From a virus (Duplodnaviria > Heunggongvirae > Uroviricota > Caudoviricetes), in IMG/VR virus record IMGVR_UViG_2737471849_000006: 28,600 nucleotides of DNA; one strand, given 5' to 3'. Numbering within the stretch: position 1 is the stretch's first letter; each line of letters starts with the position of its first letter. The notes under the pieces were generated by a model. The model was not told where the DNA came from and did not search any database. It saw only the letters and a program-made list of their open reading frames with translations. The position numbers and the translations under genes were made by a program. Below are positions 1 through 28,600 of this stretch, one piece after another.

Positions 1-219
1 TTACATCCACATAATTTGCTGCCCTGATGGCAACGGGTGCGGCCTTACGGCGTGGACTTCTCCCGGCTTCACGATGTATCGCTGTACCGACTCATAAGTG
101 ATGAACGTGGCGCTGCAATTCACGTTCTGGCACTGATGATAACGCTCTTTTGTCGTGTCAGTGATATAGCGACTTGTACGCGCATGTGCGGCATGCTGGC
201 ATAAAGGACAATGAAACAT
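1..219 (-). CDS. ogr: late-gene transcriptional activator Ogr (zinc-finger)
   Basis: The 72-aa product starting MFHCPLCQHAAHARTSRY matches P2 Ogr as I recall it; the start is the internal Met of the 93-aa track ORF (cat at 217-219). Cys pairs fit a C4 zinc finger. Confidence 0.9.
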   Translation of the reverse strand: MFHCPLCQHAAHARTSRYITDTTKERYHQCQNVNCSATFITYESVQRYIVKPGEVHAVRPHPLPSGQQIMWM

Positions 220-300
220 CGCGAGCACCTCTTCCGGTTTTGTTGATGGTGCCATTTTAGTTAATTTATCCTTACAAAACAAACAGATAAAACAAAAACA

Positions 301-1464
301 TCACTCATCATCTTCTGTTTCGTACTCCACATCAGAAAGCCTGACCTCAAGCTCTAAGGACGTCGTGAAGCCGCTATTATTCAGAAAATGTGTCACCTTA
401 GTGATTGTCCAGTCCTGCTCGTCTATGACGCGCTTAAAGCCAGACACTTTGACCGGTGTTTCCGTGTAAATATCTGCCCGACCGGTAGCCAGGCTGATAG
501 AGAACTCCGCAACGCCCCGTTGCAGTTTATCCCACTTCGCCTGAGCGGCGCGCATGGCCTGCGCTTTCGTGGCATATACCGTGGTCAGGGCAAAAACGTT
601 GTCAGCCTCACCGGCCATGTATTCACCTTCACGCGCTTCCGGTACTTTAGGCGCTTTCTTCTGCCTGACCGGTTTCGCTTTCGGGTGCTCCAGTGCGCGC
701 AGGTGTTTCTCTTTCTTTTTGCGTTTCAGTTTTACCTTCTGCTTTTGCGGCTTCGGGTCTTTAGTGTGTAGCCATTTTGCCGTTACACCGGTGTAGGCTC
801 CACGGTCAGCAATCGCAAAATGATGGCGGTCGCCGTCGCTGCGGGTTATGGTGACCTGCGGGATTTTTTTACCGCTGGCCGTCACTCCCTGCCCCGCTTT
901 GAGAAACAACAGTTTTCCCATTTTTACCGACACCTCACCGCCGTTGCGTTCTGCAAGACGGGTCAGGAATTTCGCATCAGACTCCTGCGACTGGTCGATG
1001 TGTGGAATTTTTATTCCGGCCAGTGACGGAGCGACACTGGCTTCCAGCCTGTTACGGGTGGCTATCGCCTTAACAATCGCACCGAGCGTGGTGTCATGCC
1101 AGGAGCCTTCCCGGCGGGAATTGAGCGTCCCGCGAAAATCTGCACTCCGGGCGCGGATGGTGACTACATCCGGTGCGCCCCGGTGTTCAACCTCATCAAC
1201 GGTAAATTTCCCTTTGCATACCAGGGCAAAACCTTTCCAGCCGATATACACCGTCAGGACAGCGCCACGAACCGGCAGCCCGACCTGCCCGTCGGCATCG
1301 TTCAGTTCAATATCAAGCTGGTCAGCCTCAAAGCCCCGGTTATCCGTCAGGGTCATGCTCATCAGACGGTCGCTGATATTGCCGGTAATATCCCTGCTGT
1401 CGAGCATCAGCATGTAATCCGGCGTCAGCGTACTGCCTGCATCAAATGTCAGCGCATCCAGCAT
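301..1464 (-). CDS. D: tail protein gpD
   Basis: 387 aa, the P2 gpD length, at the distal end of the FI-FII-E-T-U-D operon; stop/start overlap with U at 1464. Confidence 0.88.
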   Translation of the reverse strand: MLDALTFDAGSTLTPDYMLMLDSRDITGNISDRLMSMTLTDNRGFEADQLDIELNDADGQVGLPVRGAVLTVYIGWKGFALVCKGKFTVDEVEHRGAPDVVTIRARSADFRGTLNSRREGSWHDTTLGAIVKAIATRNRLEASVAPSLAGIKIPHIDQSQESDAKFLTRLAERNGGEVSVKMGKLLFLKAGQGVTASGKKIPQVTITRSDGDRHHFAIADRGAYTGVTAKWLHTKDPKPQKQKVKLKRKKKEKHLRALEHPKAKPVRQKKAPKVPEAREGEYMAGEADNVFALTTVYATKAQAMRAAQAKWDKLQRGVAEFSISLATGRADIYTETPVKVSGFKRVIDEQDWTITKVTHFLNNSGFTTSLELEVRLSDVEYETEDDE

Positions 1465-1943
1465 TATCCCGCCCCCGTCATACCTGTGAATCTGGTCGCC
1501 ATACTGCCGGCCTTACCGATGAGCGATTCCGCCTGTTTACCGATATCGCCATAAAGCGCGGCCAGTGATTCATCAACGCGGGTGAGTGACAGCGTAAAAT
1601 CAATTTTCCGGGGTGTGCCGTCTGCAAAGAAAATACTCCCTGTTTCACTCACCCTGCTGATGACATACATGCCGTAAATCATGCCGGTGCCATCCAGCAA
1701 CGGCCACGCCCGCCCCTCCTCTGCCATCAGCCTGAGCGTGGTCATCGTCAGCTTGCCGCCGGTCAGTTCGGGATAAAGCACACCGGCCAGCGTGATGTTT
1801 TCCTCACCCACACCGAGAAACTGAAAGGCATCCCGTTTACCGATACGGGAATTTGACGGCCAGCGATAATCTGATTCACGCTGCATGGTCTGGTGTGGCA
1901 GCGTCTGGCGCATAAAAACAAACATACCTAACGCGAGCATCAT
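1464..1943 (-). CDS. U: tail protein gpU
   Basis: 159 aa, P2 gpU length and position immediately after the tape measure gene. Confidence 0.88.
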   Translation of the reverse strand: MMLALGMFVFMRQTLPHQTMQRESDYRWPSNSRIGKRDAFQFLGVGEENITLAGVLYPELTGGKLTMTTLRLMAEEGRAWPLLDGTGMIYGMYVISRVSETGSIFFADGTPRKIDFTLSLTRVDESLAALYGDIGKQAESLIGKAGSMATRFTGMTGAG

Positions 1944-1957
1944 TTTTCGTCACCTCC

Positions 1958-4405
1958 TTAACCGTCATGCATCATGCTGGCACGGGCGCGCGCACGTTTA
2001 TCCCGCTCGTATTTTTCGAGCGCATCCTGTAACTGGCGGTCAAGCTGTGTCCCCGGCGCAGTCCCCCCCGTCAGGCTGATGTGATATTCGTTTTTACTCT
2101 GGTCTACATAAGAGCGGCCAGCCGGTGCCGTGACCGGCTGATAAGCCTGATAGCCTGCATAAGAGCTGGTCGCCGGAATATAGTCACCGGTACCATACGT
2201 GGCGGTATGAGTTCTGGCGGCGGTCTGGTCAAGTGTGTCTGACTCTTTGTTGATAACACCGAGTTTTTCCAGTACCCAGTCAATACCACTGCGCAGTTTG
2301 TTGAACGCATTAAGCGGCAGCATCAACGCGTCAGCCAGTGCCTGCCCGAACATGACGCCCGTGTCACGGCAACGGTTCAGGGTGTCCTGGGTGGCTTTGA
2401 CCGGGGCAATCAGGTTTTTAAACCACTGCCACGCGGCCTGTAACTTTTCGCCCAGCCAGTCAAAAACCGGTTTAAGTGGCGTGAACAGTTCCCCCACCGG
2501 CGCAAATGCCGCTTTCAGCCCTTCAACCACACCACCAAAGAATGCGCTGACAGGCTCCCAGTATTTACGGATAAGCAACGCACCGGCGACAATGGCAGCC
2601 ACCACGGCCACAACCGGCCAGCTAATAGCCCCGATGGCGGTCATAACAGCACTGCCAACCGTCGTGAAGACTGCCCCCATTGCGCCTGCTGCCGCGATGA
2701 TGGCATTGATGCCGGTGATAACCGGCCAGGCTACGAGGCCAATGGCACCGATGATGCCAGTAAGCGCCAGTGCACCGCCGGCAATGATGCCGATGGTTAA
2801 CGCCAGTGATTTGTTTTTCTGTATCCAGCCGTCGAGTTTTAACACATACTTTGTGGCCGTCTGCGTGAGCTTACGCAGCGCGCCTTCCTGCTGGTCAAAC
2901 AGGTCAGTCCCCACCGCCTCATAAGCGGACTGAAACGCTTTAAAGTCACCGCCTAGGTTGTCCTGCATGATATTTACCAGCTCGGCGGTCTTCCCGTCTG
3001 AGGCTTTAAACGCAGCGGTCAGTTTGTCCAGCTTTCCGGTTGAGGCGGCAGTCATCAGCACGGCAGCGGCTGAGCTGGCCTCCTCCCCGAAAATAGTTTT
3101 CATGTATTCAGCCTGCTGGGCAGTACCGAGCCGGTTTTTCTCAAAACTGGCCTGCATTTCTTTCAGAATGGTAAATACTGGTCGAGTATTCCCTTTACTG
3201 TCTGAGGTTTTCACGCCAAGCTCTTTCAGTGCATCCCATGCTTTTCCCGTCGGTGCCTGCAGGCGGCTTAACACGGCACGGCTTCCCGTCCCCGCCATTG
3301 AACCGGTAATTTTTGCATCATGCAGCGCCCCGACCATTGCGGCGGTTTCTTCAATGCTGACACCAGCATTTTTTGCCACAGGTGCGGCATAGGTCAGCGC
3401 ATCGCTCATGCCATCAAAATCGGCGGCGGTTTTGTTCATCGTCATGGAGAGAACATCCCCGATATGAGCGACCTTATCGTTTGAAAGCTGAAAGGCGGAT
3501 TTCATCCCCATCAGCAGGGCGGCGTTTTCTTCCATCGTGCGACGGTTCGCCAGCGCCATATTCAGCGTGACCGGCGTTGCCGCCTGAATGGCATCAACAT
3601 CCCCACCGGCTTTCGCAATAATAATCTGCGCACCGGCTGCATCATCCGCCGAGGCGGCAGTATTGTCGCCGAGCTGGCGCGCCTGTTTGCGGAGTGCGGT
3701 CATTTCGGCGGAGTCTTTTGCCACACCGAGCACAGCCTGCAATTCTGAGTTTTTCTGCGCAAACTCATAACCGGGCATCAGCAACTTAACTCCGGCCATC
3801 GTTCCCGCAGCAGCAATCCCCACACCGGCAGCGCCCACTGAGGCCATATTTCCGGCCAGTTCCTTTCCGGCCTGATAACGCTGTTTTACTGCGTTAAGTT
3901 TTGCCTGTTGCGCACTGACACGCGCCAGCGCGTCGCGCTGACGGTTAAGTTGTGCGGTGGTTTCACTGATACGGTTTTTCAGTCCCTGCTCATCATGTGC
4001 AAGATTGCGGGTATTAATTCCCACAGCGGCCAGTTCCCGCTGCTGGCGTTTAACGGAATCCGTCAGGCGGTTATATTTCGCCTGTAAGTCCTCCGCCGCA
4101 CGCTTTGCGGATTCCAGCACTTTCGCCTGAGCACGGGTCGGACGTTCGGTGTTTTTAAACTGTGTGGCAAGGGCTTCGGCTTCCTGCCGTGCCTTTTCAA
4201 GTGCATGACCAGTCACGGCAAGCTGTGCGCTGGTCTTGCGGAATCCCTCAATACGGGATGCGTGACCGTTCAGCTCGCGCAGTGATTTTTGTGTTTCCCG
4301 GATATCCCCCGACAGCGACCTGCTCGCTGTGCGGATGGATTTAAACGGGCGGGATGCCTGGTCAACAGCCCTGAGCAATACCTGTAATTTTACATTGTTA
4401 CTCAT
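1958..4405 (-). CDS. T: tail tape measure protein gpT
   Basis: 815 aa, the P2 gpT length. Ala/Gln-rich coiled-coil N-terminal half and Gly/Ala-rich hydrophobic central segments are typical of tape measure proteins. Confidence 0.9.
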   Translation of the reverse strand: MSNNVKLQVLLRAVDQASRPFKSIRTASRSLSGDIRETQKSLRELNGHASRIEGFRKTSAQLAVTGHALEKARQEAEALATQFKNTERPTRAQAKVLESAKRAAEDLQAKYNRLTDSVKRQQRELAAVGINTRNLAHDEQGLKNRISETTAQLNRQRDALARVSAQQAKLNAVKQRYQAGKELAGNMASVGAAGVGIAAAGTMAGVKLLMPGYEFAQKNSELQAVLGVAKDSAEMTALRKQARQLGDNTAASADDAAGAQIIIAKAGGDVDAIQAATPVTLNMALANRRTMEENAALLMGMKSAFQLSNDKVAHIGDVLSMTMNKTAADFDGMSDALTYAAPVAKNAGVSIEETAAMVGALHDAKITGSMAGTGSRAVLSRLQAPTGKAWDALKELGVKTSDSKGNTRPVFTILKEMQASFEKNRLGTAQQAEYMKTIFGEEASSAAAVLMTAASTGKLDKLTAAFKASDGKTAELVNIMQDNLGGDFKAFQSAYEAVGTDLFDQQEGALRKLTQTATKYVLKLDGWIQKNKSLALTIGIIAGGALALTGIIGAIGLVAWPVITGINAIIAAAGAMGAVFTTVGSAVMTAIGAISWPVVAVVAAIVAGALLIRKYWEPVSAFFGGVVEGLKAAFAPVGELFTPLKPVFDWLGEKLQAAWQWFKNLIAPVKATQDTLNRCRDTGVMFGQALADALMLPLNAFNKLRSGIDWVLEKLGVINKESDTLDQTAARTHTATYGTGDYIPATSSYAGYQAYQPVTAPAGRSYVDQSKNEYHISLTGGTAPGTQLDRQLQDALEKYERDKRARARASMMHDG

Positions 4406-4825
4406 TCGTGTTTCCGCTTCGCCGGAGCGCCTTTTCGCGCCATGTGATGAGTTCGGTCAGGCTCATGGGATACAGTTCTGATGGCGGCCAGTGAAATATC
4501 ACTGCCACATCCGCCATCAGGTCATCGACCGACAGATTTTTCGGGAACGTCACTGCACCGAGTTCGGCGACAAAAAACCGACCACCTTACCGGCCAGCGC
4601 CACAAGGTCAGGCAGTTCCAGCGCGGCGACTTCCTGCTCGGTCAGCATCGGTGCCGTCATGCGCGGCAGCACTTTAATCAGTGCATCGACTTCGGAGTTC
4701 GCGACCGCAGCCAGACTGACACCGCGCAGCGTCCCGGCATTGGGTTTCATCAGCGTGACCTGTTCAATAACCTGCTCACCACGTTTGACCGGATTGTCCA
4801 GGGTAATGACATTTTCTTTGTTCAT
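4398..4825 (-). CDS. tail assembly chaperone E+E' made by programmed -1 frameshift
   Basis: Slippery run TTTTTTG on the minus strand (plus coordinates 4571-4577) lies in the last codons of E. I traced the -1 frame by hand: it stays open for about 57 codons to a TAA at 4398-4400, overlapping the T start at 4405. The predicted total is about 142 aa, as in P2. Confidence 0.7.
4550..4825 (-). CDS. E: tail assembly chaperone gpE
   Basis: 91 aa, matching the P2 gpE length, located between FII and T. Confidence 0.88.
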   Translation of the reverse strand: MNKENVITLDNPVKRGEQVIEQVTLMKPNAGTLRGVSLAAVANSEVDALIKVLPRMTAPMLTEQEVAALELPDLVALAGKVVGFLSPNSVQ

Positions 4826-4880
4826 GGTTTTCTCACTTCTGAATCGGGGTTACCGGTCAGCCTGGCTGACCGGATGAAAA

Positions 4881-5399
4881 TCACAGGCCGATATTGCGGC
4901 GGTGTTGCTCCAGCCGGTCGACGCCGTTCACCTTCTCAATCATGTTGATGGTGTCAATTTCGACCAGCTCCTTACCGTCCATCGTCAGCCGGAAATAGGT
5001 GCAGACCACGGAGATTTTCGACTCGGTGTCTTCTCCCTGTTTGCCCTCGCCGGTGTCGATTTCTTTCTGACGTCCACGCATGACCACCTCGACGGCCACC
5101 GTTTCGCCGGTATCGTCGCGCTGGTAAGAGCCTGCAAAACGAATCGGTACGGCATCCACACCGGTTGCGGCGTAAAGCTCCCAGATAACCGAATCCGGGA
5201 AGCCACCGAGCGACCACTCCATTGACAGCGCATCGTCATCAAGGCCGAGGTCTACCGGTGCGCTGCCGTTCATTCCCGCACCGCGATAGTTTTCGAGCTT
5301 ACGGGTCAGTTTTGGTAGCGTGACGGACTTCGCGACGCCCTGATAGCTGTAGCCGTTCAGAAAGACGTTCATTAACTTGAGTTTGCGCGGCATTGCCAT
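4881..5399 (-). CDS. FII: tail tube protein gpFII
   Basis: 172 aa, P2 FII length and position downstream of the sheath gene. Confidence 0.9.
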   Translation of the reverse strand: MAMPRKLKLMNVFLNGYSYQGVAKSVTLPKLTRKLENYRGAGMNGSAPVDLGLDDDALSMEWSLGGFPDSVIWELYAATGVDAVPIRFAGSYQRDDTGETVAVEVVMRGRQKEIDTGEGKQGEDTESKISVVCTYFRLTMDGKELVEIDTINMIEKVNGVDRLEQHRRNIGL

Positions 5400-5411
5400 C
5401 GGTCAGGCTCC

Positions 5412-6602
5412 TTAATTGCTGTTAACCGAAGTGACCAGATTTGCCAGGTATTTATCGGTAATACGCTGGCGCAGGGTCAGGTTTTCAAGAGGAGGCACCG
5501 GGGTATAGTCATAGTCGATATACAGTTTTCCGGCCTTGAGGGTTTCCGCATCGTTGGATTCTTCGCTGAACCAGCAGGTCGCATCCACGATATAGCCGTT
5601 TGTTTTCAGCTCACGGAATTTGGCATTGATGCCGTCAACGATGTCGCGAATCAGCGTTGCGGTGATGGGCTTGTCCACCGCCCACATGTGTGCCTCAGCC
5701 ATCGTATCGGCCAGCACCTGCGCGGTGCGGGTGTAGTTTTCAAAGAGGAAAAGCGGGTCATCAGAGCAGGTACGGTTACCCCAGAATCGGAAACCGTCAC
5801 GGCGAATCAGCGTAGTGACGCCTGACTCGTTAAGCAGGTCAGCATCGGTGCCGGACTCCTGCAAATCCCAGAATACAGATGCGCTGATGCCGGTAACACC
5901 GTTCACCCCGACATTGGACAGCGTTTTATGCCAGCCCTGCTCCTGGTCGATTTTAGCGCGCAGCCCCAGCGCACGGGCGGTGGCATACGCGGTGGCGGTG
6001 GTACTGGTGACCGTATCCCATGCGAGGAAATCCGGCCAGATGACCATCAGCTCACGCTGGCTGAAATTCTGACGATAGGCTTTCACCTCGGAAATGGTTT
6101 TACAGCCCCATGCGCTGATATACCCGAAAGCACGCAGCTTCTGACAGACTGATGCCAGTGCAACAGCCACCTCTTTGGTATCCAGTCCCGGCACGCCGAG
6201 AATACGCGGTTTAACACCGGTTACCGACTCCGCCGCCAGCAGGGCTTTTAGTCCGGTGTACTGACCGTTTTCATCGGTGGTGCCGATGATATTGGAAACG
6301 GTCTGCGCGAGTTTCGTTTCCTCGTCATCACCGGTGCCGTCTTCCACGCGCACGACAACGGTGACCGGTTTTGACTGGTCAGCGATGGCCTGCAACGATG
6401 CCGCCAGCGTGCCTTTTTTACCGGCCTTTGAAATTGCGCTCTGCACATTGGTAATCAGCACAGGTTTATTGAGGGGGAAGGTTTCCGCATCTGCATCGCT
6501 GGCCGTGCAGACCATGCCGACAATGGCCGTGGATACGGTGGAAATGACGCGGGTGCCCTCGTTAATCTCCAGCACCTGCACGCCGTGATGATAGTCACTC
6601 AT
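5412..6602 (-). CDS. FI: contractile tail sheath protein gpFI
   Basis: 396 aa, P2 FI length; first gene of the FI-FII-E-T-U-D late operon. Confidence 0.9.
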   Translation of the reverse strand: MSDYHHGVQVLEINEGTRVISTVSTAIVGMVCTASDADAETFPLNKPVLITNVQSAISKAGKKGTLAASLQAIADQSKPVTVVVRVEDGTGDDEETKLAQTVSNIIGTTDENGQYTGLKALLAAESVTGVKPRILGVPGLDTKEVAVALASVCQKLRAFGYISAWGCKTISEVKAYRQNFSQRELMVIWPDFLAWDTVTSTTATAYATARALGLRAKIDQEQGWHKTLSNVGVNGVTGISASVFWDLQESGTDADLLNESGVTTLIRRDGFRFWGNRTCSDDPLFLFENYTRTAQVLADTMAEAHMWAVDKPITATLIRDIVDGINAKFRELKTNGYIVDATCWFSEESNDAETLKAGKLYIDYDYTPVPPLENLTLRQRITDKYLANLVTSVNSN

Positions 6603-6992
6603 CCGTTTAACTCCGTGGTTAATGGGTGAGTGGTATTTTCAGTTGCGCCGGAGATGTCAGGCTATTTGTCCCGGTTGGCTAATCGACAGCACAACCACCG
6701 GTAAAGAAAAGGCGGGCAATTCGCTCACCTGCCCTGATTTGTACTCACTCATTTTCCGACTGACAGTTTACATAGCCCAAAAGCTATCAAATCTGACAGT
6801 TTCCTTTGAGCGAGAAGCGGAAGTTGTTCATTTATACAAGTCTGAAAGATGACTACCGAAGCTACAGCGATTCGGTTCATTCATCCACAAATAGTTCCTT
6901 TACATTTCATATGTTGATATCCACAATATGCGACAGAGCAGCGCTATGTTTTTATAACCATATGTTTTTCAATTGCTTTAGTTGAGGTAATA

Positions 6993-8579
6993 ATGATACC
7001 AATCAAAGATCTAACTCTTGGCTATGCTGATGCTGAAAATTATAAGAGAAGGGAGAATAAAGAATTACTTAACAAAGTGTTCATACGTGATAATCACCTA
7101 TCTAGATTATGTGAACCAAATATATCGTTTCTTGTAGGAGAGAAAGGTACTGGTAAAACCGCATACTCTATCTATCTCTCAAATAACAATATTAACAATA
7201 CGCTAGCTACAACTAAATATATAAGAGAGACAGAATATCAAAAATTTATCACTCTTAAATCTGAAAAGCATTTAAATTTGTCTGACTTCTCTGGCATATG
7301 GAAAGTTATTCTATATTTATTAATATCAAAACAAGTATTAGATAAAGAAGGGAAAATTTCAAAGTTACTAAATTATTCAAAATTCTCATCACTTAATGAT
7401 GCAATAGATGAGTATTATCTTAAGGCATTTTCACCAGAAATAATTCAAGCCCTCAGTTTTGTTCAAGAGTCAAAAGTTGCAGCCGAACTACTTCATAAGC
7501 ATGCAACCTTAAAAGGTGAAGAAAGAGAGTCTTTATCTTTTTCTGAGAGCAGATTTCAGATAAATTTATTTTATATACAAAAAAAATTTGAAGAGGCCTT
7601 TAGCCAAATACGTTTATCTCAAAATCATATTTTATTTATCGATGGTATTGATATCCGCCCTTCCTCAATTCCATACGATGATTATCTAGAATGTATAAAA
7701 GGATTAGCTCACGCAGTCTGGGAGATTAACAACGATTTCTTCCCAAGTATAAAGGGAGGAAAAGGGAGAATGAAGGCCGTTCTCTTGATCAGGCCAGATA
7801 TATTTGAATCCATAGGATTACAAAATCAAAACGCAAAAATCAGAGATAATTCAGTATTCTTGGACTGGCGGACAGAATATGTTAACCACCGTAGCTCTCA
7901 ATTATTTGAGGTATTAGATCATCTGCTTAGGACTCAGCAAGACATGGCCCTTAAAAAGGGACAGGCATGGGACCATTATTTCCCTTGGGATTCACCCAAC
8001 GTCCATGATAATTATAATCACCCCACATCATTTATTAATTTCCTTCGCTGGTCATATTATCGCCCAAGAGATATATTACGGATGCTCGAAATTATCAAAT
8101 CACACGCCAGCGGTGATGATGGGAAAAATCAATTTAGTCTAGATGACTTTGAAAGTCCTAGCATGCAAAGAGATTACTCTAACTATTTACTTGGAGAAAT
8201 AAAAGATCATTTATCATTTTATTATGGAAGTGAACATTATGAGATTTTTTTAAAGTTCTTTGAATTCCTCTCTGGAAAAGATACTTTTGATTACGCTGAA
8301 TACCTCTTAGCATATAAACAACTTGAAACTCATATTAGTTCCATTTCCACAACAAAACCAAAATTCATGACAACTGCAAATGACTTCCTTCAGTTTCTTT
8401 TTGGTCTCAATGTAATATGCTATATAGAAACAACCGAAGATAATAATAGGTTTATACGTTGGTGTTTTAGAGAAAGAAGTTACGCAAATATCTCACCAAA
8501 AATAAAAACAGGAATGAAATATCAAATATTTTATGGCTTGGCAAAAGCCTTAAACGTCGGAAAGGCTTTAAAAAAATAA
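6993..8579 (+). CDS. P-loop NTPase of unassigned family; cargo gene in the Z/fun slot between FI and G, candidate anti-phage or exclusion protein
   Basis: 528-aa ORF with GAGG ribosome-binding site 5 nt before the ATG. Walker A GEKGTGKT near residue 50 and a Walker B-like ILFIDGID near residue 210. Strongly AT-rich codon usage compared with flanking tail genes, and transcribed opposite to them. Confidence 0.7.
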   Translation: MIPIKDLTLGYADAENYKRRENKELLNKVFIRDNHLSRLCEPNISFLVGEKGTGKTAYSIYLSNNNINNTLATTKYIRETEYQKFITLKSEKHLNLSDFSGIWKVILYLLISKQVLDKEGKISKLLNYSKFSSLNDAIDEYYLKAFSPEIIQALSFVQESKVAAELLHKHATLKGEERESLSFSESRFQINLFYIQKKFEEAFSQIRLSQNHILFIDGIDIRPSSIPYDDYLECIKGLAHAVWEINNDFFPSIKGGKGRMKAVLLIRPDIFESIGLQNQNAKIRDNSVFLDWRTEYVNHRSSQLFEVLDHLLRTQQDMALKKGQAWDHYFPWDSPNVHDNYNHPTSFINFLRWSYYRPRDILRMLEIIKSHASGDDGKNQFSLDDFESPSMQRDYSNYLLGEIKDHLSFYYGSEHYEIFLKFFEFLSGKDTFDYAEYLLAYKQLETHISSISTTKPKFMTTANDFLQFLFGLNVICYIETTEDNNRFIRWCFRERSYANISPKIKTGMKYQIFYGLAKALNVGKALKK

Positions 8580-8979
8580 AAAACAAAAATGGCGAGTGGA
8601 AAACACTTGCCATTCACCTCATAGTAATAACTAATAGTAGATAATTTTAACGGGACGCAGACCGAATTGTGTAATCTGAACATTTACCAAATATTTAAAA
8701 TATTATCTGAACTGAGTGATGCCAATCATAGCGCCAATACCTCTTCGCAAGTGACACTTGATGCAGAAAGCTATTTTTAAAACACGCGATAATAATCATC
8801 TCCTATGCCCTATCATCTTATGATTCTGTACAGGAAGACGCACGTTAGCTATGCAATCAAAACACACTGATATGACCATTGTTCTTGTTTATAAGGTCCG
8901 CTTTTGGCACAGAGTGGACTTCAGATTAGGCTTTACTCTGTGCCATAGATATGTAAGTTCACAACAGAGGTCATACAAC

Positions 8980-9507
8980 TTATTGCGGCATTTCCGGCCA
9001 TTCAGGATTTGCAGGATCCACACGGCTGACCAGAACGCTGTAACGTTCCCATGACTCCAGTCGTGCACGTTCCTCATCCGTCGCCATATTCAGCCTGACA
9101 GCGCGTTCCAGTGGCTGAATAACGTTTTCCGCTTCGGAAAGTAACGCGGCCTTTTGTGATTCTGCCTGTTGTTGCTGTTCATCTGCCGTATAAATCCGTT
9201 TAACCACAGCACCATCCTTAAACATCCATTTACCTGAGTCGTCAGCACGTCGGTTGGAGGTAATATCAGGAACCTCAACAACGCTAAAACCTTCAGGATT
9301 AAGCGTTGAAGCATCTCTGGTGATAGCGACAATAATATTATTTTCATCGTAAACAATCTTTATTGTGTCTGGCTGAAAGTTCTTCACTTCCTCATACCAG
9401 TTTTTTCCGTCTTCGGACCATAACCAGATAACATCAAAATTCTTTGTTAGCTGATATTGCTCTTTTGTTTTTGGATTACCTGACTTAATGTTCTTTAAAT
9501 GCTGCAT
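8980..9507 (-). CDS. G: tail fibre assembly chaperone gpG
   Basis: 175 aa, P2 gpG length, immediately downstream of tail fibre gene H. Confidence 0.88.
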
Positions 9508-9510
9508 AAC

Positions 9511-11520
9511 TTACACCTGCGCAACGTTATACCATGTGCCATTGATGTATTTTTGTATCGGCCTGAAGATGGCTTCATCATCGCCATCTACTTCACCAAT
9601 GATTCTTAATCCGGTAATCGTGTGTCCGGCTTTTTCATAACGACCACCTCGCGCCATCAATTGAACAACTCGCGTACCCAGGCGAACATCTTTCACATAG
9701 CGGGAATCAAAATTTCCCCAGTTGCTGGGTTGCATCTGACCGTTAACAGCAAATATTACCGAGTTATCTGTATTTCGCTGGCTATAGAAATGCCATCCGG
9801 CCTCATCGCCTAACTCTGCAACCACTGGACGGGTGGAAGCACCCCATAAATTAAAGGTAATATTCTTCGTGGATGTATTAGAGCTGGATAGCGAGAACTT
9901 TTTACTATCACCTGCCTGAATATTTTTAAAAGCAATAGCCACTCCATTCTGAAAACGGAATACACGCTGACTGTTAGCATAAACATCAAGAATACCGTCT
10001 CCATTCTGTTTAAATCCGGTATCATTATCACCAAGAACAATAGAGCTACCACCTAGTGCATTCGTCGTACCAACTCCAAAACAGCCATTAATGACGGCAT
10101 TAACAAGAATATTTAGTGCATCCCATTTCAACGTCATCAGGTCTTTTGTTGTGGTACTCTGGCGGCTTCTCCATTTGAAATATTCATTGCCGTTATCCCC
10201 CGTTTCAAACCACATGTATGAATCAGTGTCACCATCGGCATCATTTTTAAATCCAATCTTCGCCCAGTCAGTATTTCGAATCCAGGCAAGGATTGAGTCG
10301 TTTTCAAAAGTAAGTCCACCGGACAAGGTATCGCCATTTTTTTGCACGGCGTTCCCGGCTCGGTTTACCGTTTCCTGTAAACCGAGATATTCGATAACGG
10401 CGGCAACGGTCGATTTAGCCAGAATATCCCGCCCGACTTTTGTCAGGGTCGCCAGGCTGGCAACATCATTCCCCGTAAAATACGGAAACCTGTCTGCCGC
10501 AGTAGCAAGCCCCGCCAGCGCCGTCAGGGTAGCATCTTTCGGTTGCTTACCCGCAAGTGCATTAGTCATGGTGGTAGCAAAATTCGGGTCATTGCCCAGC
10601 GCCGCCGCCAGCTCGTTCAGCGTATTCAGTGCGTCAGGCGACGAGTCTACAAGGGCGGCAATCGCGGCCATAACGAAAGCCGTGTTTGCGATCTGAGTAT
10701 TATTCGTTCCCTGTCGCGCAGTTGGCGTCGTTGGCGTTCCGGTCAGTGCAGGGCTGTTTAATGGCGCTTTTTTGTTCGTTTCATCCATTACCGTCTTAAC
10801 GGCTTTTGGTGTTGCGGCGAGCGTTTCAGACGTGCTGTTGGTGGCGCTACTAAGCTGGACAAGGCCTTTTCGCGCTGTGGTGGCGTCCTGTGCGGTATAT
10901 TTCCCGTTAGCCAGGTCATACGCGGCCTTTACCGCTTTCGGCGTTGCGGCCAGTGTTTCAGACGTGCTGTTGGTCGCACTGCTTAACTGAGTAAAACCTT
11001 TTGCTGTCAGCGAGGCGTCCGGGTGACGTCGTGACTGTTCGTGCTCTGCAATTTTGTCATCAACGTAATCCTGCGTCGCCATCACCGTTGTGGTGTCAAT
11101 GGTCAGCTCCACTGAGGCCACACTGCTGACGATGATGACCATGCGACAGGTCTGCGAACGTCCTGAGCCTTCGGCAAGGGCTGGCTTATAGCTTTCGGCC
11201 ATGTTCGCCACGGCAATTAACGTTCCCGCATCATCGTACAGGCCAAGCTCACGCATCCAGAAACCGCCCACCTCCGGCGGAATAACCAGCTCTGCGATAA
11301 TATAATTACTGTTTCGTTTGTCCTGGCTGATTTTGTTCAGCGCATGTCGCCAGACTTCATGGATAAGCCCGGTCTGTCCGGCATCCGGGACAGGCAATTT
11401 ACCACCGCCATCCCCGACGGCCATCGTGGTAATGTTGACCTTCCGCCCTCCCGGTGCGGTTGCCGCTGCCAGCTTTGCTGCACCGGCAGTGGTGATAACG
11501 GTTTTGAATTTTGTGCTCAT
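9511..11520 (-). CDS. H: tail fibre protein gpH
   Basis: 669 aa, P2 gpH length. Contains a duplicated LSSATNSTSETLAATPKAVK motif and a C-terminal receptor-binding region. Confidence 0.9.
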   Translation of the reverse strand: MSTKFKTVITTAGAAKLAAATAPGGRKVNITTMAVGDGGGKLPVPDAGQTGLIHEVWRHALNKISQDKRNSNYIIAELVIPPEVGGFWMRELGLYDDAGTLIAVANMAESYKPALAEGSGRSQTCRMVIIVSSVASVELTIDTTTVMATQDYVDDKIAEHEQSRRHPDASLTAKGFTQLSSATNSTSETLAATPKAVKAAYDLANGKYTAQDATTARKGLVQLSSATNSTSETLAATPKAVKTVMDETNKKAPLNSPALTGTPTTPTARQGTNNTQIANTAFVMAAIAALVDSSPDALNTLNELAAALGNDPNFATTMTNALAGKQPKDATLTALAGLATAADRFPYFTGNDVASLATLTKVGRDILAKSTVAAVIEYLGLQETVNRAGNAVQKNGDTLSGGLTFENDSILAWIRNTDWAKIGFKNDADGDTDSYMWFETGDNGNEYFKWRSRQSTTTKDLMTLKWDALNILVNAVINGCFGVGTTNALGGSSIVLGDNDTGFKQNGDGILDVYANSQRVFRFQNGVAIAFKNIQAGDSKKFSLSSSNTSTKNITFNLWGASTRPVVAELGDEAGWHFYSQRNTDNSVIFAVNGQMQPSNWGNFDSRYVKDVRLGTRVVQLMARGGRYEKAGHTITGLRIIGEVDGDDEAIFRPIQKYINGTWYNVAQV
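10795..10990. repeat. imperfect direct repeat of ~60 bp inside tail fibre gene H
   Basis: The segment TTTCAGACGTGCTGTTGGT with flanks occurs twice (around 10820-10860 and 10950-10990) and encodes the duplicated LSSATNSTSETLAATPKAVK motif. Confidence 0.7.
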
Positions 11521-11530
11521 TATTCCTCAC

Positions 11531-12061
11531 TTATCCGGGGTAAACCGTAATTACATCGCCGTCGTAAGCCACACCACCGGCGAACAGGTAGCCGGGAATG
11601 TCCCGGGTAATGTTCAGGCCAATAAGGTGACGGCTTGCAGGTTTGGCATCAGCAATCAGCCGTTCCATTTCCTGATACATTGCCTCTGTGATACCGCTTT
11701 CCAGTACACCAATATCAAGCCGGAAGGTGCCGGGCGGGTCACTGTTTTCCCACCACTCCGTCACGTTGATGAGATAGCCGAGCGGCTCCACCACACGCCG
11801 GATTGCACCTATCGTGCCCTTATGACAGTGGATGAAATAGGCATCGCGGATAACGGCGCGTTTTGTCGCTTCCGGCCACTTTTCATCCCACCTGTCGACC
11901 GAAAACGCCCACGCCAGCCACGGCAGCAGATTTGCCGGACAGGTGTCCGGGTTCCACAGTTCACGAATACTGACCGGCGTTTTTTCAATTTCCGCACAGG
12001 CTTTTGCGGCGGCGACCTCAAGCGGTGATGAGCCGGTCGGCAGCAGTCGCGAATCACTCAT
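11531..12061 (-). CDS. I: baseplate assembly protein gpI
   Basis: 176 aa, P2 gpI length and order. Confidence 0.88.
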   Translation of the reverse strand: MSDSRLLPTGSSPLEVAAAKACAEIEKTPVSIRELWNPDTCPANLLPWLAWAFSVDRWDEKWPEATKRAVIRDAYFIHCHKGTIGAIRRVVEPLGYLINVTEWWENSDPPGTFRLDIGVLESGITEAMYQEMERLIADAKPASRHLIGLNITRDIPGYLFAGGVAYDGDVITVYPG

Positions 12062-12962
12062 CCGAGCCTCCGGTCACGACGCGGTATTCGGTACAGAAAG
12101 ACGCCTGCGTACTGTTGAGCACGATGTCGGCCAGTGGTGCAGCCAGTTCGACACGCTGCACACCTTCCACATGCAAAGCGGCATAAATGGCAGACAGACG
12201 GATGTCGCGCCCCAGCCGGTGCTGTGCCGTGATATACGCTTCCAGCTTTTTCACAGCGGCAGCGCGGATGGGTTCGCTTTCGGGACCAGGGTAAAGGTAA
12301 AGCGTGGCGTTTATCTGGTATTCAACGATGGCGGCAGACTGCACGGTCACGCGGTCGGCCACCGGCCTGACGTCCTCGCCATTAAGGGCGTTACGCACCA
12401 CAGCCAGCAGGTCTTCGGATGCGACGCCGTTATTTTCACGTGACAGCACAGAGATGGTGACACAGGCAGGAGACGGACTGGTGACAGAAATATCCGCGAC
12501 ACGCCCGTCAGCACTGCGACCATGATACTGATAGGCTCCCACTGACCCGGCGACGCTTAAGCCCTCAAAAGCCTGCTGAATACGCAGACGATAATCGGTG
12601 TCAGATTCCATCACTGCCGGTGTCGGCGGCATGGTCGAATCATCTGCCGGGGTGATAGTCAGGCGCGTGGTGTTGTAATTGGCACCAATCACATCAAGGT
12701 CATTACCGGCGGCACAGGCCAGCATCACCGCCCGTGCGGCCTCATTCACACGCTGACGCCAGATAAGCTCACGATAAGCATTTTCTTCCAGCAGTTTGAC
12801 GAGAGGCTCAGATTCCAGTGTCAGGGTACGGGCGACCGCCTCCTGCTGATCTTCCGGGTAAAGGGAAATCAGTGTCGCCTTGCGTTCAGCGAGAATGCTT
12901 TCAAAGTCCAGCTCCTCGACCACATCCGGTGCGGGTAGCTGGTTCAGGTCGATAATCGGCAT
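12054..12962 (-). CDS. J: baseplate wedge protein gpJ
   Basis: 302 aa, P2 gpJ length; overlaps the I start by 8 nt. Confidence 0.88.
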   Translation of the reverse strand: MPIIDLNQLPAPDVVEELDFESILAERKATLISLYPEDQQEAVARTLTLESEPLVKLLEENAYRELIWRQRVNEAARAVMLACAAGNDLDVIGANYNTTRLTITPADDSTMPPTPAVMESDTDYRLRIQQAFEGLSVAGSVGAYQYHGRSADGRVADISVTSPSPACVTISVLSRENNGVASEDLLAVVRNALNGEDVRPVADRVTVQSAAIVEYQINATLYLYPGPESEPIRAAAVKKLEAYITAQHRLGRDIRLSAIYAALHVEGVQRVELAAPLADIVLNSTQASFCTEYRVVTGGSDE

Positions 12963-12966
12963 GGTT

Positions 12967-13314
12967 TCAACTCACAGGGATGGTTAATGAAAGTGGCTGG
13001 CCGGTGTCGTTGTGCTGGCCGGTTAACGTGACCGTCATTCGCCCGTCAAAACTGCGCGCCGTGGTGACGGATGACAGGGTGACGCGGGGTTCCCATTTCA
13101 GCACTGCCATGTAACAGGCGACTTTAATCTGCAACTCAAGCGCCGGGGTCTGCGGCTGGTCAATCATTGACGCCAGCAACGAGCCGTAATCACGACGCAT
13201 CACCCGTGAGCCGACCGGTGTGCGCAGGATATCGCCGATACTCTGGCTGATATGCTCAAGGTCAGTGACAGTCAGGCCATCACTGCGATTCATTCCGAGA
13301 TAACGCGCTGTCAT
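12967..13314 (-). CDS. W: baseplate protein gpW (T4 gp25-like)
   Basis: 115 aa, P2 gpW length and order. Confidence 0.88.
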   Translation of the reverse strand: MTARYLGMNRSDGLTVTDLEHISQSIGDILRTPVGSRVMRRDYGSLLASMIDQPQTPALELQIKVACYMAVLKWEPRVTLSSVTTARSFDGRMTVTLTGQHNDTGQPLSLTIPVS

Positions 13315-13946
13315 AAAGGACTCCCGGTTGTGCCGCCGCTGTCGCCGGGGTGTTTATGGGTATGCAGTACCTTACCGTTTGATGAGAGTTCACCGCCGGT
13401 GTGTTCAATGTTGCCGCGCATCGTCCCGCCTTTCTGCACTTCCAGCGTGCCGGTAATCAGCCTGTTGGTGCAGACCACCTCCGGGGTGTCCAGGGTGACG
13501 CGGGTTGATGCTTTCACCATGACCACCGGCACCGTGGCAGTAACAGAATCAGAAGCCGTCACGCTGGCCGTTTTAATTCCGCTTACCGTGAGTGCACTGG
13601 TTTCGGGTTCATATTCAATCACCGCCCCGTCAGGGAAACGGATATGCAGGGCATCCGCCGACACAGACGGCGAGGGGTTATCGCCGGAATAAATCCCCGG
13701 CAGAACGAACGCCGTGTCGAGTTCACCACCCACGGCCAGAATCAGCACCTGTTCCCCCACGGAAGGTGCCCACCATGTGCGCGAACGTCCTGCGCGATGG
13801 GTCAGCCACTGAAGCCAGTCGGTGCACATGCCGCCGGTCTGCACGCGGCAGCGACCGGCGTTAAGGTCGGTTTCGACGATAATGCCAGTGCGAATCATGT
13901 TGCGCAGTGCGCGCGCGAGTTCCTGAATATTTGCGAGAGTGTTCAT
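13311..13946 (-). CDS. V: baseplate spike/assembly protein gpV
   Basis: 211 aa from the internal start MNTLANIQELARALRNM (cat at 13944-13946), matching P2 gpV as I recall it. The track ORF runs 6 codons further upstream. Confidence 0.85.
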   Translation of the reverse strand: MNTLANIQELARALRNMIRTGIIVETDLNAGRCRVQTGGMCTDWLQWLTHRAGRSRTWWAPSVGEQVLILAVGGELDTAFVLPGIYSGDNPSPSVSADALHIRFPDGAVIEYEPETSALTVSGIKTASVTASDSVTATVPVVMVKASTRVTLDTPEVVCTNRLITGTLEVQKGGTMRGNIEHTGGELSSNGKVLHTHKHPGDSGGTTGSPL

Positions 13947-14029
13947 GCATGTGAGATTGCACAATATATAAAAGTTATGCTATCTGGATTCATTTGTAGA
14001 ACTACCAGACAACATTCAAGGAGAGCGTA

Positions 14030-14815
14030 ATGGTCAGCTATAATGTGACTAATGTGTGGGGGCTAATCGTTTTTTTCCTTTGTAGCTTTGCAGTATTAGC
14101 ATTTTTTAGCTTTGGTAAAAGTAACCTTATGAGGCTTATTGCACATTATTTCAATTTTGGATATTCAGACAAAAAATTAAAAAGACTTGACCGCGAGTGG
14201 CGCGACATTCAACTATTTAAAATAATTAACGGAATCAATGTATCAGGCATTGAAAATGTGAGAATGATACAGCAGGGACTGATTGATGGAAAACTAAAAA
14301 CATCGTATTTTTTCCTTACTCGTATCTGGGGTGACATAACAAAACCACCACACATAATTAAAACAATAATTGTAATTCTGGCCAGTATTTTTTACATTCT
14401 CCTCGCATGTTACATACACAACGAACAATCCGTTATAGTAAGGGATGCCACAGGCATACCATATAAAAACATGATGTACTATGTTTATAGTGACAAAGTT
14501 CTTTTATCCTTCAAAAATAAAGCAGTTGAATTTAATAAAACTTATAGCCTTGCCGATTGCAAGAGACTGCAAAACGTATTTATAAAAGACACACTTCCTG
14601 AGATCGCCTGCAATAAGCTCTTACAGCTAAACGAGGAGGACTCCGAATGGTTAAGCCAGGAGATTAAAGATAATAACAGACACAAAAAAGCATTATTAAT
14701 ACTATCCCTCGTCTATTTCACTTCAGGTCTGGTTATATTCCTGTCATATACAAAATTCTTTTACGCCAATAAGAAGGTTTTAGAATACAAAGCATCAAAT
14801 AAAAATCACTCATAA
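14030..14815 (+). CDS. integral membrane protein with three predicted transmembrane helices; cargo gene in the orf30 slot between V and S, possible exclusion/abortive-infection factor
   Basis: 261-aa ORF with AAGGAG ribosome-binding site 7 nt before the ATG. Hydrophobic segments LIVFFLCSFAVLAFFSF, IIKTIIVILASIFYILLACYI and ALLILSLVYFTSGLVIFLSY. AT-rich, on the strand opposite the tail genes, followed by a hairpin at 14822-14856. Confidence 0.65.
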   Translation: MVSYNVTNVWGLIVFFLCSFAVLAFFSFGKSNLMRLIAHYFNFGYSDKKLKRLDREWRDIQLFKIINGINVSGIENVRMIQQGLIDGKLKTSYFFLTRIWGDITKPPHIIKTIIVILASIFYILLACYIHNEQSVIVRDATGIPYKNMMYYVYSDKVLLSFKNKAVEFNKTYSLADCKRLQNVFIKDTLPEIACNKLLQLNEEDSEWLSQEIKDNNRHKKALLILSLVYFTSGLVIFLSYTKFFYANKKVLEYKASNKNHS

Positions 14816-14821
14816 ACCTCT

Positions 14822-14856
14822 AAACATTGAGCGACCAGCATGGCCGCTCAATGTTT
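14822..14856 (+). terminator. stem-loop between convergent genes (membrane-protein gene and S)
   Basis: Arms AAACATTGAGCG (14822-14833) and CGCTCAATGTTT (14845-14856) form a perfect 12-bp inverted repeat, followed by AATT. The U-tract is weak. Confidence 0.5.
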
Positions 14857-14886
14857 AATTGCGCATCAGCCTCTGCCTGGATAAAA

Positions 14887-15339
14887 CTAACGCTCAAGGT
14901 GAGCCAGGATAATCTCTTCAATCATCTGCACATCCTCACCGGTAAAGCCGAGCAGGGGACGCGCCGGATAATCAATTTTCTTACCGTCTTTCCGGTTTTC
15001 TTCCGACAGACCAAACTGATGCACACTGGCGATTTTCGGCGACTTCCCGCCGTAAAATTCCATTGATGCCTGCTCCGGGCTGGCACGGATATGCAAAAAA
15101 CGACTAGTAATAAGTTTCGCAAACATTTTTCGCTTAACGCGACCGGTCTTTTTTCTGACGCTCTGCTGTTGGCGTGGCGCGTAGGGTGTGCCGTCCGGGG
15201 CTTTCTGTGCCATCACCCGACGCTGCTGACTCTGCCGCAGACGTTTCGCCAGTTCGGCACTCAGTCGCCGACGCCCTGACGGTGACAGCGATTCAATCAG
15301 TCCGGTCAGCCGGTCTTCAAAACGCTTAAACTCATTCAT
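14887..15339 (-). CDS. S: tail completion protein gpS
   Basis: 150 aa, P2 gpS length and order. Confidence 0.88.
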   Translation of the reverse strand: MNEFKRFEDRLTGLIESLSPSGRRRLSAELAKRLRQSQQRRVMAQKAPDGTPYAPRQQQSVRKKTGRVKRKMFAKLITSRFLHIRASPEQASMEFYGGKSPKIASVHQFGLSEENRKDGKKIDYPARPLLGFTGEDVQMIEEIILAHLER

Positions 15340-15799
15340 CCCACTTGCTCACCAGTTCGCCATTGATATAAAGCTCCATCGGGCGGGTGACCGGCTCCGG
15401 CGGCGTGGGTTCCGGGATATTCTTCACATGCAGCGCGCCGTCCACCTCACTGACCAGCGTGCGCTCGGTCAGCATCAGGCTGATGCTGATATCAAAGCTG
15501 CTGTCATTGTTGATGTCTGCATAAAACGTGAAGCCCTTTTTCTGGCCTTCGTCAGTGGTCATGATGTCGGGCTGATTTTCCCGCAGCCACGCCAGCACCG
15601 GCACGATGAGCAGGTCAAAATCACCGGTAAAGTCGGTCACAATGACATTGAGCGTGTAACGCTTTTCAAATGACAGCGACGTCGCCAGTGTGGAGGCAAT
15701 ACTCCCGTTATCCACGAATATCCGCAGCATCTCGGGACTGGTTTTCAGCACCGTGACGGCATCAGTCAGCGCCCTGCGCAGGCTGTCGGGTTTGAGCAT
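15332..15799 (-). CDS. R: tail completion protein gpR
   Basis: 155 aa, P2 gpR length and order. Confidence 0.88.
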   Translation of the reverse strand: MLKPDSLRRALTDAVTVLKTSPEMLRIFVDNGSIASTLATSLSFEKRYTLNVIVTDFTGDFDLLIVPVLAWLRENQPDIMTTDEGQKKGFTFYADINNDSSFDISISLMLTERTLVSEVDGALHVKNIPEPTPPEPVTRPMELYINGELVSKWDE

Positions 15800-16052
15800 C
15801 GTTTTCGTCCTGACAGTGTTTAATCATTTTTACCTGGCTGGCACAGCGTGCCAGCGCGTTCTCAAGCTGCCGGATATCGGCACTTAAATCACCGTTCGTC
15901 TCCGGGTCACTGCCCGGCATCGGGCAAAGGCTCACTTTCGGGCAGGCGTTGTGGACAATCACTGGCGTCAGTGCAGGCCGGGCGCTGGTGCAACCGGCGC
16001 ACAGCATCAGGTAGGTCAGCGCCGTACCAGCGGCGAAAATCTTCGTTTTCAT
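15762..16052 (-). CDS. lysC: Rz1-like outer-membrane lipoprotein spanin LysC
   Basis: 96 aa with signal peptide and lipobox (LMLCAGC). Lies in an alternate frame overlapping the 3' part of lysB and the 5' end of R, the classic embedded Rz1 arrangement. Confidence 0.75.
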   Translation of the reverse strand: MKTKIFAAGTALTYLMLCAGCTSARPALTPVIVHNACPKVSLCPMPGSDPETNGDLSADIRQLENALARCASQVKMIKHCQDENDAQTRQPAQGAD

Positions 16053-16332
16053 TCAGTAACCTCGTGATGGTTTTCTCGCGCTGTGCTTCACGTTTCGCGG
16101 CGTTCTCCAGTTCCTGACGCAGTGCCACCTGCGCCAGCTCGTTTTTATCTGCCCTGGTGAGCGCAACATGAAGCTGATTTTTCAGCATGGTGATGGTCGT
16201 CTGCTGACCGCTGGCGACGTTGTTCGCCCTGTCCAGCGAGGCGCGCAGGCTGGCATTTTTGTGTTTCACCAGAAACAGACCGGCCACCGCCAGCGATAAC
16301 AACACGACCAGCACAATCATCAGCCTTGACAT
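15907..16332 (-). CDS. lysB: Rz-like inner-membrane spanin LysB
   Basis: 141 aa with an N-terminal transmembrane anchor, a coiled-coil periplasmic domain and a Pro-rich C-terminus. Confidence 0.85.
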   Translation of the reverse strand: MSRLMIVLVVLLSLAVAGLFLVKHKNASLRASLDRANNVASGQQTTITMLKNQLHVALTRADKNELAQVALRQELENAAKREAQREKTITRLLNENEDFRRWYGADLPDAVRRLHQRPACTDASDCPQRLPESEPLPDAGQ

Positions 16333-16745
16333 GGTTCCCGCCCCTCAAAACGCTGACGGCAGGCCGTACGTATCAGTCGGAAGAACACCGATGCCACGAG
16401 ATAAATCAGCGCGGTAAAAATCCACCCGGCAGCGACCAGCGAGATAAACGTCGCCACCATCACCACCAGAGCCGCTGCCCGTCTGCGCCACGGCACCGGC
16501 TGCAAAAACAGCGACGTGACAATCTTCACGGCCAGCGATTCCGGCGGCAGCTCCCGCCCGTAGCGTTCCAGCACATACTCAGTGGCATACACGCCGACAC
16601 CAACGGCAACCACACAGATAACCGTCGCCAGAATCGCCCAGGCAGCGACAAAATTGACGGCCACGCTCTGCGGGTAAATCAGGGACAGTGCCAGCATCAG
16701 CGCCAGCGACACATTCAGCATCAGTGAAAGGGATAATTTCTTCAT
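16320..16745 (-). CDS. lysA: lysis-timing membrane protein LysA
   Basis: 141 aa with several hydrophobic helices, P2 LysA length and position. Confidence 0.82.
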   Translation of the reverse strand: MKKLSLSLMLNVSLALMLALSLIYPQSVAVNFVAAWAILATVICVVAVGVGVYATEYVLERYGRELPPESLAVKIVTSLFLQPVPWRRRAAALVVMVATFISLVAAGWIFTALIYLVASVFFRLIRTACRQRFEGREPCQG

Positions 16746-16759
16746 GGTGTTTACTCCGT

Positions 16760-17257
16760 TTAAGCCGGTACGCCGCCAGCGGTACGCCAGACGGTGACCA
16801 GTTTTTCCAGTGAATGCTCACGCTGACCGTAACCGGCACCCGGCAGGGACGCCCAGATATTGCGACAGCGTGAAATGGCGCGCTCAATGCGTCCCGCCCG
16901 GATGTCATCCAGTGCACCGCGTTCGCGGATCAACTGAATGGCGAGCCTGTCCTGTGACAACGGACTGAAATCCGGCAGGGCAAGCTGTTTGCGGTAATGC
17001 GGCCAGAACAGGTAAAGCTGCTGATAGCGACCGGAGGCCGTGGATTTTTCACCGCGACGGTTAAACACCTTCGCCGGTCGGCCATGCGCGAACGGGTGGT
17101 CACTGTAGTCGGTGAAAATTTCCGGCTTCCCGTCCAGTCCGGTGACTATCACGTCATAGCCCCGGTTTTTCGTCAGTGGATGATTCGCCGTCCCTTCGGA
17201 CACGGCCAGCATGTCGAGAAAGGCGGCGATATTCTGATGCGTGTTAATTACCGGCAT
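16760..17257 (-). CDS. K: endolysin gpK
   Basis: 165 aa, P2 gpK length; lysozyme-like catalytic region containing VSEGT. Confidence 0.88.
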   Translation of the reverse strand: MPVINTHQNIAAFLDMLAVSEGTANHPLTKNRGYDVIVTGLDGKPEIFTDYSDHPFAHGRPAKVFNRRGEKSTASGRYQQLYLFWPHYRKQLALPDFSPLSQDRLAIQLIRERGALDDIRAGRIERAISRCRNIWASLPGAGYGQREHSLEKLVTVWRTAGGVPA

Positions 17258-17538
17258 TACTGTTTCCCCCTGCCCTTAAAGCGGCGCTGAATGGCAATCT
17301 CAATCACCTGATAACCGGCGATACCCAGCATGGAGCCGATGCCGCACACCGCTGGCAGTGACAGGTCAGGAAACTGCACCAGAACAACACCGGCAACCAT
17401 CGAGACAAAACCACCGAGCAACATGCGCCCGATAAACAGACGCGGGGTGATAGGTTCACCACCGGCAAGCACCTTGCCGACAACAATCAGCACCCCAATC
17501 ATGAAAAGCGACAGGACGCTTTTTTCTTCTGCTGTCAT
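17257..17538 (-). CDS. Y: holin gpY
   Basis: 93 aa with hydrophobic helices and a charged C-terminus (RRFKGRGKQ); P2 gpY length. Confidence 0.88.
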   Translation of the reverse strand: MTAEEKSVLSLFMIGVLIVVGKVLAGGEPITPRLFIGRMLLGGFVSMVAGVVLVQFPDLSLPAVCGIGSMLGIAGYQVIEIAIQRRFKGRGKQ

Positions 17539-17541
17539 GCG

Positions 17542-17607
17542 TTACTCCCACAGATTGACAGTTTCAGCCACGGGCGCGGTCTGAACGTCGGGCAGTTCGA
17601 CGGCGGT
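17542..17607 (-). pseudogene. X: 3' remnant of tail gene X (last ~21 codons only)
   Basis: The C-terminal TAVELPDVQTAPVAETVNLWE matches the end of P2 gpX as I recall it. Everything upstream in that frame (from about 17608) is the reverse complement of terminase P coding sequence, not X. Confidence 0.7.
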
Positions 17608-18453
17608 GAACGCGTGGAAATCGACGTCAGTCATAACGCCCTTGCCGGTGGGCTTCTCTGTGCGGACGGCCAGTGGCGGCAGATTGTCACCATTGAAGAC
17701 GCCCTGAAAGGCGGCTGCACATTGTTCGACATTGAGCAGCTCAAACGCGAAAACAGCGCCGACGATTTTAAAAACCTGTTCATGTGTGAATTTGTTGACG
17801 ACAAGGCATCGGTGTTCCCGTTCGAGGAGCTGCAACGCTGCATGGTCGACACGCTGGAAGAATGGGAAGACTATGCGCCGTTTGCCGCCAATCCGTTCGG
17901 CTCCCGCCCGGTATGGATTGGTTACGACCCGTCACACCGTGGCGACAGCGCCGGATGCGTGGTACTGGCACCGCCGGTGGTGGCCGGTGGCAAATTCAGA
18001 ATACTTGAGCGTCACCAGTGGAAAGGCATGGACTTTGCCACCCAGGCGGAATCCATCCGCAAACTCACCGAAAAATACAACGTCGAATACATCGGTATTG
18101 ATGCCACCGGCCTCGGTGTCGGCGTGTTCCAGCTCGTGCGCTCGTTCTATCCCGCCGCGCGTGATATCCGCTACACGCCGGAAATGAAAACCGCAATGGT
18201 GCTCAAGGCAAAAGACGTTATCCGCCGTGGCTGTCTGGAATACGACGTCAGCGCCACCGACATCACCAGCTCGTTTATGGCTATCCGCAAGACCATGACC
18301 AGCAGCGGACGCAGCGCCACCTATGAGGCCAGCCGCAGCGAGGAAGCCAGCCACGCCGACCTCGCCTGGGCGACCATGCACGCCCTGTTAAATGAGCCAC
18401 TCACCGCCGGTATCAGCACCCCGCTGACATCCACCATTCTGGAGTTTTACTGA
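17608..18453 (+). pseudogene. P: 5'-truncated terminase large subunit gpP (C-terminal ~280 codons, nuclease domain)
   Basis: The stop overlaps the Q start (TGATG at ~18451-18455) as in P2. P2 gpP is 590 aa; the reading frame here is abutted directly by the X remnant with no O, N, M or L between. The exact deletion breakpoint near 17605-17610 is approximate. Confidence 0.75.
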
Positions 18454-19487
18454 TGAGCAAGAAAAAAGGGAAAACACCGCAACCTGCGGCAAAAACAATG
18501 ACCGCCAGCGGCCCGAAAATGGAGGCATTCACCTTTGGTGAGCCGGTGCCGGTACTCGACCGCCGTGACATTCTGGATTACGTCGAGTGCATCAGTAACG
18601 GCAGATGGTATGAGCCACCGGTCAGCTTTACCGGTCTGGCAAAAAGCCTGCGGGCTGCCGTGCATCACAGCTCGCCGATTTACGTCAAACGCAATATTCT
18701 GGCCTCGACATTTATCCCGCATCCATGGCTTTCCCAGCAGGATTTCAGCCGCTTTGTGCTGGATTTTCTGGTGTTCGGTAATGCGTTTCTGGAAAAGCGT
18801 TACAGCACCACCGGTAAGGTCATCAGACTGGAAACCTCACCGGCAAAATATACCCGCCGTGGCGTGGAAGAGGATGTTTACTGGTGGGTGCCGTCCTTCA
18901 ACGAGCCGACAGCCTTCGCGCCCGGCTCCGTGTTTCACCTGCTGGAGCCGGATATTAATCAGGAGCTGTACGGCCTGCCGGAATATCTCAGCGCCCTTAA
19001 CTCTGCCTGGCTGAATGAGTCGGCCACGTTGTTCCGCCGCAAGTATTACGAAAATGGCGCACATGCCGGATACATCATGTACGTCACCGATGCCGTGCAG
19101 GATCGCAACGATATCGAAATGCTTCGCGAAAACATGGTCAAGTCGAAAGGCCGCAACAACTTTAAAAACCTGTTTCTCTATGCCCCACAGGGGAAAGCCG
19201 ACGGCATTAAAATTATCCCCCTCAGTGAAGTGGCGACGAAGGACGATTTTTTTAATATCAAAAAAGCCAGCGCCGCTGACCTGCTGGACGCGCACCGCAT
19301 CCCCTTTCAGTTGATGGGTGGCAAGCCGGAGAACGTCGGGTCGCTGGGTGATATTGAGAAAGTGGCAAAGGTCTTTGTCCGCAATGAGCTTATCCCGTTA
19401 CAGGACAGGATCCGCGAGATAAACGGCTGGCTCGGTCAGGAGGTCATCCGCTTTAAAAACTACTCACTGGACACTGACAACGGCTGA
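18453..19487 (+). CDS. Q: portal (capsid) protein gpQ
   Basis: 344 aa starting MSKKKGKTPQPAAKTMTASGPKMEAFTFGEP, the P2 gpQ length and N-terminus. Confidence 0.9.
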   Translation: MSKKKGKTPQPAAKTMTASGPKMEAFTFGEPVPVLDRRDILDYVECISNGRWYEPPVSFTGLAKSLRAAVHHSSPIYVKRNILASTFIPHPWLSQQDFSRFVLDFLVFGNAFLEKRYSTTGKVIRLETSPAKYTRRGVEEDVYWWVPSFNEPTAFAPGSVFHLLEPDINQELYGLPEYLSALNSAWLNESATLFRRKYYENGAHAGYIMYVTDAVQDRNDIEMLRENMVKSKGRNNFKNLFLYAPQGKADGIKIIPLSEVATKDDFFNIKKASAADLLDAHRIPFQLMGGKPENVGSLGDIEKVAKVFVRNELIPLQDRIREINGWLGQEVIRFKNYSLDTDNG

Positions 19488-19491
19488 ACAT

Positions 19492-19516
19492 CGCCGCCTG
19501 CGGGCGGCTTTTTTAC
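19492..19516 (+). terminator. rho-independent terminator downstream of Q
   Basis: GC-rich hairpin CGCCGCCTGCGGGCGGC followed by a TTTTTT run, 5 nt after the Q stop. Confidence 0.75.
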
Positions 19517-19656
19517 AACCCGCCATCACGCCCTCACACGCTCACCACCGCACAAAACAGCCCGCATACACACCAACGCCCCGGCGAACAATCTAAACGC
19601 CATCACGACGCGCTCAGACGCTGAAAAAATAAAATCAGCACCACCGCCAGCGCGCA

Positions 19657-19675
19657 GTGCTTTCCCCGCCTCGCC
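19657..19675. other. cos: cos site (19-nt cohesive-end sequence)
   Basis: GTGCTTTCCCCGCCTCGCC is the exact reverse complement of the P2 cohesive end GGCGAGGCGGGGAAAGCAC as I recall it. Confidence 0.85.
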
Positions 19676-19781
19676 CGCCCGCTTCATGGGTCGGTTTTAA
19701 TGCAGTTGCATAAACATAGTACAAGCGCGCCAGTCAAGCCTAGCGCACATACATAGAGAACGTATTTAAACATGCAAAATG

Positions 19782-19800
19782 ATGCACCCTATAGGTGCAT
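19782..19800 (-). terminator. candidate intrinsic terminator after the two-gene cargo operon
   Basis: Perfect 7-bp stem ATGCACC / GGTGCAT with a 5-nt loop, 13 nt downstream of the 333-aa gene stop, followed on the minus strand by ATTTTG. Confidence 0.5.
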
Positions 19801-19812
19801 TCATATTAAACA

Positions 19813-20814
19813 TCACCGAGCCATCTTGACTGCATAATGAACACAAAAATAATGTTCTCCCGCATATCTAAAATGATGTTCAATTTTTCTCAAACCTATA
19901 TATGGAGTCTCCACTTCTTTAATCCCAACTATCTCATGAGATTCTACACCAATATCTACCGGAGTAATCTCTTTTAGATAATCAATGTATCTCTCACACC
20001 AAGCATCAAATTTTGCACCAGTATAATAAGCAATTAAAAACAAGCGTTTAACATTAATAGGATTATAGTTACTAATTAGCTTTGAATAATGCTTTAATAT
20101 GTTAGCTTGATCTAGAGATTTTAAAATCAATGCTTCTATTATAGCAAATAGATTTCCTTTATCTTCAATAACAAGATCTAATTCACCCGCACTTTTACCA
20201 GATTGAGACTCTCCCTCTCTAGTTTGATCTTTTACCTCATAATTCTTAGCTAATAACATATCCCGTATAAAATCATTAAAATCATCTTCACCATATCCTT
20301 TAGCAGAGCGACGCCCCAATCTTTGAAGCACCCAAGATAAATCACTATCAAACTTTATAAAATTCAAAGGACGCTGCACTCGACCATCCTTTGATATTAA
20401 GCTTATACTATTAAGATTTAACAAATTAATCCTTTGCCTGATTAATTCATCAATATATCCAGAGTAACTATTATTATCTAACACTACGATATGCTTATCA
20501 AAAGTAGTGGCTGCATTAGCAACTGCACAAACAACTATATCCTTAATATCCTCAGAACTATTCGGCACTGGTGTACGCAATATCTTGCCTGAAGGAGCTT
20601 TAGATAACTCAGACTCCCACTTCTTAAAAAACAAAAAAGAATCCTTGTTGTTTCCGCAAGACTTTAAATAACCTAAGCGAATTTTTCCATCAGCATCAAG
20701 AATCAACTCATTTTCACCATTAACAATGGTTTCAATAAAAAAACCGCTAAAAACTTTAACATCAGAAATATTAGCAGCAACAAATTCAGGACACAAACAA
20801 ACAGCACAAAGCAT
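19813..20814 (-). CDS. partner/effector of the OLD-family ATPase; function unassigned, possible nuclease
   Basis: 333-aa ORF whose ATG follows the ATPase stop codon by 1 nt (TGAtATG). AT-rich. Contains ELDLVIEDKG and LILDADGK acidic motifs but no domain I can assign with confidence. Confidence 0.65.
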   Translation of the reverse strand: MLCAVCLCPEFVAANISDVKVFSGFFIETIVNGENELILDADGKIRLGYLKSCGNNKDSFLFFKKWESELSKAPSGKILRTPVPNSSEDIKDIVVCAVANAATTFDKHIVVLDNNSYSGYIDELIRQRINLLNLNSISLISKDGRVQRPLNFIKFDSDLSWVLQRLGRRSAKGYGEDDFNDFIRDMLLAKNYEVKDQTREGESQSGKSAGELDLVIEDKGNLFAIIEALILKSLDQANILKHYSKLISNYNPINVKRLFLIAYYTGAKFDAWCERYIDYLKEITPVDIGVESHEIVGIKEVETPYIGLRKIEHHFRYAGEHYFCVHYAVKMAR

Positions 20815-20815
20815 A

Positions 20816-22483
20816 TCAATGAACTCCCTTTGAGTTCATTATTTTTTGTATCTTTAATTCCTGTATTCTAATTGTATCCTGAATCTCAACATCCATAAAC
20901 TCATTTGGCCATGTGATATCTCCATCAGAATTCACAGCCACTCTATTTAGTAAGGTTGATGTTCCCTCTTCATCTCGCTCAAGATGATAGATTGCCACAT
21001 GGTCCTCAGTAAGTTCGCTTGATTCATCAACAATTCTTAATCTAATCCGTCTAACTAATGCATCACTATGTGTTTCAATAATAAAAATTTTCTTTTCTTG
21101 CATAGATATTTTAATTAATGCGTCAGTTAACCATGCCTGCATTTTAGGATGCAAATGTATTTCTGGTTGTTCTATTATTGTAATCGAGCCCTTTGGTGAC
21201 AAATAAGCTTGAACCAAGACAGGCAACACTTGTGATATTCCAAACCCTACATCTGTCAATTCTAAATTAACAGCATCTTGGTTTATAACTATCTTATGAA
21301 TTATGTCATTAACTCTAACTATATCAACCGCTAAGTTAAATTCAGCGAGAAGAAGGTTTATGTTTTCTGTTATTTTTGTATTTTTCTTCAGAATCTCCGC
21401 CAACTCAGAGCCATCAGCAGAATTTAACTGAGCATGATTGACTGTTTTATCTAATAAATAATAACGCTGAGGAAATGCCCTCAACGGGCTGACATGATTA
21501 ACATTTTCGCCATCAAACATTTTTGAAAGCATTAATACTCCCAGAGAAACAACATGTGACAAAAAGTTAACAACAGGGTTGTAGGAATTTCCAAAAAAAA
21601 CATAAAAACCACGTCCTTCATTGACAGGGAATAGCCCCAAAGAATAAGGATTCATGATTTCTAAGATATCAGACTTACATCCTCTAAATACTTCTTGAGG
21701 GATAACATCCGACAATACAACGACATTATTCTTTTTGGGTAACAGTTCAACTATTCTTTCATCATTCTTATTTAGAAGAACAAATCTCGAAACCTTTACC
21801 ACACCTTTATTTTTATCATATCTGAAGTCATAACTTATTTTAGATGCAGACAATTTATTTCCTGAAATAGAAACAACTTTAGTTAGGCAATCTTTGATTC
21901 TCTTCAATGGGCATTCATATATAAATCTGCGTAAGTTTTCTGAGGTAGCCCGGCTAAACATAATATTATTGCCAGCATCTCTAAAAAGCATAATCAACTG
22001 GCACAATTTATCAGCAATAATATTTAATTTAGCCTCCTCAAACTCATCAAAATTAACAATAGCATTCAAAGATTCATTTATCAAATTATTGGCCTTCGCG
22101 ACCAACTCATCATTATTTTTTACTGTCTGTATAGTGAATCGCATAATCATAGCAAATGATTCTAAAGTTTCTCTTCTCAGAGTATCAATGCCATTTTTAA
22201 CTACGCTATTATCAGAAAAATCAAAGCTAAAGTTAAGTGTTTTGGAGTCATCTTTATTTTTTATAATATTTAATGCTTCCCCCATTCCCACTTTAGGTCC
22301 ATTCAGCCGTAGAGCAGAGTCAGACAATGACATTGAATCAACTGTCTGAGAAAACATCAACAAAGAGTTAATTAGTGCACTTTTTCCACAACTATTTGCA
22401 CCTAACAATATTGTCAATGGCTTTAAATCTAACTTAAAGCTTTCGTATGCTTTATAATTTTGTCCTGTAAAAGTTCTCAGCAT
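20816..22483 (-). CDS. OLD-family (AAA_15/AAA_21-type) ABC ATPase without a fused nuclease domain
   Basis: 555 aa. N-terminal Walker A LGANSCGKSALINSL; C-terminal IIEQPEIHLHP (Walker B/D-loop signature of OLD/GajA/AriA/PtuA-type ATPases) and FIIETHSDALV (H-loop); a long insert lies between. AGGAG ribosome-binding site 5 nt before the ATG. AT-rich. Confidence 0.75.
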   Translation of the reverse strand: MLRTFTGQNYKAYESFKLDLKPLTILLGANSCGKSALINSLLMFSQTVDSMSLSDSALRLNGPKVGMGEALNIIKNKDDSKTLNFSFDFSDNSVVKNGIDTLRRETLESFAMIMRFTIQTVKNNDELVAKANNLINESLNAIVNFDEFEEAKLNIIADKLCQLIMLFRDAGNNIMFSRATSENLRRFIYECPLKRIKDCLTKVVSISGNKLSASKISYDFRYDKNKGVVKVSRFVLLNKNDERIVELLPKKNNVVVLSDVIPQEVFRGCKSDILEIMNPYSLGLFPVNEGRGFYVFFGNSYNPVVNFLSHVVSLGVLMLSKMFDGENVNHVSPLRAFPQRYYLLDKTVNHAQLNSADGSELAEILKKNTKITENINLLLAEFNLAVDIVRVNDIIHKIVINQDAVNLELTDVGFGISQVLPVLVQAYLSPKGSITIIEQPEIHLHPKMQAWLTDALIKISMQEKKIFIIETHSDALVRRIRLRIVDESSELTEDHVAIYHLERDEEGTSTLLNRVAVNSDGDITWPNEFMDVEIQDTIRIQELKIQKIMNSKGVH

Positions 22484-22722
22484 ATAATCTCCTTTTTAAT
22501 AATAGTATAAATGTTATGTCTCATAAGTTTTACCATATATACTCCACGTTATGGCAAATCTCATCAAAAATGAAAGCATCTCTTTTTATACATTTAAGCA
22601 GCAACCTGTTTCTCTGACCACCCATAGCCGTAGTATGACGCATAGAAAAGAAAACATGAACAGATGTTACAAAAAATGTAGTATGCTATACAAAACAATG
22701 CATTACAGCCTGAAGCGCTATC

Positions 22723-24993
22723 TTATACTACAAATTCCGGCCACTCATCAGCGACCGGATACGTGAATCCTTTCCCGCCATAATTTACGGTCGCGCCACG
22801 CGCCAGCGCCTCAATCTCCCATCGCTGCGGCCTGATACCGTTCTGAGCAAGGTCAACACGGATACGGGTAATTTGCATTCGTTCCGACCTGGTCAGTCTG
22901 GCCGATGGCGCTATTTCATGCGGTTTTAACGGACTTCCGTTTCTTTGCTGACGGTTTGGTCTTCTCAGGCCGTGTTTTAATGCGCTTCTGAGCGCCCTCA
23001 CGACCTCCTGGTCATTCCATTCGATAACACCGTCATCAACCAGATTAAGCACTGCTGCGGCGTGTTCAGAAGGTGTGGGAGCCGGTAACGAAGTATCACC
23101 ACCGGTGAGCTTTCCACAGTTATTGACAGGACTCCGAGGCGCGGCGATGCCGCTTTTTAAAGTCAAAGGCTCAACGACCGGAACTTTCGGCACAATGCGC
23201 CAGTTCGTCGTTCTGGTGATATGAATATGACGCGCGCCGAGATGCGGCGCGTAAATGCCGACCACTCTCTCGACCTCTTCCTCGTACTCGTTAACATCAT
23301 CCGACGGGCTACGGGCAACCCTGACAGTCTGACAATCGCGCGGGACATTTGCCCCACCCTGCGCGCTGATATACAACGCAAAATCACCACTGTCTGCGGC
23401 AGCGCGAGCAGCCTCGACGCGTTCGTCAAACTCATCAGCAATACTGACGCCGCGAGGCAATTTGCGTAGTTCACGGTAAGCCCCCATTGTCGGCAGTCCA
23501 ACCGTTTTAAATTGCGGGATGCGCCACGTTGACGCCCATGCGGTAACAGCCGCGGCAGTATCTTTAAGCGGCTTACCGGTATCGTTATCGAGCTGACCAT
23601 CCAGTGCATAGCCGTCGATATTTTTTGAAATGTATTTCGCGATATATCCCGCAGCACCGCCCCGATTAAGGTGTTTTGCCTGAAAACGGTTTCGCGCGGC
23701 TCCTCTTTCGTCGCCATCCTCTTTGAGCGCATAGCGACGCATGATTTCGATAATCTGGTTACGCTGGCGCGGATTACAAAAAAGCATCATATGCCAGTGC
23801 GGCGTTCCGTCGTGGTGTGGCTCGACGACACGCAAACCGTAGACCTGTAAATCATTATCCTTGAATGCCGTGCGCATCAGGCTCCAGATACGGCAGAGAT
23901 AACGCTGCGCATCCTTTGGATTGAATGCCTCATCATTCCAGCCGTGATTAAGCTGGACGGTTTTACTTTCGCCTTTTCCGACCTGACGTGTCGGGTGATA
24001 CTTTGACGGCGCGGTCAGCGTGATAAACATCCCCACATCACCCTCTGCGGCGGCGTAACGCTCAATACCGGCAATGGTGTTCATCAGCTCCATCCGGCGA
24101 ATTTCAGGATTAGAAATACTGCCCATCACCTTACTGATAAGGTCGATGCGCTCGCCGGTTTCCCTGTTTTCAAGGTCACACGATTTAAGAAATTCCAGAT
24201 TTGCCTGGCGGCGCGCACGCACATCACGAATGGCGTGTTTACTGGCATAAGGAGAACGGTCTTTATTGACCTCCCCGACAGCTATCAGTAACGCTTCATG
24301 CCAGCGCATACGCTGGCCTTTAAGCTGATGAGTCCACCACTCATCGTTAAACAGACGGGCAATGGCAGAATATGCCTGCCTCGTGGTCATCAGCCCTTTA
24401 CGGTATTTTTTCCAGTAGAGAGGGGAAATATTGAAAGCACGTGCAGCGCCAGCAACATGACCATAGAGGTGAGCCTGCGCCTCATCCGTAAACAGCGATT
24501 CTTTTTCGCCATGCGCATCCACCCAGGCATCGCTGAGTTCCTCATACATCATGAAAAGCTGCGATGAGATACGGGCAGCAAACTTTTTCAGCTCCTTGTC
24601 ATTCATTCCCGGCAGGCGCGCATAGTGGTCACGCTCTGCCAGAAACAGTAACGACGCGTCGGTGTTCATTTCATGGCGCTGATTCACACGCTCAATGCGC
24701 GGCCATAAACGACGCTGAAAAGTGGATGTGAGGAAATAAAACCCGTGCACCGGGCTTTTATTGCGCCGGATGTAGTCATAGCGTGAAGTAAACAGCGAGC
24801 GCAAAAAGTAAGGCAGGCGGTTAATCGTGGATAAAACACCTTGCACCTGACGCATCTCGTCACGTGTAAGGGGTCTTTCGCGCCCGACGGCCTCGCGTGG
24901 CGCGTTCCATGCATAAGCACCGGTAAACGCCTTACCGGTGCCTGCAGCAAATGCTGACGGAGGGACAAAACGCCCGGAGGCTTTAACGGCCAT
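22723..24993 (-). CDS. A: rolling-circle replication initiator gpA
   Basis: About 756 aa from the internal start MAVKASGRFVPP (P2 gpA N-terminus as I recall it; the track ORF extends 14 codons further to 25035). Contains the HUH-type HWHMMLF motif and the catalytic Tyr region YIAKYISK. Confidence 0.85.
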   Translation of the reverse strand: MAVKASGRFVPPSAFAAGTGKAFTGAYAWNAPREAVGRERPLTRDEMRQVQGVLSTINRLPYFLRSLFTSRYDYIRRNKSPVHGFYFLTSTFQRRLWPRIERVNQRHEMNTDASLLFLAERDHYARLPGMNDKELKKFAARISSQLFMMYEELSDAWVDAHGEKESLFTDEAQAHLYGHVAGAARAFNISPLYWKKYRKGLMTTRQAYSAIARLFNDEWWTHQLKGQRMRWHEALLIAVGEVNKDRSPYASKHAIRDVRARRQANLEFLKSCDLENRETGERIDLISKVMGSISNPEIRRMELMNTIAGIERYAAAEGDVGMFITLTAPSKYHPTRQVGKGESKTVQLNHGWNDEAFNPKDAQRYLCRIWSLMRTAFKDNDLQVYGLRVVEPHHDGTPHWHMMLFCNPRQRNQIIEIMRRYALKEDGDERGAARNRFQAKHLNRGGAAGYIAKYISKNIDGYALDGQLDNDTGKPLKDTAAAVTAWASTWRIPQFKTVGLPTMGAYRELRKLPRGVSIADEFDERVEAARAAADSGDFALYISAQGGANVPRDCQTVRVARSPSDDVNEYEEEVERVVGIYAPHLGARHIHITRTTNWRIVPKVPVVEPLTLKSGIAAPRSPVNNCGKLTGGDTSLPAPTPSEHAAAVLNLVDDGVIEWNDQEVVRALRSALKHGLRRPNRQQRNGSPLKPHEIAPSARLTRSERMQITRIRVDLAQNGIRPQRWEIEALARGATVNYGGKGFTYPVADEWPEFVV

Positions 24994-25258
24994 ATGAGCC
25001 AAAAGCCTCTGAACAACGCCTGCTGAGTTGCTCAACCTGCGCGTTTAAATCAGCAAAAGACTTTGCGCTTCCGATCAGAATATCGTGATGCATCAGGCCG
25101 GAAACGAGCTGGCTTAATTTCGGGTAATAACCAACCACCGCCAGCCATTCCTGACCGGCGTTTTTACCGCTTTCCGCTCTCTTTTTCTCGTGGAGAATAA
25201 ACTGAAAGCTGTCACTGGTAACGACATAACGTTCGCCAATTTCAATACGAATGCTCAT
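24983..25258 (-). CDS. hypothetical early-operon protein
   Basis: 91-aa ORF in the B-to-A early operon; its end overlaps the A start by 11 nt. No recognisable motif. Confidence 0.5.
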   Translation of the reverse strand: MSIRIEIGERYVVTSDSFQFILHEKKRAESGKNAGQEWLAVVGYYPKLSQLVSGLMHHDILIGSAKSFADLNAQVEQLSRRCSEAFGSYGR

Positions 25259-25479
25259 GCCATTCTCCGGTAATGTTTGTTTTTTGCTTCAAAGACTGAC
25301 TGACAGGAAACACAACGCGTGGCTGACGGATAAGCCGCACGACGGGCAGCAGGTATTGGCGCGTCACACTCTTCGCAAACCAGCGCAGAAGCACCGCAAT
25401 GTTTTACTCTTGCCGCGTTAATCTGGCGCTCCAGTAATTCAGCCTGTTGTTCCTGAATAAAATCTACGTTGTCCGGCAT
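25255..25479 (-). CDS. TraR/DksA-family C4 zinc-finger protein
   Basis: 74 aa with CEEC...(18 residues)...CVSC spacing typical of TraR/DksA zinc fingers; P2-like phages carry such a gene in the early operon. Confidence 0.65.
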   Translation of the reverse strand: MPDNVDFIQEQQAELLERQINAARVKHCGASALVCEECDAPIPAARRAAYPSATRCVSCQSVFEAKNKHYRRMA

Positions 25480-25784
25480 TACCAGCTCCTTTTGTCGTTA
25501 AGTTTTTTAAATTCATCAGCGCAATAGCTGGCAATTTCTGTCGTTAATTTCGTCAGTTCATCCACGGAGGAGATTTGCTTGTGAAATACAGCGCGTTTAA
25601 CAAGTAAATTGACCACATCAGACAGGAGATTTAATTCGTTCTGATAAATCGCGATAACAGACTCAGTTATTTCGCGTTTTTCTTTATCAAGACCAAGTTG
25701 AATAAGAGATAAATCGCCATTTTTCATAACAGCGATTTTTAAGGCGTTATTCAGTAATACAACTGAATGAGAACAGGACATCAA
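25479..25784 (-). CDS. hypothetical early-operon protein
   Basis: 101-aa track ORF; an internal Met at codon 20 would give 82 aa. Start not resolved. Confidence 0.45.
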
Positions 25785-26005
25785 AGCACCTCCCCGCGAG
25801 ATAATCCGATATTGTGAAATTTTTCCGACTCCTGACTGAGCAGCTCGACTATCTCCACGCGGGATAACTCCGCCTTTGTGATGTGGCGAATCATGGCGTC
25901 AAGATGAGAAGAAAAGCGCGTCGCTGCGTCGGCCTGTGCTTCGGTTCTGGCCTGTTGCAGCAGTAATGCGTATTTACCGCACTGATTTTCAGAAACTGTA
26001 TGCAT
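25781..26005 (-). CDS. hypothetical early-operon protein
   Basis: 74-aa ORF between B and the next early gene; 4-nt overlap with the downstream ORF. Confidence 0.45.
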
Positions 26006-26068
26006 GACTTTCTCCAGGCAAAAAGAAGCCCCGCACGATTAAGTGCGTTAAAAACTCTGGTTAATTAC

Positions 26069-26569
26069 TTAATGCAGATATTGCTCTGGTTTTACCGACG
26101 TCAGAATTGTCGGTGCATACTCAAACAGACTGAATAATTCACGTAACGCACGGAATAAAGCATCACGCCAGTAACATGACTCTTCATTAATTCGCCAGTA
26201 TGGCTGGTTAAATTCTTTTTCAGTCAATCCGGCATGCATAAATAAAGTACGGCGCTGACTGACTGTTAAAAAACTAATATATGCATACTCACTTGCGCCA
26301 ACCTGACGGCGTTTTGAGAATGCCCCACGCAATTCATCAATTGCACATACCAGTCGTTCACGTTCGACGTCGTTCATTTCTTCAAAACGCATCGTTGCGT
26401 GACGCTGTTTTAACTGCGCATGGAAGCAAACCGTTAGCCGTTCACGTTCCATCATCTGATTATAATAATCGCATGTATCCTGCCAGCGAGGGACGGCCAG
26501 ATGCTTACCAATTATCCGGCGCATAGCTGCTGGCTGTTTTTCAACAAGATTGAGCGTCATCACTGTCAT
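26069..26569 (-). CDS. B: replication protein gpB
   Basis: 166 aa, P2 gpB length and position in the early operon. Confidence 0.8.
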   Translation of the reverse strand: MTVMTLNLVEKQPAAMRRIIGKHLAVPRWQDTCDYYNQMMERERLTVCFHAQLKQRHATMRFEEMNDVERERLVCAIDELRGAFSKRRQVGASEYAYISFLTVSQRRTLFMHAGLTEKEFNQPYWRINEESCYWRDALFRALRELFSLFEYAPTILTSVKPEQYLH

Positions 26570-26802
26570 TTCCAGACCCTCCGGCTTTTCAGAAAGGTCA
26601 GAGCCTTTTTTAACGGACTCTGTTTTTTGGTGCGGATAATGATTCCCTTGCGTCCCTTCCCGTGGGTGATGGTAAAGTCAATCGCCCTGGGGCTTTCGTT
26701 ACGCAATAACTGAGCAATACAACGAGGCTCGTTCATCCTTTCCACCTTAAGCCGCACGGCCATGTCTTGATTTGCTGTAACTAATGCGATTTTTCCAGTC
26801 AT
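26566..26802 (-). CDS. orf78-like early protein
   Basis: 78 aa from the internal start MTGKIALV (cat at 26800-26802), the length implied by the P2 name orf78 and at the same position between cox and B. Confidence 0.55.
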   Translation of the reverse strand: MTGKIALVTANQDMAVRLKVERMNEPRCIAQLLRNESPRAIDFTITHGKGRKGIIIRTKKQSPLKKALTFLKSRRVWK

Positions 26803-27118
26803 GCCATTCTGTCGGAGCTTCATCAACCAGTTGGGCTGCGTACTTGTCCCACTCACGGCGATTAATCCATAATTCAGCTTTCCCTCTTGGTTTTAATGGG
26901 TCTGTCATGTAGAAGGCTGGCAGCTTTCCTGCTTTAGCCATTTCAGCCACCGCGCGTGGTGTCTTACCGATGTAAAGAGCAAAACCTTCTTTCGACAGCA
27001 AATCAGATGGGCGCTCTGAAATCTGAATGCTTTTACGTTTGGCTTCATTTTCGAAACTTGCCTCATCGCTAGTTGGACAAGAAATTTCTACATTTGTCGT
27101 CACTTTGCTATCCTCCAT
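26747..27118 (-). CDS. cox: Cox/Apl-family excisionase and lytic-switch regulator (helix-turn-helix)
   Basis: Segment FALYIGKTPRAVAEMAKAGKLPAFYMTDP aligns with the P2 Cox helix-turn-helix (EFAKLIGKSTGAVRRMIDKGKLPVIDMTDP) as I recall it. The ORF is longer than P2 Cox (91 aa); a GTG at codon 6 preceded by GGAGGA is a plausible true start. Confidence 0.6.
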   Translation of the reverse strand: MEDSKVTTNVEISCPTSDEASFENEAKRKSIQISERPSDLLSKEGFALYIGKTPRAVAEMAKAGKLPAFYMTDPLKPRGKAELWINRREWDKYAAQLVDEAPTEWHDWKNRISYSKSRHGRAA

Positions 27119-27211
27119 AAGATTTGCGATTCACCAACTGGAGCCATCTAGAGCCTTTTTGAGCGAATCACAAATTGCCAAGTAGCAATATAATTGGAGA
27201 TTAGCAAAATT
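27119..27211. promoter_or_regulatory. immunity switch region between divergent cox-like and C genes, with candidate operator direct repeats and a -10 element
   Basis: Direct repeats GCGATTCAC (27126-27134) and GCGAATCAC (27163-27171); consensus TATAAT at 27189-27194 upstream of C. The promoter assignment is inferred from position. Confidence 0.4.
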
Positions 27212-27511
27212 ATGTCAAGTGAACAAAGTGAGAAACTAAAGCTCATCCGTGAATCCGAACGCCTTAAAACTAAGGAACTTGCTGAATTAATTGGAATTAA
27301 TTACTACACATATCATGGATATGAATCAGGAAAATCAAAAATGCCTATGGAAGCAGGTATGAAGCTGTTTAAGCATCCACGCTTTCGCAAGTATCGTGAC
27401 TGGTTCATGTTTGATGAAACAGATCCAGCAGCTGGACAAATAGCCCCGGCTCTCGCACACATTGGGCAAGACTCAACAACCTTGCACCACTCAGACCAGA
27501 AGACTGGCTGA
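27212..27511 (+). CDS. C: immunity repressor C
   Basis: 99 aa from the ATG at 27212. The C-terminal SGQIAPALAH..GQ....T.....HS.QKTG pattern matches P2 C as I recall it, while the N-terminal DNA-binding part is divergent, suggesting a different immunity specificity. Confidence 0.8.
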   Translation: MSSEQSEKLKLIRESERLKTKELAELIGINYYTYHGYESGKSKMPMEAGMKLFKHPRFRKYRDWFMFDETDPAAGQIAPALAHIGQDSTTLHHSDQKTG

Positions 27512-27604
27512 CGATTTATTCAGCATATGTGTGTAGTAAATGTACGAAAGAAAATTGCATTAATTTTCAAGTAGTAGAAGTAAACAGCGTCATCGGAGGG
27601 CTTT

Positions 27605-28600
27605 ATGTCTATTAAAAAGCTCGATGATGGTCGTTATGAAGTGGACGTCAGACCGCAGGGTGCAGATGGAAAACGTATCAGGCGGAAATTTAAAACTAAA
27701 GGTGAAGCTCAGGCATTCGAACGTCATGTACTGGTTAACTACCACAACAAAGAGTGGTTGGAGAAACCAGCCGACCGCCGAACTCTTACAGAGTTGTTAG
27801 GTAGATGGTGGATATATCACGGAAAATCACATGAGCGTGGAGATATTGAACGGGGGCGTTTAACGACAATAATCGCCAAATTTGCAGAAATGGGAGTGTC
27901 CAGAGCTGACCAGCTAACAAAGAAAACGATAACTGATTATCGCGTTGTAATGATGAACGATGGTCTAAAACCAGCCAGCGTAAATCGACATCTGGCAATA
28001 ATGAGCGGGATGTTCACCAAGTTAATTGACGCCGGTGAATACCACTCCCACAACCCGTTCCGTGAGATTAAACGGTTACGTGAAGCTGTTACGGAAATGG
28101 CTTTTTTGTCCAGTGAAGAGATTACGCGGCTGTTATCCATGCTTGATGGTGATGAATTAAATGCAACTCTGGTCTGCCTTTCTACTGGTGGACGCTGGAG
28201 TGAAGTGTCTAATTTAAAAGCTGAACACATCATTAACCAGATGGTTACGTTTATGAAAACTAAAAACGGAAAACGCAGGACAATTCCCGTTTCGCAGGAC
28301 CTGATTAAACGGATCAAGACCAAAAATTCAGGCAGGCTTTTTAATGCCAGTTACTACAAAGTGCGTAACGCTCTCAGGGAAGTAAAACCCGATTTACCTG
28401 ACGGACAAGCAGTACATGTTTTGAGGCATACATTTGCCACACATTTTATAATGAATGGAGGTAACATAATCACATTGCAGCGCATCCTGGGTCATTCTAA
28501 CATTCAGCAAACTATGACCTACGCACACTTTGCACCGGATTTCTTACAAGATGCTGTGACTCTTAACCCGGTGTCAGGAATGTCCATAATGCGTCCATAA
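27605..28600 (+). CDS. int: tyrosine site-specific integrase
   Basis: 331 aa with the conserved C-terminal catalytic region (HVLRHTFAT...LGHSNIQQTMTYAH); the TAA stop is the last codon of the window. Confidence 0.88.
   Translation: MSIKKLDDGRYEVDVRPQGADGKRIRRKFKTKGEAQAFERHVLVNYHNKEWLEKPADRRTLTELLGRWWIYHGKSHERGDIERGRLTTIIAKFAEMGVSRADQLTKKTITDYRVVMMNDGLKPASVNRHLAIMSGMFTKLIDAGEYHSHNPFREIKRLREAVTEMAFLSSEEITRLLSMLDGDELNATLVCLSTGGRWSEVSNLKAEHIINQMVTFMKTKNGKRRTIPVSQDLIKRIKTKNSGRLFNASYYKVRNALREVKPDLPDGQAVHVLRHTFATHFIMNGGNIITLQRILGHSNIQQTMTYAHFAPDFLQDAVTLNPVSGMSIMRP

Follow-up and report, generated by a model that had tools for sequence, protein, structure and literature searches.

The fun(Z) gene of bacteriophage P2 in a P2-derived prophage and the predicted AAA+ anatomy of its product

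The 528-aa open reading frame (ORF) between the two tail operons of the viral DNA analyzed here (28,600 nucleotides, IMG/VR record IMGVR_UViG_2737471849_000006; the whole stretch is called the window below) is the fun(Z) gene of bacteriophage P2, carried on a P2-derived prophage at its canonical place between G and FI. We regard this identification as practically certain. Positions 6600-9000 of the window (2,401 nt, both intergenic regions included) share 99.9% DNA identity with positions 15254-17654 of the P2 genome (NC_001895 / AF063097), and the matching P2 ORF is annotated as fun(Z) (P2p22, protein NP_046777.1). The two proteins align without gaps and are identical at 527 of 528 residues; the sole difference is at residue 519, an A in the window, in agreement with the family consensus, and an S in reference P2. 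On a larger scale, positions 1-17608 of the window are collinear with P2 24254-6646 in reverse orientation (99.2% identity). The G/FI position, the orientation, the flanking terminator and the pF promoter region are all shared with the P2 gene. The identity of the gene and the anatomy of Fun(Z) described below carry high confidence.

The original prediction had placed an anti-phage P-loop NTPase gene in the FI/G (Z/fun) variable slot, and both the placement, between G and FI as in P2, and the anti-phage P-loop reading agree with the gene being P2 fun(Z). It had also raised a possible new swap-in gene, and had named near-identity to fun(Z) beforehand as the outcome that would mark the locus as already known; near-identity is what the alignment returned. 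The slot is a known cargo-swapping hotspot in which different ORFs are found in other phage records, and among 5,426 complete E. coli genomes the flanks were matched in 1,512 and fun(Z) itself was present in only 13, all of which would suit the replacement of fun(Z) by an uncharacterised new defence gene in the Z slot of a P2-like prophage. The DNA and protein identities to P2 fun(Z) refute such a replacement, to which we assign next to no probability. The window therefore holds a known locus, the type gene of the P2 Z/fun hotspot, and fun(Z) is already known as a non-essential gene that on its own confers lysogenic conversion and abortive infection.

The fun(Z) coding sequence, recognized from its matches to P2, NF047389 and PHROG 13260, runs from 6993 to 8579 on the plus strand with an ATG start and is the only long ORF in the slot according to the ORF listing. 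Both flanking tail genes, the sheath gene FI (5412..6602) and the tail-fibre-assembly gene G (8980..9507), are on the minus strand, so the gene is indeed transcribed opposite to its neighbours as had been predicted. The much lower G+C content noted at the outset is also borne out (0.328 for the ORF versus 0.557 for FI). It extends over an AT-rich cargo cassette of 2.08 kb with fun(Z) as its one gene (6814..8895, plus strand; GC 0.335), and in 500-nt windows GC is 0.30-0.37 between ~6800 and ~8900 versus ~0.56 outside. The cassette lies between two boundary repeats. The FI-side repeat of the Z/fun slot (6733..6813, no strand assigned) shares 92.6% identity over 81 nt with AJ512683 1752-1832, annotated in P2-EC58 as the ‘right inverted repeat’, and the GC drop starts just beyond it. 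The G-side repeat (8896..9007, no strand assigned), which reaches into the 3′ end of G, shares 92% identity over 113 nt with AJ512683 3-115, annotated as ‘left inverted repeat’ in P2-EC58. A generic repeat finder returned no long perfect inverted repeats around fun(Z); the boundary repeats are imperfect and were recovered only through mapping of the P2-EC58 annotation.

Within the cassette, a candidate sigma-70 promoter for fun(Z) is located at 6899..6927 on the plus strand (TTTACA-17-CACAAT, 9 of 12 consensus matches); the promoter scan gave 14 sites against 9.6 ± 2.9 expected by chance, which lends this candidate weak support. The gene has its own ribosome-binding site, as had been claimed, with a Shine-Dalgarno sequence GAGGT read at 6984..6988 (plus strand), 4 nt before the ATG. 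Located 9 nt beyond the fun(Z) stop is the rho-independent terminator hairpin of the V operon (V-W-J-I-H-G) at 8588..8615 on the minus strand, mapped over from the P2 annotation (15639-15666), with its T-run on the minus strand. A simple terminator scan did not call this hairpin because its stem contains a G-T pair. No credible second gene was found in 6814-8895, where the other ORFs of at least 50 aa are out-of-frame antisense only, and an Rfam search of 6550-9050 gave no match.

Elsewhere, the surrounding prophage of the window differs from reference P2. Most head and packaging genes are missing through a 4.58-kb deletion relative to P2, different cargo (a two-gene ATPase) occupies the old/tin hotspot, and the immunity/integrase end is not that of P2.

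The fun(Z) gene is rare, being confined to P2 in a set of 50,697 phage records and to the 13 complete E. coli genomes mentioned above. An exhaustive HMMER search identified 688 representatives of 50%-identity clusters at E ≤ 1e-3 (163 at E ≤ 1e-30), nearly all of which are 520-550 aa long. Close homologues with 63-91% identity are found in Salmonella, Proteus, Pseudomonas, Shewanella, Methylobacter, Chromohalobacter and Thermodesulfobacteriota, the last being 63% identical to the protein of this E. coli phage. Proteus and Pseudomonas carry the gene in non-P2 prophages, at whose end it adjoins the integrase; at other loci it is a solitary insertion amid housekeeping genes. Between hosts, DNA homology ends at the ORF ends, and the homologues keep a GC content of 0.37-0.385 within loci of 0.56-0.64. 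No conserved neighbour gene was seen at the Pseudomonas, Shewanella, Proteus and Thermodesulfobacteriota loci. An upstream partner gene was considered and rejected, the 127-aa and 160-aa upstream ORFs of Pseudomonas and Shewanella being unrelated. Judged from this gene content, Fun(Z) is a self-contained, stand-alone protein without a partner gene.

Sequence searches place Fun(Z) in a family without placing it in a function. The NCBIfam profile NF047389, ‘P-loop ATPase, Sll1717 family’, is matched at 210.6 bits against a cut-off of 75 (E = 4.5e-62), and the alignment is full-length, with residues 9-520 of Fun(Z) covering profile positions 1-454 of 454. RefSeq gives E. coli copies the same family name. 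PHROG 13260, whose function is unannotated, is matched at E = 2.5e-212. Neither family has a functional annotation, so membership adds no mechanism. A Pfam scan of Fun(Z) returned nothing significant (best AAA and Sigma54_activ_2, E ~0.07), PDB sequence and profile searches returned no related entry, and the BFVD viral fold library gave no match at E ≤ 0.001. The comparison with defence databases that had been suggested was informative at the P-loop level only: PADLOC-DB v2 gave no convincing full-length match, its one match being PDC-M28C (E = 0.0033) over the P-loop region (residues 17-74), and among relatives the best PADLOC value was 4.8e-6, with matches in 4 of 27. Relatives also show sub-threshold Pfam matches to ORC-CDC6-like (9/27), nSTAND3 (8/27), AAA_16 (5/27) and NPHP3_N (5/27); the best E-values, 6e-7 for ORC-CDC6-like and 4e-5 for nSTAND3, come with scores below the gathering scores. 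Because these matches stay below the gathering scores, we speak of a class of fold rather than of a named Pfam family: Fun(Z) fits the AAA+ class (ORC/Cdc6/TnsC/‘archaeal ATPase’/STAND-like), with no named Pfam family assigned. Rare fusions occur in the family. A cold-shock (OB-fold) domain is present at the C-terminus of two independent relatives (E = 1e-5 and 6e-5; scores 25.5 and 23.2, just under the Pfam gathering score of 27), one relative has an N-terminal Ser/Thr kinase (E = 3e-35), and one has a marginal Zeta_toxin match (E = 0.003).

The predicted structure agrees with this class of fold. Computation shows Fun(Z) as a P-loop ATPase of the AAA+ type, with conserved Walker A and B motifs, a helical insert, a lid and a C-terminal winged helix in a full-length AF2 model of moderate confidence (pLDDT 75.6, pTM 0.75). 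Both an AAA+ core and a helical lid are present in this model, in which the core comprises beta1/Walker A (46-56), beta2 (70-76), the Walker B strand (211-217), beta4 (260-266) and beta5 (282-284). Walker A, GxxxxGK[ST], is GEKGTGKT at residues 49-56 (codons 7137..7160, plus strand; invariant family-wide), and Walker B, hhhhD, is LFID at 214-217 within ILFIDGID at 213-220 (codons 7629..7652, plus strand), both on the core beta-sheet. Both motifs had been read correctly from the sequence, and the spacing given as about 150 residues is 164 from start to start. Walker B has the form DxxD (D217, D220), without a Glu after the Asp. The positions invariant down to 25% identity are K51, G52, G54, K55, T56, W103, D217, D220, L238, N246, R267, N278, W292, Y329, F347, P358 and R359. 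From the order of secondary-structure elements, we infer that R267 (LLIRPD, end of beta4) occupies the sensor-1 position, as in STAND NTPases, and that R359 (YYRPRD, start of a lid helix) occupies the sensor-2 position. The C-terminal 300 residues had been described as a region without a recognisable motif, which holds in part: residues ~220-295 are the remainder of the AAA+ core, and residues 296-528 (7878..8576, plus strand; containing the invariant motif YYRPRD at 355-360, of which P358 and R359 are conserved throughout the family) form the predicted lid and winged-helix region. The structure prediction that had been proposed for the C-terminal part did yield matches, to lid and winged-helix domains only.

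A helical insert of ~110 residues (~96-204; 7278..7604, plus strand), delineated by the AF2 secondary structure and pLDDT, follows the second core strand/helix and precedes the Walker B strand. Its residues 145-183 are modelled poorly, yet they hold invariant positions; the invariants of the insert are Y142, A145, F146, P148, E149, I150, A153, F156, A164, K169, Q189, N191, Y194, Q196 and F199. The 164-residue distance between Walker A and Walker B, a long spacer shared with KAP P-loop NTPases, had led to the suggestion of a KAP-like insert, by which Fun(Z) would belong to the KAP family of NTPases and act at the membrane, into which a segment between the two motifs would insert. No KAP_NTPase (PF07693) match was found at E ≤ 1 for Fun(Z) or at E ≤ 0.01 for 26 relatives, and the highest 19-residue Kyte-Doolittle mean of Fun(Z), 1.24, does not reach the 1.6 commonly required of a membrane-spanning stretch, so that no transmembrane segment is indicated. 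Furthermore, the insert is modelled as soluble helices, and the best fold matches are of the ORC/Cdc6/TnsC/STAND type of AAA+ rather than KAP. The KAP-like membrane NTPase reading is rejected on this fold and family evidence, and we consider it very improbable.

Structural comparison gave the following values: TnsC 11.1, Cdc6 10.6, SSO1545 10.3, Orc4 10.1, PABY2304 10.0, BrxC 9.9, MuB 9.3, Avs3 8.1, Avs5 and RdrA 8.0, MalT 7.9 and CED-4 7.6. The best structural matches (ORC/Cdc6, TnsC and MuB, which assemble on DNA, and SSO1545 and PABY2304 of the ‘archaeal ATPase’ group) share only 9-15% sequence identity with Fun(Z), and no Pfam gathering score is reached. Compared with these initiator-type AAA+ proteins, Fun(Z) has a much larger insert, a Walker B of DGID rather than DE, and an Arg instead of a polar residue in the predicted sensor-1 position. 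It also differs from known defence ATPases. BrxC (BREX) and RdrA (RADAR) work with partners (BrxB/PglZ and RdrB, respectively), whereas Fun(Z) stands alone, and Avs3 and Avs5 have fused effector and sensor domains, neither of which is found in Fun(Z). No recognisable effector domain was detected in the protein, with nuclease, protease, NADase and transmembrane domains all absent. STAND NTPases have a C-terminal repeat sensor and usually an N-terminal effector; Fun(Z) lacks this architecture, having no TPR, WD40 or LRR repeats and no N-terminal effector, and the winged helix is its last domain before the chain end at residue 528.

The P2 record of fun(Z) states ‘cloned gene blocks growth of T5; nonessential; lysogenic conversion; confers sensitivity to FUdR’, so that sensitisation of the host to FUdR (5-fluorodeoxyuridine) belongs to the P2 annotation; the T5 block and the FUdR phenotype are recorded for the P2 gene with S519, not for the A519 allele of the window. 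The gene is ‘the previously identified defence gene’ of a second P2 hotspot (Vassallo et al. 2022, PMC9519451), and Z/fun is treated as a classical hotspot in the iLund4u preprint and a 2026 NAR paper. According to the passages on Fun/Z in the BASEL study, its expression inhibited all Markadamsvirinae (T5-like), Tevenvirinae and Vequintavirinae and a Felixounavirus, ‘via an unknown mechanism’ (PMC8594841). The corresponding passages of the 2025 BASEL extension add Kuravirus, a Gamaleyavirus and other phages above ~60 kb as targets, and there the molecular basis is still called unknown (PMC11990801). T7-like phages are not named among the sensitive groups in these passages of either paper (PMC8594841, PMC11990801). 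Further literature on the phenotype is available (PMC8987985). Among the papers that could be searched, we found no mechanistic study of Fun(Z) and no earlier fold-level description of it. With a target range among the broadest of the classical E. coli abortive-infection systems, the remaining value of Fun/Z is mechanistic.

We tentatively propose, as the most likely mode of action, that Fun(Z) is an ATP-driven, nucleic-acid-associated switch or oligomer. Fun(Z) itself would be both sensor and effector. Large virulent phages, like thymidylate starvation under FUdR, would produce a cue that makes the protein form an ATP-bound oligomer; this cue could plausibly be DNA that is damaged, nicked or degraded, or else a nucleotide pool out of balance. 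T7, too, degrades the DNA of its host, yet T7-like phages are not among the sensitive groups named in the passages considered above, so ‘host DNA damage’ cannot be the whole trigger. The oligomer would build on nucleic acid via the initiator-like AAA+ surface and the winged helix, like ORC/Cdc6, TnsC and MuB, and the infection would abort because this assembly stalls replication or transcription. The C-terminal cold-shock domain in two independent relatives is counted as a nucleic-acid link for this proposal. Against it are the sub-threshold scores of that domain, the moderate confidence of the models with the insert poorly modelled at 145-183, and the relative fused to a Ser/Thr kinase, which points to signalling through a separate effector.

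The main rival to the nucleic-acid proposal is a STAND-like ligand sensor, which we consider possible though doubtful. In this model, a specific protein that large virulent phages have in common would be recognised by the insert or the C-terminal region of Fun(Z). Fun(Z) would then oligomerise and, without binding nucleic acid, bring about death or arrest of the cell by an indirect route, either runaway ATP hydrolysis or a recruited host factor. The 528-aa protein has neither the repeat sensor nor the N-terminal effector expected on this account, its best structural matches are DNA-loading initiator-type AAA+ proteins and not STANDs, and the FUdR hypersensitivity of uninfected lysogens would be left unexplained. 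That hypersensitivity would be explained if Fun(Z) were a P-loop enzyme of nucleotide or nucleoside metabolism, e.g. a kinase, which perturbs dNTP pools, and so would the failure of phages reliant on pool remodelling; besides the FUdR note in the P2 annotation, the marginal Zeta_toxin match in one relative speaks for such an enzyme. However, the predicted fold is AAA+, of the ASCE division (Walker B Asp, sensor-type Arg, lid and winged helix), rather than of the kinase-GTPase class, and Fun(Z) itself matches no kinase family. The nucleotide-kinase reading is rejected on fold and family evidence, and we consider it improbable.

As a discovery, the re-finding of the type example of the P2 Z/fun hotspot carries no weight. 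It is a useful positive control, since a reading of raw sequence flagged a real defence gene. The fold assignment suggests concrete mutants and assays, and is a modest, purely computational addition to what is known of Fun(Z). Beyond P2, and with more reserve than for the nucleic-acid proposal itself, we suggest that Fun(Z) may represent a widespread family of single-protein defence ATPases without a separate effector (at least 688 clusters at 50% identity), in which the ORC/Cdc6/TnsC-like AAA+ module with its winged helix would itself be the weapon, loading onto DNA or RNA on a cue shared by large virulent phages and thymidylate starvation. If true, this would be a mode of abortive infection undescribed for any characterised defence system, and it would account for the sensitivity of P2 lysogens to FUdR, a phenotype that is 60 years old.

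Comparison with P2 shows that a large part of the head module is absent from the element in the window. Window positions 1-17608 correspond to P2 24254-6646 and positions 17608-19675 to P2 2066-1, so that 4.58 kb (P2 2067-6645) is absent and the two parts meet at window position 17608. The missing segment includes the 5′ part of the terminase gene P, the entire genes O (scaffold), N (capsid), M (small terminase) and L, and most of gene X. Such an element should not be able to produce heads. Among 5,426 complete E. coli genomes, none spans the junction, and the best matches all begin at about position 17608. The junction could be explained either by a rare defective prophage or by an artefact of assembly or construction. 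At the right end of the window, positions 26737-28600 gave no megablast match to P2; a 331-aa ORF within this region (27605..28600, + strand) reaches the window end. This suggests that the immunity/integrase module here differs from the C/int module of reference P2.

The old/tin hotspot, between the portal gene Q and the replication gene A (window 19705-22732), contains neither old nor tin of P2. It is occupied by an AT-rich cargo (GC 0.30-0.35) of two genes, both on the − strand, which encode a 555-aa AAA_15/AAA_21 ABC-type ATPase (20816..22483) and a 333-aa protein (19813..20814). The ATPase matches NsnB (1.2e-50), HEC-03B (3e-42), PDC-M55A (6e-41) and AriA (5e-28) in PADLOC, and the 333-aa protein has no match in Pfam or PADLOC. 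This cargo is found at 98.8% identity in other E. coli P2-like prophages. A third AT-rich island of the window (GC about 0.35) is P2 orf30 (14030-14815, + strand), described as “nonessential”, which is flanked by genes S and V and has an antisense orientation. Its 261-aa product has no match in Pfam or PADLOC either, and orf30 is a further lysogenic-conversion-like moron.

At window 9000-10500, an intermediate GC content of 0.43-0.46 is seen in gene G and in the receptor-binding 3′ half of the tail-fibre gene H, whereas the remaining tail genes are at about 0.56. This fits the mosaicism known for tail-fibre tips adjoining the Z/fun hotspot (iLund4u preprint).

Rare domain fusions occur in the FunZ protein family, in the representatives P0123, P0125 and P0202. 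In two of these, a cold-shock (CSD) domain is present at the C-terminus, with E-values of 1.2e-5 and 6.5e-5 that fall slightly under Pfam’s cut-off, and in one a Ser/Thr protein kinase (E 3.3e-35) is present at the N-terminus.

In four loci from Pseudomonas, Shewanella and Thermodesulfobacteriota (L002, L003, L008 and L009), funZ homologues with a GC content of 0.37-0.385 are embedded in surroundings of 0.56-0.64, and similarity to the window DNA stops at the ORF boundaries. These results suggest that the bare funZ gene has spread widely and recently by horizontal transfer, or that it has been selected to remain AT-rich. A tyrosine integrase directly adjoins the homologue in three Proteus loci (L005-L007, 7001-10000) and in the Pseudomonas locus L008 (5386-9840), where funZ is located at the edge of prophages that are of lambdoid type (S24 repressor, Cro-like genes) and not P2-like. 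Thus, funZ is a moron of several phage lineages.

Follow-up and report, generated by a model that had tools for sequence, protein, structure and literature searches.

The window analysed here, a stretch of 28,600 nucleotides from a tailed virus of the Caudoviricetes (IMG/VR record IMGVR_UViG_2737471849_000006), carries an AT-rich open reading frame between the baseplate spike gene V and the tail completion gene S, on the strand opposite to both of these tail genes. A preliminary description had placed a 261-aa gene there, opposite to the late genes and between V and the O-to-S operon, and the ORF call and the P2 annotation agree on this. The low GC content that it had pointed out was also found, with 0.33–0.35 (~34%) in the gene vs 0.55–0.60 (~57%) in the flanks, and a GC3 of 0.36 vs 0.66 in V. 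The same description had hesitated between P2 orf30 and a different cargo gene. The comparison with P2 orf30 that it proposed settles this in favor of the former: the window gene is the already known orf30 of bacteriophage P2, with 99.6% amino acid identity to P2 Orf30 (AAD03281.1; positions 9439–10224 of AF063097) and the same neighbors. The two differ at one of 261 residues and one of 786 nucleotides (S217R, at nucleotide 14680). Across a 2.1-kb segment that takes in V and S, the window is 99.7% identical to P2 (AF063097) at the nucleotide level, and the two sequences share the pV activator site and the terminator. The features of the locus are listed in Table 1.

Table 1. Coordinates of orf30, its surrounding signals and the predicted segments of its product (positions in the window)
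Feature	Position	Strand	Basis
Gene V, baseplate spike, left edge of the V–S slot	13311–13946	-	ORF call, P2 annotation
V–orf30 intergenic region, 83 bp, holding the leftward late promoter pV	13947–14029		P2 annotation mapped
pV Ogr/delta activator-binding site (P2 10239–10266)	13988–14015	-	P2 annotation mapped
Shine-Dalgarno sequence AAGGAG, 6 nt 5' of the orf30 ATG	14018–14023	+	Read from sequence
orf30 CDS, ATG to TAA, 261 aa	14030–14815	+	ORF call, P2 match, PHROG 2407
TM1, aa 9–29	14054–14116	+	Kyte-Doolittle, AlphaFold2
Loop 1, aa 30–107, basic helical domain, predicted cytoplasmic	14117–14350	+	Hydropathy, AlphaFold2, alignment, family charge
TM2, aa 108–130	14351–14419	+	Kyte-Doolittle, AlphaFold2
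Loop 2, aa 131–220, predicted periplasmic, four-stranded beta meander and helices	14420–14689	+	Alignment, AlphaFold2, family charge
Cys pair in loop 2, Cys177 and Cys194	14558–14560 and 14609–14611	+	Alignment
TM3, aa 221–240	14690–14749	+	Kyte-Doolittle, AlphaFold2
Basic C-terminal tail, aa 241–261	14750–14812	+	Sequence, family charge
Palindromic hairpin, the annotated rho-independent O-operon terminator of P2	14821–14857		P2 annotation, folding
Gene S, tail completion, right edge of the V–S slot	14887–15339	-	ORF call, P2 annotation

The element in the window differs from wild-type P2 in other regions. The segment corresponding to P2 2066–6646 (4.6 kb) is deleted, which removes O, N, M and L entirely and P and X in part. 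In addition, the old/tin region is swapped for other cargo genes and the immunity/integrase end is only 66–70% identical to P2. In the P2 record (AF063097), orf30 is labelled nonessential and is flanked by the rho-independent O-operon terminator on one side and by the pV activator-binding site on the other. Its position is one of three sites of horizontally acquired genes in P2-like phages, the others being the TO region (old/tin) and the Z region (fun), and the protein is listed there as "unknown" (PMC3091744). Phage R18C has another ORF at this position (PMC6823313). Surveys of P2 hotspots (including PMC13586616) focus on the old/tin and Z/fun loci and leave orf30 unmentioned, and our literature search found neither a study giving Orf30 a function nor an experiment on it.

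Any promoter of orf30 must also sit in the V–orf30 intergenic region and would overlap pV there. A sigma-70 scan of the plus strand upstream of the gene gave no consensus match. Hexamers spotted by eye upstream of orf30 in P2 and at the Serratia-type loci were weak, and no promoter is claimed from them. The pV activator site ends 14 nt short of the orf30 ATG, and a divergent late promoter at this site would therefore initiate inside the gene; this geometry argument is made by likeness to the shared pO/pP dyad site. Because of the opposite strand and the short distance from activator site to ATG, we infer that orf30 is not a late gene, and its own ribosome-binding site is consistent with late-independent expression. 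At the other end of the gene, the terminator hairpin starts 6 nt 3' of the orf30 stop codon, with a folding energy of -28.3 kcal/mol on the minus strand and -22.4 on the plus strand. Since the O-operon terminator on the minus strand thus also follows the end of orf30 on the plus strand, it is probably bidirectional.

The reading frame is well preserved. Of the 74 copies in IMG/VR, 70 are intact; in three others a contig end truncates the frame, and a single one is disrupted internally. V and/or S adjoin the gene in all 74. Among E. coli genome copies, 461/464 cover at least 80% of the gene, and the overall dN/dS of orf30 is 0.46. Since the copies are intact, the E. coli coverage high and dN/dS below 1, orf30 is a genuine gene and no chance ORF. 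It changes faster than its neighbors: relative to the window, protein identity averages 90.8% for Orf30 vs 97.3% for V and 97.6% for S, and dN/dS in nine alleles with flanks is 0.47 vs 0.14 and 0.06, respectively. These observations bear on a role at the DNA level, in which the AT-rich block would nucleate H-NS or insulate the late operons O and V from each other, the ORF being incidental. Such a role would fit the AT-richness kept in relatives diverged to 21–31% identity and the H-NS peak on the BL21 equivalent (bioRxiv 10.64898/2026.09.05.749240). We nevertheless give it very little credence, in view of the intact frames, the purifying selection on the soluble loops (dN/dS 0.1–0.6), the Cys pair and loop-1 motif found family-wide, and the strong ribosome-binding site. 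Moreover, most P2-like phages lack the AT-rich block.

Three hydrophobic helices and a lysine-rich cytoplasmic segment had been noticed in the protein beforehand, and both descriptions are supported. The transmembrane prediction proposed as a check (Kyte-Doolittle, 19-residue windows above 2.0) placed hydropathy peaks at the three helices of Table 1. A confident AlphaFold2 model built on a 25-sequence alignment (mean pLDDT 83.5, pTM 0.68) has a helix at 7–40 holding TM1, a small helical domain at 48–94 and a helix at 109–133 holding TM2. In loop 2, four beta strands (141–173) are followed by helices at 174–179 and 189–198, and TM3 lies inside a single long helix, 202–260. The three-helix architecture is conserved across the alignment, and Orf30 is predicted to reside in the inner membrane, held there by three anchors. 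The protein has 25 lysines among its 261 residues, and the loop between TM1 and TM2, probably cytoplasmic, has ~15 K/R vs 7 D/E. Averaged over the family, the net charge of loop 1 is +5.0, that of loop 2 +0.2 and that of the C-terminal tail +2.2.

The best conserved feature of the family is a loop-1 motif, D-x-Q-L-F-[KR]-x-x-N-G-I-N-V...D-A...G, in which Q61, G68, N70, D76 and G87 are invariant or nearly so among the 25 aligned sequences. The Cys pair of loop 2 is found in 25/25 aligned members and in all 46 Orf30 protein alleles of the IMG/VR copies. Cys194 forms an invariant column, with the first Cys moved by two positions in three sequences. The loop charge pattern and the conserved Cys pair support a topology in which the N-terminus would be outside, loop 1, with a helical domain of ~75 aa, inside, loop 2, a beta/alpha domain of ~90 aa, outside with a putative periplasmic disulfide, and the C-terminus inside. 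Structure searches of PDB and BFVD (Foldseek of the model against BFVD, E ≤ 0.001) found no relative, whether of the entire protein or of its periplasmic domain alone, and a profile search of PDB sequences gave nothing significant.

Selection acts unevenly along the protein. On 54 nucleotide alleles, dN/dS is 0.31 in the loop-1 core and 0.11–0.58 in loop 2, as compared with 1.56 in TM1, which is hypervariable, and 1.61 in TM3. Values above 1 are confined to TM1 and to TM3 and its surroundings, reaching marginally (~1.25) into the C-terminal tail, and 66–70% of the positions of TM1 and TM2 vary among alleles. Both soluble domains are thus under purifying selection, and TM1 and TM3 are without it. 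For the two helices, relaxed constraint on membrane anchors is the more cautious reading. A signature of an arms race was sought in the periplasmic loop, and no clear diversifying selection was seen there, the peak being 0.58 (aa 159–176); as a phage arms race might predict such a signature, this counts against an exclusion role. We read the pattern to mean that the loops carry the function of Orf30 and that the helices are exchangeable anchors.

Because the soluble domains are constrained and the helices variable, a binding or blocking role is mildly favored over a pore. This bears on abortive infection, where Orf30 would sense an infection and, like RexB and other single-gene Abi membrane proteins, kill the cell by depolarizing or permeabilizing its inner membrane. 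The small size of Orf30, its several membrane passes and the location of its gene in a cargo slot of the prophage would suit such an effector, and the H-NS silencing of a relative (see below) fits a potentially toxic product. However, the transmembrane helices are the least constrained part of the protein and lack any conserved residue that is polar or charged, a pattern one would not expect of a pore-lining segment or a gated channel. The slot of P2 moreover holds orf30 alone, with no partner or sensor gene, and no Abi model of PADLOC matched. We consider an effector of this kind quite improbable.

Orf30 belongs to PHROG 2407, which is annotated as of unknown function (E = 3.9e-147, residues 1–261 aligned to profile positions 1–261). 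Every relative tested falls in this group, including the distant ones (P0007 to P0043), which match at 1e-29 to 1e-97. When 5.8 billion proteins were searched with a word index, only five clusters were returned, and an exhaustive phmmer search of 1.84 billion representatives returned 35 proteins, the full-length ones being mostly 250–270 aa long and 20–34% identical. All relatives whose source was traced are from Enterobacterales (Escherichia, Yersinia, Serratia, Pectobacterium, Cronobacter, Sodalis and Enterobacter). In Pfam and NCBIfam no usable match was found for Orf30; the sole profile match, DUF4271 at E = 0.26, was treated as noise. Likewise, PADLOC-DB v2 gave 0 families at E ≤ 1 and the holin and spanin families of Pfam and PHROG gave no match.

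The relation to Pfam DUF6216 (PF19723, gathering threshold 27.3 bits) is more distant. Orf30 itself does not match this family at E ≤ 1, nor do its close alleles at E ≤ 10. The PHROG 2407 member P0027 from Sodalis passes the threshold with 28.9 bits (profile positions 10–265 of 270), and 10 of the 25 aligned PHROG 2407 members match weakly at E ≤ 1. As its own match is absent while these members do match, Orf30 is an outlying relative of DUF6216 and no scored member of it.

The occupancy of the slot between V and S was then compared across prophages. The orf30 type is present in 464/5426 complete E. coli genomes. A P2-type V–S region was found in 1587/5426, and 460 of these 1587 have orf30 there. 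About 70% of the E. coli P2-type V–S junctions are empty and have no replacement, so orf30 is dispensable; among the matches listed, most of the other junctions show an empty slot with 66 bp from V to S. This frequent absence, together with the lack of a PADLOC or structural match, weighs against an exclusion role. In E. coli S88 the slot holds a RelA/SpoT-domain protein matching the candidate defence model PDC-S33, and further strains have unrelated hypothetical genes there. Homology between the slot variants stops exactly at the V start codon, which implies that the pV region, orf30 and the terminator form one module in P2.

Seven P2-like phage contigs, one of them traced to Serratia, have an Orf30 relative of only 21–31% identity in the V–S slot, again on the opposite strand. 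In these contigs V is 63–75% and S 41–47% identical to P2. Every one of these copies is at 31–34% GC inside phages of 57–63% GC, and AT-richness is therefore a lasting property of the family and no sign of recent arrival. Some of the slots with distant relatives hold additional ORFs; for example, some of those at locus L024 resemble, judged by their sequences, an anti-repressor and a toxin-antitoxin pair of the HigB/HigA type. The defence-type cargo in the same slot of some relatives (S88, L024) is a point in favor of exclusion. Away from the slot, family members were found at the integrase-att end of a P2-like prophage of Serratia, beside a gpR fragment in a decayed prophage, and in Serratia chromosomes without any remaining prophage genes. 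A profile search of genome contigs with a narrower alignment gave a single family locus. Overall, the Orf30 family is fast-evolving, persistently AT-rich and the usual occupant of the V–S slot in P2/186-like prophages of Enterobacterales.

The gene is also intact in defective prophages, such as the one in the window, which lacks capsid genes, and the E. coli B remnant, where S is truncated; the slot-equivalent DUF6216 gene is intact in the BL21 prophage remnant. Retention of orf30 as prophages decay speaks for exclusion. It also bears on an accessory role in the lytic cycle or its establishment, in which Orf30 would adjust lysis timing with Y, K and LysA/B/C, assist genome entry, or guard against lysis from without by sister phages. 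For such a role one can cite the membrane location of the protein, the proximity of the gene to the lysis cassette (<1.5 kb) and to the adjoining spike gene V, and a faint, sub-threshold match of one BL21-type relative to Phage_holin_2_3 (E = 0.037). Nevertheless, orf30 lies outside the Y-K-lysABC cassette, on the strand opposite to both late operons, the sole nearby activator site cannot drive a full-length transcript, and Orf30 has no holin or spanin match. The gene is nonessential in the P2 annotation, ~70% of P2-type phages do without it or any replacement, it stays intact in prophages no longer able to make virions, and one family member sits at the int-att end of its prophage, far from lysis and tail genes. 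A lytic accessory function is therefore improbable.

A regulatory clue comes from the retron-Eco1 P2-like prophage of BL21, for which an H-NS ChIP peak on a slot-equivalent DUF6216 gene and derepression of this gene without H-NS/StpA have been reported (bioRxiv 10.64898/2026.09.05.749240). We located the prophage through the Eco1 ncRNA. The product of the gene, WP_000115390.1, is encoded between S and V, on the opposite strand, in a P2/186-like remnant, and scores 44.5 bits against Pfam DUF6216. It resembles Orf30 in its build, which comprises three transmembrane helices, a loop 1 that is basic and an acidic loop 2 containing two Cys, and the gene is as AT-rich (33–35% GC). In contrast, its loop 1 is shorter and without the Orf30 motif, and it lies outside PHROG 2407. 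Similarity between the two proteins is faint (BLASTP pairwise E = 0.016; hhalign E = 0.0023, probability 12.6%), and in the hhalign profile comparison the Cys pair and TM3 align. We therefore treat them as distant paralogues sharing slot, architecture and composition. All 18 IMG/VR relatives of the BL21 type are in the V–S slot, and this type occurs in 111/5426 complete E. coli genomes.

Within the E. coli B lineage, the orf30 type is found in B-LamR and the BL21 type in B-ZidR and BL21(DE3). The possibility that the gene of the preprint is the orf30 allele of the E. coli B remnant at yegQ was ruled out, as BL21(DE3) does not have that remnant. By analogy, the H-NS result on the BL21 gene may apply to orf30. 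The silencing reported for the slot equivalent (bioRxiv 10.64898/2026.09.05.749240) supports exclusion; on the other side, these data come from a distant paralogue, and no promoter was matched upstream of orf30. The same preprint describes YmfE/Kunado of the cryptic prophage e14, an H-NS-silenced membrane protein that blocks T5-like phages after adsorption and whose locus has a strong H-NS binding site. Kunado, like Orf30, is a prophage-encoded multi-pass membrane protein of similar size, but it comes from another prophage and another genomic position. Homology between the Orf30 family and Kunado/YmfE was rejected (hhalign E = 0.61, probability 0.09%). By analogy only, Kunado is the best functional precedent for the mechanism proposed below for Orf30.

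Within P2 itself, the closest parallels are old, tin and fun(Z), three lysogenic-conversion genes that are nonessential and confer exclusion of lambda, T-even phages and T5 (AF063097). As with orf30, they lie on the strand opposite to their neighbors, in gaps between operons, and in regions known to be horizontally acquired (PMC3091744). For example, fun(Z) lies in the gap where the V operon ends and the F operon starts, and orf30 likewise occupies the gap where the O operon ends and the V operon starts. They differ in having annotated anti-phage phenotypes, whereas Orf30 is a membrane protein without a known phenotype. Among the four AT-rich, nonessential, opposite-strand genes of the P2 record, orf30 is the sole one with no assigned role. 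Against exclusion it can be held that, after decades of work on P2 lysogens, the P2 record assigns exclusion phenotypes to old, tin and fun(Z) only.

Small phage-encoded inner-membrane proteins such as T4 Imm, P22 SieA and HK97 gp15 stop genome entry of the incoming phage after adsorption. To our knowledge, these proteins lack sizeable soluble domains, whereas Orf30 has two. An inner-membrane location, a trait of the superinfection-exclusion class, is predicted for Orf30 from its three helices, its positive-inside charge and the AlphaFold2 model. No sequence or structural similarity of Orf30 to any entry of PDB, BFVD, Pfam or PADLOC was found.

Because the position, strand and composition of orf30 match those of old, tin and fun(Z), we tentatively propose that Orf30 is an H-NS-silenced membrane protein of lysogenic conversion, which would most plausibly act as a post-adsorption phage-exclusion factor. 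In this proposal orf30 would be a lysogenic-conversion gene ("moron") like those three, transcribed from a weak promoter of its own, apart from the late operons, and held at low expression by H-NS. Its product would serve the lysogen rather than virion production. The two soluble domains, anchored across the inner membrane, would bind a component needed by the incoming phage, once adsorbed, at the envelope or inner membrane. This binding would block genome entry, that is, superinfection exclusion, without pore formation or cell killing. Of the preliminary description as a whole, the identity, the three helices and the basic segment have held, and for its suggestion of superinfection exclusion or abortive infection the evidence is circumstantial. 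The same word applies to what is new in the present analysis, namely that the family is conserved in the V–S slot, its link to DUF6216, the topology and disulfide predicted for Orf30, the selection pattern and the H-NS analogy.

A benefit to the host need not involve phages. Orf30 could instead be an envelope fitness factor, comparable to the morons Bor and Lom, that modifies or shields the envelope of the lysogen, for example by conferring tolerance to colicins, tailocins, bile or antimicrobial peptides, or by signalling across the membrane. Retention in decayed prophages and in prophage-free Serratia chromosomes suggests a host benefit of any kind, and a periplasmic domain combined with a conserved cytoplasmic one is a sensor-like build. 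Orf30 also matches no known defence family and is absent from the exclusion genes of the P2 record. However, the other three AT-rich nonessential genes of P2 are all anti-phage, the other occupants of the V–S slot look defence-related, P2 hotspots are dominated by defence cargo (PMC13586616), and no similarity to known envelope-stress, immunity or signalling families was found. We regard an envelope role with no phage exclusion as unlikely.

The exclusion proposal can be extended, with greater doubt, to the whole family. Orf30/PHROG 2407 and DUF6216 might form an unrecognised family of H-NS-silenced, single-gene, inner-membrane superinfection-exclusion proteins, the usual occupants of the V–S slot of P2/186-like prophages across Enterobacterales, acting through a periplasmic domain with a stabilising disulfide and a conserved cytoplasmic domain of unrecognised fold. 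In that case orf30 would be the fourth anti-phage gene of P2, overlooked because H-NS keeps it off in the laboratory.

P2 is a model temperate phage, and in its record orf30 alone among the four AT-rich, nonessential, opposite-strand genes is without an assigned role, the other three being anti-phage. The Orf30 family is common, with the orf30 type in 464 and the BL21 type in 111 of 5426 complete E. coli genomes. If Orf30 is an exclusion factor, it would represent a new family of membrane-level defence with an unrecognised fold, and if that factor is H-NS-silenced, it would affect the phage susceptibility of common laboratory and clinical strains.

The element in the window is P2 (AF063097) with a deletion. 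Window 1-17608 corresponds to P2 24254-6646 and window 17608-19675 to P2 2066-1, so that about 4.6 kb of P2 are absent at the junction; genes L, M, N and O were lost entirely, and X and P in part. Because these capsid-side genes are gone while the replication, lysis and tail genes are still present, the element is a defective prophage without a capsid, and possibly a tailocin-like one.

Other genes stand where P2 carries old and tin. The 555-aa ABC-type ATPase at this position matches the PADLOC models NsnB (2.3e-51), HEC-03B, PDC-M55A and AriA, and no match was found for its 333-aa partner. The two look like a two-gene defence-type system at the classical P2 hotspot. At the immunity/integrase end of the window, the identity to P2 C/int is patchy and only 66-70%. 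Heteroimmunity of the element to P2 is therefore probable, and its attachment site may be a different one.

Coordinates of the compared features in the window and at other loci
Feature	Sequence	Coordinates	Strand
Orf30 TM1	window	14054-14116	
Deletion junction	window	~17608 (region 17300-19700)	
Genes at the old/tin position	window	19704-22733	
333-aa partner	window	19813-20814	-
ABC-type ATPase, 555 aa	window	20816-22483	-
C/int end	window	26750-28600	
RelA/SpoT-domain gene	E. coli S88 (L009)	993-2072	
V-S slot with further ORFs	L024	6769-8409	
DUF6216/S overlap	BL21 (L033)	26316-26374	
ASCH/orf30-family pair	L007, L008, L021	~9180-10759	
ASCH/orf30-family pair	L003	8274-10768	

The first transmembrane helix of Orf30 (TM1) is hypervariable, with a dN of 0.22 and a dN/dS of 1.56 over 54 alleles, whereas its adjoining loops are conserved; 19 of 29 N-terminal positions vary. 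This could be relaxed constraint on an anchor or true diversifying selection inside the membrane.

In some P2-like prophages, the slot between V and S is filled with different cargo. That of E. coli S88 encodes a 359-aa RelA/SpoT-domain protein matching PDC-S33, and those of CD45 and ES5 (loci L010 and L011) hold unrelated hypothetical genes. At a further locus (L024), additional ORFs lie beside the orf30 relative; read by eye, they appear to code for a protein resembling an anti-repressor and for a pair resembling HigB/HigA.

Both paralogue types were found intact among E. coli B lineage genomes, in separate defective P2-like remnants. The orf30 type is in B-LamR, in the remnant at yegQ (yegQ-yegR; L029/L030), next to truncated S and portal genes; BL21(DE3) and B-ZidR have the DUF6216 type, in their retron-Eco1 remnant, and BL21(DE3) is without the yegQ remnant. 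In P2, a separate hairpin lies between orf30 and S, whereas in BL21-type prophages the convergent DUF6216 and S genes overlap at their 3′ ends by about 59 nt, an arrangement that may permit coupling through antisense or termination.

In Serratia, a gene of the orf30 family is paired with one for an ASCH-domain protein in the interval from ybjL to the ecotin gene, at loci where no prophage genes remain. Serratia D1N4 has the same pair beside a P2-like prophage that looks intact, immediately outside the prophage's integrase, and ybjL also adjoins the insertion of the 186-like remnant in BL21 (L033). Together, these sites suggest that the ybjL neighbourhood is a conserved attachment region and that the ASCH/orf30-family pair outlasts prophage decay.

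Follow-up and report, generated by a model that had tools for sequence, protein, structure and literature searches.

A P2-like prophage that has lost its capsid module and kept most of the rest of its genome raises the question of how the loss came about and what is left behind: a producer of phage tails, a domesticated carrier of defence genes, an element dependent on a helper phage, or a newly broken prophage. Here we examine such a case in a stretch of 28,600 nt (the window), which BLAST against P2 (NC_001895) identifies as a P2-type prophage in reverse complement, running from ogr to the int stop codon. Window positions 1–17608 correspond to P2 24254–6646 at 99.2% nucleotide identity, and positions 17608–19675 to P2 2066–1 at 98.7%, and then cos, whose 19-nt cohesive-end sequence (19657–19675) is intact in the alignment to P2; the A–B replication region is 96.7% identical in the same searches. 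The gene order and sequence of P2 are thus kept over the late, early and cos regions, with about 19.7 kb of late and cos sequence aligned, and we assign the element to Peduovirus.

Apart from P, O, N, M, L and X, discussed below, the other P2 proteins are present at full length with 93–100% amino acid identity (tblastn), cox, C and int being the exceptions at 35–53% protein identity to their P2 counterparts. The bulk of the late region (1–14886, minus strand) holds intact ogr, D, U, T, E, FII, FI, G, H, I, J, W and V by tblastn, and is followed by Y, K, lysA, lysB, lysC, R and S (14887–17538, minus strand), all of them intact, full-length open reading frames within the same 93–100% range, with holin Y at 17257–17538 (minus strand). 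Tail-fibre gene H contains a 76-nt direct repeat, about 79% similar between its copies (window 10795–10870 and 10927–11002), seen as offset self-matches to P2 H. The early region (22723–28600) comprises A, orf83–80, B and orf78, and then a diverged cox/C/int segment in which int encodes 331 aa and ends at the window edge. This immunity and integration module is, by its sequence, heteroimmune to P2; over window 26747–28600, C is 50%, Int 53% and Cox 35% identical to the P2 proteins, and the program calls a Cox open reading frame of 123 aa, where sibling loci have 118 aa and P2 has 91 aa.

The window also carries accessory genes. Both fun(Z) (6993–8579, plus strand) and orf30 (14030–14815, plus strand) are intact by tblastn; fun(Z) matches the NCBIfam family ‘P-loop ATPase, Sll1717 family’ (E = 4.5e-62) and no PADLOC model. 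In place of P2 old/tin lies a two-gene cargo (19813–22483, minus strand), which profile searches and the literature place at the P2 defence hotspot next to cos that Rousset et al. reported (PMC9122126). The product of one cargo gene is a 555-aa AAA_15/AAA_21 ATPase, for which NsnB, HEC-03B and PDC-M55A are the best PADLOC models. The other product, of 333 aa, belongs to no Pfam, NCBIfam or PADLOC family and is indexed in 651 blocks. The same pair of cargo genes occurs in all 10 loci listed for the 333-aa protein, mostly intact P2-like prophages.

Aligned pairwise with P2 and with L013, an intact sibling prophage (see below), the window shows a deletion junction at 17607/17608, where 4,580 bp are absent. 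The two flanking blocks are collinear with P2 and join seamlessly across the lost segment, P2 2067–6645, which held P codons 1–309, the divergent late promoters PP and PO with their activator site, O, N, M and L, and X codons 1–46; tblastn returned zero matches to O, N, M or L across the whole window. The initial annotation had proposed that some 4 to 5 kb was missing relative to P2, that holin Y is followed by about 21 codons of X, and that the C-terminal half of P lies beyond them on the opposite strand and overlaps an intact Q, and the alignments bear out each of these readings. The X remnant consists of the last 21 codons and the stop (aa 47–67; 17542–17607, minus strand; 100% identical by tblastn). 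The truncated terminase large subunit, P', comprises codons 310–590 and the stop (17608–18453, plus strand; alignment, tblastn and Pfam), and its stop codon overlaps the start of the portal gene Q at 18453. Q itself (18453–19487, plus strand) is intact and its product is 100% identical to P2 gpQ; its own promoter, PP, is among the deleted elements.

What survives of the two truncated genes can be read from their domains. The P' open reading frame called by the program is 279 aa long, starting at a GTG at 17614, and a profile search shows that P' retains a complete Terminase_6C nuclease domain, with the ATPase domain down to its last 49 profile positions. The gpX protein is a six-copy baseplate ‘glue’ protein with a LysM fold at residues 1 to about 49 (bioRxiv 10.64898/2026.09.14.750843); because residues 47–67 alone survive of X, this fold is lost. 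The fused 97-aa open reading frame that spans the junction has no Pfam match. With O, N, M and L absent and P and X truncated, genes essential to the virion have been lost, and the capsid and packaging module has been removed by a simple deletion, as had been suggested. The accompanying claim that the element cannot build heads is likewise upheld; neither head formation nor packaging would be expected of it, with capsid, scaffold and both functions of the terminase predicted to be gone. Equally correct was the view that cos and the replication, immunity and integrase genes are kept: cos is intact, and A, B, C, cox and int are all present.

How old is this deletion? Look-up of the 333-aa cargo protein listed 10 related prophages, and one of them, the intact sibling L013 on a 345-kb gut-metagenome scaffold, carries the full P-O-N-M-L-X module. 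Between the window and L013 there are 0 mismatches in 3,216 nt on the Y side of the junction and 2 in 10,994 nt on the P side, and since an intact relative is nearly identical on both flanks, the deletion is very recent. We found no second carrier. Among 5,426 complete E. coli genomes, none matched a 301-bp query across the junction; GTDB (one genome per species) and IMG/VR both lack the junction 24-mer; and the gene-position index has no record of either junction-spanning open reading frame (97 and 30 aa). The junction is a single, very young event or, less probably, an assembly error. Sibling prophages L012–L016 adjoin a radical-SAM activase gene in the ycaO-focA-pflB region.

The junction offers little homology for recombination to have used: 1 nt is shared when P2 is taken as the reference and 2 nt (TG) when the parent is L013, with TG present in both the X-side and the P-side parent sequence and no repeat at the junction in either alignment. 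We consider it very probable that one illegitimate-recombination event took 4,580 bp out of an otherwise intact, heteroimmune E. coli P2-like prophage and produced a fresh defective prophage. In this event the two deletion ends would have been joined through the 2 nt (TG) in a single step, and the resulting loss of the ATPase half of P, the PP/PO region, O, N, M, L and two thirds of X would have left the prophage non-viable. Neither a tally of active phages nor one of tailocin loci should include it.

The consequences of the deletion extend beyond the genes it removed. In the P2 record (NC_001895), the P operon (P, Q) starts at 3016 and the O operon (O, N, M, L, X, Y, K, lysA, lysB, R, S) at 3127, with a shared activator site at 3057–3087, and both starts and the activator site lie within the deleted segment. 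The X remnant, Y, K, lysABC, R and S are therefore orphaned of their annotated promoter, as PO and the activator site fall in the deletion, and the P2 operon map together with a crude promoter scan predicts that the genes for holin, endolysin and spanins, R, S and P'-Q no longer undergo late transcription. Intact open reading frames can thus be orphaned by deletion of a shared promoter. A crude consensus scan of the minus strand found no sigma-70-like site between Y and the cargo genes, and terminator-like hairpins are present there in the consensus scan; read-through into Y–S from the same-strand cargo genes could still occur. No substitute Ogr site was found near the junction in a scan for TGT-N12-ACA, a scan that is uninformative because the known PV and PF sites equally escaped detection.

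Two statements of the initial annotation need revision in this light. That the lysis cassette is kept holds for its open reading frames, which are intact and full length; their expression would probably be lost, as PO, their sole annotated promoter, is deleted and no substitute appeared in the promoter scan. The contractile tail, described as complete, is not so: gpX is reduced to aa 47–67, its LysM fold gone, and since gpX is missing a normal baseplate would not be expected. Under Ogr, the V and F tail operons should plausibly still work, as should immunity, Int/Cox, A/B/ori and cos, and likewise fun(Z), orf30 and the pair of ATPase-cargo genes in the defence hotspot.

The preservation of these last genes invites a different view, in which the prophage has been domesticated, its lethal late functions disabled and the remainder kept by selection for the defence cargo and immunity. 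The cargo is located in a known P2 defence hotspot, defective P2 elements with near-identical defence genes are on record (PMC13586616), and one deletion has neatly disabled both morphogenesis and lysis. We nevertheless regard domestication as improbable. Long-term retention would be accompanied by decay, and here no other gene has decayed, the intact sibling differs by 0–2 nt and the junction has no second carrier. Retention for the cargo cannot be inferred, because the deletion is too young for selection to have acted. P2 is not damage-inducible, moreover, which makes any benefit of disarming it doubtful.

Comparable losses, again joined at microhomologies, are seen in many other P2-like prophages and favour the recombination account. 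Late-region deletions are common in kind and rare in frequency: a 601-nt stretch of P is whole in 1,518 of the 1,538 matching records from complete E. coli genomes, and where the identical Q protein occurs P is intact in all 10 of 10 diverse contexts. The other deletions, given as joined P2 coordinates, include 5588/2505, 6143/2998, 5360/1705, 5591/1502, 23482/2505 and 23804/1958, with several more inside tail genes, and have 2–6 nt of microhomology. The junction of the window (6646/2066, TG) is an ordinary member of these microhomology late-region deletions. Some endpoints are reused with different partners (2505; 5588–5591; 19400–19403; 23742; 23803/4; loci L029, L032, L033, L035, L036, L004, L015, L007 and L009); endpoint 5588, for example, is joined to 2505, 1502 and 2117, and endpoint 23742 to 2118 and 10679, and a TA(N)CC-like microhomology is common to many of these reused-endpoint junctions. 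Among the 10 prophages listed through the cargo protein, three have other large deletions or truncations: in L015 the cargo is joined straight to J, L018 has lost lysB–R, and L021 breaks off at N, where host ycaO follows. As these three differ in their lesions, late-region decay takes many forms.

One endpoint stands apart for its precision. Look-up of the exact 279-aa P' open reading frame gave 10 loci, in eight of which P' adjoins different partners (D', H, the region upstream of E, FI', T', the start of V, and ogr-D'); these eight loci occupy three chromosomal integration sites and have differing integrases and cargo. All eight end on the P side at one and the same nucleotide, P2 2117/2118, which is the Ala292/Tyr293 codon boundary of P, and the retained DNA at these hotspot junctions always starts 5'-TACCCGTTCTGGTC. 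Further partners came from a pattern search, from two complete genomes and from an unrelated 263-aa open reading frame, bringing the set to at least 13 distinct left endpoints (2646, 5588, ~10283, ~14345, 17606, 18402, 19400, 21296, 21682, 21978, 22409, 23191 and 23742). This exact P-side endpoint occurs in L002–L005 and L007–L010 (near locus position 9944), in L022–L024 and L026–L028, and in L034, L035 and L037 (at 2353, 2102 and 2898, respectively). All hotspot junctions fit a break at GCC/TACCCG, with 0–5 nt of microhomology reading inward from the fixed end, and P'-Q-cos-cargo-A...int is the retained side in every case. The site lies at the foot of a hairpin, T[ACCCG]TTCTGGT[CGGGT] (5-bp stem), inside an 8-bp inverted repeat (P2 2133–2073). 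We considered whether the choice of query had created this pattern and rejected the idea, because a 279-aa open reading frame would be called for any endpoint across P2 2061–2182, yet eight of eight fall at one nucleotide, and the 263-aa open reading frame gave another case. The literature that we searched holds no description of the hotspot, and to our knowledge a fragile site in gene P of P2-like prophages has not been described.

The deleted segment of the window includes the hotspot, 51 nt in from its P-side end, and the window junction does not use it. Might the window deletion nonetheless stem from the same process, with hairpin breakage or replication arrest followed by loss of the end? 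The hotspot lies between the arms of its 8-bp inverted repeat, and the window junction (P2 2066) is 7–8 nt past the right-hand arm; the window and hotspot deletions have the same polarity, the Q-cos-early side being retained and the late side lost. Yet the at least 13 hotspot events retain their end nucleotide-exact, while the window lost 51 nt more, the hotspot included; other P endpoints are also common (1502, 1705, 1958, 2505 and 2998), and an endpoint would be expected to fall within 51 nt of the hotspot by chance in about 6% of cases. A shared origin is thus unlikely, because hotspot events never lose end bases and the window did. We give similarly low credence to the broader proposal that P carries a nucleotide-exact fragile site which strips the late region one way, with the window junction an imprecise product of that process. 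If this fragile-site reading were true, inactivation of P2 prophages would be a directed, recurrent route and not random decay, and P'-Q-cos, the defence cargo and the replication and immunity genes would always be preserved.

An assembly or sequencing artefact, either a chimeric join or a collapsed minority variant, would be in keeping with a junction that is confined to the window sequence and with the existence of an otherwise identical intact version. We judge it very unlikely for the window. The flanks have just 2 nt in common, which leaves no repeat for an assembler to collapse and makes repeat-driven misassembly unlikely, and equivalent junctions occur in many independent assemblies, complete genomes included.

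Finally, the suggestion that the element is a tailocin-like producer, which would have lost its capsid and still make and release contractile tail particles, draws on the intact sheath, tube, tape measure, baseplate V/W/J/I, fibre H/G, D, U and ogr genes with their own operons, and is extremely unlikely given that gpX is down to 21 residues without its LysM fold, that PO, which drives the lysis genes and R and S, is deleted, that the portal, replication, integrase and immunity genes and cos remain, as they do not in a dedicated tailocin locus, and that a unique junction and a near-identical intact sibling offer nothing to suggest that selection has conserved this architecture. A gpX homologue and a lysis cassette controlled by the locus's own regulator are typical of tailocin loci, which as a rule have no portal, replication or integrase genes and no cos. 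R-type tailocins such as the Pseudomonas R-pyocins, which are related to the P2 tail, resemble the window in having P2-type sheath, tube, baseplate and fibre genes without capsid genes; in contrast to them, the window has X destroyed, the lysis promoter gone, and portal, cos, replication and integrase kept.

The defective P2-like prophage as a kind is already known: earlier work reports ‘likely defective P2-like prophages’ whose defence genes are conserved (PMC13586616), and we observed such elements directly (L002–L010, L029–L037). Like other defective E. coli P2-like prophages, the window has P2 gene order and att/int context, with morphogenesis genes deleted and accessory defence genes intact; it differs in having one deletion with all else intact and a unique junction, whereas most others are far more decayed. 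It also recalls helper-dependent defective phages and the P2/P4 pair, as it keeps cos, replication, integration and ogr, lacks capsid genes, and would be packageable solely by helper proteins, as in the P2/P4 helper–satellite relation. We speculate that a co-resident or infecting P2-like helper could replicate the element and package it via cos at about 86% of wild-type length. The element is not itself a P4-type satellite: its gene content is P2 throughout, without dedicated helper-exploitation genes of the sid, psu, delta or epsilon type, it lacks genes for capsid-size redirection or helper derepression and there is no evidence of its mobilization, and, compared with an 11-kb satellite, it is a near-full-length phage of about 29 kb.

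Returning to the hotspot, an endpoint with at least 13 partners, together with the other reused endpoints, suggests that features of sequence or replication partly steer how P2-like prophages decay, and endpoint reuse bears on how prophages become fixed defence islands. We propose that the hotspot could arise either through replication arrest and template switching, during rolling-circle or in situ replication, or through a site-specific nuclease. The geometry of the site would be compatible with the former: with synthesis proceeding from ori through cos and Q into P, the nascent strand would arrest just after copying the hairpin and then switch template forward. The hotspot resembles one-ended hotspots such as the M13 and pC194 origin nicks and IS ends in its fixed endpoint, its many partners and its 0–5 nt of microhomology, and differs from them in that no IS lies at the junctions and the fixed site is not the P2 ori.

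Several specific candidates for the break were tried and set aside. A pseudo-origin for gpA was suggested by the CGCC/T likeness, but the annotated nick lies 2–3 nt further on (CCTC(G)/GAG, 29891/2), and similarity anchored on the ori nick ranks in the thousands of 67,148 positions, that is, at chance level. IS-mediated adjacent deletion is contradicted by the absence of IS or foreign DNA at any junction, and IS110-type bridge-RNA or REP/RAYT cleavage at GCCTAC by a CT core in only about 3 of 11 partner sites on inspection. Protection from RecBCD by Chi would not be expected to give single-nucleotide precision, and there is no Chi at the site. Nor is the secondary structure exceptional, the 61-nt DNA fold having a z of -1.5 to -1.7. 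For terminase cutting at a pseudo-cos, the site CGGGTA/GGCG compared with the top-strand cos nick CGGGCG/GGCG ranks about 140–400 of 67,148; on this weak similarity, such cutting may be only distantly possible.

A low-power search of IMG/VR found no deletions of reverse polarity at the hotspot. BLAST matched the deleted side at 1,736 places, the retained side at 1,751 and the 601-nt span at 1,763, which may point to roughly 27 right-only against 12 left-only places. Two P genes, both otherwise intact, have small lesions on or beside the hotspot: L025 (minus strand, ~2250) has a 1-nt deletion, GCC to GC, exactly at the break position, in a low-coverage contig where it may be a sequencing error, and L006 carries, near 9950, one additional T in the loop of the hotspot hairpin.

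Follow-up and report, generated by a model that had tools for sequence, protein, structure and literature searches.

What is the function of the two genes that lie between replication gene A and cos/portal Q of this P2-like prophage, in the position where P2 carries its exclusion genes old and tin? The window, the whole stretch of 28,600 nucleotides analysed here, encodes at this slot an ABC ATPase (ORF555) and a partner protein (ORF333). The cassette is most likely an anti-phage defence. It is probably a self-contained two-gene module, a moron of the hotspot next to cos in P2, with the ATPase as switch and a nuclease as effector. The features of the cassette and its surroundings are:

18453–19487, plus strand: portal gene Q, neighbour of the cassette.
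19657–19675, minus strand: exact match to GGCGAGGCGGGGAAAGCAC, the P2 cos core; a context marker outside the system.
19782–19800, minus strand: terminator-like hairpin, 13 nt past the ORF333 stop, with an 8-bp stem followed by CATTTTGCAT.
19813–20814, minus strand: ORF333, 333 aa, the partner, with two domains.
19816–20367, minus strand: C-terminal domain of ORF333 (residues 150–333), a PD-(D/E)xK nuclease of restriction-endonuclease fold; predicted effector.
20395–20814, minus strand: N-terminal domain of ORF333 (residues 1–140), PIN-like fold, catalytically degenerate ("inPIN"-like).
20816–22483, minus strand: ORF555, 555 aa, ABC ATPase of the NsnB/HEC-03 subtype (OLD-like AAA_15, without TOPRIM), from ORF list, Pfam, PADLOC, AF2 and dN/dS.
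20817–20841, minus strand: gene-junction hairpin with a 10-bp stem and no T-tract, containing the ORF333 Shine-Dalgarno GGGAG.
20819–21013, minus strand: C-terminal tail of ORF555 (residues 491–555), beta-hairpin and long helix, DUF3696-type; proposed dock for the partner.
21146–21178, minus strand: Walker B/D-loop IIEQPEIHLHP (residues 436–446), with Gln replacing the catalytic Glu.
22379–22402, minus strand: Walker A GANSCGKS (residues 28–35).
22484–22722, minus strand: AT-rich spacer 5' of ORF555, 239 bp, 32.6% GC; presumed own promoter region.
22723–25035, minus strand: replication gene A, neighbour of the cassette.
22759–22736: terminator-like hairpin at the end of gene A, preceding the spacer upstream of ORF555.

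The GC content of the cassette was 33.1%, similar to its upstream spacer (32.6%), compared with 53–54% in the flanking A and Q. Gene A and cos/Q adjoin the cassette directly, and a nearly identical prophage in RefSeq has the same annotation of the context (portal Q, gene A). The original prediction, a coupled AT-rich pair of 555 and 333 aa in the old/tin hotspot, was thus confirmed in coordinates, GC content and context. The ORF555 stop (TGA) and the ORF333 ATG are one base apart (..CAT TGA T ATG..). This gap, together with the GGGAG within the junction hairpin, fits translational coupling, and the two genes are probably coupled. Given the base composition, the probability of meeting no stop was 1e-21 for 555 codons and 3e-13 for 333 codons; by stop-free length, homologues and dN/dS, both ORFs are far beyond chance expectation. 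The spacer upstream of ORF555 presumably contains the promoter. A search for a strong sigma-70 consensus at 22484–22722 found none, and a promoter scan gave an uninformative 17 sites versus 13.4 ± 3.9 in shuffles, with none on the coding strand in this spacer. As candidates for a third gene, a 71-aa ORF (22551–22766, plus strand) and a 53-aa ORF across cos were rejected, both being without annotation in the RefSeq copies and without support.

The cassette entered GenBank in 2006, with both products annotated as hypothetical (AM157364, P2-EC5 ORF555/ORF333). It is also catalogued in a supplementary table of Rousset 2022, and is absent from the systems cloned there. Several other cassettes of the P2 hotspot have been experimentally validated as defences (PMC9122126). 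Our literature searches retrieved no description of the cassette and no record of its testing. Since it was already deposited and catalogued, its novelty is limited to function. The earlier suggestion of an undescribed pairing holds insofar as the pairing has no full-length match among characterised systems.

ORF555 is an OLD-superfamily ABC ATPase without a fused TOPRIM, of the NsnB/HEC-03 subtype. NsnB belongs to Menshen (NsnA-NsnB-NsnC; Millman 2022; analysed by Li et al. 2025, PMC12065111), and HEC-03 is Hma-embedded candidate 03, a phage-protective system in which both genes are required (Payne et al. 2024 preprint, 10.1101/2024.01.29.577857). Pfam matches were AAA_15 (7.6e-25) and AAA_21 (2.2e-17). 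Among PADLOC models, the best were NsnB (2.3e-51), HEC-03B (5.2e-43; this ATPase is "HEC-03B" in PADLOC-DB v2 and HEC-03A in the preprint) and PDC-M55A (4.7e-41). AriA followed at 3.3e-28, and GajA (about 1e-10) and PtuA (4e-10) were weaker. An ATPase of OLD, Gabija, PARIS or Septu type had been proposed; the superfamily was correct, but the nearest relatives are NsnB, HEC-03 and PDC-M55A, not AriA, PtuA or GajA. In BLASTP, ORF555 was homologous to the validated HEC-03 ATPase (WP_025259138), with 32% identity over 270 aa (1e-27), and TDVGFG and EQPEIHLHP were identical in both.

All motifs quoted in the original prediction (GANSCGKS, IIEQPEIHLHP, IIETHSD, LILDADG, ELDLVIEDKG) were present. Across 38 family members of ORF555, the Walker A residues G28, N30, S31, G33, K34 and S35 were invariant. 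The same was true of R335 (the Q-loop Arg), the G413-F-G415 signature and E438-Q439 of Walker B; EQPE also occurs in the HEC-03 ATPase and in a relative from Klebsiella phages. IIETHSD occupies residues 468–474, with His472 as the H-loop residue. The absence of a fused TOPRIM was predicted correctly, but the protein continues for 83 residues beyond the H-loop, not about 40. This tail forms a beta-hairpin plus a long helix in the AF2 model (pLDDT 84, pTM 0.83), without TOPRIM, and ORF555 had no Toprim match in Pfam. Pfam DUF3696 was matched by 11 of the 38 family members, for example P0155 (residues 502–541, 26.4 bits versus a cutoff of 22); ORF555 itself stayed below the DUF3696 threshold (Pfam; E ≤ 0.01 not reached). 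Non-synonymous change in its tail was zero (dN = 0) against a dS of 0.47. Foldseek against the PDB returned only generic OLD, GajA, PtuA, Rad50 and SMC heads (TM 0.3–0.4), so ORF555 has no solved close relative.

The partner, ORF333, consists of an inactive PIN-like domain and a PD-(D/E)xK nuclease, an architecture that resembles that of NsnC. In the N-terminal domain, the four-acid metal site of PIN proteins is not kept. D40, within LILDADG (residues 37–43), is the sole invariant acid, strand 1 ends in C-x-C-P instead of Asp, and position 112 (D112) is D or N. The C-terminal domain has the alpha-beta-beta-beta-alpha-beta core of PD-(D/E)xK enzymes, including their conserved Lys and the conserved acids of the second and third strands. 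Its catalytic core is intact and invariant (D196, Q197, D213, E227, H242, K245). ELDLVIEDKG (residues 211–220), which had been singled out as the acidic motif, contributes D213 to this set. E211 and D213 are invariant and E217 is present in at least 90% of family members, whereas D218 and K219 vary, so the ExK element is not this "EDK"; catalysis is assigned to D196/Q197, D213, E227 and H242/K245.

By sequence, ORF333 matched neither a Pfam family nor any PADLOC model, those for AriB, PtuB, GajB, NsnC and the HEC-03 PIN protein among them. There was no DUF4435 or AriB match at E ≤ 1, and no HNH, PtuB or UvrD-helicase match in Pfam and PADLOC. Searches of Pfam, NCBIfam and PHROGs gave only sub-threshold matches: PDDEXK_4 (0.059), and purC/SAICAR synthase matches (0.005 and 0.055) that were judged spurious. 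Against PDB chains the best match was an endoglucanase (E 0.45), nothing meaningful, and in the BFVD viral fold library there were only weak, low-TM matches, to "PIN like domain" and "PD-(D/E)XK nuclease". With hhalign, neither the HEC-03 PIN protein (E 0.14) nor the 338-aa partner from Klebsiella P2-like phages (E 0.33) was significantly similar to the partner family. The partner thus matches no known effector by sequence, as had been stated, but it is not featureless, given its two domains. The profile searches proposed for both proteins (Pfam, PADLOC) did not identify the pair as AriA/AriB or PtuA/PtuB.

The two genes are an obligate pair. The ATPase lies directly upstream of the partner in all loci examined (six genome loci; Serratia, E. 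coli, Pseudomonas; and a Vibrio plasmid), and the identities of ATPase and partner fall together (77/73, 48/42 and 45/35%). No conserved third gene was found around the pair loci. Without NsnA, the pair occurs in Escherichia, Serratia, Leclercia, Pantoea, Dryocola, Pseudomonas and Vibrio. The NsnA/DUF262 gene was absent at all of about 11 loci: precomputed Pfam lists of L010, L012 and L014 had no DUF262, and the upstream neighbours in L003–L008 are unrelated (resolvase, LysR, QueA and others). Compared with an 88%-identical allele, dN/dS was 0.047 for ORF555 and 0.144 for ORF333, that is, strong purifying selection on both genes. Even in decaying prophages (gene A frameshifted in L018, capsid genes lost in the window) the cassette has stayed whole. 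The pair is rare in E. coli (6 of 5426 genomes at ≥80% coverage), and its carriers are prophages, an integrase/resolvase island, chromosomal islands and a plasmid. In Klebsiella P2-like phages, the same slot holds an NsnB-like ATPase, whose 338-aa partner is wholly unlike ORF333.

The nuclease domain of ORF333 is found well beyond this pair. It had 1109 representative hits, in clusters defined at 50% identity, and belongs to no Pfam family. It is located C-terminally to LRR-Roc-COR and nSTAND3 NTPases, within a type I R-M operon and beside an nSTAND NTPase. This nuclease domain is a mobile effector.

We propose that ORF555 would serve as sensor and switch, with its variable Insert-1 (about residues 76–325) as the likely surface for recognizing the trigger. 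Having Gln in place of the catalytic Glu, its Walker B should prolong the ATP-bound dimer or tetramer state rather than allow fast turnover. ORF333 would form a complex with it, the dead PIN-like domain acting as an adaptor docked on paired DUF3696-type ATPase tails. The tail of ORF555 is a candidate docking site by analogy with AF3 models of NsnB-NsnC (PMC12065111). The PD-(D/E)xK domain would be kept inactive until a phage cue alters the state of the ATPase. The nuclease would then be activated or released and cut nucleic acid, with DNA the likeliest substrate for its BamHI/BglII-like fold, so that phage replication or the infected cell is stopped.

The pair could instead be a toxin-antitoxin-like addiction module, with a nuclease toxin and an ATPase neutralizer, stabilizing prophages and islands as its main role. 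AAA_21, matched by ORF555, is the Pfam "putative AbiEii toxin, Type IV TA system", and a nuclease tightly coupled with a regulator is found on prophages, an integrase/resolvase island and a plasmid. The cassette is also kept in defective prophages: in the window, the capsid genes are deleted, and in L018 gene A is frameshifted, with the cassette intact in both. However, the closest validated relatives, HEC-03 and Menshen, confer phage resistance, and the same nuclease domain works as effector in conflict systems of STAND and Roc-COR type and lies inside an R-M operon. We consider addiction as the main role unlikely. Toxin-antitoxin behaviour and abortive-infection defence can coexist.

Far less probable is a characterised OLD-type system, be it a split OLD, PARIS, Septu or Gabija. 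The AAA_15 and AAA_21 matches, the weaker AriA, GajA and PtuA scores, and the nearest solved structures (GajA, retron PtuA and Thermus OLD) all point in its direction. Yet the GajA and PtuA structures matched at only TM 0.3–0.4 and 9–13% identity, and ORF555 scored far better on NsnB and HEC-03, with whose atypical motifs it agrees. The domain content of the partner already refutes such a system: ORF333 folds as PIN-like plus PD-(D/E)xK, without DUF4435/TOPRIM, HNH or UvrD helicase.

It seems very improbable as well that the pair serves the DNA metabolism of the phage itself, recombining or repairing DNA, or degrading that of the host in lytic growth, in the manner of SbcCD/Rad50. Weak matches to SMC_N, RecF and SbcC-type models, the Rad50/SMC heads among the structural matches, and a related phage ATPase annotated as "DNA double-strand break repair ATPase" would agree with it. 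The ATPase, however, has no coiled coil and no Mre11-type partner, and the pair is accessory, rare, foreign in GC content, located in a variable moron hotspot and also present outside phages (chromosomal islands, plasmid). Hardly credible is a decayed, non-functional Menshen that has lost NsnA: it would explain an NsnB-like ATPase and NsnC-like partner without the DUF262 gene, but not the maintenance of the NsnA-less pair from Escherichia to Pseudomonas and Vibrio, the purifying selection on both genes with all catalytic motifs invariant, or the functioning of HEC-03 as a two-gene ATPase and PIN system without NsnA.

A self-contained defence module provides a testable functional assignment for this P2 hotspot cassette, where defence finders at present detect no more than an orphan NsnB/HEC-03-like ATPase. 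It also suggests that the Menshen B-C module can operate without the DUF262 sensor, which bears directly on phage sensing by Menshen and on the contribution of NsnA. The natural E-to-Q change in the Walker B of this clade could help to decide if the switch lies in the binding of ATP rather than in its hydrolysis. In several NTPase-based immune systems the unannotated PD-(D/E)xK domain is again the terminal effector, and it merits its own family model. More tentatively, pairs of an NsnB-type ATPase and an inPIN-effector protein may be an autonomous, widespread defence chassis, sensing through Insert-1 of the ATPase, of which the three-gene Menshen would be the NsnA-augmented version. The PD-(D/E)xK domain of ORF333 would then represent a large Pfam-less effector family (>1,000 clusters at 50% identity) swapped among ABC-ATPase, STAND and Roc-COR systems, and the Klebsiella P2-like pair a member with a swapped effector.

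Among known systems, P2 Old, the class 1–2 OLD nucleases and GajA share the ATPase superfamily with ORF555, and P2 old also the genomic slot. They carry a fused TOPRIM, whereas the C-terminus of ORF555 is a beta-hairpin plus helix; ORF333 is not a helicase like the UvrD-like GajB. With PARIS and Septu, the cassette would have in common an OLD-like ABC ATPase oligomer holding and regulating a separately encoded nuclease, and PARIS also resides in P2/P4 hotspots. The effectors differ: a DUF4435-TOPRIM in PARIS (AriB), an HNH protein in Septu (PtuB), and PIN plus PD-(D/E)xK in ORF333. HEC-02, validated with both genes required (10.1101/2024.01.29.577857), combines an ABC ATPase with a separately encoded nuclease of the PD-(D/E)xK superfamily, a NERD protein. 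Its ATPase, however, is not among the top ORF555 matches, and its partner has no PIN-like adaptor.

HEC-03 is similarly a two-gene operon, in which the gene for a PIN-fold protein comes after that for a DUF3696-type OLD-like ABC ATPase. Its ATPase is about 95 aa shorter than ORF555 (461 versus 555 aa). Its partner (WP_025259137) is a small stand-alone VapC-like PIN protein of 157 aa, taken as a nuclease, to which ORF333 has no significant sequence similarity; in ORF333, the PIN acids are lost and the domain is fused to a 190-aa PD-(D/E)xK nuclease.

In Menshen, NsnB deviates from canonical ATPases by E-N in Walker B, a Q-loop Arg and GxG (PMC12065111). ORF555 is likewise an AAA_15 ATPase with a Q-loop Arg. 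It has G-x-G where SGG would be usual, and its Walker B acid is followed by a non-acidic residue. The DUF3696 tail is also shared, as recognized from relatives, ORF555 itself being sub-threshold. NsnC has an inPIN and a C-terminal nuclease and is predicted by AF3 models to dock on the NsnB DUF3696 tails (PMC12065111). ORF333 may follow this plan with its inactive PIN-like N-domain and C-terminal nuclease, the predicted effector; as it has no significant similarity to the HEC-03 PIN protein or any PADLOC NsnC model, the adaptor analogy is one of fold and architecture only. NsnA (ParB-DUF262 plus ParBDB), the defining component and proposed sensor of Menshen, is missing beside the pair. The 15 reported NsnC-C families are BECR (nine), Toprim (two), PLD, DUF4160, PB-UF1 and DUF2103-like (PMC12065111), and the PD-(D/E)xK domain of ORF333 lies outside them. 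That survey was seeded from NsnA, so pairs without NsnA, such as this one, would have escaped it.

The ATPase gene (ORF555) and its partner gene (ORF333) lie between the portal gene Q and the replication gene A of a P2-like prophage, which has a reverse orientation in the window. The same annotation is found in a near-identical RefSeq prophage. Flanking genes Q and A, together with an exact copy of the P2 cos core at 19657-19675, place the pair in the old/tin slot, as originally predicted.

17257-17538: holin gene Y, abutting the truncated P (junction 17257-17614)
17614-18453: truncated terminase gene P, C-terminal 279 aa left
18453-19487, plus strand: portal gene Q
19800-19782: terminator-like hairpin 3' of ORF333
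19813-20814, minus strand: ORF333, 333 aa
19816-20367: nuclease domain of ORF333 (residues 150-333; relatives are proteins P0195-P0319)
20816-22483, minus strand: ORF555, 555 aa
20817-20841: 10-bp junction hairpin, enclosing the ORF333 Shine-Dalgarno
22723-25035, minus strand: replication gene A

The cassette has a GC content of 33.1%, versus 53-54% in the flanking genes, and a single base separates the ORF555 stop from the ORF333 start. The palindrome at 20817-20841 gave a terminator-like call on both strands, with no T-tract on the coding strand. A second terminator-like hairpin is found at the end of gene A, upstream of the cassette. Open frames of this length are improbable at the cassette composition (1e-21 for ORF555, 3e-13 for ORF333), and both genes are under purifying selection, with dN/dS values of 0.047 (ORF555) and 0.144 (ORF333) when compared with an allele of 88% identity. 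This DNA was deposited, at 99.6% identity, as GenBank AM157364.1, 'Bacteriophage P2-EC5 proviral ORF555 and ORF333', from E. coli ECOR5, with both products annotated as hypothetical. Rousset et al. 2022 (PMC9122126) list the exact protein pair (WP_024249463 + WP_024249462) as 'AAA_15/AAA_21 + hypothetical' in a supplementary table; the pair is absent from the systems that they report as tested. The cassette is rare, being present in 6 of 5,426 complete E. coli genomes (>=80% coverage).

The prophage itself is defective. Its alignment with the intact relative E308 (locus L002) starts only at 17601, which means that the prophage has lost the capsid genes and the 5' half of terminase P; the deletion takes out X, L, M, N and O along with that half of P. 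The cassette is intact despite this. In E. coli ARS-C301, which carries the 88%-identical allele (locus L018, 3735-4321), gene A is annotated as frameshifted and both cassette genes are intact. The cassette seems to outlive its prophage.

Two further AT-rich ORFs were seen in the window. One (6993-8579, plus strand, 30-37% GC, 528 aa) occupies the P2 Z/fun hotspot between tail genes FI and G. This ORF had no Pfam match and only a faint PADLOC match (PDC-M28C, E 0.003), and is a candidate for another moron or defence gene. The other (14030-14815, plus strand, 35-39% GC, 261 aa) is inserted on the strand opposite to that of tail genes V and S, which flank it, and matched neither Pfam nor PADLOC.

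The ATPase gene was directly upstream of the partner gene in all six full-length genome loci, from Dryocola, Leclercia, Escherichia ruysiae (also a P2-like prophage), Pantoea and two Pseudomonas. This order recurs in P. fluorescens, Serratia and another P2 prophage allele of E. coli, and also on a plasmid of Vibrio coralliilyticus with a partner of only 27% identity. Identities of ATPase and partner drop in step (77/73, 48/42 and 45/35%). The other neighbours are unrelated between loci (resolvase and integrase, TonB receptor, LysR, QueA, WYL/Ogr), and no DUF262 gene was found at any ATPase-partner locus examined.

Profile searches, suggested by the original prediction for both proteins, recognised the ATPase (AAA_15, AAA_21, NsnB, HEC-03) and gave only sub-threshold PD-(D/E)xK matches for the partner. 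In Pfam, ORF555 matched AAA_15 (7.6e-25) and AAA_21. In PADLOC-DB, a library of defence-system models, the Menshen component NsnB ranked first (2.3e-51), followed by 'HEC-03B' (5.2e-43), PDC-M55A (4.7e-41) and AriA (3.3e-28), with GajA and PtuA lower, near 1e-10. The 'HEC-03B' model (458 positions) corresponds to the 461-aa ATPase named HEC-03A in the preprint. In an alignment of 38 family members, the Walker A motif, R335 at the Q-loop position (in SPLRAFPQ), T-D-V-G-F-G replacing the ABC signature, Walker B E438-Q439 and H-loop H472 were all invariant. Pfam DUF3696, the NsnB tail, was matched by 11 of the 38; in one of them, P0155, the match (residues 502-541) was above the gathering score, and the downstream gene encodes an ORF333 homologue. 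The AF2 model of ORF555 (pLDDT 84, pTM 0.83) has an ABC head, an Insert-1 (about residues 90-260) made of a helical bundle and a beta-sheet, and a C-terminal beta-hairpin followed by a long helix. Solved structures gave only generic matches (GajA, retron PtuA, OLD, Rad50, SMC; TM 0.3-0.4). Every motif quoted in the original prediction was found, and the AF2 model has no TOPRIM, in agreement with it; the protein runs on for 83 residues after the H-loop, rather than about 40. The ATPase tail defined as residues 491-555 had zero non-synonymous changes at a dS of 0.47.

For ORF333, no library searched held a model recognising it, and the sub-threshold matches fell at residues 174-251. Restriction endonucleases listed for it were BamHI (7.9), BstYI (7.6), BglII (7.4), OkrAI (6.5), McrC (6.4), SwaI and EcoRI. 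By word-indexed search of 5.8 billion proteins the family is small, with 53 clusters, all hypothetical, and genomes of 185,579 species held seven loci, one of them a partial match. Searching 1.84 billion representatives with a profile gave 1,109 matches at E <= 1e-3. Only about 35 were full-length; the remainder cover residues ~140-331 only, in proteins of 150 to 1,700 aa. Among 113 domain-only relatives, D196, Q197, D213, E227 and Y250 were each kept in 100%, H242 in 99%, K245 in 98% and E176 in 96%. ORF333 carries all these conserved core residues, so its nuclease site looks intact. The catalytic ExK is a different element from the EDK of the original prediction: at least 90% of family members keep E217, and D218 and K219 are variable. 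In the PIN-like half, D40 is the only invariant acid, and strand 1 ends in C-x-C-P where PIN has Asp; this half is most likely a PIN domain without catalytic activity.

The nuclease domain (1,109 clusters at 50% identity; signature E..DQ..GExD..E..HxxK..Y) has no Pfam model, and its recurrence would justify a new domain family. Relatives are C-terminal in LRR-Roc-COR GTPases and an nSTAND3 NTPase. Shorter versions lie inside a type I R-M operon, between hsdS and hsdR, or next to an nSTAND NTPase. These Roc-COR, nSTAND and R-M settings are conflict-system contexts. In Carboxylicivirga linearis (Bacteroidota; locus L009, 4615-11454), a 344-aa protein shares the nuclease core alone (residues 176-276, 37% identity) and has neighbours of 949 and 961 aa on its two sides. 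All three proteins lack a Pfam match, and the locus is an uncharacterised three-gene context of the same domain.

We consider the following mechanism rather likely as a whole, from ATP-bound switch, PIN docking and phage cue to nuclease release, partly by analogy with published ABC-ATPase defence systems. An ORF555 oligomer would form in the ATP-bound state. The equivalent engineered E-to-Q change traps Rad50 and SMC heads, and the natural Walker B change would therefore stabilise ATP-bound ORF555. The dead PIN domain would be ORF333's hold on the ORF555 tails. The ATPase would be switched by a phage cue, with the variable Insert-1 as its probable reader, and the PD-(D/E)xK nuclease would then be unleashed, most likely on DNA. 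Trigger, substrate and the choice between abortive infection and direct phage DNA destruction are the least certain steps.

Among known systems, Menshen consists of NsnA (ParB-DUF262 sensor), NsnB (ORF555-type ATPase) and NsnC (inactive PIN with a C-terminal nuclease); in AF3 models, an NsnB tetramer has the inPIN between two of its DUF3696 tails (PMC12065111). The motif deviations of NsnB (Walker B E-N, Gln to Arg, SGG to GxG; Li et al. 2025, PMC12065111) are the same set as in the ORF555 family. ORF555/ORF333 reproduces the B-C part of Menshen, whereas NsnA is missing, and the 15 NsnC-C families listed do not include its PD-(D/E)xK effector (PMC12065111). That survey was seeded from NsnA, so NsnA-less pairs were beyond its reach. 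HEC-03, which has been validated by experiment, pairs a DUF3696 ATPase with a small VapC-like PIN protein in a two-gene system that needs both (10.1101/2024.01.29.577857). Its ATPase is homologous to ORF555 (32% identity over 270 residues, 1e-27), with identical TDVGFG and EQPEIHLHP strings, but its PIN protein has no detectable sequence relationship to ORF333. PARIS, Septu, Gabija and OLD do not agree with the pair in partner or domain content.

Klebsiella P2-like phages (Reipivirus; Kp4845-1 and 11 sibling records) carry a 648-aa NsnB-like ATPase in the A-Q hotspot (locus L020, 2564-5510), with FEQPELHLHP and matches to NsnB (6e-77, better than ORF555) and HEC-03B (8e-59). Its gene is overlapped by that of a 338-aa partner, similar neither to ORF333 nor to any PADLOC model; the two genes may form a sister system in which the partner has been swapped.

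ABC ATPases combined with a nuclease are already a well-known theme of prophage hotspots, and the ATPase clade of ORF555 already has validated members. What is added here is an architecture that lacks NsnA and has an inPIN-PD-(D/E)xK effector, and the recognition that the nuclease domain of this effector is a module both widespread and unannotated, which serves as an effector.
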